Part shown: piece after piece, positions 1-54,019 of the stretch
Layout: the number at the start of each line of letters is the position of its first letter
Position numbering within the stretch: the first letter of the stretch is position 1
From: an uncultured virus (IMG/VR IMGVR_UViG_3300001605_000011)
Taxonomy: Duplodnaviria > Heunggongvirae > Uroviricota > Caudoviricetes
IMG/VR virus record: IMGVR_UViG_3300001605_000011
Length of the DNA stretch: 54,019 nt
Direction: 5' to 3' (one strand)
Translations under genes and position numbers: made by a program
Notes under the pieces: generated by a model
Told to the model about the DNA's origin: nothing
Databases searched by the model: none
What the model saw: the letters and a program-made list of their open reading frames with translations, nothing else

Positions 1-414
1 AGCCAGTTTTCGTTGTTCCGCTGCCAGAGTCGGATTGCACTTGCGAGTCTGTTCTTCCGCGGCGTATGCCGCTTTACGTGACGCAACAAACAAGGCTACG
101 ACGAGCCGTCGCTTTTTGTCATACGCCAGCATATCGCTGAGCCTTTTCGGATTATCCTCTGTGGAATTGTCATCGTGCTTTCCGCATACGATACGATCCC
201 CCACCAACGACCACCCCGCTATGCCTGCTGACTTGAGGGCCTCGTCGACAGATACCACCCGCGTACTGCAATGCGTCCATACAGCCGGGCACGTTCGCTT
301 CCCATCCGACCACGTACATCTAATACGTGTCTCAAACACGGTACGCTGCTCGTCGCTGTCATCAGGCCGCATGTGTTTAGCTGCTGCTGCAGCAGCCAGC
401 GATTGGTACTGCAT
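1..414 (-). CDS. Hypothetical phage protein, runs off the window edge
   Basis: ATG at 414 just downstream of 425..655; frame MQYQSLAAAAAAKHMRPDD... is open to position 1. Confidence 0.5.
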   Translation of the reverse strand, partial: MQYQSLAAAAAAKHMRPDDSDEQRTVFETRIRCTWSDGKRTCPAVWTHCSTRVVSVDEALKSAGIAGWSLVGDRIVCGKHDDNSTEDNPKRLSDMLAYDKKRRLVVALFVASRKAAYAAEEQTRKCNPTLAAEQRKLA

Positions 415-424
415 CTGTCAACCT

Positions 425-655
425 TTACGTTTTGTAGTGCTTGTCTATCACGTGCCGCACGACTGTCGTCACAGCATCCACAATCGGAACGAGTTGCTCA
501 TTCTCAGTCTCGACCTCGACAAAGCTGTTCCAGACACGACGGTACGCCTGCCGGATCGCAGTAGCATCTTGCCGCTCTGCTGTCCCCTTCTTGTGCGACG
601 CTACCTGCCTGTTCAGGTAATCTTCAATGTCAAAGTGGTCATCCTGTATGCTCAT
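425..655 (-). CDS. Hypothetical protein
   Basis: 76 aa ORF with 4-nt ATGA coupling to the upstream gene. Confidence 0.6.
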   Translation of the reverse strand: MSIQDDHFDIEDYLNRQVASHKKGTAERQDATAIRQAYRRVWNSFVEVETENEQLVPIVDAVTTVVRHVIDKHYKT

Positions 656-1062
656 GACGAACGCTCCGGTGGTGCTGGTGGGACGCTACTGACGTCAGGC
701 ATACCACGTACAGAGTACGTGCGGTGAAACAACGTTGCGGCCAGCTGGGTGTCCATGCTGTGGGCAGCCGTAGTGTCTGGTGACTGCCTGCCTTCACACT
801 TGCCAGCCATTTCCTCACCAAAGACATCCAGGTAGATGTTGCGTATGGCTTGCTCGCACATTTCGAGGTAACTGCGTGCATACCCCATATCGCCGCTGCG
901 TACTGCCATTGTTAACGCCGCCTGCATGTCTGCAGCCACGGCAACTGCGCGTAGCGGAAAATTGGCCACCGCCTGGAGTCTGTGCCACTCTGATCTTGCC
1001 AGGCGGTGCCGCGTGTACGCGGCACGCCTTGTCTCGTCGTTAAATACATTTTGCTCATTCAT
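652..1062 (-). CDS. Hypothetical protein
   Basis: 136 aa ORF in tightly packed minus-strand operon. Confidence 0.6.
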   Translation of the reverse strand: MNEQNVFNDETRRAAYTRHRLARSEWHRLQAVANFPLRAVAVAADMQAALTMAVRSGDMGYARSYLEMCEQAIRNIYLDVFGEEMAGKCEGRQSPDTTAAHSMDTQLAATLFHRTYSVRGMPDVSSVPPAPPERSS

Positions 1063-1318
1063 CTGCTTTGCGATTCACCGGGGTGTAATTCGGCACGGCA
1101 TCCAACGTTGTCAGCAGGCTATCCGCCAACTGCCGCAACTTATTCGCTGTTGCGTGCGTCAGGACTTCTCTGGCATCAAGCATGCAATCAGCTTCCAGGT
1201 CAACGTCAGCCCCATAGCTCACGCTTCCGGTGTAGTTGCCGGGTGTGATTTCAGCCAGATGCAGCGTTAGCCCGTCTTGCTCGAACGATGCTGCATCTCG
1301 CTTTTCCCATTTCGCCAT
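1055..1318 (-). CDS. Hypothetical protein
   Basis: 87 aa ORF overlapping the next gene by 8 nt. Confidence 0.6.
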   Translation of the reverse strand: MAKWEKRDAASFEQDGLTLHLAEITPGNYTGSVSYGADVDLEADCMLDAREVLTHATANKLRQLADSLLTTLDAVPNYTPVNRKADE

Positions 1319-1331
1319 TGTCTATTTCCGT

Positions 1332-1895
1332 TTAAGTTGTTGCTGTTCTGTATGAGGCAAACTGTGGCTGTTCATCCACTAGATATGCCCAGTCACGTGC
1401 AGTCAGTTTTGAGAAATCACACTTGTCCGCAAACTGTGGTTTATGCGCCAGCAGTCTGGACCAGTCGCAACCATTCAATCTGTGCCAGTAGCACTCCTCA
1501 GCCAACTGTGGCTGCGCGCACAGTATCGCCACCCACTCAACCCCTCGCAGCTTCTGTCTGTTGCAGTGCTTAATGAACTGCGGCTGCCTTCCGATTAGCC
1601 ACACCCACGCAGTTGCCTTGCACCTGTTCATCATTGCCCAGTCGCACTTATCTGCATACTGTGGCTGTTTCATGAGCAGGTAAGCCCAGCCGCTTGCCCG
1701 TACTGTGTGCCAATCGCAGTGTTCGGCGAACTGCACGTACCCGCGTTCCAGACACCATAATCGCCAGTCCATCGGCATATTCTTCAAGATGGCACGTAAG
1801 GACATGTCCTCACACCACAGCAGCCCAGGACTACACGCATCATCCCTGCGGGCCTGAGCTAGCAACTCCGCTTTGTTAGCGAACGTGTAATTCAT
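1332..1895 (-). CDS. Tandem-repeat protein (~23 aa CDWxxLxxxDWxxLLxxQPQFA repeats)
   Basis: Five visible repeats such as CDWHTVRASGWAYLLMKQPQYADK and CYWHRLNGCDWSRLLAHKPQFADK; paralog of 2191..2931. Confidence 0.75.
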   Translation of the reverse strand: MNYTFANKAELLAQARRDDACSPGLLWCEDMSLRAILKNMPMDWRLWCLERGYVQFAEHCDWHTVRASGWAYLLMKQPQYADKCDWAMMNRCKATAWVWLIGRQPQFIKHCNRQKLRGVEWVAILCAQPQLAEECYWHRLNGCDWSRLLAHKPQFADKCDFSKLTARDWAYLVDEQPQFASYRTATT

Positions 1896-2194
1896 GACGA
1901 TGTATCCTTGCTTGCCGGGGGTTGGTCAAAATCCGGGTATGTGAACTGACTTGCATCACGCCCGGTGACGTAGCCACCTTCGTCGTAGTAAAGCATCGCT
2001 TCCCGGAAGCCTGAGGGGCAGTCGACGCCAACCTCGTGTGAACCTGCGTCATCAATCCACATTCGGACGCCACGATCCCAGCACACCTTGCACAAGACCA
2101 CATCTGAGTCAGCACCTTCGCCGTTAACGCGATATTGTGCAGCGAACACATACCCGACTAGCGTCTGGCACCCAGCACAGTTGCCTACCATCAT
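1892..2194 (-). CDS. Small Cys-containing hypothetical protein (CxxC...CxxC)
   Basis: CAGC and CKVC motifs; ATGA overlaps on both sides. Confidence 0.6.
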   Translation of the reverse strand: MMVGNCAGCQTLVGYVFAAQYRVNGEGADSDVVLCKVCWDRGVRMWIDDAGSHEVGVDCPSGFREAMLYYDEGGYVTGRDASQFTYPDFDQPPASKDTSS

Positions 2195-2931
2195 GCTGAT
2201 GTATCCTTATCGCATTGATTGTAACCTAGAGCTTTCCGTAGTCTGATGCGGGCTTTACCCTGCACGCTGTCGTCCGGGGCACTCGCACCAACCAGTGCAC
2301 CGAAGGCCTGTTTAGCTGCACCGTGCAAATCACCGTCGTGTACCTCGACAAGCTCGACGCCAATGCCGGCTAACGCGTCACGTATTGCCTTTTCCGGCTC
2401 ATCGCTGTATCCACCTTCATACACGACTTTGATCAGTGACCGTCTTTTTTCGACCGGCGTTTTGTACGTTACCAAGTGCGGCTGCCTCTTTAGCAGCCAC
2501 TCGAGGTCCTTCGCAGAAACCTTGGACATGTTGTAACTGTCCGCTAGCTGTGGATGCCTCATCAGCACCGACACGATCTCGCAACTGACCAACAGTGACC
2601 AATCGCAGTGCTTTGCCAGGTCAGGGCGATACCCCAGCAATACCGCCCAGTCCCTGCCTTGCAGCCGTGACCAGTCACACTTTTCATCATATTTTGGCCT
2701 GTACCATAATAGATGTGGCCAATGACAAGGATGAATTCGCTTCCAGTCACAATGCTCCTCAAACTGCGTGTAGTCGTGTGATAAACACCACATACGCCAG
2801 CTTGTCGGTATCGTTTGAAGCACTCTACTGAGGTCTCTGCCAGCGCACCAGTTGAGACCTTCTTGGCAGGCATCGTCAATGATAGGCCTGTACAAGCAGC
2901 TCCGATGTTGTGCTAAATGTGNNTTCCACAA
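2191..2931 (-). CDS. Tandem-repeat protein, paralog of 1332..1895, with unrelated C-terminal domain
   Basis: Shared DDACxxGLxWC N-terminus and CDWxxL...W..LL...P repeats; 5' end contains Ns. Confidence 0.7.
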   Translation of the reverse strand: MWXXHLAQHRSCLYRPIIDDACQEGLNWCAGRDLSRVLQTIPTSWRMWCLSHDYTQFEEHCDWKRIHPCHWPHLLWYRPKYDEKCDWSRLQGRDWAVLLGYRPDLAKHCDWSLLVSCEIVSVLMRHPQLADSYNMSKVSAKDLEWLLKRQPHLVTYKTPVEKRRSLIKVVYEGGYSDEPEKAIRDALAGIGVELVEVHDGDLHGAAKQAFGALVGASAPDDSVQGKARIRLRKALGYNQCDKDTSA

Positions 2932-2982
2932 TTGTTCCTGTATTGCGTTTTCTTGTTACAAGTAGCGCCTATCGCGGCAGCA

Positions 2983-3474
2983 TTACTTCCTGGGGTCGTC
3001 TGTTATCTGAAAACAGCCGATTATCCACACCCAGAACATTCGGTGTGATTCTGGTCGCTTTATGGTTGCTGTAGCCAGCTCTACCATAACCTCATCGCGT
3101 ATGGCCAGCATTGCACGTCTCGCCTGATCTGTGCTGATACCGAGAGCTACGCCTACAGCTGACTGTCTCGTGTCACCTGGTCGCGTCAGCAGATACTGCC
3201 GCACGCTTTCTTGTATTAACTTAGCCCGCTGCAGGTGGCTAACCCCACCTGTGCGGTGCCGTATAGTTGCGACGCGTTTGTTGACTTGCCGCAACGTCAG
3301 CCCTGTGATGGCTGCAATTTCTGCTTGCTTTAGGTGTAGTAACTTACGCACCACCTCCAGCTGCTCTTCCGTTTCCTTTCTCATCCGTAATGCACACCCA
3401 ATTACGTGGTACTGTGCCGGCGCTTGAGCGCCGGCATGTTGGCTTGTACGGTGACTAAATTCCTGCTTTCTCAA
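2983..3474 (-). CDS. Putative HTH DNA-binding protein (true start probably near 3390)
   Basis: Two HTH-like segments: LKQAEIAAITGLTLRQVNKRV and RQSAVGVALGISTDQARRAM. Confidence 0.5.
   Translation of the reverse strand: MRKQEFSHRTSQHAGAQAPAQYHVIGCALRMRKETEEQLEVVRKLLHLKQAEIAAITGLTLRQVNKRVATIRHRTGGVSHLQRAKLIQESVRQYLLTRPGDTRQSAVGVALGISTDQARRAMLAIRDEVMVELATATIKRPESHRMFWVWIIGCFQITDDPRK
3415..3436. repeat. Dispersed palindrome copy 1 (CCGGCGCT-TG-AGCGCCGG)
   Basis: tgccggcgcttgagcgccggca. Confidence 0.9.
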
Positions 3475-3706
3475 TCATCTCTTTGATAGAGGCCAGCCTG
3501 TCGTGCAGAAACAAGTTCCATGACATCGTACCCTGCTGCCTGTCCTTGAGTAAGGCCAGCAGCTTTTCTGCCTCTTTTTGCAGCTCATCTAGGTTCATTG
3601 CTTCAACCTTCATGCGTCTTTCTTTTGGTAAGTACTGGTTAGTCGCGGCAAAACAGCCACTGGTAAATACGACTGCTCTGCACCGCGAATTTGAGCCGAT
3701 TGTCAC
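3455..3706 (-). CDS. Small coiled-coil hypothetical protein (start likely MKVEAM near 3613)
   Basis: Helical ORF in operon context. Confidence 0.55.
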   Translation of the reverse strand: MTIGSNSRCRAVVFTSGCFAATNQYLPKERRMKVEAMNLDELQKEAEKLLALLKDRQQGTMSWNLFLHDRLASIKEMIEKAGI

Positions 3707-4139
3707 AATATGTACGATCTGCGTACTTCATCGCACTTCGCATCAGCGTGCATGCGTCGGTAAAGTCCGACGCATCGAACAGGTCCAGGTAATCCGGGTC
3801 GTCAACATAGCTAGCCAGATCACCTCCAGCTCTACATACAGTACCGTCTGGGTGCACGACAACAACTGCCGCAAGCCTGGCAGGTACGCCAACCTCCTTC
3901 TGGTAATACGCCCCGTCCAGTGTTGAGCCCAGTACCTCCAGGCCGCGGTGGTGTGCCAATGCGTAATGTGCCCACACGGCAAAGAAACCTGCCGGGTGCG
4001 TCATGTGATCAGTGGGTGTGACCACCCGCTTGACCTTAGCGGGTGCCTTATCTTTCGCAGAGTTTTCACTCATCATCAGCTTCTTCCTTTTCTGGATCAG
4101 GTACCCACAACCATGCTTGGATGTAGTCTCCTGGGTCAT
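3639..4139 (-). CDS. Hypothetical protein (start likely near 4074)
   Basis: Operon context. Confidence 0.5.
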   Translation of the reverse strand: MTQETTSKHGCGYLIQKRKKLMMSENSAKDKAPAKVKRVVTPTDHMTHPAGFFAVWAHYALAHHRGLEVLGSTLDGAYYQKEVGVPARLAAVVVVHPDGTVCRAGGDLASYVDDPDYLDLFDASDFTDACTLMRSAMKYADRTYCDNRLKFAVQSSRIYQWLFCRD

Positions 4140-4275
4140 CGCTGCCGGACGTCACGGCATCTTCGTCTACTTCGATATGGCCGTCTTCCGTGAGTGCATC
4201 AGCTAGCTGGCGATATCGCACGTTGTATTCACTGTCGACATCGTCAAAGGCTTCCACCAATCGCTGAAACGTCAT
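4066..4275 (-). CDS. Small acidic hypothetical protein
   Basis: 69 aa; GHIEVDEDAVTSGSDDPGDYIQAWLWV resembles small phage proteins. Confidence 0.6.
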   Translation of the reverse strand: MTFQRLVEAFDDVDSEYNVRYRQLADALTEDGHIEVDEDAVTSGSDDPGDYIQAWLWVPDPEKEEADDE

Positions 4276-4381
4276 AACTACGGTTTGGTCTGTTAGCAGT
4301 CCGCTTGCTAGCTTTTCTCGTATTGCAGTCTTTTCGTCAGGGTTAGAATTTTTACAAACACAATGAGCGTTCCGCTAGTTT

Positions 4382-4927
4382 CTAGGTAAATAGGCGAGAC
4401 GTTCCCCACGTGTGGTCGTACTGAAACACCACCGCAGGGTCTAGGTCGTTTCTTGCCGCCAGCATGATAAGGCCGCTAGCCCACTGTTTCGGTAGCATAC
4501 TGTCATGAATCTTCTGCAGTCTGGAAATCAGCGAGTTGTTTGCTTCTGGAAGCTTTATCTGCATCTCTTTGACTAGCTGACGCCACTCCGCACGATTGGT
4601 CATCGTATCCAGCTCAAGATCCTGCACAAAACAGCCTGCGCCGCAGTAAAGTAGCGGGCTGCTCCCTATGCCTTTTGTCGTGTAGATACACCTCTGCGAG
4701 ACAGGATGCCGGCACACTACACGCTGCGTTAGCAGATGATATGCCCCGTAGTCAAACAACTCTTGCGGTGTGGCCGTGGCCAGTAGCCTGGACTCTGTGA
4801 TTGGGCGTACTGGTTCTGGTGCGGGCAACGGTGGTACTAGCCCCAGCCGTACTGCCGCAACAAAAGAAACCCTGTTGAGCTTGTCACAAATGCTTACAAA
4901 CATGTCATCACCTTTGAAATGTGCCAC
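4382..4927 (-). CDS. Hypothetical phage protein
   Basis: HLLTQ...CIY...CGAGC...LQKIHD pattern typical of a phage hypothetical family. Confidence 0.6.
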   Translation of the reverse strand: MAHFKGDDMFVSICDKLNRVSFVAAVRLGLVPPLPAPEPVRPITESRLLATATPQELFDYGAYHLLTQRVVCRHPVSQRCIYTTKGIGSSPLLYCGAGCFVQDLELDTMTNRAEWRQLVKEMQIKLPEANNSLISRLQKIHDSMLPKQWASGLIMLAARNDLDPAVVFQYDHTWGTSRLFT

Positions 4928-4932
4928 TAGCT

Positions 4933-5003
4933 AAAAAACAATACGAAAGTTGTATGCTTTCGTGTTGTTTAACGTAACCTGCCAGGTCTCCCTGGCAAGT
5001 TAC
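4933..5003 (-). terminator. Double hairpin with T-tract (intrinsic terminator candidate)
   Basis: gtaacctgccagg-tctc-cctggcaagttac and acgaaag-ttgtatg-ctttcgt followed by a T-run on the minus strand. Confidence 0.6.
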
Positions 5004-5017
5004 ATGTTGTGTCCGCC

Positions 5018-5272
5018 TTAGCGGCGAATGAGGCCCGTGCGGTTGTCTCGCAGCCGTGGTACCCGCTTGCGTGGGTACCACAAGGTGTACGCCTCGTGGG
5101 CGACAGTGCCCACCAGTAGCCCGCCCAGCAGCAGGCGTACTTCATACGGACTGACGTACGTGACCGCAAAGATGGCCACGCTGGTAGCCAGCAACAGGAA
5201 GAGGTATTTGATCAAACTTTTGTCCACAATAGGCTCCTTTGGCCGTGCGGGGAAAATTGGTAAACAGATCAA
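5018..5272 (-). CDS. Small two-TM membrane protein
   Basis: Two hydrophobic segments; C-terminus LRDNRTGLIRR. Confidence 0.6.
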   Translation of the reverse strand: MICLPIFPARPKEPIVDKSLIKYLFLLLATSVAIFAVTYVSPYEVRLLLGGLLVGTVAHEAYTLWYPRKRVPRLRDNRTGLIRR

Positions 5273-5288
5273 TCAATCAATCAACCGA

Positions 5289-5483
5289 CTAGCGTCGGAT
5301 GAGTCCGACATTTCGGTTAGCTCGCAAGTGCCTAAGCACCCGTAAACCAGCGTAGGCCGGGACCCACCCAGCCACAATACAGATCGCTACGATCTGAGGT
5401 GTAGTACCGCAGATCGTAGCGATCAACTCCATGACGATGGCCGCGACTACGAACGCCAGCCAAAACACTACGAACTGAGCCAT
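5289..5483 (-). CDS. Small two-TM membrane protein
   Basis: Two hydrophobic segments; C-terminus LRANRNVGLIRR. Confidence 0.6.
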   Translation of the reverse strand: MAQFVVFWLAFVVAAIVMELIATICGTTPQIVAICIVAGWVPAYAGLRVLRHLRANRNVGLIRR

Positions 5484-5815
5484 TGGGGTATCCTTGTACC
5501 GAAAAAGATTAACGCCAGAACAACCTGACGATGACGTTAGTTAGAACGACAATCAAGGCCCAAAGCACGTACCAGCGCTTCTGCCAGTTACTGGACCTGT
5601 CCGACAATTTAGGCATGTCGCCTCCCTAGCCACAATTTGGCAGCCGCGACTAGCACTACCACCAGTGCAAGTAGCAGGATGCACTTGACTGCTATACAGA
5701 CAAGCAGCCATGCTGCGTACAACGCAGCCACGAATAGCATAACTCTGATGCCCACGCTAATCTCCTTACTATATCTTTGATAGTAAAATTTTCGTGATGA
5801 CTACGCGATACACAA

Positions 5816-5847
5816 TTACATGTAGCACAAAACCATCTGTTATTTAG
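5816..5847 (-). promoter_or_regulatory. Bipartite motif CTAAATAACAG-N8-GTGCTACATGTAA, copy 1 (putative phage promoter)
   Basis: Both boxes are identical to those at 32244..32276; AT-rich intergenic location. Confidence 0.55.
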
Positions 5848-5885
5848 TGCAGAACTTACGCACTGGTTATGCGCGTAAGTCACAT

Positions 5886-6611
5886 TTAGCTAAAATCCTT
5901 ACCTAGTGCCCTAGGCGGATATACCTTCAGTCTGGTTGGATTGTGTCTATCTGGAGCTATGAACCTGTGCGACTTAATCCATTCTGTCAGGTTGGGCATG
6001 GTGGCCACCTGCTCGTAATCTGGTCGTTCGCCTAAGCTAGTGTTGCGGCCGATCACAGGTTGTTTCGGGGGCCGTAGCAACCCTCGCGTGTCTTCACCAA
6101 TATGCGGCTGCAGTGGGCCTACATCGCCGAATTGCCTAAGCGTGCCTTCATCTGTTAAGGCAATAGCCTGTCTACCACCATCGCTACCGCCCCGCCCACC
6201 TGATCGACCTGTGGCGTAACCGCGTACTACGTCGGGATGTGGTGTGTACCACAGCGGATCGCCTTCCGGTACATCCCGCATACTGCTTAAGTTAAATGCC
6301 TTTAATCTTGTCGTGGGTGTTACTTCGACCGGAATAGGGCCGTGTGCGTTGATGAATGCGGGGGGACGCTGGTATTTGTACGGTTCTACCGTAACGCGAT
6401 ATAATCGACTGTACCACTTATCCAAGCGGTCTATCTGTCTGCCCCGTAGTCCGGCTCGCCTAGTTATGGCAGCAGCGCGTTGCAGCATTTGCAACTCGTC
6501 ACCGCTGAACGCGTTAGGATTAAGCAAACCCGTAATCCGGGCCGACTGCAGCACTCTGCGAGTGTCGGCCAAATTACGGTGAGTGTCACTATTCGCCGCT
6601 ACTTCAGGCAA
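5886..6611 (-). CDS. Hypothetical protein, possibly virion-associated; may be the frameshifted continuation of 6665..7129
   Basis: 241 aa ORF; N at 6720 upstream. Confidence 0.55.
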   Translation of the reverse strand: MPEVAANSDTHRNLADTRRVLQSARITGLLNPNAFSGDELQMLQRAAAITRRAGLRGRQIDRLDKWYSRLYRVTVEPYKYQRPPAFINAHGPIPVEVTPTTRLKAFNLSSMRDVPEGDPLWYTPHPDVVRGYATGRSGGRGGSDGGRQAIALTDEGTLRQFGDVGPLQPHIGEDTRGLLRPPKQPVIGRNTSLGERPDYEQVATMPNLTEWIKSHRFIAPDRHNPTRLKVYPPRALGKDFS

Positions 6612-6664
6612 GTTTTCAGGTATATCTTTGATGTGCCGCTAACAAGTCAAGGTTAAGGCTTGGC

Positions 6665-7129
6665 CTAAGTCCCAGGCGTCGTCTTGCCGCCCACCACTGC
6701 ACGCGAGATGACGGCCGGCNTTTTCTCAGTTTTTCGCAATAACTCAGCTAGGCGGTTAGATAGAGCATTTGCATCCCTGCTGACCCAAAGATCTAGGGCA
6801 GACACACCATCCAACTTTTTAGCCATCCTGTCGCGTATCTGCGTTATACGCGACCGATACCTGTCTGCTTCACCAGGCACAAATAGCCGACGAACCGCAT
6901 CTGCATCAGCCATGTGGGGCTTCTGCAGCTGCTGCGGCAGATCGGTGTAGCCAAACATGCCAGCTTCAGACCGCTGCTTAGCAATCCGGCGTGCTACCCG
7001 CTTGAGACTAGCTGACGTCGCGGTGGAGCCCGCAGCCAACCTGGCTAGCAATTTAGCTGACGATCCGATGGCTGTTTTCTGCATTTGACTCACGCGTAAC
7101 CGCCCGTCTGTCGTTATTACTGCTGCCAT
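6665..7129 (-). CDS. Putative internal virion protein (K-x-A motif)
   Basis: Basic and Ala-rich; MQKTAIG motif. Confidence 0.5.
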   Translation of the reverse strand: MAAVITTDGRLRVSQMQKTAIGSSAKLLARLAAGSTATSASLKRVARRIAKQRSEAGMFGYTDLPQQLQKPHMADADAVRRLFVPGEADRYRSRITQIRDRMAKKLDGVSALDLWVSRDANALSNRLAELLRKTEKXPAVISRAVVGGKTTPGT

Positions 7130-7179
7130 GCCACCATAGACGTCCCTGCCAAATTGCCCGCGGTAGGCGTTGCCCGAGG

Positions 7180-7935
7180 TCAGCCACGACGACTTTCAAG
7201 CTGCGTGGCAATGTTCTGCCCGTAACCGCCAACAACTGATGTGGGTAGTCCGACGTACGGCAGATGCTCGGCAATGTACTTCAGCTTGGTGCTTGTATTC
7301 AGAGGCTTCTCGTCTTTTCCACTGGCCATATAGTAGCCTTGCATCTGTCCGCGGCGGTGCGGACCACGGAACGGCAGCAGGGCTGCGGATATCGCCGACA
7401 GCTCGGGTGCTTTCGGATTCAGTTGACCCCGGCTACGTGCATCGTCGTACTCGGCGTTGGTAGCTCGCATGTCTTTACGCCGTGACGACGCAGCAGCCAG
7501 CAGTCCAAGGAACATGCCGGCGGCGCTACCAACGACCCCACCGCTGACAGCCCCGGCAGCAGTTGAGCTGTTCCGGTTGAGCAGGCTAGCCGTGGCCCTA
7601 CCTGTGTGGCCACCTATTGCGGTGCCCGCCAAAGCACCCGCAAGACCACCTGCGGTGGCATAGCCTATCGACTGAATCCCCGGATGCTTCACACCAAACG
7701 ACGGATCCCGTCCGGCTGCAGCTGCCATCGACTGTGACCTACCAGCCCGGTCGCCACCTATCGTCGCGGCACCCAGCGAATCCGCCAGACCGCCCCCCAG
7801 AGAATCCATGTCGACAATAGCCTTGGCCGCGGCAGGATTCGCGGCTAGCTTCCTGTTACGAGAAGCTATCTTGGTCATGTTGTTGACGTGTACTGTGATA
7901 CGCAGTACGCCAGCGTCAAATGCAGACTTGTTCAT
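7180..7935 (-). CDS. Glycine-zipper putative internal virion/ejection protein
   Basis: GGLAGALAGTAIGG and GAVSGGVVGSAAGMFLG zippers; KSA, KIA and KLA motifs at the N-terminus. Confidence 0.65.
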   Translation of the reverse strand: MNKSAFDAGVLRITVHVNNMTKIASRNRKLAANPAAAKAIVDMDSLGGGLADSLGAATIGGDRAGRSQSMAAAAGRDPSFGVKHPGIQSIGYATAGGLAGALAGTAIGGHTGRATASLLNRNSSTAAGAVSGGVVGSAAGMFLGLLAAASSRRKDMRATNAEYDDARSRGQLNPKAPELSAISAALLPFRGPHRRGQMQGYYMASGKDEKPLNTSTKLKYIAEHLPYVGLPTSVVGGYGQNIATQLESRRG

Positions 7936-8068
7936 GATTATTTATCTCTGACGGTACACGCTAAGTAGCGGCAATTAAAACACGGTTGGCCGCGTCAATT
8001 TAACCGCCGACTGTCGCGCTGTCCACGGATTACCCCATTGACGGTGCCTAATACCAACTAGACGTACA

Positions 8069-8096
8069 GCGTGCCGGCGCTTGAGCGCCGGCACGC
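8069..8096. repeat. Dispersed palindrome copy 2
   Basis: gcgtgccggcgcttgagcgccggcacgc, intergenic. Confidence 0.9.
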
Positions 8097-8113
8097 GATT
8101 GATTGACGCATCA

Positions 8114-8908
8114 CTAGGTAGCTGGGCTGTCCGTGATTGTCCGCAGGCCTCGTTTTTCTGCTCGCCGTTTTGCTTCGGCAAGTGCTGGGCTAGCGTCATC
8201 TCTCGCCAGTATCAAATTAGACATGTACATGTAATCGCCAGGACCGTACCTGGCAACGACTGTCGGCTTTCTATCGGCCTGCGGACACCAGTACAGATCC
8301 ACCTTTGGGTATGACCAGTCGCTATACCTACCTAGGTACACGCACAACTCGCAGTTGTGTTCGAAGTACGGTACCACCGGATGTTTACCGGTGAGTTCGT
8401 GCGGTCCTGAAACTACCATGCGAAGTTCCAGCGAACCGCACGGGTCGATTATTTCTGCGGCTACCCTCTTGGCACCCTCTTCAGTCAAAATGCCTTGCAC
8501 GTCAGCTGACAGGAAGAACGTCGGTATCCCGTGTGTCACCCTACCTGCTACTGTATCCAGGAAAGCCTGCCCCTGAATGCACCAGTACTGGATCTGCCGC
8601 TGGTCCTCGCTACCACTACCCGCTTCCGCGCGTTCTGCTGGCCGCTTAGCTGCATCGGCGAACGACACGTTCTTCCCGACCCGCAACATCCACTCGACAT
8701 TGCCGTCGGTTGTGGAATAGACGATGGAGTAGATGCAGCCACACTCGCACTGCACATCCATGTACGCAGCACGCTTCAATACGCTCGGCGGTGCTGAGGC
8801 CAAAGCAAACGTCGTCATTTCGCCGACAACTTCTGTCGGCTTGACCTGTATCTCATGTTCTTCGCCGCACTTAGGGCAATTCGTCATGAGTGAATCAAAC
8901 ATCCCCAT
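8114..8908 (-). CDS. Hypothetical protein with Zn-ribbon-like N-terminus
   Basis: MGMFDS..CPKCG...CECG; C-terminal HNCELC motif. Confidence 0.65.
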   Translation of the reverse strand: MGMFDSLMTNCPKCGEEHEIQVKPTEVVGEMTTFALASAPPSVLKRAAYMDVQCECGCIYSIVYSTTDGNVEWMLRVGKNVSFADAAKRPAERAEAGSGSEDQRQIQYWCIQGQAFLDTVAGRVTHGIPTFFLSADVQGILTEEGAKRVAAEIIDPCGSLELRMVVSGPHELTGKHPVVPYFEHNCELCVYLGRYSDWSYPKVDLYWCPQADRKPTVVARYGPGDYMYMSNLILARDDASPALAEAKRRAEKRGLRTITDSPAT

Positions 8909-8922
8909 CGGTCTGCCTTTGG

Positions 8923-9384
8923 TTAATCAGCCTGCTGCTGCACACGGTACTGGAATTGTTCGATCGCTGGTTTCAGAGATTCGACCAGCTCATTGATAAG
9001 CTGTATCTTGTGCTCGTAGTTTGAGCCACTCGATCGCTCCTCTACACTAGAAATGACAAATGCACGAAACTCGACAGGCAGCACGATAAGTGCGTCTTCT
9101 GCCTCGCCGGCGTACTCTTCCTTAGTCATTAGTATTGCCGGAGGCATGACGTAGTGAACGCCCGCAGAAACGCGTGCTATCTGTAGTCCGACGATCTCCA
9201 GACGAAATAGCTGGATAGGGACAGTGTCCTGTGTACCGCGTTGTCTGCGTATCTTAGATCTGCGTACGACCTCCTCGCAGATGTCTTGCAAACTCTTTTT
9301 CCCGTACCGCGAATCTTCGAAGTCTTCGTACGGTATTTCACTACCGCCCGGCAACACAGCCACATAGTTAATTTTTACACGCAT
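8923..9384 (-). CDS. Hypothetical protein
   Basis: 153 aa ORF in operon context. Confidence 0.6.
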   Translation of the reverse strand: MRVKINYVAVLPGGSEIPYEDFEDSRYGKKSLQDICEEVVRRSKIRRQRGTQDTVPIQLFRLEIVGLQIARVSAGVHYVMPPAILMTKEEYAGEAEDALIVLPVEFRAFVISSVEERSSGSNYEHKIQLINELVESLKPAIEQFQYRVQQQAD

Positions 9385-9426
9385 GATCTTTTGCTAGTTT
9401 GAGTAACATTGTTTCACTGCCTGTGA

Positions 9427-9771
9427 CTACTGTCGTGCGTGTTCCATCTGGATCGCACGCTCCACTGCGTCTTTTGCCTCCTGCAAGTCCTGCAGCGTAT
9501 CGCCCTTGCCGCGGATACCGCTGCACAGCAGCTTCTTGATCGCGTGCTGGCGTGCTGGGCACGTCACTGCAAAAGCATCGAGTACCGCGTACACATCAGC
9601 ACGCCCGTTGACTAGGCACCGCATCTCTCGTAGATACTTCGACCCGCTCGTGTTAAACGGTGCGGCGACTTCTGTGACAATGTCAATCTTTCCACTAAAG
9701 TGCTCTCCAAATCCTGCGGCCATCTGCCTAGTCCTATTTGTTGGTACTACTACGCTTACTTGTCTGACCAC
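9427..9771 (-). CDS. Conserved phage protein (DUF3310-related)
   Basis: DVYAVLDAFAVTCPARQHAIKKLLCSGIRGKGDTLQDLQEA motif. Confidence 0.6.
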   Translation of the reverse strand: MVRQVSVVVPTNRTRQMAAGFGEHFSGKIDIVTEVAAPFNTSGSKYLREMRCLVNGRADVYAVLDAFAVTCPARQHAIKKLLCSGIRGKGDTLQDLQEAKDAVERAIQMEHARQ

Positions 9772-10109
9772 CCCGGCGGTGTCCAGTCTGTTTCAACCTT
9801 ACCCTGCTCGATATGGCTCAGCCGCGACGGCATCATGCCCCAAGCTGTTGCTGCCTCACGCAGCCCTAAGTTGAGTACGTCAACTCGGTGTCTTCGGAAC
9901 TTTTCACCACGCTCTGCACGGGCGAATTGCTTCTTCGACACATAACCCATGCTATTACAGATGTAACACGGGAACTCTCGCACCACCGGCCCTTCATAAA
10001 CAGGCGAGTACCGCATGAATGCGGCCGTCAGTGTCTTTTCACCGTTGCACATCGGACACGTGACGAGGTTATTGTCGTCCGCAGCTGGCTCTGTTGATTG
10101 CAATGTCAT
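9756..10109 (-). CDS. Zn-finger plus XRE-type HTH protein
   Basis: CPMCNG...CYICNSMG followed by LGLREAATAWGMMPSRLSHIEQG. Confidence 0.7.
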   Translation of the reverse strand: MTLQSTEPAADDNNLVTCPMCNGEKTLTAAFMRYSPVYEGPVVREFPCYICNSMGYVSKKQFARAERGEKFRRHRVDVLNLGLREAATAWGMMPSRLSHIEQGKVETDWTPPGWSDK

Positions 10110-10421
10110 GCTTGTTCTTTTTCNTTTTCCAGCTTCAACCGAACAAACTCGTAAGGGTCGTCTTCGTCCGTCTCGTCATCGTACCAGTTACACCACGAAC
10201 CCTCAGGCGAATCCGTTGTGTCCTGCGTGTCGAACATTTTCCAGCCCGCCTATGTTCGAGTAGTCAGGCTTGATGTTATTGTCGTACTGGAAGGCGTCGT
10301 AGTCGGCTAGGACCGTCATGAGCTTCACGCCTTCATCGACCGAATCAACGTCTACCCGGAAGGCCCTCATTGGAACCTGCGGGATCCACCAGACCCGTAG
10401 CTTTGATTTTGGTTTTGGCAT
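10110..10421 (-). CDS. P22 gp17-like protein (superinfection-exclusion related family), with an apparent indel near 10240
   Basis: KLRVWWIPQVPMRAFRVDV...LADYDAFQYDNNIKPDYSNIGGLE; the family-like tail MFDTQ...WCNWYDDE continues in another frame. Confidence 0.7.
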
Positions 10422-10629
10422 TCGCAACATCCAACATCGCCTGTACCTCGGCGACCGGCAGGTCAACGTTGCCCAGCTCGCCTGTATTGCGATCTCGCAC
10501 CAGACAGGCATTTTTTACGCCCATGTCAACCAGCTCCGTAATGTCTGTCACCTTGATCTCCCTCGGCTTCCAGAATCGCGAAGTAATTGTGACACTAGCA
10601 ACCTTGTTCTTAGATTTTGTTTTTGACAT
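10345..10629 (-). CDS. Hypothetical protein
   Basis: MSKTKSKNKV... start downstream of palindrome copy 3. Confidence 0.5.
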   Translation of the reverse strand: MSKTKSKNKVASVTITSRFWKPREIKVTDITELVDMGVKNACLVRDRNTGELGNVDLPVAEVQAMLDVANAKTKIKATGLVDPAGSNEGLPGRR

Positions 10630-10656
10630 GCGTATTACCTTGCGCGTTTGGGGGAT

Positions 10657-10680
10657 GTGCCGGCGCTCAAGCGCCGGCAC
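10657..10680. repeat. Dispersed palindrome copy 3 (inverted orientation)
   Basis: gtgccggcgctcaagcgccggcac. Confidence 0.9.
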
Positions 10681-10727
10681 GTTCGTCAATCACCTTACCT
10701 TGGCACACCTAGCTGCCAGCGTTAACG

Positions 10728-11279
10728 CTAAGTTGGTAGTACCAAAACACCGAAAGGAGTGGCGACAATCTTGCCGTCAGCCAGATCGACGAACTCCTTT
10801 TCTTCTAGCGATGCTCCCCAGTGACTGCTATTGTGTGTGTCCGGTGTAAATGTTACTGGCGGCATGATGGCACTGGAGTTCTTGTATCTCCAATGCTTTC
10901 CTGCGTGCGGCATGAACTCAACATCCGACACGAACGGGCGGTACTGCGGTGCGGGCGGATCGATCGGGACGATGTAGTCGCGATCCGTGCTGTATTCCTT
11001 GGTATAGGTGTTAAGCGTTTGCGACCACCCATAGCTCATGCCGGCCCAGCATTTTGCGTCGTCGCGGAACGCATCCAACGCCTTATTGACCGGTCGCCAG
11101 CCATCAGGAATCGGTCCCGGAAAGTCGGGTTGGGGTAGCTCGCTGATAGGTATCCAAATGCTATCGTGCCCGACTTCGTCCCAGCTACAAAGATACTCGC
11201 AACCGCCGCTAGTATCCTTGCAAAATATCGCACCATCTTCCTTCGTCGGCTTATCAAACCGAATGTCTCGCCATCTCAT
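10728..11279 (-). CDS. Modular Trp-rich family member A (WRDIRF head / GWR repeat / YRPF tail)
   Basis: MRWRDIRFDKPT...IPDGWRPV...YIVPIDPPAPQYRPF...PFGV. Confidence 0.8.
   Translation of the reverse strand: MRWRDIRFDKPTKEDGAIFCKDTSGGCEYLCSWDEVGHDSIWIPISELPQPDFPGPIPDGWRPVNKALDAFRDDAKCWAGMSYGWSQTLNTYTKEYSTDRDYIVPIDPPAPQYRPFVSDVEFMPHAGKHWRYKNSSAIMPPVTFTPDTHNSSHWGASLEEKEFVDLADGKIVATPFGVLVLPT
10931..10987. repeat. 57-bp exact repeat shared with 11974..12030
   Basis: cgaacgggcggtactgcggtgcgggcggatcgatcgggacgatgtagtcgcgatccg. Confidence 0.9.
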
Positions 11280-11344
11280 GATCTACCCTTTGTTATTGTT
11301 GAAGATCGTGTTCGATCAGTTACGCACAGTCCTACTCTCTCTAG

Positions 11345-11719
11345 CTACCAGCGAGCGTCTGACTCGGGTACAGTTTGTTCTGTTGCCTCTGTGGCAGCTT
11401 TTTGCCACTCACGGAGCTCTTGTAGTGTGCTCTCCGCGGCCGTCAGTTTCTTCTGAATAGTAGCCAATGCAGACTGCTTTGCTTCGTCCAGGCTATCAAA
11501 GTAACGTATTCCGTCCGCCACCCTGGCCACACGTCCGCCACTGATGAAGATTGACTTGTCAGTCACCTTCGTAGCCAGAACACGCTCAATCGCGAAACTG
11601 TATTTGATCCTAACTCGCCAAACAGTGGTCACTGTGTATTCCTCTCGTGTTATTGTGTTTTCAGCCTGATGTGACGCTGGTTTGAATGTTTTACTTTTCA
11701 TCCAGCGATGTAGCGTCAC
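11345..11719 (-). CDS. Hypothetical protein
   Basis: Beta-barrel-like N-terminus and coiled tail; operon context. Confidence 0.55.
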   Translation of the reverse strand: MTLHRWMKSKTFKPASHQAENTITREEYTVTTVWRVRIKYSFAIERVLATKVTDKSIFISGGRVARVADGIRYFDSLDEAKQSALATIQKKLTAAESTLQELREWQKAATEATEQTVPESDARW

Positions 11720-11752
11720 CAGGCACCCGTGCCCAGCCCATAACCCCTCGCA

Positions 11753-12316
11753 CTACGCGATCTTCATGCCTACAGGTTCCGCTAGAGTTCCATCTTCGTT
11801 TAAGAACTTACGCCCGGCAGTAAAGAGCTGGTGGTACGAAGTCTGTACGTGATGCTCCCATATTGCACTATCGTCGTAAGCCGTACAGCGAAATCCTCCC
11901 CTGGCGTCTTGGAATTGCGAATGCGCCCGGCTAATCCACCGATCGCGGTGCGGTGCAAACTCCGCGGCACTGGCGAACGGGCGGTACTGCGGTGCGGGCG
12001 GATCGATCGGGACGATGTAGTCGCGATCCGGATCCCAATCGTCGTCTCTGCACGTCGATCGCCACTTACCGGACAACCAATACTGAGCTCGGGCATCGTG
12101 CGCATCAACCGCCTGATCCACAGGCCTCCACCCATCGGGAATCACCGGCAGATCGGGTTGCGGTAGCTCGCTGATAGGCATCCAGGCCACGCAGGCCTGA
12201 AGGTTGGAAGACTGACCAAAAGCAAAGACGTGCCGTTTAGCTAGCTTCTGAATAATCTTCCCGTCTAATTCGTCTTTCTTCGTCGGCTTCTCGAACCGAA
12301 TGTCTCGCCATCTCAT
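11753..12316 (-). CDS. Modular Trp-rich family member B
   Basis: MRWRDIRFEKPT start at 12316; same modules as 10728..11279. Confidence 0.8.
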   Translation of the reverse strand: MRWRDIRFEKPTKKDELDGKIIQKLAKRHVFAFGQSSNLQACVAWMPISELPQPDLPVIPDGWRPVDQAVDAHDARAQYWLSGKWRSTCRDDDWDPDRDYIVPIDPPAPQYRPFASAAEFAPHRDRWISRAHSQFQDARGGFRCTAYDDSAIWEHHVQTSYHQLFTAGRKFLNEDGTLAEPVGMKIA

Positions 12317-12454
12317 ATTGATATCCTGTGTTGTACAATTGAATCGTGTTACGTTCCCAGTGTGCCATGCTAACAAAGCTGACATGGTGGTCTTTGTTGC
12401 ATTACGCAGACCAGCTGCAGATACCCAGGGCTTTGCTGGGGTAAACCTGGCTGT

Positions 12455-13051
12455 TTACTTGGTTCTCTTCAGCTGTTTGCCCTTCCTTCGCTTCGCAATC
12501 CACGCCCCGCCTGCAGCCAAGCCGATCATCCCCAGCGTCGAAGGTTCGGGTACAGCGTGAACGTCGATAGAGTCGATGATTAGCTGCTTGGCTCCTCCGT
12601 GGCCATCCTCCCTCAGCCAATCCAGTCTAATTTCTCGCATTGACGAGACATCACTCAAGACTGATCTGAAGTCAAATGAGTATGAGACGAATGCCTGTTG
12701 TGCTCCCGGAAGAACGTAGCTGCGGCTGTGCCCGTCAACCGACATTCTTAGGATGCCGGTCTCGGCTACAGACTGCTGACTATTTCGAGCCAGCACTACT
12801 ACGATCGGCGCTGCCACCAGCGGCGTCGGAGCGAAGTGGTAAATTACTGACGCCACTGGCATATTTGTGACGCCTGAGACTGCGTACGCTGATAGGCTTA
12901 CGCCATCATCAAGAAACGTGACTAAGCCCTCGATTGTCCGTTCTCCGAGGCCGTCCGACTGCAACGGGTCGCTAAACCCGTCGATCGCGATAAACCCCGC
13001 CATCGCGGGCGTTGCGATCATCGCAAAAACAAACACCAATAGCCTTCTCAT
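12455..13051 (-). CDS. PEP-CTERM sorting-domain protein
   Basis: N-terminal signal peptide (MRRLLVFVFAMIATPAMA); C-terminal VPEPSTLGMIGLAAGGAWIAKRRK. Confidence 0.9.
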   Translation of the reverse strand: MRRLLVFVFAMIATPAMAGFIAIDGFSDPLQSDGLGERTIEGLVTFLDDGVSLSAYAVSGVTNMPVASVIYHFAPTPLVAAPIVVVLARNSQQSVAETGILRMSVDGHSRSYVLPGAQQAFVSYSFDFRSVLSDVSSMREIRLDWLREDGHGGAKQLIIDSIDVHAVPEPSTLGMIGLAAGGAWIAKRRKGKQLKRTK

Positions 13052-13219
13052 TTTCTAGTCCTTTGGATCGAGTTTCTTGCCCGCCAACAGTCCCTGGCGA
13101 TCTGGTCCCTATGGACCACTTCTTTTGCCACCTGGTACGCCACGACCAGTACCACTGTCGCTAGCGTTGAGATTGCGATTGCCATTTTTCTATCTTCATT
13201 GGTTGTTGTTGTTAAAAGT

Positions 13220-13272
13220 GACGCTTACCGCTGCGTCAGCGTTCCAGCCCCCGATACCGCAAGGAACACAAG
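13220..13272. repeat. 53-bp direct repeat, copy 1
   Basis: Identical to 13677..13729. Confidence 0.9.
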
Positions 13273-13320
13273 CGGCCCGAGTCGAACAGGACGCTACAAC
13301 TCAGCCCACGCTGCCGCTTG
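13269..13320 (-). ncRNA. Mini tRNA-like element (acceptor stem and T-arm, no normal anticodon arm)
   Basis: CAAGCGG...CCGCTTG stem; CCTG-TTCGACT-CGGG T-arm. Confidence 0.4.
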
Positions 13321-13389
13321 ACTTGCCGGTTGCCAGACCCATCCGGTTCGGGTATCCACCCTCGCGCCGCTGGCTTCGGCGGTTGTCAT

Positions 13390-13509
13390 TCAAGCGGATC
13401 GGAATCGAACCGACTCGGACTGCGACGCGCCGCAATCCGTTTTATCCCGCGTGCCGTCCCATGAGCCGGTCGCCGCGTTCGCGTGCTCACCTTCCACGCC
13501 GCCGCCTGA
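13390..13509 (-). ncRNA. Extended tRNA-like element (120 nt)
   Basis: TCAGGCGG/CCGCTTGA acceptor; GCGTG-GAAGGTGAG-CACGC D-like arm; GTCGG-TTCGATT-CCGAT T-arm; long internal hairpin. Confidence 0.5.
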
Positions 13510-13522
13510 TAATTGCCGGTCG

Positions 13523-13645
13523 TCAGATGACGCCAAAGTGCTGCAACAGCTTAATAACGACCCACACTCCGAACCCAAGCAATGACAGTTGCAAAACGAC
13601 TACCGCCGCAAACGCCAGCTTAAACTTGCTATCAAAATCGTCCAC
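13523..13645 (-). CDS. 40 aa single-TM protein (not in the ORF track)
   Basis: GGAG RBS, GTG start, VDDFDSKFKLAFAAVVVLQLSLLGFGVWVVIKLLQHFGVI. Confidence 0.55.
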   Translation of the reverse strand: MDDFDSKFKLAFAAVVVLQLSLLGFGVWVVIKLLQHFGVI

Positions 13646-13676
13646 AATTCATCTCCATTGGTTGTTGTTAGAAAAC

Positions 13677-13729
13677 GACGCTTACCGCTGCGTCAGCGTT
13701 CCAGCCCCCGATACCGCAAGGAACACAAG
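13677..13729. repeat. 53-bp direct repeat, copy 2
   Basis: Identical to 13220..13272. Confidence 0.9.
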
Positions 13730-13799
13730 TCGTGGCTGGCTGCCGGTGATACCCGTTGACATGAGATTCGGGACTCGCTCCGCCGGCTGACGTTTCTGG

Positions 13800-14625
13800 T
13801 CAGTCCAGTTCGCCTGGGTATGGGAAACGGGCGTAACGAAATCGCAGAATCACAGTGTCAGTCAACGTGATAAATGGCATGTCGCACTTGACAACAGCAA
13901 CCAGCGAACGCGATTCCCACTGATCCACGCCACTATGCCGCACCATCACCGTCGGCCTGCCTACTGCATCCTCGTCCGTTGGGATGCGGTCTTTAGCGAC
14001 GGAGTAAACCCGTATTGGTTTCGGTATGACCAATTTGGGCATTAAGCCAAAATCCATCGCACCACACTTGCCTGTCTAGCCTATGTGCGTCCGATAGCGT
14101 TGCCAGCCGATACCCGTCGCCGATCTCGGGCTGCGGTTCGACTGGAACACGGTAAATGCTTGTCGTTGCGTAAGACCCGATACAAGCGGCGACCCACGTG
14201 CGACACGCCGCGCTCCACTGCGATCTGTCGGACCGCATCCTGTCCTCTGCCGTCGCCGGCCGATACCCGTCGCCGATCTCGGGCTGCGGTTCGATCCATG
14301 GCTTGCCGTCGGTGGTGCCGTTGTCGGCGACAGCAAGCAAGTCTGCAAATTGCTCGTCCCATCGATACGCACAGCCGCATCCGATCATGAGTGCTCGGAT
14401 CGAAGTTGCCGCACTTGTAATCCAATGCTTTTCAAAGCTATCTAGCTTCCTCTGTTCCATCATCTCGCTCCTGCCGGCCGCGTGGCCCGTTCGTTGTTGT
14501 GTAGTGAATACATCAATCTTAGGGTTATTGTGTACCGCGGGATGCCGCCCCATCAGTGGGTAGCTGGGGCTGGTCGTCCAAAATGTCTTCGTGTGTCGCG
14601 TTACCTCCGTCGTACCCGCACACAT
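13800..14625 (-). CDS. Repeat protein (EPQPEIGDGYR repeats), probably one gene with an indel near 14020
   Basis: ORFs 13993..14625 and 13800..14057 overlap; the EPQPEIGDGYR repeat is duplicated at DNA level (~14106 and ~14259). Confidence 0.55.
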
Positions 14626-14697
14626 CTCCTCCGGTATTGTCTACCCAGACCTTACCGTCGTAGTGCAGCTGACAGCCGCAATGTTTACATGTGCCTG

Positions 14698-15009
14698 TCA
14701 TTTCGCCGCGATGCTCCGTACGAATCGCAGCCGATGCTGCTGCGGAATATCTGCATGCCCATACCACCTGCCGTCCATCTGGATCTTGACATCCGTCACG
14801 TCGTACGACTCGATCAGCTGCAAATTCTTGAGGCTCAACAACGCATCATGATACGCCTGCCGCTCCCCGTGTTTGTGCCAGCCAGAGCAGCGACCTGGAC
14901 GCCAGTCCGGACTCTTAGCGACCTCATCGGCCTCATCGTTTAACCGTTTCCAAAACCACAGCATGGCCAGCCCATGCTTGATGATCTGAAACTTGTCTCG
15001 CTTATTCAT
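14698..15009 (-). CDS. Hypothetical protein
   Basis: 103 aa ORF in operon context. Confidence 0.55.
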   Translation of the reverse strand: MNKRDKFQIIKHGLAMLWFWKRLNDEADEVAKSPDWRPGRCSGWHKHGERQAYHDALLSLKNLQLIESYDVTDVKIQMDGRWYGHADIPQQHRLRFVRSIAAK

Positions 15010-15113
15010 CTGGGTTCCTCGTGATAATGCCGACGCGAGACACTGTCAGCTGACAGCAGTTTGTTGAAATCGTTCTCTTGCATTTACTCTGTCTCTGTTG
15101 ACATTGTTTTGTG

Positions 15114-15923
15114 TCATATCTCGACGTATTTGGACGCGACACCGAAGAGCGTACCGTCGTCCGCAAATTTGCGTTTGTCGTTGAGCATCTCCCCATACGT
15201 GTAGTACTTGTCGGTGGATGTCCAGACACCCGCTTCGTCATACGCACGTACGTAGAACGCCCCTTTTATGTCGTCCCTGTCCGCGTAACTGCGTAGTACT
15301 GCCCGACGGAAGTGTGGTGCGTACTCTACGTCATCTGCAAAAGGGCGGTACTCCTGCCGTACCTTCTTGACCGATGTGTACGGTACCCACTCGGAACCCG
15401 CACAGTCACTAATGAGAATACCCCGCCTTCTATCCATCTTAACAACTTCAAACACACCACCGACCCGACTGTCTATGCGAGACGACCCGCCGGCGGTCCA
15501 TCCCTCTGGCTCTGTTTTTTCTTGCAGCTTGACAAAATCACCTACGGCGATACCGCAGGCTGCCTGCAGTTCCGCATAGTCGGGTTTTGGTGGGTCACAC
15601 GGGACAATGTAGTAGAGGGACTTGTCCCATTCCTGGTCTGGTTTCAGCGAGGTGGTCAGCCATTCAGCAGTCACCCAGTACCACCACTTAGCGTCCACAC
15701 GAACTGCACCCGTCGTCGTGTCCAACGGTCGCCACCCGGCTGGGATCTCTCCTGGTAAGGTCTGCGAAGTTAGTTCACTGACGGGTATCCAGTTACAAGC
15801 TGCCTGTTCCCACGGGCAAACATACATCGCACCGTCCGCTGCGAGGCAAAGCACGTCACCGTCTTCTGCTGTTGGCTTCTTGAACCGGAAATCGCGTAAC
15901 ACCGGTATAAGCATGCGTTCCAT
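15114..15923 (-). CDS. Modular Trp-rich family member C (adds a KOW/SH3-like module)
   Basis: RDFRFKKPT, IPAGWRPLD, YAELQAACGIAVGDFV, EYRPF, DDGTLFGV. Confidence 0.75.
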   Translation of the reverse strand: MERMLIPVLRDFRFKKPTAEDGDVLCLAADGAMYVCPWEQAACNWIPVSELTSQTLPGEIPAGWRPLDTTTGAVRVDAKWWYWVTAEWLTTSLKPDQEWDKSLYYIVPCDPPKPDYAELQAACGIAVGDFVKLQEKTEPEGWTAGGSSRIDSRVGGVFEVVKMDRRRGILISDCAGSEWVPYTSVKKVRQEYRPFADDVEYAPHFRRAVLRSYADRDDIKGAFYVRAYDEAGVWTSTDKYYTYGEMLNDKRKFADDGTLFGVASKYVEI

Positions 15924-15980
15924 GTTACATCTCTTTGGTTAGTGTCAGTTGGTTGTTTTGCTGTAATGCGTCGCGTGTGG

Positions 15981-16256
15981 TCAGCTATCGAGCCTGAAGT
16001 AACTCACACCTGGCACACACGTGATGCCAGTCATTTTGCTGATCAGCCTGGCCCACTCTCCCACAGTATCTTGCGGGAACCGTTGTGCTTTTTGCCTATC
16101 GCAAGCAGCTACCCATGATACAAACGCAACACCGTGGAGCTGGTGCACGTACATGCTGCCATCTTCGTTCGTGATGAAAGCGTCCATTTGAGCCTTTGTG
16201 TTGTTAACTGAGAGCGCGTAACTAAGGACACACGCGGTATGGCGTGTGTCACGCAC
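15981..16256 (-). CDS. Hypothetical protein (start likely MDAFIT near 16187)
   Basis: Operon context. Confidence 0.5.
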   Translation of the reverse strand: MRDTRHTACVLSYALSVNNTKAQMDAFITNEDGSMYVHQLHGVAFVSWVAACDRQKAQRFPQDTVGEWARLISKMTGITCVPGVSYFRLDS

Positions 16257-16282
16257 CTGCCGGCGCTTGAGCGCCGGCAGGT
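16255..16282. repeat. Dispersed palindrome copy 4
   Basis: acctgccggcgcttgagcgccggcaggt, next to a second hairpin gacacacgc-ggtatg-gcgtgtgtc. Confidence 0.9.
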
Positions 16283-16304
16283 TTGATTGGTTGGCAGCTA
16301 GCTG

Positions 16305-17882
16305 CTACTCACTGATCGGCATACCGAATGGTGTGCCGTCGGCAAATACCTTGATGTTGAATGAACTATCCCAGGACACCGTGATGTGTGAATCTTCCTG
16401 AAACGGGCCGGGCGGTCGTCGTGTTCCTACACTGTCCTCCTTGAATCGCCACCACTTGTTAGCAAATGGCTCGAACTCCTCGCCGTTTGCGAACGGGCGA
16501 TACTGCGTTTTGGCTGCTACGACTGACATACTGGTCTGAGCCCAGATGCCACGCTCACACCGGACGCTGGTCGGAAAAACAACTTTCTGCAGCGAGGTGC
16601 AGGGGTAGCAGTAGGAAATCCCGTCGATCACCACGGTGAATCCGTTTCTAACGCTAGAAAACCGCACAACGCCTGTGCGACCTGCGAAGTTGTCCATAGG
16701 TTCCACCCAGCGGGCTTTCCAGCCAATGTCCCGCGGTGACGTCTTCTGGCTGACCAGCACGGTATCGCCGACTTTGATCCCACAAGCTTCGTGCAGCGAT
16801 GCGTAAGTCGGTTTGGACGAGGCCGGCTCTTGCTTTACGTGCTCGAGTGCCTGGGGCGGGTACCACCAACCCGTAAACGTAGTGCCGTCGAACGTGACAC
16901 GGCAGCCGCACTCGTTTATGGTGGTTATTGTCCCAACTTGGCCAATGCAGCTGTCCATATCCCTGGCCCAGACGTTTTTCCAATCATTCGGTTCAATCTT
17001 CTGCCACACACGAACAGTATCCCCAGCATTGAACTCGGCGAGCAACTCCGCCGTCGTCTTGTCTGCGACGATGTAAGTTTGGCAACCCCAACCACAGCTA
17101 GGCTTGTTGACTGTCTTACACCATTCTTTGTTAACAGTAGACCAGTACTTCGCCTCCGTAGTGAACTTGTCGACTGTCTTGTCTACCAGACGCCAGCCTG
17201 CGGGGATCGTGGCGTAACCTGGACCTGGTTCGTCTACGGGGATGATGTAGGTGAGACCCTTGGCCCACGTACTATTACCTGTCTGTGTCCACGTACGACT
17301 GCCATTAAGCCAGAACATGGCCGACAACGTGTACTTGTCGACTTTCTGATCAACCAGACGCCAGCCCTCTGGGATTGCCCCGTAAACTGGACTTGGTTCA
17401 TCCGGTATGATGTAATCGTTGCCGCCCCACCCATCTCTTTCTGTGTTTTTGGTCTGCCGCCATTCCTTGGTATTGCTACACCACCACTTCGCCTCCGTAG
17501 TGAACTTGTCGACTGCTCTGTCTGCCAGACGCCAGCCTGTGGGGATCGGGGCGTAACGCGATACTTTACGGACGATGTACCGTATGTTCGGCAGCCACTC
17601 AGTACTCAGCGGCGATACGCTTCGCCACAAGTTGTCTGTATTGTCCCAGAACATTGCATCGAACAATGCACGCGCATCTTTATCCCGGTTGAGCGGTCGC
17701 CAGCCCTCTGGGATAACGTCAGTCTGCGAAATCTCCGGCAATTCACTTTCCGGAAACCAGAAGCGAATGGACTCTGTATGCCGCCAACTACGCACCACGT
17801 GTCGCTTGCTGCCAACCACCTTGGCAACGAGGTTGCCATCTTTTTCTGTTGGCTTGTCAAACCTGATATCTCTCCAGAACAT
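16305..17882 (-). CDS. Modular Trp-rich family member D (four GWR repeats and two KOW/SH3-like modules)
   Basis: MFWRDIRFDKPT; IPxGWRL repeats; GDTVRV and GDTVLV modules; QYRPF...ADGTPFG. Confidence 0.85.
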   Translation of the reverse strand: MFWRDIRFDKPTEKDGNLVAKVVGSKRHVVRSWRHTESIRFWFPESELPEISQTDVIPEGWRPLNRDKDARALFDAMFWDNTDNLWRSVSPLSTEWLPNIRYIVRKVSRYAPIPTGWRLADRAVDKFTTEAKWWCSNTKEWRQTKNTERDGWGGNDYIIPDEPSPVYGAIPEGWRLVDQKVDKYTLSAMFWLNGSRTWTQTGNSTWAKGLTYIIPVDEPGPGYATIPAGWRLVDKTVDKFTTEAKYWSTVNKEWCKTVNKPSCGWGCQTYIVADKTTAELLAEFNAGDTVRVWQKIEPNDWKNVWARDMDSCIGQVGTITTINECGCRVTFDGTTFTGWWYPPQALEHVKQEPASSKPTYASLHEACGIKVGDTVLVSQKTSPRDIGWKARWVEPMDNFAGRTGVVRFSSVRNGFTVVIDGISYCYPCTSLQKVVFPTSVRCERGIWAQTSMSVVAAKTQYRPFANGEEFEPFANKWWRFKEDSVGTRRPPGPFQEDSHITVSWDSSFNIKVFADGTPFGMPISE

Positions 17883-17959
17883 CTATCACCTGCCTGTTGG
17901 TTTTGTTTTGTGGGTGAAACAGTGTCATTGCTGCCACACAGGCAGCTAGTTGTTCTTGC

Positions 17960-18496
17960 TCACTTGTCAGCAGTCTCTTTGGCTGCCTTTCTTGCCTCGT
18001 ACACCTTGAACAGGTTACTGAGATAGTAAATTGCTGCATCTGCTTCAGCAGGTGTCAGCTTTCTGTTTCGTGCCGCGGGCACTAGTCCGATTTCAAACAC
18101 GACGTAACCGTGTTTCGGGCCAAACCCGTATGGGTGACCCGTACCCTGGTGGTACCAGCGTCCGTAATTCTTCGTTGCAATATACTCCTGCCGCAGCAGT
18201 GTGCAACCCTCCGCGATGTCCTTGATTGCTTCCTGTACTGCCCGGTAATCATCACCGTGGCCGAAGTCACCTTTGACGTAGAGTACAGTCTCCGCCAGTT
18301 GTAGCTGGGCGGTATCCATGCCAGCCGTAGCCGCAATGCGGATTTCTGTTGCTGCTGTCTTGGCAGCGTTCAGTACCCTCATTTCATTTTCATGCCGCCA
18401 CTTCTCTTCTTCGATCTGCACGTCGAGTTTAATGATCGTGCTCACTGCTTCACTCAGTCGCATTTTCTGTCTCTTCTTTGCCGTGATCTTTGTCAT
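17960..18496 (-). CDS. Hypothetical phage protein
   Basis: TKNYGRW...HPYGFGPKHGYVVFEIGL...AAIYYL. Confidence 0.65.
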   Translation of the reverse strand: MTKITAKKRQKMRLSEAVSTIIKLDVQIEEEKWRHENEMRVLNAAKTAATEIRIAATAGMDTAQLQLAETVLYVKGDFGHGDDYRAVQEAIKDIAEGCTLLRQEYIATKNYGRWYHQGTGHPYGFGPKHGYVVFEIGLVPAARNRKLTPAEADAAIYYLSNLFKVYEARKAAKETADK

Positions 18497-18956
18497 TTTT
18501 GGTTCCGAGTAACTCTGACATTACGAACGCCAGATTGTCGAGCTGGCTGATCATCTCCCCCATGTCCATACCGTTTGACCTTCGTTGCCACATCTGCGTT
18601 GCCAGAGCCTCGAGCTGCTTGGCGAAACTCGTGAGCTGTTGCAGGCGTTCTTCTGGTGTCACGGCAACGTAGAAGTCATCCTCCTTGCCGTTGAGTGTTG
18701 ACCCGTCGCTCCAGGTCAGGCCGATACAGTGACCGTTCTTGACGCACTGGATCATCCACTGGCCAATGTCGTCACGGATAACGACGTAGTTCTCGTTCGA
18801 CCAGTGAACGGTCTTGCCCTGGATGACAGAGCCACAGATTGTTTGAAGGTCCACAAGAGTCTCCTTTGAGGTGGTGGGTTGCATGGGGCGACCGACATTC
18901 GATCGCCCCGTTATCGATTCAGGACCGTCATCACAGTTCGCCGAAGTAGGTTCCAT
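18450..18956 (-). CDS. Hypothetical protein (start likely GTG near 18854)
   Basis: GKTVHWSNENYVVIRD...IGLTWSDGSTLNGKEDDFY; AAGGAG RBS upstream. Confidence 0.6.
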   Translation of the reverse strand: MEPTSANCDDGPESITGRSNVGRPMQPTTSKETLVDLQTICGSVIQGKTVHWSNENYVVIRDDIGQWMIQCVKNGHCIGLTWSDGSTLNGKEDDFYVAVTPEERLQQLTSFAKQLEALATQMWQRRSNGMDMGEMISQLDNLAFVMSELLGTKNDKDHGKEETENATE

Positions 18957-19164
18957 CGTTCCCTACGCTCAGCAGTTCGGACTCCAGCTTGTCGGCAGGG
19001 ACTTCCTCAGACGACAAGTAATCGAAGTCACCAATGGCACCTCCATTGTCGATGACCTCCTGGATGTCTTTCAGATCCCATCCAGCCTTTCCGGTGTCGT
19101 ACACCAAGTCGTCGTGCTCGCTCAGCACGGTGACGGTGATGACGTGCTTGTAAACCTTGACCAT
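18931..19164 (-). CDS. Small acidic hypothetical protein
   Basis: MVKVYKHVITVTVLSE... with GGAG RBS. Confidence 0.6.
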   Translation of the reverse strand: MVKVYKHVITVTVLSEHDDLVYDTGKAGWDLKDIQEVIDNGGAIGDFDYLSSEEVPADKLESELLSVGNDGTYFGEL

Positions 19165-19234
19165 TGCAGCGTCTCCAGTAGAGGGTTGAAGTCGGCGGTC
19201 GAAGCGCCGCCGAAGCATTATCGATTTCGGCCCG

Positions 19235-19504
19235 TCAATCAAAATCCAACGCACCGGACTTGGCCATGTCGTTGATTTCGTCGGTGACAAGCTCGGCGAT
19301 CGTGGCAGACAGCAGGTCGATGCCGCTGGCGATGTGGCAGTAGTTCGCCATCTTTACGGCGTTGGGTGCCCCTTCACTTGGCTCTAGCCACGGATAGGGC
19401 TGCTCAAACAACTCCTCAACCATCGCGTCTACCATCGTCTGCCTGGAGATGAAGTCGTTCATCGTCTTGCGGATAACTAACTGGACTTGCTCTTTGGTGA
19501 ACAT
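19235..19504 (-). CDS. Hypothetical protein
   Basis: 89 aa; bounded by junction motifs. Confidence 0.6.
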   Translation of the reverse strand: MFTKEQVQLVIRKTMNDFISRQTMVDAMVEELFEQPYPWLEPSEGAPNAVKMANYCHIASGIDLLSATIAELVTDEINDMAKSGALDFD

Positions 19505-19563
19505 CGGTCGGTTCCTGTGGTTGGTGGTCGAAACTCGGTCGAATCGTTATCGATCGGGGACCG

Positions 19564-19890
19564 TCAGGCCCGAAAGCGAACCGCGTTCGTGAGGACTTTC
19601 ATCGCCCCAAGCCTGGTCCTCAAATCCGCAAATGCCTCTCGTCGAGTCACGCCAAATCCGCGAATCTCAGCCCTAGACCGGATATCTCGTGGATTGCCCA
19701 TGCAAGCGATCGAAACAACCCAGCCGCAGCCAGTTGCAGTTTTCGCGCGGTATACAACGGAAAGATCCCAGTAAAGAGTCGGGTGACTCCAGAGCCATGA
19801 CATGTCTCCGTCCTCGTGTTTTTTATGCCATCGATTTCCGCTCATCATTGTCTCCAGGGCAAGAGGTAGTTCGGCGGTCGAAGTGACCAC
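19564..19890 (-). CDS. Hypothetical protein (start likely MMSGNR near 19847)
   Basis: GGAGA RBS; bounded by junction motifs. Confidence 0.55.
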   Translation of the reverse strand: MVTSTAELPLALETMMSGNRWHKKHEDGDMSWLWSHPTLYWDLSVVYRAKTATGCGWVVSIACMGNPRDIRSRAEIRGFGVTRREAFADLRTRLGAMKVLTNAVRFRA

Positions 19891-19910
19891 CGATTATCGA
19901 TCGGGGACCG

Positions 19911-20213
19911 TCAGGCCCGCTTGGTTGGATACGACCCAAGCCACAGCAGGTAGTTGCGAAACTCGCTTGCAGCAGTCCTGCCATGTTTCCGTTTGATGTT
20001 GCGAAGCTGTTTTGCCAGATGCCTCCTGGCATTGCTCCTGTTGTGCAGACCTTGCATCCAATCAAACATCAATCCGTTGACAGACTGGCTTGGTGGCGTC
20101 CAGCGTCCGGTGATCGCTGCCATCGTTGTCTCCGGTGGAGGGTTAGTCAGTCGCATTACCGCAGGCTGAATCCTGGTCTTGCGGTCGATCAGACCGTAGA
20201 TGGGATGCGGCAT
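19911..20213 (-). CDS. Hypothetical basic protein
   Basis: Stop codon lies in a junction motif. Confidence 0.55.
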   Translation of the reverse strand: MPHPIYGLIDRKTRIQPAVMRLTNPPPETTMAAITGRWTPPSQSVNGLMFDWMQGLHNRSNARRHLAKQLRNIKRKHGRTAASEFRNYLLWLGSYPTKRA

Positions 20214-20478
20214 CGAACAGACTCGTCAGGCCATGGCTGAATGAACTCGCCCTTAACGTCCACGTCGATCTTCCTGTCCTTGCAGAACAGTTTAAGCTCG
20301 TCAGTTCGCAGTTCTCCGTTACGTACTGCCTGGAGCAACCGCAGGATGTAGTGCTCAGACCCGGTCAAACGTCGNNTTTCGCCAATTTNGNCTTGTGGGC
20401 GGCGATGTCTTGCTCTGCTTTGAGTATCTCCTGCTTGAAGTGATAGCACGGATGCTCGGCGTAATAGACTACGATCAT
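20189..20478 (-). CDS. Hypothetical protein broken by Ns or indels
   Basis: MIVVYYAEHPC... start with GGAGAG RBS; Ns at 20376-20391. Confidence 0.4.
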
Positions 20479-20536
20479 TGTCTTGCTCTCCAGGGTATCG
20501 GGGGCTGTTGGTCGTTTAGTTATCGATCGTGGTGGG

Positions 20537-20872
20537 TCAGCGGACAAACACGGCTTTGACTGACCCTACGACATCCTGATATGCAGATGCGTGGCGCATC
20601 AATTCCCTGAACTCCTTGGTAGAGATGCTGAAGCTCCTGCTTTCGTCCCTTGCCGGAACAACAAACTCATCCTCTGGATCGTCGCCTTCTTTCCACCTTG
20701 GATTGGGAGACTCTCCAAGTAGGTAGGCCATGTCTTCTTCGCCAATGGCACAGCGGACAATGTTTTCGTGTACGTCGGTTATCGTGTACCTGAACGGTCC
20801 AATTCGGACCTCGACTGTTATCGAGTCGCACTCTCGGGACAGCGAGCTTAAACCTATCGTTTTCCTTGTCAT
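20537..20872 (-). CDS. Hypothetical protein
   Basis: 111 aa; GGAGAG RBS. Confidence 0.65.
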   Translation of the reverse strand: MTRKTIGLSSLSRECDSITVEVRIGPFRYTITDVHENIVRCAIGEEDMAYLLGESPNPRWKEGDDPEDEFVVPARDESRSFSISTKEFRELMRHASAYQDVVGSVKAVFVR

Positions 20873-20914
20873 TGTCTTGCTCTCCCGGTATCAGTGTTGT
20901 TCTTGTCAGGCTAG

Positions 20915-21103
20915 TTATTGCCCCCGCGGCCAGACAACTGCGTCCGCCTTACCCGTAAATACCAGCCAAGTGGCACGAATCCGGTGCGTTAGGGACACGA
21001 AACCCAGCGGTCTCGCCGGAACCCACTCGCGTTCAATGTGTACTTGCGGCCCACGTGCGGCCTGAATGATCGAATCGATCGTGAATATGCTCGGACTTTT
21101 CAC
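20915..21103 (-). CDS. Small conserved phage protein
   Basis: WVPARPLG...RIRATWLVFTGKADAVVWPRGQ. Confidence 0.65.
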   Translation of the reverse strand: MKSPSIFTIDSIIQAARGPQVHIEREWVPARPLGFVSLTHRIRATWLVFTGKADAVVWPRGQ

Positions 21104-21164
21104 CTGAATATCCTGTGGTTAGCGGGCTGTTATCTGTCTATCTGTCGATACAACGATTGTGGCC

Positions 21165-21425
21165 TCAAGGCTTACTGATGCCTTTCCTGCCTCGCTTCTT
21201 TGTCGGTGCACACTCAGACAGCTTTTCAACCAGCACTACGATCTGTGCCTCACCACTGTCTGGATCAACAAGAATCAGTTTTTGTGTCTTTACGCGGCAG
21301 CCCAGGCGGCTGGCGATCGAACGGATTTGAGCACCGACACCTGGCATACGGTCTTTCTCAAATAAGCGACATTCTCCGATCCCCATGTCGCGTACTTGCT
21401 TGATGCTGAATTTTCCTATGTTCAC
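21165..21425 (-). CDS. Small basic hypothetical protein
   Basis: 86 aa ORF. Confidence 0.55.
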   Translation of the reverse strand: MNIGKFSIKQVRDMGIGECRLFEKDRMPGVGAQIRSIASRLGCRVKTQKLILVDPDSGEAQIVVLVEKLSECAPTKKRGRKGISKP

Positions 21426-21443
21426 GTGTATTTACCGGTAGAG

Positions 21444-21782
21444 TTAGTCAGCTGTCGGCGTAATCTTCCGTACGAACGTCCGCCATTCCCGCGGCGTCAT
21501 GCCCGCCAGCCGGTTGTCCCGAGGGACCCTGGAACATGCCACCAAGTGCTTAATGGCGCTGGCATAGCTCTTCCGCAGCGATAGCAGCTCTCTACGCATT
21601 TCCTTCAACGCTTCCACTTCACGCACTGTGAACTGCACCACCGCTCCGGGTGTATCGTTGATCTGGGTGGCGGGCAACTGCTCGCGGGTTACTGTGACCG
21701 GCGGTGTCCTTTGGTAGATCACCTCCCCTTTCTCGTCCCTGAGCTCGATGGTGTCATCTGGGAAATCAAGCATTGCCGCCAT
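21444..21782 (-). CDS. Hypothetical protein
   Basis: 112 aa ORF with AAGGA RBS. Confidence 0.55.
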   Translation of the reverse strand: MAAMLDFPDDTIELRDEKGEVIYQRTPPVTVTREQLPATQINDTPGAVVQFTVREVEALKEMRRELLSLRKSYASAIKHLVACSRVPRDNRLAGMTPREWRTFVRKITPTAD

Positions 21783-21917
21783 CCTTGCGATCTGAGTTGT
21801 CGCGTGTGTGTCGTAATCCAGTGAGTCGTACAGACGACCGTTGCGGTACAGCAGATGAATTGGCTATTGTTCTCTCATGTGTCAGTGAAGTGTAGATGCG
21901 GCTATGTCCCGTTTGGT

Positions 21918-22385
21918 CTATTGGACGTTGCTCGGCGCTTGAGCGCCGGACACGAGCATGGTTGTCCACCTGGACACCCGCCTGTCATTCTCTGCAACCC
22001 GGAACTTAAGCTTCCGTGTGTCATCTTCGATCAGGTCGATCTGTGTCCGAGCAAAGCTGTTTCTGGCAGCTTCGATGGTGGTGAAGTACTTGCCGCTTGT
22101 GAATGGCTCTAGGTCGAACTCATTGTCGTCCATCTCCGAGCTGTCCAGCTCCATGTACCGAATGGTGCCTTCCTTGTTCTCGAACACTATGACTTCGATA
22201 AAGCGGTGCCGACCGACGCCTTTCTTTGATCGCAGAACGTAGAGCTCCCTCTCTGCTGATGTTCTGACCTCCATGACTGTGTACTCAAGGATGTCGATCC
22301 CACAGTCACAAAATACATCTTGGCCAAGCGTGAGTGGCATCTCTGTTTCCTGGGTTAAGTGTTCACGGGCTGGATGAGTTGACAA
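21918..22385 (-). CDS. Hypothetical protein
   Basis: 155 aa ORF. Confidence 0.55.
   Translation of the reverse strand: MSTHPAREHLTQETEMPLTLGQDVFCDCGIDILEYTVMEVRTSAERELYVLRSKKGVGRHRFIEVIVFENKEGTIRYMELDSSEMDDNEFDLEPFTSGKYFTTIEAARNSFARTQIDLIEDDTRKLKFRVAENDRRVSRWTTMLVSGAQAPSNVQ
21933..21948. repeat. Dispersed palindrome copy 5 (at the 3' end of a CDS)
   Basis: cggcgcttgagcgccg. Confidence 0.8.
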
Positions 22386-22671
22386 CTAGTGTCGTGCGGC
22401 CCTGGTAGTGACCCCGGCACAACCGCCGAGCTTTCGGTAGGTTGACCAGGTGTTTTGCTAGGGGCTGATACAGCCCCAACGCAGTCTTTCCTCGCACATC
22501 AACAAACCAGACGCGGTAGCCGATGTGCTTGCTGCAGTCGTCTTTGTGACTGACCGGGTTGATCATGTACTTACCAGCCCCGGTGTCAGCCGTGTACGAA
22601 TACCTGTCGTCAGCTGCAAATACTCCGCCAGCGTACGTTGTCCACTCCAGTGGTGGTCCGTTTGTGGTCAT
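22363..22671 (-). CDS. Hypothetical protein
   Basis: 102 aa ORF. Confidence 0.55.
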   Translation of the reverse strand: MTTNGPPLEWTTYAGGVFAADDRYSYTADTGAGKYMINPVSHKDDCSKHIGYRVWFVDVRGKTALGLYQPLAKHLVNLPKARRLCRGHYQGRTTLVVNSSSP

Positions 22672-22722
22672 CTTTTGATCCGTTTGTGGTCGGTTTGTGG
22701 TCCGTTTGGTTGTTGTGTTTGT

Positions 22723-23010
22723 TCAGCTTGGATCCATGCTGAGGTCATCTTGGCTCAACTTGTACTTCAGCATGACCTGTGACTCAGCAAGCTCTGTCCA
22801 CACTTCAAATTCTTCGTGGTCAAAGTCTGCCGGTGTGTGTAAAAACGGGAAGTGCCAGTCCGCGATGAATAGCAGCTTAACCCTGCTTTGCTCTGTCTCC
22901 GGCGTGCCTGGTGCATAGTCTGCTAGCAGCTGCACCAGCTCATTTCTGATATCGGCCGGAAGCCGCGGGTAACATTTGCTGATCCAGTCCGCATTAACTG
23001 ACCGTAGCAT
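22723..23010 (-). CDS. Hypothetical protein
   Basis: MLRSVNADW... part of ORF 22723..23142. Confidence 0.5.
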   Translation of the reverse strand: MLRSVNADWISKCYPRLPADIRNELVQLLADYAPGTPETEQSRVKLLFIADWHFPFLHTPADFDHEEFEVWTELAESQVMLKYKLSQDDLSMDPS

Positions 23011-23096
23011 GATTGCACTTCTTTCTTGGGTTGTGGGTGACCTGGCCCTGGCAGTTGTTGCTGCCAGGGCCAGTTGCTTGTGAAATTGCTGCGTGT

Positions 23097-23924
23097 TTAC
23101 GCAGGTGCAGGGACAATGGCCTGCTGGAGTACTGTCCGCCACTCCCTGTTACTGGTCTTGGCAACGAAGCCGTTTGCGTGGACGAACATGCAATTCGACA
23201 TCCCCCTGCACCTGGTGAAGTCAATGCGTGGGTCGTCATTCCTGCGGTACAGAGACAAACCCTCACCCCGGTCGTCACTGGAGACAATGCAGTGTGCCGT
23301 GTAGCCGTATCTATTCAGCCAGGAGTCAATGCCTTCAGCACCTGTGGTCTGCATGACAGCCACACGGATCTCACCTAGCTGTACCCACTGCGTCGTCTTG
23401 TCGAAGTGTTTCCACTTCTTCTGCGTACGAATTACCTGCAGCGTCAGGTGCTCCCCAAGACCACGCAGCATTTTCCACAGTGGATACGCGTCCGTGATGA
23501 CGGACTCTGCTGCGAACTGCCTGATGACAAACCCAGCAAAGGGGCAAGATGTGTACGGCAGGATGTCATCCCACTCCACACCCAGCTCTTTTGCCACAGC
23601 AAATGGACCTTTGGAGTCCAGCTTCTCTGTGCCTGTGACCCAGGGAAACACCGCAGCCCAGTCCCTGTATTCACCCACATGCCTCAGCAGCAGTGTCATG
23701 GCACACGCTGGCGTAGCATCTGCCGGGAACTGGTGGTGGTCAAAGTTATTCAGCTCTGGCTCATGCCTGCCGCCAATGTCAAACACAAGGACACTAGGGT
23801 CATTGAGCTCATCTTCTGTCGGCTCTCGCCGCTCAATGCTCGTTGCTACCCCGCTGGCAATCAGCAGTGCTGCTGACAGCACGTCATCTGCGTGTGCACT
23901 GCCTGGGTGTGTAATAGCCTTCAT
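23097..23924 (-). CDS. MYG1-family (UPF0160, DHH-like) metal-dependent hydrolase/exonuclease
   Basis: THPGSAHADDVLS, FDIGGRHEPELNNFDHHQ, FVHANGFVA. Confidence 0.85.
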   Translation of the reverse strand: MKAITHPGSAHADDVLSAALLIASGVATSIERREPTEDELNDPSVLVFDIGGRHEPELNNFDHHQFPADATPACAMTLLLRHVGEYRDWAAVFPWVTGTEKLDSKGPFAVAKELGVEWDDILPYTSCPFAGFVIRQFAAESVITDAYPLWKMLRGLGEHLTLQVIRTQKKWKHFDKTTQWVQLGEIRVAVMQTTGAEGIDSWLNRYGYTAHCIVSSDDRGEGLSLYRRNDDPRIDFTRCRGMSNCMFVHANGFVAKTSNREWRTVLQQAIVPAPA

Positions 23925-23951
23925 CTGTCGTCTCCTGTAGGTCGATGTTGT

Positions 23952-23970
23952 GCCGGCGCTTGAGCGCCGG
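23952..23970. repeat. Dispersed palindrome copy 6
   Basis: gccggcgcttgagcgccgg, intergenic. Confidence 0.9.
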
Positions 23971-23978
23971 TCAGTTGA

Positions 23979-24785
23979 TTACTGGGCTGGGTTCAACCCC
24001 ACGAGTTTCTGCCACGTCAGCATCAGTGCGTAAATTGCCCTGACTTTCTGTGCCACCTGTTCCTTGTCTACGGCTGTCTCTGGTCCAGCCAATGTCACAC
24101 GCTGCATCAGCTCGTACACCATGTCCACATGGGGGAACAACCCACAGGACTGCACTGTCTGCTCCTTTGCCATTTTGCTGGCAAATTGCTCGTACTCTGT
24201 TGGGAGTGGGGCATCAAAGCCTGCGAACGCTGCCTTGCACAGGGACAGTGTGTCAAAGACATTTGCCTTGCCGCCTTCATGGATGTTCTCCCACGAATCA
24301 CCAAGGTAATTGCTGACAAAATCAATGTCAAAGCGGGTCTTGTGACCCACTAGGACCTGTGGTTCCTGCAGGAAAGCACGCATGGAACTGTCAAATTGTT
24401 CCTTGTCTTCTCCGTACTTGTCCATGTGCGTGCGTCCATACGGCCAGTACATGATCGGAGACAGCTTGGCGTGTGTCTTGTTCAGCCTGTCCTCAAAGAC
24501 ATCCAGTTCTGTGTCTGGTGTGTTGCCGTCGTACCAGTTACGCACGTGGTAATGCGTGGTGACATACGGCTTTTCTTCACTGTACGTCAGTCCTGCCCAG
24601 GCCAGGATGTTGTCCTTGACTGCACTGAAGCCTGTGGTCACCAGGCTGAAGACTTTGAACTCCTTGGGGATGGAGTTACTGCTGACAGCAGATGTGATTG
24701 TGTGCTGCTGCTGGGGGGCAATGCGAGCTCGGATGAGACCCATGGTCGCGTCACTGACGTCTACGGTCACTGGTGTGAAAAACAT
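23979..24785 (-). CDS. DnaQ/DEDDh-like exonuclease fold with degenerate ExoI motif
   Basis: FSLVTTGFS (cf. FDLETTG), VLVGHKTRFDIDFV, FDTLSLCK. Confidence 0.6.
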   Translation of the reverse strand: MFFTPVTVDVSDATMGLIRARIAPQQQHTITSAVSSNSIPKEFKVFSLVTTGFSAVKDNILAWAGLTYSEEKPYVTTHYHVRNWYDGNTPDTELDVFEDRLNKTHAKLSPIMYWPYGRTHMDKYGEDKEQFDSSMRAFLQEPQVLVGHKTRFDIDFVSNYLGDSWENIHEGGKANVFDTLSLCKAAFAGFDAPLPTEYEQFASKMAKEQTVQSCGLFPHVDMVYELMQRVTLAGPETAVDKEQVAQKVRAIYALMLTWQKLVGLNPAQ

Positions 24786-24813
24786 GTTTGTTCTCTGTTG
24801 TAGGTTACTTGTT

Positions 24814-24832
24814 GCCGGCGCTTGAGCGCCGG
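24814..24832. repeat. Dispersed palindrome copy 7
   Basis: gccggcgcttgagcgccgg. Confidence 0.9.
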
Positions 24833-24952
24833 TTGCATCTCAACTGCAGGTCAACCGCAGGGGCAAAACCCCCCTGCGGTAGTAGTTGACTTCAAACACA
24901 GGCTGGTCCGGGTTGCAGACCAGCCTGTGCCATAATTACGCCACGGTAGCGT

Positions 24953-26584
24953 TTACTTCTGTTTATCTGTCCAGCAGCGGGGCTGTACCCCTGCGGGTAA
25001 ATACTCCTCTGCTGTCATATCAATCAGCTTGTAGCCTGCTGCATTGTGCTCAGCAATGATGCGTCCGATGTTCGGAACAACGTCTGCATCAATCTGAACG
25101 TATGGCGGCAACTTGCCTGGGTAGACTGTCGTGTCTGTGGCAATGATCTGCTTCATCAGCATCTCTTGTTCTGCCAGTGCACTCCTGTCTTCAGGTTTGT
25201 TTGCTGCCCACCTGTCTGACATAGTTTGTACGTAGTCACCCACGTACTTACTTGATTGCCCAATGGGCGGATCTTTCGGCCTATGCTCTGCTTTCTCCAC
25301 ACCCATGGCGTAGCCCAGTAGTGGGTACCTGCTGGCGTAGTACTTGCGCACTAGCTCACACCAGTTACGTAGCCCATCCTGTGTCTCTGTGTGTGTGTTT
25401 GCCCACAGCAGCAGTTCTTCCCGCTGGTTCTCCAGCCTCTCTCGCTCTTTGCTGTGGATAATGTGCGACTGCAGCCTGTCTGCGAAAAATCCCAGCATTT
25501 TGATCGTCTCTGACAGGGTGTTGTAGACATCCCTGTCAAGGCGGAGTATTTCTGAACCGCTACCACCAGGCACAAGTGAGAAGTATTGGGACCGGGCTGC
25601 GGCAAGTTTTGTATCCACGTGCTCGTTCAGCGGATCGTTGAACCATGGCAACCGTTCGCTAAACGGCCGCCAGTTCTTGTCTACGGGCACAGTCAGCAGA
25701 TTCTCCCCAATGTTGCCAATAAACTGTGAATCCTCGTCATTCCTGCTTGAACGTACAGTTACATTGGACGTCAGGCGGCTGAAACCACCTGAAATCATCC
25801 TGGCGACGTACGCCCGACTGAAGTGCAGCCTGGCTAACGCGTAATTGACGTCCAGTGCATAACCGTCAAACCTGCCACTGTGCTTGCGCATTGGCTTGCG
25901 TAACGCAACAATGCACGCGTTGTAGCCAAACGTATCGCCGCGGATCATGTCGTTTTGTGCTTCCACCACACTACTGAACAGGGTCCCTGCGATGGTTATG
26001 TTGCTGTCTCTGATAGGCAACACGAGCTCTTTGCCGTGCATCGGAACATGCGAGTACAGCGTAGGCGTACTGTGTGGGTTGCTGTACGCGCGGTACACCC
26101 CTGAGCCTACGTCAGTGGCATACTTGGTCAGGTCACGCTGACTTGTGACCTCGTGGTAATTGACAGCAAAACCGTGTGCCATGTGGTTCACTGTTGAGCT
26201 GGCGTAGACCTTGGCGTGTGCCGGATCCAGCCATGCCTGTTTTTCCCCCTTTATTTTTTTAGCTGGCCGTGCCTCTGGCGGAGTTTGCTTGTACGTCTGT
26301 AGCGTGACACCACGTTTTGCAACATTGTCCAGATCCTCCGTCGTGGCACTGTATCGCCGCAAGACACTCTCCAGTGTGTCAACGTCAGCGTCTGTACCTG
26401 CCTGCACCAGTACCACAATGCCTAGGTACTTTTCCGTTAGCCAGCTAAGTACTCGCATGGGCTGTACAGCTGGTCCGACGATTACCAGGCGATTCGTATG
26501 GGGACCGCGGCGGCAGGGATCTAGCAGGTCTTTTGCGACATTGAATGCCAGTCTCGGGTTGTTTGATAGGCGTGAAATCCGCAT
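24953..26584 (-). CDS. Hypothetical protein, probably the C-terminal part of the rIIA-like gene
   Basis: Chained overlapping ORFs 26686..28302, 26445..26705 and 24953..26584. Confidence 0.55.
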   Translation of the reverse strand: MRISRLSNNPRLAFNVAKDLLDPCRRGPHTNRLVIVGPAVQPMRVLSWLTEKYLGIVVLVQAGTDADVDTLESVLRRYSATTEDLDNVAKRGVTLQTYKQTPPEARPAKKIKGEKQAWLDPAHAKVYASSTVNHMAHGFAVNYHEVTSQRDLTKYATDVGSGVYRAYSNPHSTPTLYSHVPMHGKELVLPIRDSNITIAGTLFSSVVEAQNDMIRGDTFGYNACIVALRKPMRKHSGRFDGYALDVNYALARLHFSRAYVARMISGGFSRLTSNVTVRSSRNDEDSQFIGNIGENLLTVPVDKNWRPFSERLPWFNDPLNEHVDTKLAAARSQYFSLVPGGSGSEILRLDRDVYNTLSETIKMLGFFADRLQSHIIHSKERERLENQREELLLWANTHTETQDGLRNWCELVRKYYASRYPLLGYAMGVEKAEHRPKDPPIGQSSKYVGDYVQTMSDRWAANKPEDRSALAEQEMLMKQIIATDTTVYPGKLPPYVQIDADVVPNIGRIIAEHNAAGYKLIDMTAEEYLPAGVQPRCWTDKQK

Positions 26585-26685
26585 TTTTGGCTTTGCTGAA
26601 CTTTTCGCGAATCACCAAGGCATGCTGCCCATCTAGCATTATCACGTCGAGTAGCCGGATAGCTTGCTTGTCATCCAGGAGCTCT

Positions 26686-28302
26686 TCAACAACAGCCTTG
26701 ATCACGCGATATCTTCGCCGGCGTGTCCCGCACCCCGATTAGCTTGGCCCACTCTGCCAGTCTGGGCTCTGTACCCAGCTTGCTGTAGCCTGTCTGCAGC
26801 AGCGTATGCACAAGACGTACAATTGCACCTGCTGCCAACATCTGCACGTATGTCTTACGTCGCACAGCTTCTGACGAGATCGCATTATGGCCCATGAGCG
26901 ACGCAGCGATCTCTTCGCCGATTCGCTGCACGTTGTTTTTGAGCATGCAGATCGTGTTTATCAGCAGCTCCTGCGACTCTGCCAGCACCCAATCATCTGT
27001 GTCATTGCACGTGATCAGACCTTCTCGTGACGGTACCCACTGGACGGGAGGCAACTGCTTGCTGTTGTCCAACGTATCCACGAACAGCTTCAGATGATTT
27101 ATCGACGCTGCTTCATGTGTGATCTCCCAGATACCGTTTGGACCGTTTGCCCGCAGCTTACCGTCGCTACCCTGACCAATTTCGTATTGGTAAGCGATGT
27201 TGCCAACGTAGATCATGACTTTCTCTACCGGCAGAATACAATTCTGCGGCAGTACCGTACAACCGTCCAGGCTGGTTTGCGCTAAAGCTTCAAACGCATC
27301 TATGGCTGGCTGTAGTACCTCAGACACATTAGGTTTTTCAGCCGGTTCTCCGTATTGCTTGCTTACCGTCCTGGTAAACGCATCTGGGACAATACCGATT
27401 GATGCGCGGTTGCTGCCAGACAGAATACCAATTGTGTACGTGTCCTTTTGGCTTTTGTAGCCCATGAACCACGCCGGACCGGACGAACAAGCACGTATGG
27501 CCTGCACGTTGTCGACGAAGTCACGATAGTGGCTGGCCGTATCTACCTCCTCGAGTTCGTACAGGTCTTTGTCGTCTACCAGCGGTAGACCTCGGGCGGT
27601 ACGGCTGGCGTACACATGCACGTGCGTGGCTGTGTACGGAGACCCGCTGTGCGACATGTTTCCGATAACTTCTTTGAGCTGAGTTATGCGGGTAGCAGGC
27701 GTATTTTTGGTTGCTGCAACAAGCGTTGCTGGGATGCGTACCGACAGGCCTACTGCGTTGTCCACGTCGTCTTTGTAGAACGGACCACGGACGCACGGAT
27801 AACCCTCCTCGTCGATGTACGCATGGTACGTAGCTGACCGCTTGCCGTCGTAGCTGATGACCTCGTACTGTTCGGCAACTGAGTACACGGCTTTTGCCCC
27901 GATACCCATTTGCCCTGTTTGATTGTTCTCTGTCTTCTTGTCAGAGTTGTTGAACGCAAAGTAGACGTTCAGCATCTTTTCAGGGTCAGGTATGCCCGAG
28001 GCGTAGTCCCTGAAGATGAAGTAGGGCGAGTCAATCGTAGGCGTGAACACTTCGATCAGCCCGTCGGGTTCCTCGACACGCACGTACTGGTCAGCCGCGT
28101 TTGTCAGCAGCTCTCGAAACACAGCCACCCATGGTTTTTTATACATGGACTTCGTATGCAATCTGAACGTATCTGCCGTGACGTGATACGCCGAACGCTT
28201 GCCAGCAAGCATGTCGCTGCTTGAGGATGTGCCAGGGCTTATTGGTGTGATTTGCATGTCTTTTACCTGCTGTGAGTTATCGTTCTGTCTGTACCCGCAC
28301 AC
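26686..28302 (-). CDS. rIIA-like GHKL (HATPase_c) protein
   Basis: MYKKPWVAVFRELLTNAAD, PYFIFRDYASGI, SDKKTENNQTGQMGIGAKAVYS. Confidence 0.8.
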   Translation of the reverse strand: MCGYRQNDNSQQVKDMQITPISPGTSSSSDMLAGKRSAYHVTADTFRLHTKSMYKKPWVAVFRELLTNAADQYVRVEEPDGLIEVFTPTIDSPYFIFRDYASGIPDPEKMLNVYFAFNNSDKKTENNQTGQMGIGAKAVYSVAEQYEVISYDGKRSATYHAYIDEEGYPCVRGPFYKDDVDNAVGLSVRIPATLVAATKNTPATRITQLKEVIGNMSHSGSPYTATHVHVYASRTARGLPLVDDKDLYELEEVDTASHYRDFVDNVQAIRACSSGPAWFMGYKSQKDTYTIGILSGSNRASIGIVPDAFTRTVSKQYGEPAEKPNVSEVLQPAIDAFEALAQTSLDGCTVLPQNCILPVEKVMIYVGNIAYQYEIGQGSDGKLRANGPNGIWEITHEAASINHLKLFVDTLDNSKQLPPVQWVPSREGLITCNDTDDWVLAESQELLINTICMLKNNVQRIGEEIAASLMGHNAISSEAVRRKTYVQMLAAGAIVRLVHTLLQTGYSKLGTEPRLAEWAKLIGVRDTPAKISRDQGCC

Positions 28303-28512
28303 CGCGGCTACTTTGGTTTGCGGCGTTCGCCAGCTTTTTTCATGTTTCTGAGCAACCTGCTGAAGTAGCCTGAGAACACGGAGTACGGGACTCGCGATGC
28401 CGCGGCCTGGAACGTAGATGTTCTGTAATCTACGAAGTCAGAAGACCTCTTCAGTATTTTGTGTGCTACGCGTAGTTTCATGACTGAGCCTTGTGTGAGG
28501 TGACTACTAGTT

Positions 28513-28552
28513 AAAAAAACAGCCCTACCGGCGCTTGAGCGCCGGCAGGGCT
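28513..28552 (-). terminator. Palindrome copy 8 extended into a terminator-like hairpin with a T7 tail
   Basis: Minus strand agccctgccggcgctcaagcgccggtagggct-gttttttt. Confidence 0.75.
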
Positions 28553-28579
28553 TTGAGATGACGATCGTGACGTTTGACG

Positions 28580-29020
28580 TTAGTCGATGTTCACGACCAT
28601 AACGCCATGTGCTTGCAGCTCGCCGTCACGCTGCGCACGGATGGCCCACAGTCCGGGTGCCGCAATGCGTGCCGTGCCGTGGTTTTCGCTGGTGATAACC
28701 ACGCTGCCGCCCTGCTGGATGAAGATGTAGCCGGGCACGAGCGGATGCCGCTTTTCGGCCGCCGCGACAAACGTCTGGCAGCCTTGGCAAATCACGTAGT
28801 GCGGATGCGCTGACGTGGGGCTGAGTCCTTTCGTCTCCAAGTCTGCCTGGAGTGCCGGTTCTTCCATCAAGTCGTCCGACACTTCTGGCCCGATGTACTG
28901 GAAATTCCACTCGCCGTGGGCAATGCCGTGCCCCATAGGAACTGCCGCGTTTTCCAGGTCGCACAGGACAACTTTCGACTGGTCGATCACGTTTACTTCG
29001 GTCATCAATTCTGAGTTCAT
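28580..29020 (-). CDS. Hypothetical protein of the family usually adjacent to DUF6745
   Basis: AHGE...HPH...ENHG...PGLWAIRAQRD...VNID pattern. Confidence 0.55.
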   Translation of the reverse strand: MNSELMTEVNVIDQSKVVLCDLENAAVPMGHGIAHGEWNFQYIGPEVSDDLMEEPALQADLETKGLSPTSAHPHYVICQGCQTFVAAAEKRHPLVPGYIFIQQGGSVVITSENHGTARIAAPGLWAIRAQRDGELQAHGVMVVNID

Positions 29021-29032
29021 GGTAGCTGTTCT

Positions 29033-29764
29033 CTAAAGCCTAGTGATGATACTTAATGGCGGTAACGGTACCGCCAACTCGCCTTGGCCGGTAGTATTAC
29101 CCGCCAACCATTCCTGTGCTTCTGCGCAGGTTTTCACTTTGTCACCTACAGGTAGTGTGACAACCTTACCGGTCGGGCAGTCTGCAATCAGCACTACCCT
29201 TCCGTTCTGATTGGATTTAACCAACAACTCGCCCGTGTCGTCGTTTCTGTCCAATATGGTACGGCCGTGTCTATTCAAGTACACCAGCCACCCCTCGTAC
29301 GCGATCTCACACTGCTCGGGGCTTAACAGTGATTCCACGGTCATTTGCGGCACTACGACCCGTGTCCGCCCTAGCGATAGCTGCGGTACCCTGCCCGCAG
29401 CGTCGCTGTGTCTCTCGAGCATGGTCACTGCGCGGATAACCGCAGCAGTAACACATGCGGCAGACATGCCATCCTTCATGCGACCTAGAACACCGTCCTG
29501 CAGTATTGCTGGCAGCATGCCGCCATCAAACAACAGCTTACCGGTACCCGTGTACGTAATAGGTGAGCCTTTTGCCCATGTATTACACGCCACGTCGAAC
29601 TTGGCATACTCTAGTGCCGTCTTGATGTCGCCGGCATCCACACACTTCTTGACAAGTTTGTAAAATGTGTAAGCCCGCGGCACTGTTGCTATGTCCACGC
29701 CTGTGCGTACACATATCGTTCCATCCCTTGATTTGAACCAATCACCGTCCACTGTCTGTGTCAT
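29033..29764 (-). CDS. DUF6745-like protein
   Basis: GWLVYL...ILDR...GELL...DCPTGKVVTLPV...TCAEAQEWLAG. Confidence 0.55.
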   Translation of the reverse strand: MTQTVDGDWFKSRDGTICVRTGVDIATVPRAYTFYKLVKKCVDAGDIKTALEYAKFDVACNTWAKGSPITYTGTGKLLFDGGMLPAILQDGVLGRMKDGMSAACVTAAVIRAVTMLERHSDAAGRVPQLSLGRTRVVVPQMTVESLLSPEQCEIAYEGWLVYLNRHGRTILDRNDDTGELLVKSNQNGRVVLIADCPTGKVVTLPVGDKVKTCAEAQEWLAGNTTGQGELAVPLPPLSIITRL

Positions 29765-29767
29765 CGG

Positions 29768-31543
29768 TCACCTGCTTCCTAGTTTTACACCACACTTCGT
29801 TGTACCTTCCCACAGCTTGATGGTTGCCTGCCACGACTGCACTACCAGCTCATGCGTACTGGGTCGTCTTTGCTGCAACTCTCGCTTGATCCATGTCTGT
29901 GCATCCCATAGCTCGCCAAGAGTGTGGGTCAGCATGGCGGCATAATGCTCGTCGTGCGACCCGATACCCACAGCGTGTAGGTATTCGTGTGCCGCCACGC
30001 TAAGCAACCTGGACCGGGACTTCGGTCCCACCCAGTCAAACCTAGATCGTAAAATAGATCTGTCCTCCAGGTCGCCAGCCGCGACCGGGTTGATCAGCAC
30101 GGCCGGCATTTGTGACCGTGTGTGGAACATTCCGACTGCTTCTTTTGAAAACACGAAACCGACCTGCACACGCGGCATTCCTTGGTCCATCACGCTGTGC
30201 ACCACGCTCAGGACGTTGACCCAGTCCACTAACAACGTCAATGCTGCTTTGCTCAGCTTGTGCGAGCGTACGTCGTACTTCCCAGGTACTGTGTACGGTG
30301 TCATGTTACGCATCACTAGGTGGGACGTCGCGTCGTCCGGCTGATATTTTTGCCATGTTGACGCCCTGTCCACGCCCATCACCCACGGCCTGTCTTCGGT
30401 AGACACCGGCGAGGTTGTCGGGTCTGTCGACACTACCTCTGTCGGCTCCTGGACCGTGGGCAGCTCTGTATACCGTTCCGCATGAGTTGGGGTCTTTACC
30501 TCGTCTGCAGCAGCAGCACTATCCTTCTTCTGTCGCGATGGTCTGCCCAAGTACCTATTACCAATCAAACCCATGCTCAGCGCCTTGTCACCAAGGACAA
30601 ACATCTCGTCTTTCGCTGCAGGTATCGCCTTGATAGCGTTCGTGTACAGGTCGTCAACAAAATCACGTAGCTCCGCACCATAGGGGTACTTGAGCCCGTC
30701 TCGATTGGCCGTCAGTGGAAGCTCACCCAGCGAGGATGCCTGCTTGAGCTCAACGATGACGTAGTCCTTTTTACCTGACAGCCTTTCCTGGAACATAGGT
30801 ACGCCGCGGTACCGTACAACCAACTGACCGCCGTACATGTTATCGCCGGCGTATCGCTTCACCCGCCCAAACTCTTTGTGGGACCATCGTTTGTGCGGCA
30901 ACCTGTTCTCGTATCTACGCAGCTCACCTAGACGATGCTCACCGTACGGTGCCACGTACACCGTGGTATCAAACCCTTTGCCGGCGTGCGTAGCCATCCA
31001 TCGGATCCAGCGTAGCAGCGACTCGTGCCCGTAGGCAGCAACAGTGCTGAACGCTGTAACGTGCTCCCAATTCCGTCTTACATCACACTCGTGTGTGCTC
31101 TGCATTACGGCTGTTGCCGCCAGACCCGTCTCTGCTACCAGGAACGATGGCTTGTCTGTGTAAATTCTGTAGTTACCACCAGCCCCTGCAATCAGGCAAT
31201 CGCTGCCGCGGATTGCATACTCTTCATTGGCAAAGCACAGGATGACTTTCGCCTTGCCGAACGCACCTACAGATGAGTCGTTCAGTGTTTTGCTCGACTG
31301 TCCCAGCTGCATAAACCTGTCCTGAATCTGTGCCAGGGGAAACGGTGCACCGTTGTTTGCGCAGTAGATAACGGTTCTGTCATCGTCGAGCGGTGTCAGC
31401 TCGAAGTAGATCTGTGTTGCCTTAGCGTCTGAGGCGTTCTGGCAGAACTCTCGCACTATGGCGAGTGCCGGTATTGTGTAGTCCCTAGCCTCCTTCTTGA
31501 AGAAGTCTTGGCCAATGACTACTTGCGCGTTGCTCGGTTCCAA
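29768..31543 (-). CDS. GHKL ATPase fused to a C-terminal HExxH metallopeptidase-like domain
   Basis: IVREFCQNASDA, NNGAPF, GAFGKAK; AAHEYLHAVGIGSHDEHY. Confidence 0.8.
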   Translation of the reverse strand: MEPSNAQVVIGQDFFKKEARDYTIPALAIVREFCQNASDAKATQIYFELTPLDDDRTVIYCANNGAPFPLAQIQDRFMQLGQSSKTLNDSSVGAFGKAKVILCFANEEYAIRGSDCLIAGAGGNYRIYTDKPSFLVAETGLAATAVMQSTHECDVRRNWEHVTAFSTVAAYGHESLLRWIRWMATHAGKGFDTTVYVAPYGEHRLGELRRYENRLPHKRWSHKEFGRVKRYAGDNMYGGQLVVRYRGVPMFQERLSGKKDYVIVELKQASSLGELPLTANRDGLKYPYGAELRDFVDDLYTNAIKAIPAAKDEMFVLGDKALSMGLIGNRYLGRPSRQKKDSAAAADEVKTPTHAERYTELPTVQEPTEVVSTDPTTSPVSTEDRPWVMGVDRASTWQKYQPDDATSHLVMRNMTPYTVPGKYDVRSHKLSKAALTLLVDWVNVLSVVHSVMDQGMPRVQVGFVFSKEAVGMFHTRSQMPAVLINPVAAGDLEDRSILRSRFDWVGPKSRSRLLSVAAHEYLHAVGIGSHDEHYAAMLTHTLGELWDAQTWIKRELQQRRPSTHELVVQSWQATIKLWEGTTKCGVKLGSR

Positions 31544-31569
31544 TTTGCACCTCTAGTGCCGATAGTTAA

Positions 31570-31637
31570 GAAAAACCACCCGCAGCATTAGCTTCAGGTG
31601 GTGTAATACTCTGCACGCGTTATACGCGTGCAGAGTA
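31570..31637 (-). terminator. Hairpin pair including a perfect 14-bp inverted repeat
   Basis: tactctgcacgcgt-tat-acgcgtgcagagta and accacc...ggtggt followed by a T-tract on the minus strand. Confidence 0.6.
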
Positions 31638-31647
31638 GTGGGTGGCA

Positions 31648-32115
31648 TTACTGCCCGTCTTCTTTAGCCGTCTCTACAACCTTCGCCAGTGGCGACAGGA
31701 CAAATTTTTCCGAAACGTGTCTGAGGTATCTAGGAGTCAGATCAGCAACAGCGGCATCCCAGAACGCTTTGCGGTCGCTGAAGCCCGAGACACCAAGATC
31801 GTGAGCCTCCTGGGTCTTCTTCACAATCTCAGCCTTAAGCCAAGGACGGCAGTCCTTGTAGACAATACCCCACCACGTATAGGGTAAGACAGACTCTACC
31901 CGGCTTATGGCTTCTGGGCCACCGTAAGCGTAATCCGTTAGATCCCCCGTAGGGGCGTGGCGGGTATAGCCCGGCAGCAATCTGTCGGCCTCCGCTTCTG
32001 CCGCAGCGGCCGCCGCGGAGCTGGCGGCATTACTCGCGATATACTGCACCACGCCTACCACCGCCAGTATTACCAGTACTACTACCAGCATTTCGCGAAC
32101 CGGCTTCTTATTCAT
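31648..32115 (-). CDS. Membrane-anchored hypothetical protein
   Basis: N-terminal TM segment MLVVVLVILAVVGVVQY. Confidence 0.65.
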   Translation of the reverse strand: MNKKPVREMLVVVLVILAVVGVVQYIASNAASSAAAAAAEAEADRLLPGYTRHAPTGDLTDYAYGGPEAISRVESVLPYTWWGIVYKDCRPWLKAEIVKKTQEAHDLGVSGFSDRKAFWDAAVADLTPRYLRHVSEKFVLSPLAKVVETAKEDGQ

Positions 32116-32150
32116 TTCGGTACCTTTTACCTTGTGATTGAATGTGATTG

Positions 32151-32191
32151 AAAAGAGCCCCGCAGCTCAATCACGAAAACTGCGGGGCTCT
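32151..32191 (-). terminator. Intrinsic terminator candidate
   Basis: agagccccgcag...ctgcggggctct with TTTT on the minus strand. Confidence 0.6.
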
Positions 32192-32243
32192 GGTTGGATG
32201 CATGTTTAACGTCATGCCTGACGCGTAGCATAATCGTCTACAG

Positions 32244-32276
32244 TTACATGTAGCACGTAAATGGGCTGTTATTTAG
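32244..32276 (-). promoter_or_regulatory. Bipartite motif CTAAATAACAG-N9-GTGCTACATGTAA, copy 2
   Basis: Both boxes identical to 5816..5847. Confidence 0.55.
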
Positions 32277-32310
32277 GTTACCCACGATGTGGTGCTTTCC
32301 GTATGTAAGA

Positions 32311-32336
32311 ACAGCCGGCGCTTGAGCGCCGGCTGT
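32311..32336. repeat. Dispersed palindrome copy 9 (just downstream of the RNAP gene)
   Basis: acagccggcgcttgagcgccggctgt. Confidence 0.9.
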
Positions 32337-32362
32337 CGTGTGGAAGTCAGGCGAGTACAGCA

Positions 32363-33337
32363 TTACTGCCGCTTGCGAAGTATCTTCACAGGCGTGTGTA
32401 CGTTGATATCACCACGTGCCAAAGCATTCTCTGCTTCTTCCATCGTTGCAAAAACGCGTTCACGCTGCTTGGTGCGGTTGCCCACACCTGATGCCATAGC
32501 AAGGCCAAGTAGCAAGTCCTGTGTCGGGGCAAACATAGGTGACTTGAAGTCTGACTCGCTGATCAGCAACTTGCTGGGCATCATGCGGTCGCGTATCTCG
32601 TCGATAGTTTTCTGACTGTGGGGCACGTGTACGTTGACGGTATCACCATCATTGTCTCCCCCAAATGGGGTGAAGACAACAGGGCTGAGTCGTACTGTAT
32701 TACCTTTCACCAGCACAGGGTTGAACGCCAGATCACCGTACTTGTGCAGAATTGGCGCACGTGACACGGTGACAGGTCGTACTTGCATTTCCTGGAGTAA
32801 AGCGTCACGTGCTCTGCTGTTTTTGCTCTCTGCATATTCAGCGGCAACATGGCGAGGTACACCTGATTGCACCATTCGTCGGATGATGTACGGCTCGTAC
32901 ATACGGAAGGCCATTTCTTCCGGTATGCCCGCTGTGTCCATATCGAGCTCAGTGTCGACCATGATCACACCGCGGCCAACAGTATCGACGTTACCGCTTA
33001 GCAGGCGTCGCTGCAGGATAGATGTCTTTGGTCCACCGCGACCAAGCACGTTCTGCAGAATACCCTTCACACTTCGCTGGCGTAGTTCAGGTGACGCTGG
33101 GTCCGTCAAACCCACTAACGCTTTATGTGCGTCGTACATAGCTAGCGTCTCGTCGCCAGCGTTTAGCCCGCGTTTGCTCAGCTCGCCGACATTCTCCCCA
33201 GCTAGCATCAACTCCTTGTACAAGTAATTGGCGTCGTTTACCAGCACGCCTCTCTTGCCTTGCATTTGCGCAATGGGCCTGAAGCGTGGTGGCAGCACAG
33301 GTACTTTGCTGATGAGTACTTCCTTCGGTATGTACAC
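32363..33337 (-). CDS. rpoC: RNA polymerase beta'-like catalytic segment (continuation of the fused RNAP gene)
   Basis: VPVLPPRFRP, VDTVGRGVI, SRAPILHK, FTPFGGDNDGDTVNVHVP, PTQDLLLGL. Confidence 0.92.
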   Translation of the reverse strand: MYIPKEVLISKVPVLPPRFRPIAQMQGKRGVLVNDANYLYKELMLAGENVGELSKRGLNAGDETLAMYDAHKALVGLTDPASPELRQRSVKGILQNVLGRGGPKTSILQRRLLSGNVDTVGRGVIMVDTELDMDTAGIPEEMAFRMYEPYIIRRMVQSGVPRHVAAEYAESKNSRARDALLQEMQVRPVTVSRAPILHKYGDLAFNPVLVKGNTVRLSPVVFTPFGGDNDGDTVNVHVPHSQKTIDEIRDRMMPSKLLISESDFKSPMFAPTQDLLLGLAMASGVGNRTKQRERVFATMEEAENALARGDINVHTPVKILRKRQ

Positions 33338-36300
33338 CCGATCGCTTAAAACCCTGCAGCTGCTGCATACGACGCACAGCCTTCTCTCGAGCTATCTTAC
33401 GAGAGCCACGGACATCCACACGGGCTTCCTCCAGCTCGTGGTCAACGTCTATCTCAGACAGTCGTTTCTCCAGTGCCTGGATACCTGTGCCGTACTTGCC
33501 CAGAGGCTCCTGTCCGGAGATCACCCCGCGGTACTGCTTATCTGTCAGGTCCAGTAGACGCTTGATGCTGGTTTCGAACACAGGGTTCGGAATCTTGGTA
33601 GGCAGCTCTATAACACCAAATTTATCTCCGTCCCCAAAGATAGCTGGATCCATGAGACCGCCCTTGATAGGTGCCAGGTCCTTGTACATGTCGACAGTGT
33701 CAGCCACGCGCACTACACGGCTACCGGCCAGCTTCTCCGTGTCCTTATCCGTCATGGCCATAAGCTGCACTTTCGTGCCAGACCGCACAGGATTGATGCC
33801 GGATGCCTTCAGCTTAGATATGAGCCCTTCGTACTGCTCAGACACTTGCGGCATACCTATCGCGTTCCCGGACATGAATGCTGCCCAGTAGTCATCCTGT
33901 CGCTGGCCACGAAGCAGCGTACCTTCTCGTGACGTTTCGTAAGCACCGTGTGCCAGGTGGCTGTAGAGCTGCTGCCCTGATTGCCGTTTTGCCTGTGCGT
34001 CGTCGGAGGCACCACGGGCCGGGAGATTTTCTGAATTTCCTGTCACAAGCACTTTGCCATTACGCCGGACCACTAGTAGGCCTGACGGTACAGTGGCACA
34101 GTACACGTAGCCCACGTATGGTTTTTCGTAAAACCTTGCGTTGGACCGTGGATGTTCACCGATAAAAGCGTCAGTACGCGTTAAAAACAAACCTACGGCG
34201 TATGCCGTTCGTACGTTATTTTCCTCATCGGCTACCTTACCGATGTGTATTCCACCACCTACACCTAACCGCATGGCGAGCTCTTGCACGTCATCCGCCA
34301 GCCGCTTCGACGTTGTCGTATAGCTACCGAAGGTTCTGGTACCCGTAACTTGGTAGCTACCATCGCCGGCCATCAGCGAGTCAAACAGCCTACGCCTGAC
34401 TGGTACAGACGCCTCCAGCAAAAATCGCGGGATGAACTTATTCTGACATCCCTTACCGAACTGACTTAAGTGCAAATACAACTGCTTACTGCGTATGCGG
34501 AATCCTCGCCTACCGGACTCAGGGTATTTTTTTGACGCCTTGGCTATTGAATACTTGAACGGTAGTCTGTCCAGCAACCACCGTATGCGTTTGAAGTCGT
34601 CCGGGTTTATGTGCTCGCACTGCGATATGGTCACATTCCACTCTCTCCATTTCTTGTTGTAAGTGGTTAACCCTTCGGACAAAAACCAGCCGACTAGCTC
34701 CGCATAGTCGCCTGCTTCGATGTGAACGTCTTCCGATCCCAGGCCGCCATGCTTGGGCCGCGGTACGCCAGGGATGGTGTAAAACACCGGGTTGCTTCCA
34801 GCATCTGGCAACATGCCAGCCTGTTTGGTGGCCCACCCTCGCTTTCTACTCGGCAAGTACGCTGCCTGAACGAAACGATACTGCTGGTTTGGTTGGTGCT
34901 CTTTACCTTTTCTGCGAGTGTTACGCACCCACATACGATGGTTCGGTGTCACCAGGTAGTCTATGTACCTGCCGGTAAACCCGCACAGCTTGCCCTTGTA
35001 TGCGTAACGTGCCACCGCCGTCGGTACCTCGTACACCAAGCGATTATCTGCGTCTACGCTAGCCAGTCGATCGTCGTCCTTAACCTCCGGCCAAGGCACC
35101 CAACCTCTGTCGGTCAGGGCCTCTGTCTGGTCATCGAAGCACGTGTACGCGCCGAGCCCGCGGGAGGAGACCTTAGACTCCGCTGTGTGGGACAGTGCCA
35201 TGGTGAACACTGGACCAACATTCACACCCTTGATCTTGCGTCCTGTCTTAGGATCAGTGACGTCTTCCTTGACTGGCACGCCATACTTCTCGGCTTCCTG
35301 CACTGCGTACTGCCAAGCGTCTCGGTCGTCCCTATCTTCCACGCGGTAAGCACGTCCGCGAGCCTTTGCTGCTTTGGCCAGCAGCATCTCGATAGGGAAC
35401 TCGCTGTTACCGCGGCTGGGCACTGCAAGTGGGCTGATTACCATGTCCACCCGTTCTCCGCGGGCGTCGATAGGCATCTCGGAGTCAGGCATGACAGTGA
35501 CCACGCCCTTGTTGCCAGCACGCCCACTGACCTTGGATCCAACCTCCAGTGGCGAGCTCGTGCGAACAACTACCTGTTTGCCCTGCTCGTCATTGTAGAT
35601 ATCTGTCACCACGCCATCGTGCTGGTGATCCCAGGTCAGTGACGCATCCGAGAAGTTGAGCTTGCCCTGCCTGTGTACTCGGTTACCGACTTCATTCTTC
35701 TCGCGTACGGCCAATAGCAATGGGTCACCCCGTCGCACCGTCGTACCTGGTCGGATTACACCATCGTCGTCTATGGCATCCAACTGCTTGGCATCGTAAA
35801 TGTTGCCGAAACGCACAACAAAGTCTTTCTTTCCGACTGTGTTGCCGTCCTTCTTCTCCATGCCGTACTTGTATGCCTGCTGCACACGCATAGCGTCCGC
35901 AGCAGACTGCGACACAATGATGCCGTCTTCCCAGTTGTCTCCCCACGCCATGAGGGCCGTGTTGAAGTTCTTCCCGAGCGCAGCAACACCCTCGTCGTCT
36001 GTGAAGTTGCTCTTGGCCAGTAACTGCCCAGGCGCGAACTGTTGCCCCACCTGCACCATGGGTGTGTGGTGAAACACAGATTTCCGTGCACCTGGTCTGT
36101 TGTTATCCAGGGATATCTTGTCCTGCGTTCCATCAGCATATTGCACAGTAAGCTGATCCGGAGCTGCCTTGATTACCCTGCCGCGACTCTTGGCGCGTAC
36201 GGCACCCATGATCTCGCCGGCCCTAGCCTCAAACGAGTCGTACTCTGTACCTGGCACACCTGTCTGCACCAGCGGAGCCTCGGGGTTGTCGATAGGTAAT

Positions 36301-36755
36301 GCCTGTGAGCTCATACGGGCTGCCATCCCTGATCGCTGCCCGAACATTGTTTTCTTGAGCGGGACGATGGACGCCGCGTGACCGTACAGTGACTCTGCGT
36401 CAGGTATGCGGTAATCCGCGGTACCAGCCTGGGCCATCTGCATCTTTCCGCCACGGACTACCACGTCGTAGCCTTTTGTGGACGACGGACCTATAGCCAG
36501 CGTAGCATCTGCCAAGTCACCAGGGGTCACAAACTTCTCGGCCCCTTCCCTGTCTTTGACAGGGATGTAGAGCTTGTTGTCCCGACCAATGTGGGCATTT
36601 CTGGTCAGTTGGCCGTCTACACCTACCTTCAAGCTATTACCGGTCCAAACGGCCGTAGAGCTGCCTGGGTCGCGAGTGTAAATCAACCCACCAGGCACTT
36701 CAGCACAGTAGACGTCACCGGCGTACTTAAACGTCGTCACGTAGGCGTTTATCAC
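33123..36755 (-). CDS. rpoB: RNA polymerase beta C-terminal half fused in frame to the beta' N-terminus; contains intein 2 and the end of intein 1
   Basis: ALGKNF...NWEDGIIVS, GSKVSGRAGNKGVV, NPLAVPSR-like ISPLAVPSR, LSH; then beta'-like PIKGGLMDPAIFG...FGVIEL in the same frame. Confidence 0.92.
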   Translation of the reverse strand: MINAYVTTFKYAGDVYCAEVPGGLIYTRDPGSSTAVWTGNSLKVGVDGQLTRNAHIGRDNKLYIPVKDREGAEKFVTPGDLADATLAIGPSSTKGYDVVVRGGKMQMAQAGTADYRIPDAESLYGHAASIVPLKKTMFGQRSGMAARMSSQALPIDNPEAPLVQTGVPGTEYDSFEARAGEIMGAVRAKSRGRVIKAAPDQLTVQYADGTQDKISLDNNRPGARKSVFHHTPMVQVGQQFAPGQLLAKSNFTDDEGVAALGKNFNTALMAWGDNWEDGIIVSQSAADAMRVQQAYKYGMEKKDGNTVGKKDFVVRFGNIYDAKQLDAIDDDGVIRPGTTVRRGDPLLLAVREKNEVGNRVHRQGKLNFSDASLTWDHQHDGVVTDIYNDEQGKQVVVRTSSPLEVGSKVSGRAGNKGVVTVMPDSEMPIDARGERVDMVISPLAVPSRGNSEFPIEMLLAKAAKARGRAYRVEDRDDRDAWQYAVQEAEKYGVPVKEDVTDPKTGRKIKGVNVGPVFTMALSHTAESKVSSRGLGAYTCFDDQTEALTDRGWVPWPEVKDDDRLASVDADNRLVYEVPTAVARYAYKGKLCGFTGRYIDYLVTPNHRMWVRNTRRKGKEHQPNQQYRFVQAAYLPSRKRGWATKQAGMLPDAGSNPVFYTIPGVPRPKHGGLGSEDVHIEAGDYAELVGWFLSEGLTTYNKKWREWNVTISQCEHINPDDFKRIRWLLDRLPFKYSIAKASKKYPESGRRGFRIRSKQLYLHLSQFGKGCQNKFIPRFLLEASVPVRRRLFDSLMAGDGSYQVTGTRTFGSYTTTSKRLADDVQELAMRLGVGGGIHIGKVADEENNVRTAYAVGLFLTRTDAFIGEHPRSNARFYEKPYVGYVYCATVPSGLLVVRRNGKVLVTGNSENLPARGASDDAQAKRQSGQQLYSHLAHGAYETSREGTLLRGQRQDDYWAAFMSGNAIGMPQVSEQYEGLISKLKASGINPVRSGTKVQLMAMTDKDTEKLAGSRVVRVADTVDMYKDLAPIKGGLMDPAIFGDGDKFGVIELPTKIPNPVFETSIKRLLDLTDKQYRGVISGQEPLGKYGTGIQALEKRLSEIDVDHELEEARVDVRGSRKIAREKAVRRMQQLQGFKRSGVHTEGSTHQQSTCAATTLQAHCANARQERRAGKRRQLLVQGVDASWGECRRAEQTRAKRWRRDASYVRRT
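34035..35141 (-). mobile_element. Intein 2 with LAGLIDADG homing endonuclease (369 aa)
   Basis: GAYT|CFDDQTEALTDRGW ... VTPNHRMWV ... LVGWFLSEG ... LMAGDG ... VYCATVPSGLLVVRRNGKVLVTGN|S. Confidence 0.92.
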
Positions 36756-37695
36756 CTTTAACGTTGTTCTTGCCGTTTACGTTACGGATGGTTCGCTTGT
36801 GTATGTAAATTTCGTACAGGTCGTGATAGGTATCTTTCCTGTCGTCCGGGTGTACTCCAATATCGGACGTACTTTGCCCTAGCGAAAACAGTACCCGCTG
36901 CAAGCCAACCACCAACTCCAGGCTAGTGCTCGAGTACGAGCTGCGATCGCCGTGGCGATCTAGGCGACCGTCTCCGCTGATTAGCGACGTAACAAGTGCC
37001 TTCCTGGCCGATACCGGCCAGTCTAGTACCTCGTCAGGTACGAACTTCTCGTGTGCCAGCCCGAACTGGCTCAAGTATTTAGCAATCGGCGGCGACGAGA
37101 ACGTGATTCCTCGACCGCTCTTCTTGTCTTGGTAACTGATACCCATGCGAGCGAGCAGATCAGCGATGGCAGCGTACTGCTCCGGGTTCTTATCTCGCAC
37201 TTTGGTGATATCAACACTTGCTCGCATTACCCCGCCACTTGGCAGCTCGTCGTAAGTGGTGTTACCTTCCGACAGGTACCACCCCAAAAACTCCGCCCAA
37301 TCTTCAATTGCGAATTTGGTGGGCTGATCTAGCGTACGCGGACTGGCACTGGGCGGAAGCTCGAAGTGGGTGATTGCCTCGTCTCCTACATACGGAGCGT
37401 GACCACCACACTGTAGCTGCCCGGTCTTGCCGAATAACTCCTGCGACTCCTTCAGGCGGAACTTCTTCACACCCATGGGCCGGAACCACATGCGGTGGTT
37501 AGGCGTAGACACATCCCGCAGATTCCTACCACCGATCTCTACCATATCCCCGACGTAATGGGATTTGATCAGCTTGATCGGGGTATGCCATTCCAAGCGG
37601 CCGTCGATCATACAGGCCAGCTCTAGCTCCGGCGTAAGCGTGTCCCACCGTACCCAGCCACCGCGGGTCATCACCTGCCCGTCAGGTAGCTTGCA
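36636..37695 (-). mobile_element. Intein 1 with LAGLIDADG homing endonuclease, frame break near its C-terminus
   Basis: TPE|CKLPDGQVMTRGGW ... TPNHRMWF ... FLGWYLSEG ... LISGDG ... then VYCAEVPGGLIYTR...WTGN|S in the next frame. Confidence 0.9.
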
Positions 37696-38658
37696 CTCTG
37701 GTGTCATCAGGATATCAACGAACCCGAACTGTCCGACGCTAATGTTGCGACTCTCGTCCGGTGTTGCAGTCGTTGAAGGTAAGCCACCCTCTCCGTACCT
37801 GGTGAGCTTGGTCAGCGTGGCCCGCACGTCGAGCGGATTAGTCTCCTCAATAGCTGCTGCCAGCCCGCTCCCGTTGATTGCAGCTTGGATTTGCCCGTCG
37901 AGGGCAGAAGATGCGATTGCGTCTGTGCTGTTCTTACGCAACGCTTTGTAGAGCAACTGCTTACGCATCCGACCGTAGTCATTCTTTATCCTCTCAGAGA
38001 AAATGTCTTCCGGACCGTGGTAACTGGCGTACATGGGGTGGTCGCGGTCATCTGGCGTTGCCGTACCTCTAGCGACATTAAGTACCTTATCAACTGCGGC
38101 CAGGATGACGTCTGGAGTTACCCTGTCTGACTCCATGCCTACTGTGCGTCTAGCTACCTCCGGGTCGATCACCATGTCATCGAATGCTTCCCGGATCTTT
38201 TGCTGCATCAGCCCCTTGTCTGCGTGGTCTTCTTTGCTCTGGTACCGCTTTGGTACCAGGCGTTCGTACAGCTTTCCTAGTGATTTGCCGTCAACCTTCT
38301 TGTAGTTGACATCCGCCAGCTCATCTCCCCAGCGGGACTTGATAGCTTCTTTGTCAATCCCGAACACGTCCAGCAACGCTGCCACAGGCACCTGGGAGTT
38401 GTTCACCTCGACGCTGACTACGCCAGTCTCCGGTGCCAGCACGTAGCTGTGGGACTTGCCGTGCCCTGTCGCAATGTTCATCTGTGCCGCAACTTCGCCT
38501 GAGTTGCGGTTACGCACGAATACGCCTGGCCTCAGCCGCTGCTGATAACCCATGACGTACTTCGTCCCACGCGAGATGAATGACCCATCGTGAAGAATAG
38601 CTGGCACGTTAGCAACGGTGCCTGTCTTGTGCGATATCACCTTGCCTCGTGATGTCAT
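36727..38658 (-). CDS. rpoB: RNA polymerase beta N-terminal part plus most of intein 1
   Basis: GSFISRGTKYVMGYQQRLRPGVF, DDRDH, ETNPL, GEGGL, GFVDILMTPE. Confidence 0.88.
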   Translation of the reverse strand: MTSRGKVISHKTGTVANVPAILHDGSFISRGTKYVMGYQQRLRPGVFVRNRNSGEVAAQMNIATGHGKSHSYVLAPETGVVSVEVNNSQVPVAALLDVFGIDKEAIKSRWGDELADVNYKKVDGKSLGKLYERLVPKRYQSKEDHADKGLMQQKIREAFDDMVIDPEVARRTVGMESDRVTPDVILAAVDKVLNVARGTATPDDRDHPMYASYHGPEDIFSERIKNDYGRMRKQLLYKALRKNSTDAIASSALDGQIQAAINGSGLAAAIEETNPLDVRATLTKLTRYGEGGLPSTTATPDESRNISVGQFGFVDILMTPECKLPDGQVMTRGGWVRWDTLTPELELACMIDGRLEWHTPIKLIKSHYVGDMVEIGGRNLRDVSTPNHRMWFRPMGVKKFRLKESQELFGKTGQLQCGGHAPYVGDEAITHFELPPSASPRTLDQPTKFAIEDWAEFLGWYLSEGNTTYDELPSGGVMRASVDITKVRDKNPEQYAAIADLLARMGISYQDKKSGRGITFSSPPIAKYLSQFGLAHEKFVPDEVLDWPVSARKALVTSLISGDGRLDRHGDRSSYSSTSLELVVGLQRVLFSLGQSTSDIGVHPDDRKDTYHDLYEIYIHKRTIRNVNGKNNVKGDKRLRDDV

Positions 38659-39020
38659 CGCGANNCTGCCAGGTACCTCGCAAACGCCTGCTTAGGCTGC
38701 CGCGACGCAGTAACGCCTTCTTCTCGTCCCGCACGTCGTAGTCCGGNTCGTCNTTNGCGTAGTGCACATCCGTCAGCAGAAGTGACTTGCCGTTGGCCGA
38801 CACCGCCGGCATTGCCGCAGCAGCTTCAGCTACGCGTTCGTATACGGCACGCCGCATCTCTGCGATGTCATCTACTCGGCGGTATGGTAAAGGTGCAGCA
38901 GGCTGTAGTGCGGGCGACTGCTGCATAGCCGTCGTTGATGTAGCAGGCTGCCCCATCTGCAACTGTCCCTGCTGCAACTGGGGTGCTCCGGCCAGTGTGA
39001 CCGTAGGGATCTTAGGCGAT
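38609..39020 (-). CDS. Extreme N-terminus of the RNAP beta-like gene (Ns, frameshifted; start uncertain)
   Basis: EKKALLRRGSLSRRLRGTWQ resembles the beta ECxxRxxTYSxPLR region; Ns at 38664-38756. Confidence 0.6.
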
Positions 39021-39911
39021 GGTTCGCTGTTTACCCTTAATAGGCTTCCGCTTGCGTTTGGTTGGCTGGAGGCTTTCATCATCTTTGGGCACGACCGCTA
39101 CGGTAGTTGGGACAGCTCGCTTCGGGTCAATAATCATTCGCTCTTCGTTGGCCCTGGCAATGGCTTTGCTGCGTGACGCACCGTATGCCTTGCTAGCGCC
39201 CTGGTGACCAGCATACGCGGCTAGACCTCCCGCCGCTAGCAAGTACGCCCCCAGTATCCGGTTAAACATACGAGTAGCCCCACCGTCCTCGTACGCCAAC
39301 TTGTGCTGTCCGGTCTTGTCGATTGCGTCCAGAAGTACGTCAAACGACTCCGCCAGCTCGCACGATGTCTTGCGCGTGGCGAAGCTGTGCAAGGCTGCCT
39401 CATATTCCGCCTTCGCTTTGTCCAGCTCTCGCTGACGAATGCGATTGCGAATTCCACGAATTGTCGCTGCGGTCAGCTTGCCCCCCAGCATCGCACCGCC
39501 CACGACAGTCGCCCCGGCTACCGGGGCAAACATGGCGAAGTCCTTCGGTGCCCTAGCACTGTCGTTAGGTATTGCTGTTACCAGGTCAGCTATCGACGCC
39601 TGCTTTTCGATGATCCGAACAGGAGCTGTTTCTTCACGCTTGATCAGCTTGCGGTGCTTTTTGTCACGACGCAACCTGGCCAGCTGCACTAGGCTGGTTG
39701 TCACGGCACCTGCGCCGGCTGATACACCGAGCAGCTGCATGAGCTGTGGGCTGATTTGGCTTACCGCATTCTGATGGAACTCCTTACGTACCTGCTCAGG
39801 CGATGGCAGATTGCCGGCCAGCTTAGCTGCGTTATTGCGGATAGACTTAGGTGTATTCACTTCGCAACTACTCGTGTACGTGTTCCAGTAAATCTTTTGA
39901 CAGCAGAGCAC
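39012..39911 (-). CDS. Putative internal virion protein (hydrophobic Gly/Ala segments, K-x-A motifs)
   Basis: KLA, KQA and KLA motifs separating hydrophobic helices. Confidence 0.65.
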   Translation of the reverse strand: MLCCQKIYWNTYTSSCEVNTPKSIRNNAAKLAGNLPSPEQVRKEFHQNAVSQISPQLMQLLGVSAGAGAVTTSLVQLARLRRDKKHRKLIKREETAPVRIIEKQASIADLVTAIPNDSARAPKDFAMFAPVAGATVVGGAMLGGKLTAATIRGIRNRIRQRELDKAKAEYEAALHSFATRKTSCELAESFDVLLDAIDKTGQHKLAYEDGGATRMFNRILGAYLLAAGGLAAYAGHQGASKAYGASRSKAIARANEERMIIDPKRAVPTTVAVVPKDDESLQPTKRKRKPIKGKQRTIA

Positions 39912-40248
39912 GCTGCTCCACCCACGCGATGTCGTAATACACCCGCGGTTTTACCTTATCCCCACCACGAACGATAGTTTGGAATCGGATAATTTGAAAC
40001 TCACCCAGACCCGCCCGTTCGAAAACATCTGCCAACGTTCTATCGTAATGCTTTTCTTCCGGTACTTTGATGTCAAAAACACCACAACCGAACTTGCCTA
40101 CAATTACCGTGCTCGTGTTGAACTCGTCGTCAGACATCAACTCCTGATTGTGGCCGACAATCGGTACACGGTGTTCTTTGTAAAACCGATAGTCCAGTTG
40201 GCTTGTTTTTGCCGCTTTGTCTTGGCGATTACGCCGCGTCACTCCCAT
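39868..40248 (-). CDS. Hypothetical protein
   Basis: 126 aa ORF in operon context. Confidence 0.6.
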   Translation of the reverse strand: MGVTRRNRQDKAAKTSQLDYRFYKEHRVPIVGHNQELMSDDEFNTSTVIVGKFGCGVFDIKVPEEKHYDRTLADVFERAGLGEFQIIRFQTIVRGGDKVKPRVYYDIAWVEQRALLSKDLLEHVHE

Positions 40249-40744
40249 CTTGCTGCCCCTTGCCGTGTCGTCTGTAATTCTCTGCGTTTCTACGCAGTGC
40301 AGCTACCAGCTCCTGGTGCTGTATTTCTTTGATCTGCGACGCGTCATCGCCTGCCATTTCAGCCAGCCCTTTACCAGTCAAGTAGGCCCCTCCCGCTAGC
40401 GCAACGGGTGCCGCTACCGCCACGGCAGGTGCCGCACGCATAGCGAGCGATGTAATACCGTCTGTCAACTTACCCGCACGTGTGCCTGCCCACCCACCTA
40501 GCTGACTTGCCAGCGTTGCTAGCAAAGATACCGCCACCGGACCCGCCGGCACGTTGGCTAGCTTACGCATACTTTCGTGGTCATCATCCGACTGCATGCA
40601 TAGGATCAGATCTGCCGGCGACATAACGACAGCTGCTTCCGCCATCGCGTTTACCGCCAACTTAACCTGGGCATGCGTCATACCCTGTGCGATAAGACCC
40701 GACAGGATTCCGCCCACCACCGCGATACGCTGCTGTTCGTTCAT
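40229..40744 (-). CDS. Putative internal virion protein
   Basis: Ala/Gly-rich; KLA twice. Confidence 0.65.
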   Translation of the reverse strand: MNEQQRIAVVGGILSGLIAQGMTHAQVKLAVNAMAEAAVVMSPADLILCMQSDDDHESMRKLANVPAGPVAVSLLATLASQLGGWAGTRAGKLTDGITSLAMRAAPAVAVAAPVALAGGAYLTGKGLAEMAGDDASQIKEIQHQELVAALRRNAENYRRHGKGQQDGSDAA

Positions 40745-41157
40745 TTTGCTTTCTTTATGCTAGCCATAGATACAGAAACCGGACGTGACCGCAGCCGAGC
40801 TCTCCGCATGCTTTCGTCTTCGTACTCGCCCTGCTCTTCTGCCTTCTTGATCGTCTCGTCGAGGCGTGAGGCAAACACTTCAGTTACTCTGGCACGCTCG
40901 CGAAACTGCGGGTCTCGCGTTTGTGCCGCCGCTTCTTTGTAACGGGCGATCATGTCACCCAACGCACCGAGTCTGGCTCTAGCGGATGACTGGGCCAGCG
41001 AGTTCTCCTGCACGACGCCGTTTTCGTCAGGCTTTCGCATGATCACACGCCCGTTTCTCGCGAACATCTCGATGTCCGCCAGGGTATCGCCTGCACCTTT
41101 GTTTCGGCTGATTTCCTGTGGTAGGTACAGGCCGCTGGCTGATCGTGAAAAACTCAT
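40741..41157 (-). CDS. Hypothetical protein
   Basis: 138 aa; ATGA coupling. Confidence 0.65.
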   Translation of the reverse strand: MSFSRSASGLYLPQEISRNKGAGDTLADIEMFARNGRVIMRKPDENGVVQENSLAQSSARARLGALGDMIARYKEAAAQTRDPQFRERARVTEVFASRLDETIKKAEEQGEYEDESMRRARLRSRPVSVSMASIKKAK

Positions 41158-41158
41158 T

Positions 41159-42091
41159 TCAATTACCGAAAATTAGTGGTACTGCCTTGCGTATCACACC
41201 GGCGAACATTCCTGTACGACGTAAAGTTCGCTGTGTTTCTGGTGATACGTTGAATAACGCCCCCAACATCTTACCCGCGGCGAAGCCTCCCAGGTAGCCA
41301 CCACCGGCAGACAGGCCAACCATGCCGAGATCACCTGCTGTTACACCTATCGCAGGCCTGTAGGGGTTGCTCACCCGCCTGGCACCCTCCATCGCCACGG
41401 TAATACCGACCCGTACTTCCTGCGGCAACTTCTGCGAGACGTAAGGGTCGTTCCATGCAATGCCGGTTATCTTCGACGGAACCACCATGTTCTGCCCTGC
41501 GTAAGAAAACCCTGCTGCCGTTTTCTGGCCCAGCAGGACGTCTCGTAAGGATTCACCACCGTGCATGCGTATGGCACCTGCGGCAGCCGCAGGTGCCGCA
41601 CCTAGCAGAGCCCCGGCGGCCGTCATGCCCAACCGTCTTTTACGGTTATCCGTCTCCTGTGCTGCGTCTGCTGCACGCCCTGTTGCGTACCCTAGGCCAC
41701 CACCCAGCATGCCTAACGCTAGCATGCTGACTAACACATTAGGTCTTGTGCTAATGCCACCTATGGTCCCAGGCCACAGCTGCGATACCACGCCGGCCTG
41801 GTGCAGTAGCGATGAATGCTGCGGCGGCCTTGTTCTTTTGTCATCCAAAGTTTGGCGATGGTAGCTCTCCAGATCAGGTACGTTGTCAAATCCTGTATCC
41901 GACCGGTTGACCAGCTCTTCAGCAAGCTTCGTGGCCTGGTCGCATGCGGCTGCGACCAGACCACTAACGCCCTCAAGTGACTCGTCACAGTCCGTAGTCA
42001 ATATCGAGTGGATCACCCCTGCGACTTTGTTGCCAGAGTCGCTGAAGCTGTACATACACGCGATGAACTCTTCCAATGACAAGTCAGTCAT
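41159..42091 (-). CDS. Glycine-zipper putative internal virion protein
   Basis: GMLGGGLGYATG and GGGYLGGFAAGKMLGAL; KVA, KLA and KTA motifs. Confidence 0.7.
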   Translation of the reverse strand: MTDLSLEEFIACMYSFSDSGNKVAGVIHSILTTDCDESLEGVSGLVAAACDQATKLAEELVNRSDTGFDNVPDLESYHRQTLDDKRTRPPQHSSLLHQAGVVSQLWPGTIGGISTRPNVLVSMLALGMLGGGLGYATGRAADAAQETDNRKRRLGMTAAGALLGAAPAAAAGAIRMHGGESLRDVLLGQKTAAGFSYAGQNMVVPSKITGIAWNDPYVSQKLPQEVRVGITVAMEGARRVSNPYRPAIGVTAGDLGMVGLSAGGGYLGGFAAGKMLGALFNVSPETQRTLRRTGMFAGVIRKAVPLIFGN

Positions 42092-42094
42092 AAC

Positions 42095-42595
42095 TCACTC
42101 GGTCGCCGTCTCGACTGTGTCGTCAACCATCGGCTGTTCAAAATGTGTTTGAACCGTTGGTTGCGCGGGCTCGGTCTCTACGGCAACAACTGGCGACTGT
42201 TTTTGCTTCGCCTTCCGCGGCTTTCGCGGCTTTCGTGAGCTGACCTTGACTTCTGGTTTCTCGACCACTTTCGCCGGCTTTGGCGAAACCGCATGCTTTG
42301 CCCGCGTAATCGGATCCGGCAAAACCTCTACCGTAATGTCCCTGCTCGGTACCGGATCGTCGGCAGACACGTTCCCGCGTACACGACGTTCAGCGTAAAA
42401 AACGCTCATCGCCATATCGACCTTACGGTGGTCGTTTCCAGGGACGTCGACCACCACGTTGAGCGATCCTTCCCGCACACTACGAGTGCTCGTGGTCAGG
42501 TTGCCCGCGGCATCTTTGTACGTGTACCGCAAAAACCGCTGATTAGACCGTAGTGGTCCAGTTACGGGTGACAGTGCTACCGAGTAGCGAATCAT
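42095..42595 (-). CDS. Hypothetical protein with Lys/Pro-rich tail
   Basis: 166 aa ORF. Confidence 0.6.
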   Translation of the reverse strand: MIRYSVALSPVTGPLRSNQRFLRYTYKDAAGNLTTSTRSVREGSLNVVVDVPGNDHRKVDMAMSVFYAERRVRGNVSADDPVPSRDITVEVLPDPITRAKHAVSPKPAKVVEKPEVKVSSRKPRKPRKAKQKQSPVVAVETEPAQPTVQTHFEQPMVDDTVETATE

Positions 42596-42598
42596 AGT

Positions 42599-43363
42599 TT
42601 AACCCTGCATGTTAATGGTTTTCTGATTGCGTTCCTGCAGCCAGTCTGCACGATCGAAACACAACCTGCAAGTGTTGCACGTCAGCCGGCTTATTTGCGT
42701 TACTTTACGCTTTTTACGCTCGACTGGACATACTAACGCGTCACCAATTGTAACAGCGTATTCCTTGCGTGTCTTTCTAAACACCAGATCCACTGGAAAT
42801 GACGCCGGCTCCAGGTTGTCCGTCAGGTAAGCCCGCAGCACTCCAGCGGTTTCCGGTGGCGGGCCAGTGACAGCGTCGCAGCTGAACCACAGCTGCACGT
42901 TCCGTAGCTTGGCAAGTTTTGTCAACGCTACCAGCATACTCTTAGACACGTTTCCGTCGCGGTCACGCCAGCTTCGCGTGTACGCGTAGAACTTCGTCGT
43001 GGGCACTGTAGTGGCAATCTTTCGCCACAAGTCAGTGTAACCCACGCTGTCAAAATCGCCTGACGAGTGTATCCGGACGGTCTGTACCGTCTCGAGACGT
43101 ATCTGCTGTCTTACCCGATACGCGAAATCAGCCTCGTTTCGAAGCTTGTCGTTCAGTTCGTACCGGCGTTGTACCGATGCCAACAGATAGTGCCCGCCCT
43201 TTGCGTAACAGTCTTCTGCGCAGCCGCCCTCGCCTATACTCTCGCCTGGGCAGGTTTTTCCGGCTGGCAGGGCAAAGTGCCAAATGGCTTTGCCTAGTTT
43301 CATGTTTCCCGCAATAAGCGGTGGCGGAAAGAACAGCACACGCGATGCGGTGTCTGTAGTCAA
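42599..43363 (-). CDS. GP88-like (phage gene product 88) Cys-rich protein
   Basis: GNMKL...FALPAGKTCPG...CAEDCYA...RIHSSGDF...FYAYTRSW...CNTCRLCF. Confidence 0.75.
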   Translation of the reverse strand: MTTDTASRVLFFPPPLIAGNMKLGKAIWHFALPAGKTCPGESIGEGGCAEDCYAKGGHYLLASVQRRYELNDKLRNEADFAYRVRQQIRLETVQTVRIHSSGDFDSVGYTDLWRKIATTVPTTKFYAYTRSWRDRDGNVSKSMLVALTKLAKLRNVQLWFSCDAVTGPPPETAGVLRAYLTDNLEPASFPVDLVFRKTRKEYAVTIGDALVCPVERKKRKVTQISRLTCNTCRLCFDRADWLQERNQKTINMQG

Positions 43364-43379
43364 CTACTTTGCTCCGGTG

Positions 43380-43889
43380 TCACACCACCTTACGCACCTT
43401 CGAGTTTTGCAATACCCGTCGGCGACGCACCGCGACGGTGATGTGGAATTTGAATGTTCTCCCGTCTTTGGTCGGGAGTGGCGTAAGACCATAGGACTTA
43501 CGCAGATTTTCCAGATCAGGTGAGTCCACGCTCAGGAACCACGCACGTTCCATCTCTTTCCAGCCGGCAGGCTCAACTTCCTTCAGCTCACCCAACTGAT
43601 AGTTAAACCGTTTGCCGACCTCGGTGACCTTGCTTAAGTCACCAATCTGGGCTATTTCCTCGGGCCGCATCACGCTGATGTGCGCGTTCAGCGTACCGTC
43701 CGAATGGTACGGCAGCTCGGCACCAGGAACATCCAACGCAAAAAACGCACCACGCAAGATTGCGTTGGGTACGCTCAGCAGTAGCCATCCACTTTTGGAT
43801 CGCTGCAGCCTCCCGGAGAAGGCCGGCACTGCTCGCGGTCGTTTGTAGGCCAGCTTAAACGCCGCAGATTGCGTCAGATCTATCTTCAT
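43380..43889 (-). CDS. 2H phosphoesterase
   Basis: Two Hx(S/T) motifs: AHISV and FHITVA; SPDLENLRKSYGL. Confidence 0.8.
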   Translation of the reverse strand: MKIDLTQSAAFKLAYKRPRAVPAFSGRLQRSKSGWLLLSVPNAILRGAFFALDVPGAELPYHSDGTLNAHISVMRPEEIAQIGDLSKVTEVGKRFNYQLGELKEVEPAGWKEMERAWFLSVDSPDLENLRKSYGLTPLPTKDGRTFKFHITVAVRRRRVLQNSKVRKVV

Positions 43890-43903
43890 ACCGCAGTTTT
43901 CCT

Positions 43904-43922
43904 GCCGGCGCTCAAGCGCCGG
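43904..43922. repeat. Dispersed palindrome copy 10 (inverted orientation)
   Basis: gccggcgctcaagcgccgg between a stop at 43923 and a start at 43889. Confidence 0.9.
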
Positions 43923-44521
43923 TTAGCCCAACAACCAGCGGTACTTGTCACGCAACTTTGCGAACGACTGCAGTTTTTGCTCGATTTCTTGCTGCTTAGC
44001 CTGTGCTGGTCGTACCATGGTCTGAATCGGTCGGGTGACGTCGTACTCAGAACCGGCAGCACTTTGAACACCGCGAATAACCGGAACAGCAGCACCGTAC
44101 GCAGTTGCATTGCGTAGGCCTGTACCGAGCAAGCCTTTATTGCGTAGTAGTGTGTACACGTAGGACGGTCCGCGGGAGAAGCCACTTGCCGCCCCCAACA
44201 CCCCGACCAACCACTGCCCCTGCTCCGGGCGAATCTACCCCAGTCATGGTTCCGAACGCGGAATCCGCACCATGACCAGTAACTGTACCCGCCAGACCCG
44301 ACCCGCCTACGCGTAACGCCAGTATTTCGGCTGCCGACAGCGGTCGACTTTTTNCCNTTCAGTCAGCGACAACAACTTTGCCCGATCCACGCCGCTGTCT
44401 GCTTAGCTACGTTCAGCAATCCGCCGACAGCCACTTTCTGGCGACCAGCGGCAGTGTTACTGATGTTCCTGCCGACATCCCGTCGTGTTGCCAACTTGTA
44501 CGCGCGATATAGCTCACTCAT
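43923..44521 (-). CDS. Gly-rich putative virion protein, broken by Ns or indels
   Basis: ATG at 44521 (MSELYRAYKLATRR...QKVAVGG); C-terminal part is ORF 43923..44210. Confidence 0.5.
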
Positions 44522-45366
44522 CGTATGTTTCCGTTGTAAATGTCTTCAAGTCGCTGTGCGTAGATTTGCTTGGTAGCATCTGCCGTCTGCGCCACTCGCA
44601 TAAAGTTAGCTTCACCACCCGTAATTGCTTCCTGCACTGAACCAAGCATCGCCAGGTCAGCCAGGCGTTTTAACGGAGGTGCTACCCACTGGTCAAGATG
44701 CTTTCGAGTGTCCCCTTTGGTTGTTAGCCGTCGCAACACCTGCATCGGGTGGTTTTTGTTACCTCGCACTGCCGCAGACGTACCAGCTCTACGGGCAGCT
44801 CGTGCTAGCCATGGATTGGCTGCACCAATCAATGTCCCGGCCAGCATGCCTAAGCCATTTGACTCGAAACCTGGATACTCAACGGCAGCATCAACGCCTG
44901 CACCAGCGTAGCCACCTGCCATCCCGCCGCTAATTGCTCGTGTAAGCATAGGCGACGTTCGACGACTGAACGCTCGCGTCAGATTTGTAATGGTACCGGT
45001 TATACCTTTCGCTGAGCGTACCGGGCCGCTCACGGTATTAAAGCCGACTGGAGCTTTGTACGCCCCGGCCCTGCCGAACCTTGCAGCACGCATAAGCGGG
45101 CTAAACATCTGTGGTTTAAGCGGCATCGCTAGTTTTTGCTGTGATGCTGCCTTAATCGGCGAAAACGCGGTCAGCTCTTCCGTAGACTTGCCTACAGGCA
45201 TTATCGACGGGCCGAACATTGCCTCGCGTGCTTTCTGAATAGCCTTGAACTGTGCCGTCGGTTTTGGCAACACACGGACTACACCAGCGCCTGGTACGTC
45301 AAAGATATTGACGCTTCTCATCGCTGTCTTAGTCAGTGTCGTCTGCATGTCACGTTGCCTTGGCAA
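44518..45366 (-). CDS. Glycine-zipper putative internal virion protein
   Basis: GGMAGGYAGAG and GLGMLAGTLIG; KTA, KAA and KLA motifs. Confidence 0.65.
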   Translation of the reverse strand: MPRQRDMQTTLTKTAMRSVNIFDVPGAGVVRVLPKPTAQFKAIQKAREAMFGPSIMPVGKSTEELTAFSPIKAASQQKLAMPLKPQMFSPLMRAARFGRAGAYKAPVGFNTVSGPVRSAKGITGTITNLTRAFSRRTSPMLTRAISGGMAGGYAGAGVDAAVEYPGFESNGLGMLAGTLIGAANPWLARAARRAGTSAAVRGNKNHPMQVLRRLTTKGDTRKHLDQWVAPPLKRLADLAMLGSVQEAITGGEANFMRVAQTADATKQIYAQRLEDIYNGNIR

Positions 45367-45568
45367 ACCTTGTCTTTCCGCTGCGGAATACGGTCACTAC
45401 TCTACCAGACGTCTCTAGCCTACGCAAAGCGTCGCGTACAGCTTTTCTGGTCGGTGGCGTGCCCAGCACATTTAGGACATGAGTACCCGAGACAACCTCG
45501 TCCACGGTGTTCCACTCCCGTAGGCTCACGGCCTCTAGTACCAGCTCTTCGTCGCATTCTTTTTGCAT
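45350..45568 (-). CDS. Small winged-helix-like protein
   Basis: TRKAVRDALRRLETSGRVV. Confidence 0.5.
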   Translation of the reverse strand: MQKECDEELVLEAVSLREWNTVDEVVSGTHVLNVLGTPPTRKAVRDALRRLETSGRVVTVFRSGKTRFAKAT

Positions 45569-45571
45569 GAT

Positions 45572-46087
45572 CTAATCCAGTGAAAACAAGTCGTCTCTGT
45601 CGTCGTCAAAAGCCTCGCGTACAGCGGTATCCCCGCCGAACTCGTCATCTTCTTTGAACACCTGGCCGGTGAGCAGGCTGTCTTTAGCATCCGCCGGCGT
45701 ACGGGGTACGCCGAACAACGCGTTTGTCTCGCTGTCCACGACACGGGCTACCCCGTAATCGCTCACAATGGCCAGCTGCTTGCCGGTGAACAGAAATGGC
45801 CTGAAGTCTTCTGGCAATGCGTTATCTGCCGCCTGTTGTAGTTTCTCGTCAACCTCCTTCAGACTCGAACACACCTCGCAGCGTGGCTGACTCCCCAAAG
45901 AAGCCAGTACCAGAAAGTACTGCGGATGCTCGGCTGTTTTCGCTGCCACCGTCTGTTTTGGTTGCGTGGCTTCCTTGGGAGCGATCCGCTTGACCTTCCG
46001 TAGCGGCGGCTTCGGTAGGACTACCCGGCGCTTCAGCGGGGTCTCTGGTTGTACCTCGCCCACCAATTTGAACCTCGGATCTGCCAC
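45572..46087 (-). CDS. Hypothetical protein
   Basis: 171 aa with acidic C-terminal tail. Confidence 0.6.
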   Translation of the reverse strand: MADPRFKLVGEVQPETPLKRRVVLPKPPLRKVKRIAPKEATQPKQTVAAKTAEHPQYFLVLASLGSQPRCEVCSSLKEVDEKLQQAADNALPEDFRPFLFTGKQLAIVSDYGVARVVDSETNALFGVPRTPADAKDSLLTGQVFKEDDEFGGDTAVREAFDDDRDDLFSLD

Positions 46088-46233
46088 GGTTATTCACCTT
46101 CTCCTTGTACGCCAACGTTATCACGCAGGAGGCCGCGACCGCAGTACCGTCGACACACGCCTGCGTGCTTATCGTAATTGCACTGGCGTTCATGACCCGC
46201 ACGTCAGGCCCTGTCGACAGCGCTGTCATCTGC

Positions 46234-47103
46234 TCAGCCATCCTGTTCGTCAACGTGGTTACCAGCTGCTGGTAATCCGTCACTGACATCGTCGTACTTT
46301 CGATTACGCCAGACAGCATTATCGGTACTGTCTTCGTCACCACCCGCAACATTTGGTCCGAATGAGCCGTCATGTCCGAGTATCTCCTCTTGTTTGGCGA
46401 ACGGATCGGTATGTCCTTCAATAAACGCTGCCGCCGTGAGCATAGCACGCAGCTCCGGCAATGAATCCGCTGGCACGGTCTGCCAAGGGGGCGTGGTCGT
46501 GTACACCAGCTTTACTCGCGTTATCAGCGGTTTATTACCCTTCGGCACAAAATAGGCAAAGTGGTCCTGGCGGAAGAGCACCAACGCATACAGGTCAAAT
46601 GTCAGTTTGCTTGGATCGTCAATGACTCGCGATGTCGGTATCGTCGGATCCACCATGGTGATTCGTTGTGTACGCATCACCCAATTGTACTTACCGTCGA
46701 ATAACGTGACCGCACGCCAGCAATTGCTGAGCGTCCGCAGCTCATTCGCAGGCACGCCGAATAAAACGTTACCAGGTAGTCGCACGTCTGTCTTGACGTG
46801 TGAAAAGTCAAAGATTTCCTTGTCAAACACGACACACACGTGATCTGTCGGTACACCGAAACGTAGCCCAGGCTCCGTGACTACCGGCACCTCGAGATCA
46901 GGAAACTGTATGTAAACAGGAAAGGGCATGATCCACGCGTAGCGGCTTTGTCCCTGCCGAAGCGAAACAACCTCTTTGATGTTGATGACCCGCGGCGTTG
47001 CTATGTCTGTTATGACCTGCCCCGCCGAGGACACGCCTGGTTTCACCGGCCGTTGCTGCGTCATGCTAAGTACCGTTGCCCGTGTGTCTTTAGGTAGTGA
47101 CAT
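46234..47103 (-). CDS. Hypothetical protein
   Basis: 289 aa ORF. Confidence 0.6.
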   Translation of the reverse strand: MSLPKDTRATVLSMTQQRPVKPGVSSAGQVITDIATPRVINIKEVVSLRQGQSRYAWIMPFPVYIQFPDLEVPVVTEPGLRFGVPTDHVCVVFDKEIFDFSHVKTDVRLPGNVLFGVPANELRTLSNCWRAVTLFDGKYNWVMRTQRITMVDPTIPTSRVIDDPSKLTFDLYALVLFRQDHFAYFVPKGNKPLITRVKLVYTTTPPWQTVPADSLPELRAMLTAAAFIEGHTDPFAKQEEILGHDGSFGPNVAGGDEDSTDNAVWRNRKYDDVSDGLPAAGNHVDEQDG

Positions 47104-47714
47104 AGCAGTAAGGACTCCGCCATGTCATGGCTGGCCAGCAGCTCCGCTGGCGCTCTCGGGTAGAGTTGTCCGGCCATCTCCATACTCTTATCTTTGTCGC
47201 CCTTCAGCTTCAACCCGGCACGCCAGGAGGTAGCCGACACCTCCGCGAAGTCACAGCCTGCCACCTTGAAGGCGGTATACCAGGCGTTTTGACACCGGCC
47301 ACTACCAAAGTGGGATGCTACGGACTCGAAATGTCCTCGAGCCCGCTGCATCCCGGCCCCCGATGTTTTCAGGGGGGCCTCTATCAGAAAGAACAGGCCG
47401 CTGTAGCCCGCAACTGCTGCCTTTGCTGCTAGCTCCGTAATGTCGTAAAGCAACTGTGCTGTGTTAAAACATCGTGTCGACCGCGGTTTCAACTCACCTG
47501 CGTTGCGACCAACCTTGAAGCGTTTTTTGGCCAACGCGACCTTCGATTTACTCACGAGTGACTTCTCTCTCGCGAGGTCAGCCTCGAACGTCCGCACGTG
47601 TACAGCGTACGTCGGCACAGTTTTGAAGTAAAACACCTCGCTACTGTCGACGGCCACCATGCCGCCTTTTGCTCCGAAGTCGATACCTACTGGCATCAGT
47701 CGCGTCGCAGGCAT
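47061..47714 (-). CDS. RuvC-like Holliday junction resolvase
   Basis: VGIDFGAKGG, FLIEAP, VSATSWR, KDKSM, HDMAESLLL. Confidence 0.8.
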   Translation of the reverse strand: MPATRLMPVGIDFGAKGGMVAVDSSEVFYFKTVPTYAVHVRTFEADLAREKSLVSKSKVALAKKRFKVGRNAGELKPRSTRCFNTAQLLYDITELAAKAAVAGYSGLFFLIEAPLKTSGAGMQRARGHFESVASHFGSGRCQNAWYTAFKVAGCDFAEVSATSWRAGLKLKGDKDKSMEMAGQLYPRAPAELLASHDMAESLLLCHYLKTHGQRYLA

Positions 47715-48394
47715 TACGCGCTTCCCGCTTTACCGATGCCAGCCACCGTCGTCGCGATCTTCTGCTGCCCACTAGTGCTGACAACCGTCGTCAGCATGCC
47801 GCTGATCTCGTCATCGCTTAGCCCGAGCATTCGCGAATACGCTACAGCACTCTCTAGCACCGAACGAGCCTGTCTTGCTAACCCCAGCTTCTGGTCCGCT
47901 AGACGTACTGTCTCTGCAGTTGCTACGACAATGTCGTCGCCCAGTGCTCCGGGGTACCCGCCGAGCATCCGTCGCATAGTGGCAGAGGCCCATACACCCG
48001 CAGCGAAGTAGTAACCAAAGACAGCCATGTAGATGATCTTCGCATCTTCGTCGAGCGAATCCCAGTCTACCGCAGTCAAGGCTTCCCCCACGTTGGCGTG
48101 CAGCATACTGCTGTCTTCCTTCGTGAAGGTATCCGTGCGGTTAAACATTGTCGCGAGGGCTTTGTGCACTGCCGCGATCTTCTCCATCATTTCTTCGTCC
48201 GTACTGCTACCCCGCAGCCTCGCGAACAGTTTCGGCCAGAACTTGTTGTGGCACATCGCCGGAATGTGGTGCATTGCCTTCGGCAGCATCACCAACACGT
48301 CAGACTGCAGCACCCGGACTTCCCCGGTTGTCGGGTTGCGTTCGCCCAGCACGCCACGCATTATCTTATCGAACAGCTCGCTATACGGGATCAC
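47714..48394 (-). CDS. Hypothetical protein
   Basis: 226 aa, coupled to neighbours. Confidence 0.65.
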   Translation of the reverse strand: MIPYSELFDKIMRGVLGERNPTTGEVRVLQSDVLVMLPKAMHHIPAMCHNKFWPKLFARLRGSSTDEEMMEKIAAVHKALATMFNRTDTFTKEDSSMLHANVGEALTAVDWDSLDEDAKIIYMAVFGYYFAAGVWASATMRRMLGGYPGALGDDIVVATAETVRLADQKLGLARQARSVLESAVAYSRMLGLSDDEISGMLTTVVSTSGQQKIATTVAGIGKAGSA

Positions 48395-49217
48395 TTGGCA
48401 CCTGTAGAAAGTTGGTGATAACTGGCAATACCGCCAGACCGCATTCGTTGGTACCTACGCGGCACCGGAAGCAGTCCACGGACATACCGTACGGACACGG
48501 TGTACACGCCCTGGAGCGCTTACGCACCAGAGCTACATTTTTTGTCAACAATGACTGCGTCACGCTGACCCTTTCGATTTTTGTGCCAGACANTCCGGCC
48601 TCCACGGTCAACACNCACCGCAGTCCTGCAAGCTGATACGGTGTCTTGTACCCNCATCGGCGAACTGGTCCAACCATGGCAAAGTAATGCCAACGTGCTG
48701 CTCTGATTTTTATCACGTCTTCGATGATCTTACCAGCCAGCGGCCCGCTCTCAACGTGGTACACCAGCTTGGCATTGTCGTCATCTTTGTCGTCGCTGCG
48801 ACGCGTAACGTACACCAGCCGGGCATAGGCCATGTGCGACAACACCCCGTCACCGCGGTTGGGTACGGCTAGACCGGCACGGATCCGCTCGTAGTTGGCC
48901 GCTAGCCTGTAAAACGACTGCCGCATGACTTTTGCGTTTGTCCAGTCGTCGTCCAGCACTGATACACGTAATACACGAACAGTCTCCTGCAAGTGCTTAC
49001 CCACCAGTGCGTGGCTCGCCGCGGGTAGCCACTGCTCTTTCCTATCTTCCACGTCTTTTACGTGAGATAGTTCGCTGTGTGCCGCCCACAGCCTCTCGAA
49101 GATGCTCCTTATCTTCTTTGCGGCGAACGGCGGCATCTTTACTAGTCTGTCCTTAAAGTCCATTTGCTTCAGCATAGTGTGCGTAAAATGTTTCAGGATC
49201 GACCACCGCGGTGTCAT
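48381..49217 (-). CDS. Hypothetical protein with C-terminal Cys cluster
   Basis: CTPCPYGMSVDCFRCRVGTNEC. Confidence 0.6.
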   Translation of the reverse strand: MTPRWSILKHFTHTMLKQMDFKDRLVKMPPFAAKKIRSIFERLWAAHSELSHVKDVEDRKEQWLPAASHALVGKHLQETVRVLRVSVLDDDWTNAKVMRQSFYRLAANYERIRAGLAVPNRGDGVLSHMAYARLVYVTRRSDDKDDDNAKLVYHVESGPLAGKIIEDVIKIRAARWHYFAMVGPVRRXGYKTPYQLAGLRXVLTVEAGXSGTKIERVSVTQSLLTKNVALVRKRSRACTPCPYGMSVDCFRCRVGTNECGLAVLPVITNFLQVPSDPV

Positions 49218-49632
49218 AGCCTGGTCGCACCACTAGTAGCTGCCCTTCGGCTGTTTCCCCCATGTAGGACACAACAGCCGAGCTATGCAACACGGCACCG
49301 AATACTCTTCCCCCAGCAATAATCTCGGGCTTGCTGTACGCCTGCAGCTCTGCTCCAACATCACACGCGTGTTTGATGACTTCTGGCGGTATGCCAGCGT
49401 TTGCCGCGTGTGCCACAGCATCCAGCAATTGTTCCAGTGCTGCCCGCTCTAGATCAGTGTTGTACCGGACGCGTAGTGGTTCCGTGTAAGTCAGACTACC
49501 GACCACCGTCTTGTACGCGAAACCGCGTGCCGCCTCTCGTAGGCTGACGCGCATTCCCCGCATGTGCGGTTTGTCTCCGCGACGACTAAGCCCTACACGA
49601 AGGCTTAGTCGTCCGTCATTTTGTCTTCGCAT
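49153..49632 (-). CDS. Hypothetical protein
   Basis: 159 aa ORF. Confidence 0.55.
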   Translation of the reverse strand: MRRQNDGRLSLRVGLSRRGDKPHMRGMRVSLREAARGFAYKTVVGSLTYTEPLRVRYNTDLERAALEQLLDAVAHAANAGIPPEVIKHACDVGAELQAYSKPEIIAGGRVFGAVLHSSAVVSYMGETAEGQLLVVRPGYDTAVVDPETFYAHYAEANGL

Positions 49633-49638
49633 AACACA

Positions 49639-50634
49639 TCAAGCCTTGGGACGACTGACCACCTTCTTCGGTGCAGACGGCTTTGTCAGTGGGTTTGGCA
49701 CCTTTTTGAGAATCACGGCCTTGGGGCTTGCAGGCACTTTTGCCGTTTCAGCCGTTTTGGCGTTCATTCGCTTTTGGATATCCGTCGGAGACGGGTCGCC
49801 TGTCCCGGTTGACTCGTCCGCCTTCTCCTTGGCGAATCGACGATCCGCCTCAGTTTTTGCACTCGTCAGTCGAATTTCGGCGGCACGCACAACCAAAGAC
49901 ACTTTCGCCAGCTGCTCTAGCGTGCCCGCTATACGCTCGTTAAGTGTGGCCAAGTCACGACCTTTGACGGCCTCCACGCGTTCCGTGAACTCTTCGGAAA
50001 GCAGCTGTTCGCTGACCTCGAGCAGCGACGTTAGGCGTTTTTGTACGCTTCCAACCAACGCGGTCGGGCGTATGGCCTGGATATGCCGCTTGTCCGGTGG
50101 TGTCACTTCGCCAATCCGTAACATGCGGGTAATCTCAGACTGCAGCCGCGTAGCCGACAACCCCTCGGTGATCGCGCGGTCCAGCATGCTGTCCCGCATG
50201 GAATCATCGCCGATTGCTGCCAGCTTGATCAGGTGCGTCTTGGAGATAGTGATACTGCCCGGCTGTACCGTCTCGTTGTGTGACTTGACCTTGGCCACCA
50301 TATCCGCCGTGATGTGCAGACCAACCTGCTTAAAGTCCACACGCCGCACGTTGTCGATGCCGAGGACGTCAAACAATGCGTCCAAGGCCAACCGACCGTC
50401 AGTAGTGCCAGGCCCCGCCACGGTTTTGGTCGCGTCTTCCGGGTTTTTGGACACCGCAGCAACCTGCCTGGCTTGCCAGTAAAAGGTGTCGAGCGATCCG
50501 TCAACACTTCTCTTTTCCCGCCGCAACCACTCATCCGCCAGCCGCTTCATGTTTGGCGGCAAGCTGTTGTACAACGCTTTACGTGTTGCGTTATTGTCTT
50601 CTGCCGGCTCGGACATCATCGTAACTGCCATCAT
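49639..50634 (-). CDS. Hypothetical protein with a ParB/KorB-like helical region
   Basis: ISKTHLIKLAAIGDDSMRDSMLDRAITEGLSATRLQSEI. Confidence 0.55.
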   Translation of the reverse strand: MMAVTMMSEPAEDNNATRKALYNSLPPNMKRLADEWLRREKRSVDGSLDTFYWQARQVAAVSKNPEDATKTVAGPGTTDGRLALDALFDVLGIDNVRRVDFKQVGLHITADMVAKVKSHNETVQPGSITISKTHLIKLAAIGDDSMRDSMLDRAITEGLSATRLQSEITRMLRIGEVTPPDKRHIQAIRPTALVGSVQKRLTSLLEVSEQLLSEEFTERVEAVKGRDLATLNERIAGTLEQLAKVSLVVRAAEIRLTSAKTEADRRFAKEKADESTGTGDPSPTDIQKRMNAKTAETAKVPASPKAVILKKVPNPLTKPSAPKKVVSRPKA

Positions 50635-51720
50635 TACCCCTCAAAATTGAAAACTAACCCGAAGGCCAACTGCCGCAAGCTTATGGAACGCCCACAAGGT
50701 TTGCAGTCGGCCACACTACAACACGCGTCATACAGCGTGGCAATTGACGGCCTCGCCTGTTTTTCTGACGTAGCCACACCGAACGCGTCAATAGCCGCTG
50801 TCAGATCTGCGGAACTCACGCCGTGCGAAACCGCACGGGACATTAGTCTGGTGTGTAATTTTGCCAGCGCGTTATCCGCTGGCGTCCTGATCAGGAGATC
50901 TTTGTTGGAGTTTTCGTACTCCGCTACGCTTCCTTCCAGCAGCTTTTGCTGCTTAGCCAGACTGTCTGGCAGCATCTGCATCTTATTGCGTATCTGCTTA
51001 GACCGTAAGTGCGGTATCCGCGTTTCCCGCGTAAACGGGCTAACTGACCAGTGACCAGTCTTTCGGTCGTACAAAACTACCGCCACGCGTATCGCTCTGC
51101 CCGCTGTTTCGCTGTTCTGCAGTACGATCCCCGCGTGCAGCTTATCTTTGATTGGCTTCTCCGCCAACAGCACCGCGGTCATCTCCCGTCCAAGCAGCTC
51201 ACCTATGAAAAACTTCGGCCTGCCACGCATGGCGTCGCAGGACTCGAGCAACATATCGAACACACTTGCATTGGTAACCAGGCGATACTTGGCCCCCACG
51301 AAACCGTCTAGCTGCTTGCGTGTCTCGCAGCATACCGAGCTTTTTTGTCACCAAGGCGTGTTCCTGTAGTACGGCCACCCTGTTGACTATCTCCGCGGCT
51401 ATCTTAGCCACCTTGTCACTGCCGGTAACATTTTTGGTACTCGTCTCGACGTACCGCAGCATCTGGTACAAGCCGGGTGACATCGCCGAAAAGAGCTGAC
51501 TGCCGCCTGTCGGTGTCAGTCTGTATTTACCACCCACGCGAGCTTCTTTCCCGAGAAACGCATCTTTAGCCGCCTCGACCGTAATCAGGCGTAACGTGGC
51601 ACTGTCGGACGTCAGCATAGCTTTGAACTCCTGCTGACGTCCTATACCCAGCGATACGCGACGCGTGGCGTCAAATATCGATTTCACTCGGCGAAAGCCT
51701 CCAGCCCAGTCTTTCCGCAA
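50634..51720 (-). CDS. DUF932-like protein, probably one gene split by an indel near 51300
   Basis: YRLTPTGGSQL...; GAKYRLVTNASV...GIVLQNSETAGRAIRV. Confidence 0.5.
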
Positions 51721-52318
51721 ATTGCTTGACTGGTTCGATTGTTATCGCGATCGGCTGCGGCAACGTGCCGCTGTCGTGCTCTTCCGCAGCTTCGTCGCTG
51801 TCCTTCTTTTTGCGGACACGCTCTGCTTTTGTCCTATCGACTACCACACGGAAAAACCTGTTTCCGGGGTTGTCGTCAAAGTCGTGCCCTGCGTTGTGTA
51901 ACACCATCGTACCAGCGTTCGGCCACCGTACCAACTGCACTACGGCACGCGGTCCGATCTCTGCAGAGTATGCCGATACTGCCTGGCAAAACTGCCGGAT
52001 GAGCGGCAGTTCCGCCAAACCTTTTGTTCCGAGCAGTACGCTCAGGCCGGCACTGTCCCGCAAATTTAACTTGCGTTGGTCATGCAAGTACACGGGGTAC
52101 TCTGGCATAACTGCCATGATGTCATCCACGGTAGGCCTACTCCTACCGTAAGACCGGGCAAACTGCCGCAGCTTTGCTCGTATGTCGAGTGAAAACTTGG
52201 CGGCCTCCATCCAGTCCGCCGCCAACGCCATGCTAGTGTCCAACGCCTCCAGCTCTTCTCTGGAATGCTGGGTCGTACCCTGCATGCGTACCGCAAACAG
52301 CTTAGGGTCTACTGCCAT
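51671..52318 (-). CDS. Hypothetical protein
   Basis: 215 aa ORF. Confidence 0.6.
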   Translation of the reverse strand: MAVDPKLFAVRMQGTTQHSREELEALDTSMALAADWMEAAKFSLDIRAKLRQFARSYGRSRPTVDDIMAVMPEYPVYLHDQRKLNLRDSAGLSVLLGTKGLAELPLIRQFCQAVSAYSAEIGPRAVVQLVRWPNAGTMVLHNAGHDFDDNPGNRFFRVVVDRTKAERVRKKKDSDEAAEEHDSGTLPQPIAITIEPVKQFAERLGWRLSPSEIDI

Positions 52319-52319
52319 A

Positions 52320-53939
52320 TCAACTACCGTCGTCCTCTAACGAGTCGTCTGCCATGTCATCAATGACCGTCATTTCTACGTCAATTACGTCATCGTACTC
52401 CGCTGTCGTACTGTCGTAGCTGTCGTCTTGCTGGTCATCCTTGTAGCGCTCGGTCGGGTCTAACTTGAGATTCACCCCGCCGTTAAGCTCGAGCCTCCGC
52501 TTGGCTGCCTCTAGGTACAGGTCAGCCTCCTTCTGTGCTTCCTTAAGTACACGCCGCATCTCAGACGAATACGACGTGCCACCTACCCATGCCTTACCTT
52601 CTGCGATATTGAAGGCACGCCGTATAGCCGAACGTACCGTGTCGTCCTCCTGAATCATGCGGCCCATGGTCCGCTTGTCCACGGCACCCGCGGCGTTCAT
52701 GCCGAAGTTTTTACTCCAGTACCGATCGCCCGTCACACGGCGTAAGTGAAAAAACTTGTCCATCTTACGCTCTGGGCTGTACGCGTCTGCTGCCTTGGAA
52801 AGCAGACGATGCTTTTTGATGTCTTTCCAATCCATCAGCAGATCAACCGTGGCTGAGTCCCAGTCCCACATGGTCTGCTGCAGCATGCCGCCTTTGGGAT
52901 CGTCCGGATTGCGTACCGCACGCCAACAGACGTCCACCAATATGTGGCGGTTATCTGTGCCTGCGCTATTTTTACCGTTATCCATTCGGATGCGGCGGTA
53001 CTGCACTTCAACACCGCCGGTGTCGTCCTGGTCAACCTCGATCCACGACCTCGTCATATGCAGAACCAGCTCGTAGGAATCCGAAAACTGGATCTGCTTT
53101 CCGCCGGGCTTACTGAACTCAACAGGTGCATGTGGCTGACTTGGATCTTTGGGCCGCTCCTTGCGATGGTTGATCAGGAAGAACAACCACGGCTCGTTCT
53201 GTATACAGCTGGCCAGGTACTTGATGAACTGCGTCAACTGCAACGCCTCTACCGGGAAGCTTCTCCCGGCCTCACCCTTCTTGGTGATTTTATCCATCGT
53301 TTCACGGGACAGTGCACCCATGATCGAATCGACTGCAACGATCACCGGGAACACGTCGCCGTACGGCTTGCCGGTCTGCGGGTTGATCGTTTCCTGCACA
53401 CGCTTGATGTTGTCCAAGCTTTCTCGCATCAGCTGCATAGCGTGATTCAGATCGTTCGCCTTTTTCATCAAGAACGAGTTCTGTCCTACGTCGTCCCAGC
53501 CGATAACACTACGTGCCGCGGTCTCCGAAGCCTTGCCTTCCGTAAGCACAGACTCCATCCACCCGTTAGCTGCACTGGCAATGCGACCGAACTCGTACAT
53601 CAGCATTGACTTACACGACATCGGCGGGCCGTTTGCCTCTAACATGACGCCGAGCGGCAGCACCTCCGTATCTAGCAGGAACTCCAAAGGCAGGGGCATG
53701 GATAGCCCAAGCTTCATGGGCTTCGACCTCGGGCGATACATCAGCGAAGTTTTTCGCTTGTTTGCATGCTCCACCAGAATCGCGTCCATGTACATCTGCC
53801 TAGCGAGTACCGCAGGATTCGCCAGCTGCCATACCCCCGTGTAGTCTTTTGCGGTAGTCTTCTTCGCTAGGTTTGGTCTTTTTGCCTTTATCCTGCGTTC
53901 GTCCCCCGTCTTTTTTGTCGGTAGNTGCTTGCTCGCCAT
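52320..53939 (-). CDS. RecA/UvsX-like recombinase (divergent)
   Basis: LPLGVMLEANGPPMSCKS (Walker A), VIVAVDSI (Walker B), FLINHRK, KPGGKQIQFS, GKN. Confidence 0.8.
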   Translation of the reverse strand: MASKXLPTKKTGDERRIKAKRPNLAKKTTAKDYTGVWQLANPAVLARQMYMDAILVEHANKRKTSLMYRPRSKPMKLGLSMPLPLEFLLDTEVLPLGVMLEANGPPMSCKSMLMYEFGRIASAANGWMESVLTEGKASETAARSVIGWDDVGQNSFLMKKANDLNHAMQLMRESLDNIKRVQETINPQTGKPYGDVFPVIVAVDSIMGALSRETMDKITKKGEAGRSFPVEALQLTQFIKYLASCIQNEPWLFFLINHRKERPKDPSQPHAPVEFSKPGGKQIQFSDSYELVLHMTRSWIEVDQDDTGGVEVQYRRIRMDNGKNSAGTDNRHILVDVCWRAVRNPDDPKGGMLQQTMWDWDSATVDLLMDWKDIKKHRLLSKAADAYSPERKMDKFFHLRRVTGDRYWSKNFGMNAAGAVDKRTMGRMIQEDDTVRSAIRRAFNIAEGKAWVGGTSYSSEMRRVLKEAQKEADLYLEAAKRRLELNGGVNLKLDPTERYKDDQQDDSYDSTTAEYDDVIDVEMTVIDDMADDSLEDDGS

Positions 53940-54019
53940 CTACCTTCTTGCGTATCACTCGTCTGACTGTTTTCTTTGCTGGTGCCACACTATTTTCCCG
54001 TTGTGAAGGGGCGACCGGC

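Follow-up and report, generated by a model that had tools for sequence, protein, structure and literature searches.

Full-length fusions of the β and β′ subunits of RNA polymerase (RNAP) occur in Helicobacter and Wolbachia, which keep the whole β′, its zinc ribbon and α. We know of no β fusion in cyanobacteria, where, to our knowledge, α is retained. The mReC lineage comprises β and β′ homologues of tailed phages which, like the family described here, can be aligned to cellular enzymes and lie outside bacteria on a long branch (Weinheimer and Aylward 2020, PMC7481178). Its members were selected by β and β′ matches with the NADxDGD motif and a minimum length of 800 aa, and β and β′ are different proteins in the 22 rows looked at. 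In the Ralstonia phage RP13 and the Escherichia phage IME392, β′ is split in Rpb1_3 into N-terminal chains of 517 and 522 aa and C-terminal chains of 486 and 504 aa, respectively. The Rhizobium phage RHph_TM30 has an unsplit β′ of 1127 aa and no homologue of gp10, the sigma factor of the Salmonella phage Arash. No description of the layout reported below was found in the literature searched.

The DNA analysed (54,019 nucleotides, hereafter the window) carries on its minus strand, from ~38956 to 32363, a gene for an RNAP chain (chain 1) in which β is joined to the N-terminal part of β′ (Table 1). We infer that the chain starts at the ATG at 38956, because a start at 39082 would overlap the upstream gene. 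Counted from this ATG, the gene has ~2196 codons including two inteins and yields ~1474 aa after splicing, in line with the ~1500 aa expected in the preliminary description. As also proposed there, β runs into β′ without a stop, the C-terminal motifs of the former and the N-terminal motifs of the latter sharing a single stop-free minus-strand frame (36776-33126). A second frame carries the chain on through GGDNDGD to GDINVHTPVKILRKRQ and the stop at 32363. Pfam matches include Rpb2_6 (E 5e-40) and Rpb1_2 (E 3e-18), and the family profile spans positions 9-1472 of 1473 over the four frames of the chain.

Table 1. Features of the chain-1 gene and its surroundings (positions in the window).
Feature	Position	Strand	Remarks
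RNAP chain 1 gene	32363..38956	-	motifs, Pfam, family profile
β-equivalent part	33789..38956	-	matches Salmonella RpoB 113-224, 419-932, 1052-1147, 1207-1337
9-residue link, β end to β′ start	33762..33788	-	without stop; no indel listed in run contigs
β′ N-terminal part (clamp, clamp helices, catalytic double-psi barrel)	32363..33761	-	
β double-psi-barrel motif GSKVSGRAGNKG	35505..35540	-	two catalytic lysines
Motif LSHTAESK	35172..35195	-	
Motif EGLISKLKASGINP	33789..33830	-	
Motif MAMTDKDT	33738..33761	-	
Motif GGLMDPAIFG	33633..33662	-	
Motif FGVIEL	33603..33620	-	
Catalytic Mg-binding motif GGDNDGD	32642..32662	-	cellular NADFDGD; all three Asp retained
Intein 1	36636..37695	-	Cys to Asn, LAGLIDADG, 353 aa; in TPE/S motif of β
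Intein 2	34035..35141	-	Cys to Asn, LAGLIDADG, 369 aa; near β end
Extra base	33329..33329		missing from contigs of runs X1, X4 and X5
Extra base, inside intein 1	36747..36747		missing from X1 and X4; X5 without coverage there
Extra base	38648..38648		by-eye reading: loose ends of X5 and X6 at 38647, one base fewer
20-bp palindrome	32314..32333		30 nt past chain-1 stop codon

Both barrels of cellular-type RNAPs, whose union in one chain had been anticipated, are present: the β′ barrel with DxDGD and the β barrel with its two lysines. The flap tip of the β-equivalent part is shortened and, compared by eye, the residues at the positions of the rifampicin pocket are unlike those of bacteria. The β′ part (~466 aa) reaches approximately residue 550 of E. 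coli β′, and its clamp has no N-terminal zinc ribbon. The cysteines of this ribbon are missing from the matching columns in all 85 family rows, and 58 of 58 pattern-matched spans contain no Cys at all. For the closest relative, 909 aa were modelled with AlphaFold (pLDDT 85, pTM 0.66); the model is confident over the β-β′ junction, and its structural matches are β and γ/β′ chains (E ~1e-31).

In place of the single frame slip noted initially, three frame breaks were counted in the gene. All three are assembly errors in the form of extra bases, because the contigs or loose ends of public runs show one base fewer at each. Run X5 comes from a second study, and X1 and X4 may be the source sample; X6, which covers 12 of 30 bins, was used for its loose end only. 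The window also contains Ns which, with the three false frameshifts, could suggest that fusion and early stop alike are assembly artefacts of an ordinary rpoB-rpoC pair. This explanation deserves practically no credence and is considered refuted: the contigs of the covering runs list no indel between the β and β′ parts or at the stop, the two places where a frameshift at the junction or a read-through past 32363 had been named as fatal to the fused, shortened chain, and both features recur in 118 of the 120 homologues listed as well as in two cultured phages with annotated genes.

Because 118 of 120 homologues among the matches listed end 91-102 residues past the DxDGD motif, as compared with 97 aa in the window, the early stop of chain 1 is, on this sequence comparison, real and not an artefact. 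Among the same matches, 76 of the 120 homologues are 1440-1510 aa long. In one search, 457 family matches were found among 8000 candidates scored; among viral contigs, relatives were recovered by an alignment-based scan and none by a single-protein scan. The family is thus large and has cultured members, and its chains are annotated plainly as "beta" or "beta prime", so that surveys demanding a long β′ with NADxDGD would miss most of it.

The layout is common to the cultured Salmonella phage Arash (OQ632216), which encodes gp206 (1525 aa) and gp216 (606 aa), and the Vibrio phage D69 (OZ195729; 0261 and 0264); D148 and D181 match likewise. Chain 1 of the window is of this type, with β fused to the N-terminal part of β′ and an end ~95 aa past the catalytic motif. 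Arash and D69 share their chain boundaries, a sigma-like partner and their clade with the family of the window, show no α match, and are ~29% identical to P0001, a close homologue of the window's chain. In the available text of the Arash paper, the chains are labelled plain β and β′ and the moved boundary goes unmentioned (PMC10585845).

The Arash particle also bears on the initial suggestion that the enzyme is packaged and injected. This idea gains indirect support from the particle proteome of a relative, in a preparation of uncertain purity. In Table 2 of the Arash report, gp206, gp216 and the sigma factor gp10 account for 3516, 1210 and 467 spectra, respectively, which corresponds to 2.3, 2.0 and 2.0 spectra per residue by our computation (PMC10585845). 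Alternatively, the same two-chain enzyme could be a non-virion polymerase that is produced once infection has begun and serves middle or late genes, its presence in the particle being due to carry-over. The proteome indeed spans 116 of the 252 proteins, with a large metabolic share (reductases, ligases and a primase are included), and the authors themselves raise carry-over (PMC10585845); moreover, several relatives encode a second, conventional sigma. This alternative is nevertheless regarded as unlikely, if well above negligible: gp206 is the top particle protein by spectra, the three subunits are nearly equal per residue (PMC10585845), and in both Arash and D69 the chain-1 gene is preceded by the portal gene and a single small ORF. 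Packaging in the virion is hence the reading retained here.

The half of β′ bearing the bridge helix and trigger loop (chain 2) was not found in the window by a six-frame HMM search (best E 1.7), which covered 32 kb downstream and 15 kb upstream of chain 1. It had been thought either encoded elsewhere or dispensable, and the relatives bear out the former and speak against the latter, with Rpb1_5 matched in 34 of the 37 related records and in every one of the 20 that are at least 90% complete. Their chain 2 is ~600-650 aa long, is nearly always a gene of its own, and retains the bridge-helix and trigger-loop motifs, His included. On the residues of PDB 8i23_D, chain 1 ends at 566 and chain 2 starts at 578, so that the two chains tile β′. 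Within the flanks fetched for 80 loci, a separate chain-2 gene was found at 58 and none at 17, while 5 were fully fused. The gene lies at most 6 kb downstream of chain 1 in most relatives. It could be argued that the phage of the window has lost chain 2, with chain 1 either decaying or able to work in the absence of bridge helix and trigger loop. Chain 2 is indeed missing from the flanks, and at 7180-7935 the window has a homologue of the L031 gene located behind chain 2, here with no chain 2 adjoining it. Such a loss is highly improbable, as the chain-1 gene is intact and retains its catalytic residues, and as chain 2 is present in every near-complete relative, sometimes at a great distance (19.8 kb in the closest relative, G001, and, measured by hand, ~36 and ~51 kb in G021 and G022, respectively). 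By analogy with these genomes, chain 2 of the window's phage would lie outside the 54-kb fragment.

The family sigma was likewise not found in the window by a six-frame HMM search (best E 0.93). The initial remark that the window has no recognisable sigma is therefore upheld for the window itself, yet all 20 near-complete related records carry a homologue of Arash gp10. This compact sigma-70-family factor of ~240 aa comprises regions 2-4, and Pfam regions 2 and 3 are conserved in relatives. PF04542 alone matched 6 of 24 records, mostly through other sigmas, hence Arash gp10 was taken as the query. The relatives suggest that the phage of the window also encodes the compact sigma. A predicted complex of sigma with the clamp (G002) scored 0.77 against 0.00 for the best control, a mark that 116 of 157 solved complexes attained, as did 2 of 215 mismatched pairs; the runs shared at least 32% of contacts, and partner pLDDT was 71 or higher. 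It should be kept in mind that this pass may reflect structures memorised by the predictor, since like complexes have already been solved.

In contrast, the α families PF01193 and PF01000 matched none of 24 related records as opposed to 14 of 14 control genomes, an absence that refers to two Pfam models, which a divergent scaffold would escape. The core could thus borrow α (and ω) from the host, or use an unrecognised phage protein as its assembly platform. The search being restricted to Pfam leaves room for this, and the regions which we take to bind α in cellular enzymes (RpoB ~1050-1230 and RpoC ~520-550) still align in chain 1. On the other hand, the covalent link provides a tether between β and β′, and phiKZ-like enzymes assemble without α (PMC7598289). 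A borrowed scaffold is accordingly given a rather low probability, and an α-free core is preferred.

No RNA data set was listed as containing the window, an outcome that is uninformative about expression. The genes upstream of chain 1, initially taken as putative internal virion proteins, gave no informative Pfam or PHROG match, and PHROGs assigned no named family to neighbouring genes apart from a Holliday junction resolvase. The palindrome behind chain 1 has 9-10 copies in the window, mostly intergenic. Elsewhere, it was found in 2 viral contigs and 86 metagenome stretches, with one copy each in the 80 stretches listed, and none of 90 loci from palindrome scans resembled the window or encoded chain 2. 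It is absent from 234 loci collected and from G001, and is therefore not taken as the promoter of the enzyme. Weak hints to a host are a PEP-CTERM gene in the window and a relative (L118) binned with a Planctomycetota MAG; another relative (L119) was binned with a cyanobacterial MAG.

Trees with SH-aLRT support and AU tests were based on 28 phage and 12 bacterial rows, and another analysis used 74 phage and 27 bacterial rows; left out of the trees were near-duplicates, loci with fewer than 1150 profile columns, the fragmented L061, TM30, RP13 and IME392. The phage clade, which contains Arash, D69 and the window, has an SH-aLRT of 100, and the window is sister to L006 at 100. The bacterial donor was not placed in these trees, which show a long stem. 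Fully fused β-β′ proteins occur at six phage loci (L062, L067, L068, L074, L084 and L119) and measure 2069-2150 aa, or 2420 aa in L074 owing to an insertion. The split forms group at an SH-aLRT of 90 under LG+G4 and of 80 in a quick tree under C20 PMSF, while topologies that nest the fully fused forms among them are not rejected by AU tests (p 0.145 and 0.081). An order in which full fusion came first and the split later is favoured, not proven.

Taken together, the data make it likely that the locus provides the large chain of a phage RNAP core that derives from bacteria and consists of two chains. Chain 1 (~1470 aa) holds all of β with the β′ clamp and catalytic barrel, placing both halves of the active site in one polypeptide, and chain 2 (~600-650 aa), known from relatives, would contribute the funnel, the bridge helix and trigger loop, and the C-terminal strand of the clamp. 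The compact sigma (~240 aa), whose co-occurrence is observed and whose binding is modelled, probably binds to the clamp helices and selects the promoters of the phage, while the covalent β-β′ link probably replaces the assembly role of α. By extension from Arash, all three proteins probably travel in the virion and are injected, so that phage transcription would begin independently of the host enzyme. The cut after full fusion would have occurred in a surface loop past the catalytic barrel. A stronger version is that of a complete, α-free, sigma-dependent holoenzyme of three polypeptides (two if fully fused), packaged at ~1:1:1, in which fusion replaced the α scaffold, the zinc ribbon disappeared and the bridge-helix/trigger-loop half was subsequently freed by a cut; its chances are put slightly below even. 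If true, few promoter-specific enzymes of the cellular type would be simpler. The family offers a test case for whether assembly and initiation are possible without α and without the β′ zinc ribbon in an RNAP that closely resembles the bacterial one and has a true sigma. Its bridge helix and trigger loop, being carried by a subunit that can be separated, are a natural tool for studies of catalysis.

Compared with known systems, the C-terminus of β is joined to the N-terminus of β′ as in Helicobacter and Wolbachia, the phage counterpart of which is the fully fused form. Relative to mReC, the window has GGDNDGD in a fused chain with a β′ part of ~466 aa, outside the mReC selection, and, compared by eye on dataset number and length, none of 80 viral loci was matched among the 97 mReC contigs (PMC7481178). 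In cyanobacteria, β′ is likewise cut in the Rpb1_3 region into RpoC1 (γ) and RpoC2, and γ chains are among the top structural matches. The split proposed initially to lie near this site is indeed near but not at it: chain 1 ends at γ residue 555-558 of 624-626, chain 2 starts ~10 residues before the start of RpoC2 and includes the TTxGR strand, and there is no free γ chain. In RP13 and IME392, the N-terminal part of β′ is separate from β, whereas it is fused here. The phiKZ and AR9 enzymes also lack α, split β′ past the catalytic barrel and have one packaged form, as proposed here; however, they consist of four or five core chains with a split β, exist as two paralogous enzymes and have no recognisable sigma (PMC7598289, PMC7824862), whereas the family of the window keeps β in one piece within a fusion, and relatives conserve a sigma-70-family factor. 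Hence β′ has been cut in one region repeatedly, in cyanobacteria, phiKZ-like phages, RP13-like phages and this lineage.

The window is a phage fragment whose minus strand holds nearly all of its long genes, and its RNA polymerase gene, encoding beta fused to the N-terminal part of beta′ (chain 1), is read in four overlapping frames. In Pfam, the long frame matched Rpb2_6 and the last frame Rpb1_2; Rpb2_2, Rpb1_1 and Rpb1_3 matched weakly in the gene, which also has a pair of LAGLIDADG domains. The end of beta (KASGINP, 33789) leads through nine residues into the start of beta′ (MAMTDKDT, 33761) without a stop codon, which bears out the in-frame fusion proposed in the preliminary description. 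The single frame slip that it also proposed gives way to three extra bases, as contigs from public sequencing runs have one base fewer than the window at 33329, 36747 and, judged by eye, 38648. Run X5, from a second study, backs 33329 and 38648; X1 and X4 possibly represent the source sample. Since these contigs lack the extra bases, the gene is intact, and its frames abut exactly when set against intact homologues. After indel repair and excision of the two inteins (353 and 369 aa), chain 1 measures ~1474 aa, in agreement with the ~1500 aa predicted earlier.

Chain 1 ends at about E. coli beta′ residue 550 in the alignment, and this early end is, on sequence comparison, a family trait. In a search for longer relatives, 8000 candidates were scored and gave 457 matches. 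Among the 120 matches listed, the DxDGD motif lies 91-102 residues before the C-terminus in 118 homologues (97 in the window) and 76 are 1440-1510 aa long. The two homologues outside this spacing both carry a LAGLIDADG domain, which is probably an intein inside the DxDGD motif. Throughout the chain 1 family, beta′ has lost its N-terminal zinc ribbon (cysteine in 0 of 85 rows). The flap tip of beta has also been shortened.

The cultured Salmonella phage Arash and Vibrio phage D69 encode a chain 1 of the same kind (gp206, 1525 aa, and 1527 aa, respectively) and, from a separate gene in each, a protein of 606 or 609 aa with matches to Rpb1_4/5, the C-terminal half of beta′ (chain 2). Scanning viral contigs by alignment gave 354 confirmed stretches, of which 80 were kept, and a whole-record search of 37 of these records, for the most part the longest, found Rpb1_5 in 34, including 20 of 20 that were at least 90% complete. 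The preliminary description had left the bridge-helix and trigger-loop half either encoded elsewhere or dispensable; the relatives favour the former, and an enzyme working without these elements is very unlikely. In the fetched flanks, a separate chain 2 was found at 58 of 80 loci (57 downstream at 0.85-10.8 kb, one upstream), five loci were fully fused and 17 had no chain 2. The gap reaches 19.8 kb in the closest relative, G001, where it is occupied by non-structural genes, and, worked out by hand, ~36 kb in G021 and ~51 kb in G022. Chain 2 starts with the TTxGR strand; in the numbering of PDB 8i23_D, the last residue of chain 1 corresponds to 566 and the first of chain 2 to 578. Chain 2 retains the bridge helix and the histidine of the trigger loop; of the 63 rows scored for its zinc site, 29 have kept it and 34 have lost it. 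A chain-2 profile search of the window gave no match, therefore it is from relatives that we infer a chain 2 in this phage; the 32 kb downstream of chain 1 that lack it count against its presence. Chain 2 extends C-terminally ~350-850 aa past the polymerase part at eight loci (L017, L021, L022, L023, L027, L029, L059 and L065). At L061 (record G027), translation with table 11 breaks both polymerase genes into numerous short frames, a pattern suggestive of stop-codon reassignment.

Beta and the whole of beta′ form one chain at six loci (L062, L067, L068, L074, L084 and L119), with lengths of 2069-2150 aa, or 2420 aa for L074. The fully fused chains that were inspected also lack the N-terminal zinc ribbon. 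In the four fused chains inspected for it, the trigger loop resembles that of bacteria (FH-G), in contrast to the S-KH or V-KH of split forms. The junction of the fused forms can be aligned to bacterial beta′. In trees rooted on bacteria, the phage enzymes group in a single clade (SH-aLRT 100). Re-fusion, with fused forms nested among split ones, may have occurred, since AU tests do not reject such trees (p 0.145 and 0.081), but the fused forms were placed outside a split clade with SH-aLRT of 90 (LG+G4) and 80 (C20 PMSF) and FastTree support of 1.0. The shortest history, in which one fusion would have been followed by one cut, is favoured. A bacterial contig (L122:1356-7403) carries rpoB and rpoC joined in a single open frame of 2016 aa reaching the contig end, and clusters with Microgenomates sequences despite its Gammaproteobacteria label. 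Two phage contigs of the family, L118 (183 kb) and L119 (163 kb), are binned in Thermoguttaceae and Leptolyngbyaceae MAGs, respectively.

Homologues of the Arash sigma factor gp10 were found in 24 of the 26 records searched and in all 20 near-complete ones, the misses being G001 (42%-complete) and the unrelated Rhizobium phage RHph_TM30. They are ~230-290 aa long and match sigma regions 2 and 3 in Pfam; by eye, they also show a region-4-like helix-turn-helix. Two Pfam families for alpha matched 0 of 24 records versus 14 of 14 controls. The second gene and sigma are conserved in relatives, and Pfam-detectable alpha is absent. The predicted model of a 909-aa C-terminal piece from the closest relative (mean pLDDT 85, pTM 0.66) has no low-confidence segment at the beta-beta′ junction and has beta chains of bacteria and the cyanobacterial gamma chain among its matches (E ~1e-31). 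A modelled complex of sigma and the beta′ N-terminal part from relative G002 scored 0.77 versus 0.00 for the best control, which, because sigma-RNAP complexes have already been solved, is a predicted likeness to such complexes, short of binding. Among solved complexes 116 of 157 attained this mark, as did 2 of 215 mismatched pairs. The closest contacts lie on the clamp helices, with contact agreement of at least 32% and partner pLDDT of at least 71.

According to the published particle table of Arash, gp206 is the most detected protein (PMC10585845), and spectra per residue derived from that table are 2.3 for gp206, 2.0 for gp216 (chain 2) and 2.0 for gp10. The table holds 116 proteins, many metabolic, and its authors consider carry-over possible. 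Genes upstream of the window polymerase gene have homologues likewise upstream in relatives; none of them matched an informative family. Packaging in the virion of this phage is quite likely. Proteins rich in alanine and glycine, in which Lys-x-Ala occurs several times, are encoded at 39012-45366 and 5886-7935 (minus strand).

The active centre lies in one chain with a conserved end. Docking of chain 2 on chain 1 would rebuild a bacterial-like crab claw, the beta-beta′ fusion may take the place of alpha, and sigma binding to the clamp would allow promoter-specific initiation. Injection of this holoenzyme could then begin phage transcription.

The window also contains a 20-bp GC-rich palindrome in 9-10 mostly intergenic copies (nine matches versus none in 100 shuffles), not found in the relatives searched, G001 included, which may be a regulatory site or a terminator-like hairpin. 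At 18901-20540, a motif built of two conserved blocks (TGAC and ATCGATAA; minus strand) occurs five times, ~40-70 nt before small genes, and looks like a putative promoter class. The PEP-CTERM gene is a weak hint of a host using exosortase. A paralogous family at 10728-17882 (minus strand) opens with an MRWRDIRF-like segment, one member having internal repeats of ~57 aa.

Positions of annotated features in the window
Feature	Position	Strand	Basis
RNA polymerase chain 1 gene	32363 to ~38956	-	translation, four overlapping frames
Palindrome copies	3416, 8073, 10659, 16259, 21931, 23952, 24814, 28527, 32314, 43904		
PEP-CTERM protein	12455-13051	-	E 5.6e-06
Weak HATPase_c (GHKL) proteins, two	29768-31543, 26686-28302	-	domain match
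MYG1-like exonuclease	23097-23924		
GP88	42599-43363		
2H phosphoesterase	43380-43889		
Holliday junction resolvase	47061-47714		
539-aa protein conserved in G001	52320-53939	-	RecA-like by eye; no match in Pfam, PHROG searches

Fusions of beta and beta′ occur in Helicobacter and Wolbachia. The proposed way of working of the phage enzyme is likened to that of the bacterial holoenzyme. The phiKZ/AR9 enzymes of jumbo phages are described as also lacking alpha and having beta′ cut after the barrel, but the window enzyme differs in the features by which these accounts define that group (PMC7598289, PMC7824862), as it does from the phage beta/beta′ set mReC as outlined in PMC7481178 and from the cyanobacterial split. 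Cellular-type derivatives with fused barrels are mentioned in PMC10770324, in whose text parts and supplement search no mention of the window family was found. No published description of this layout, with beta fused to the front of beta′ and the rest of beta′ as a second chain, was found in a search thin on subscription papers, and an earlier mention is possible. The recut of a bacterial-type RNA polymerase is real, widespread and apparently undescribed; a cultured phage allows testing of what is a new combination of known moves, namely fusion, split and loss of alpha.
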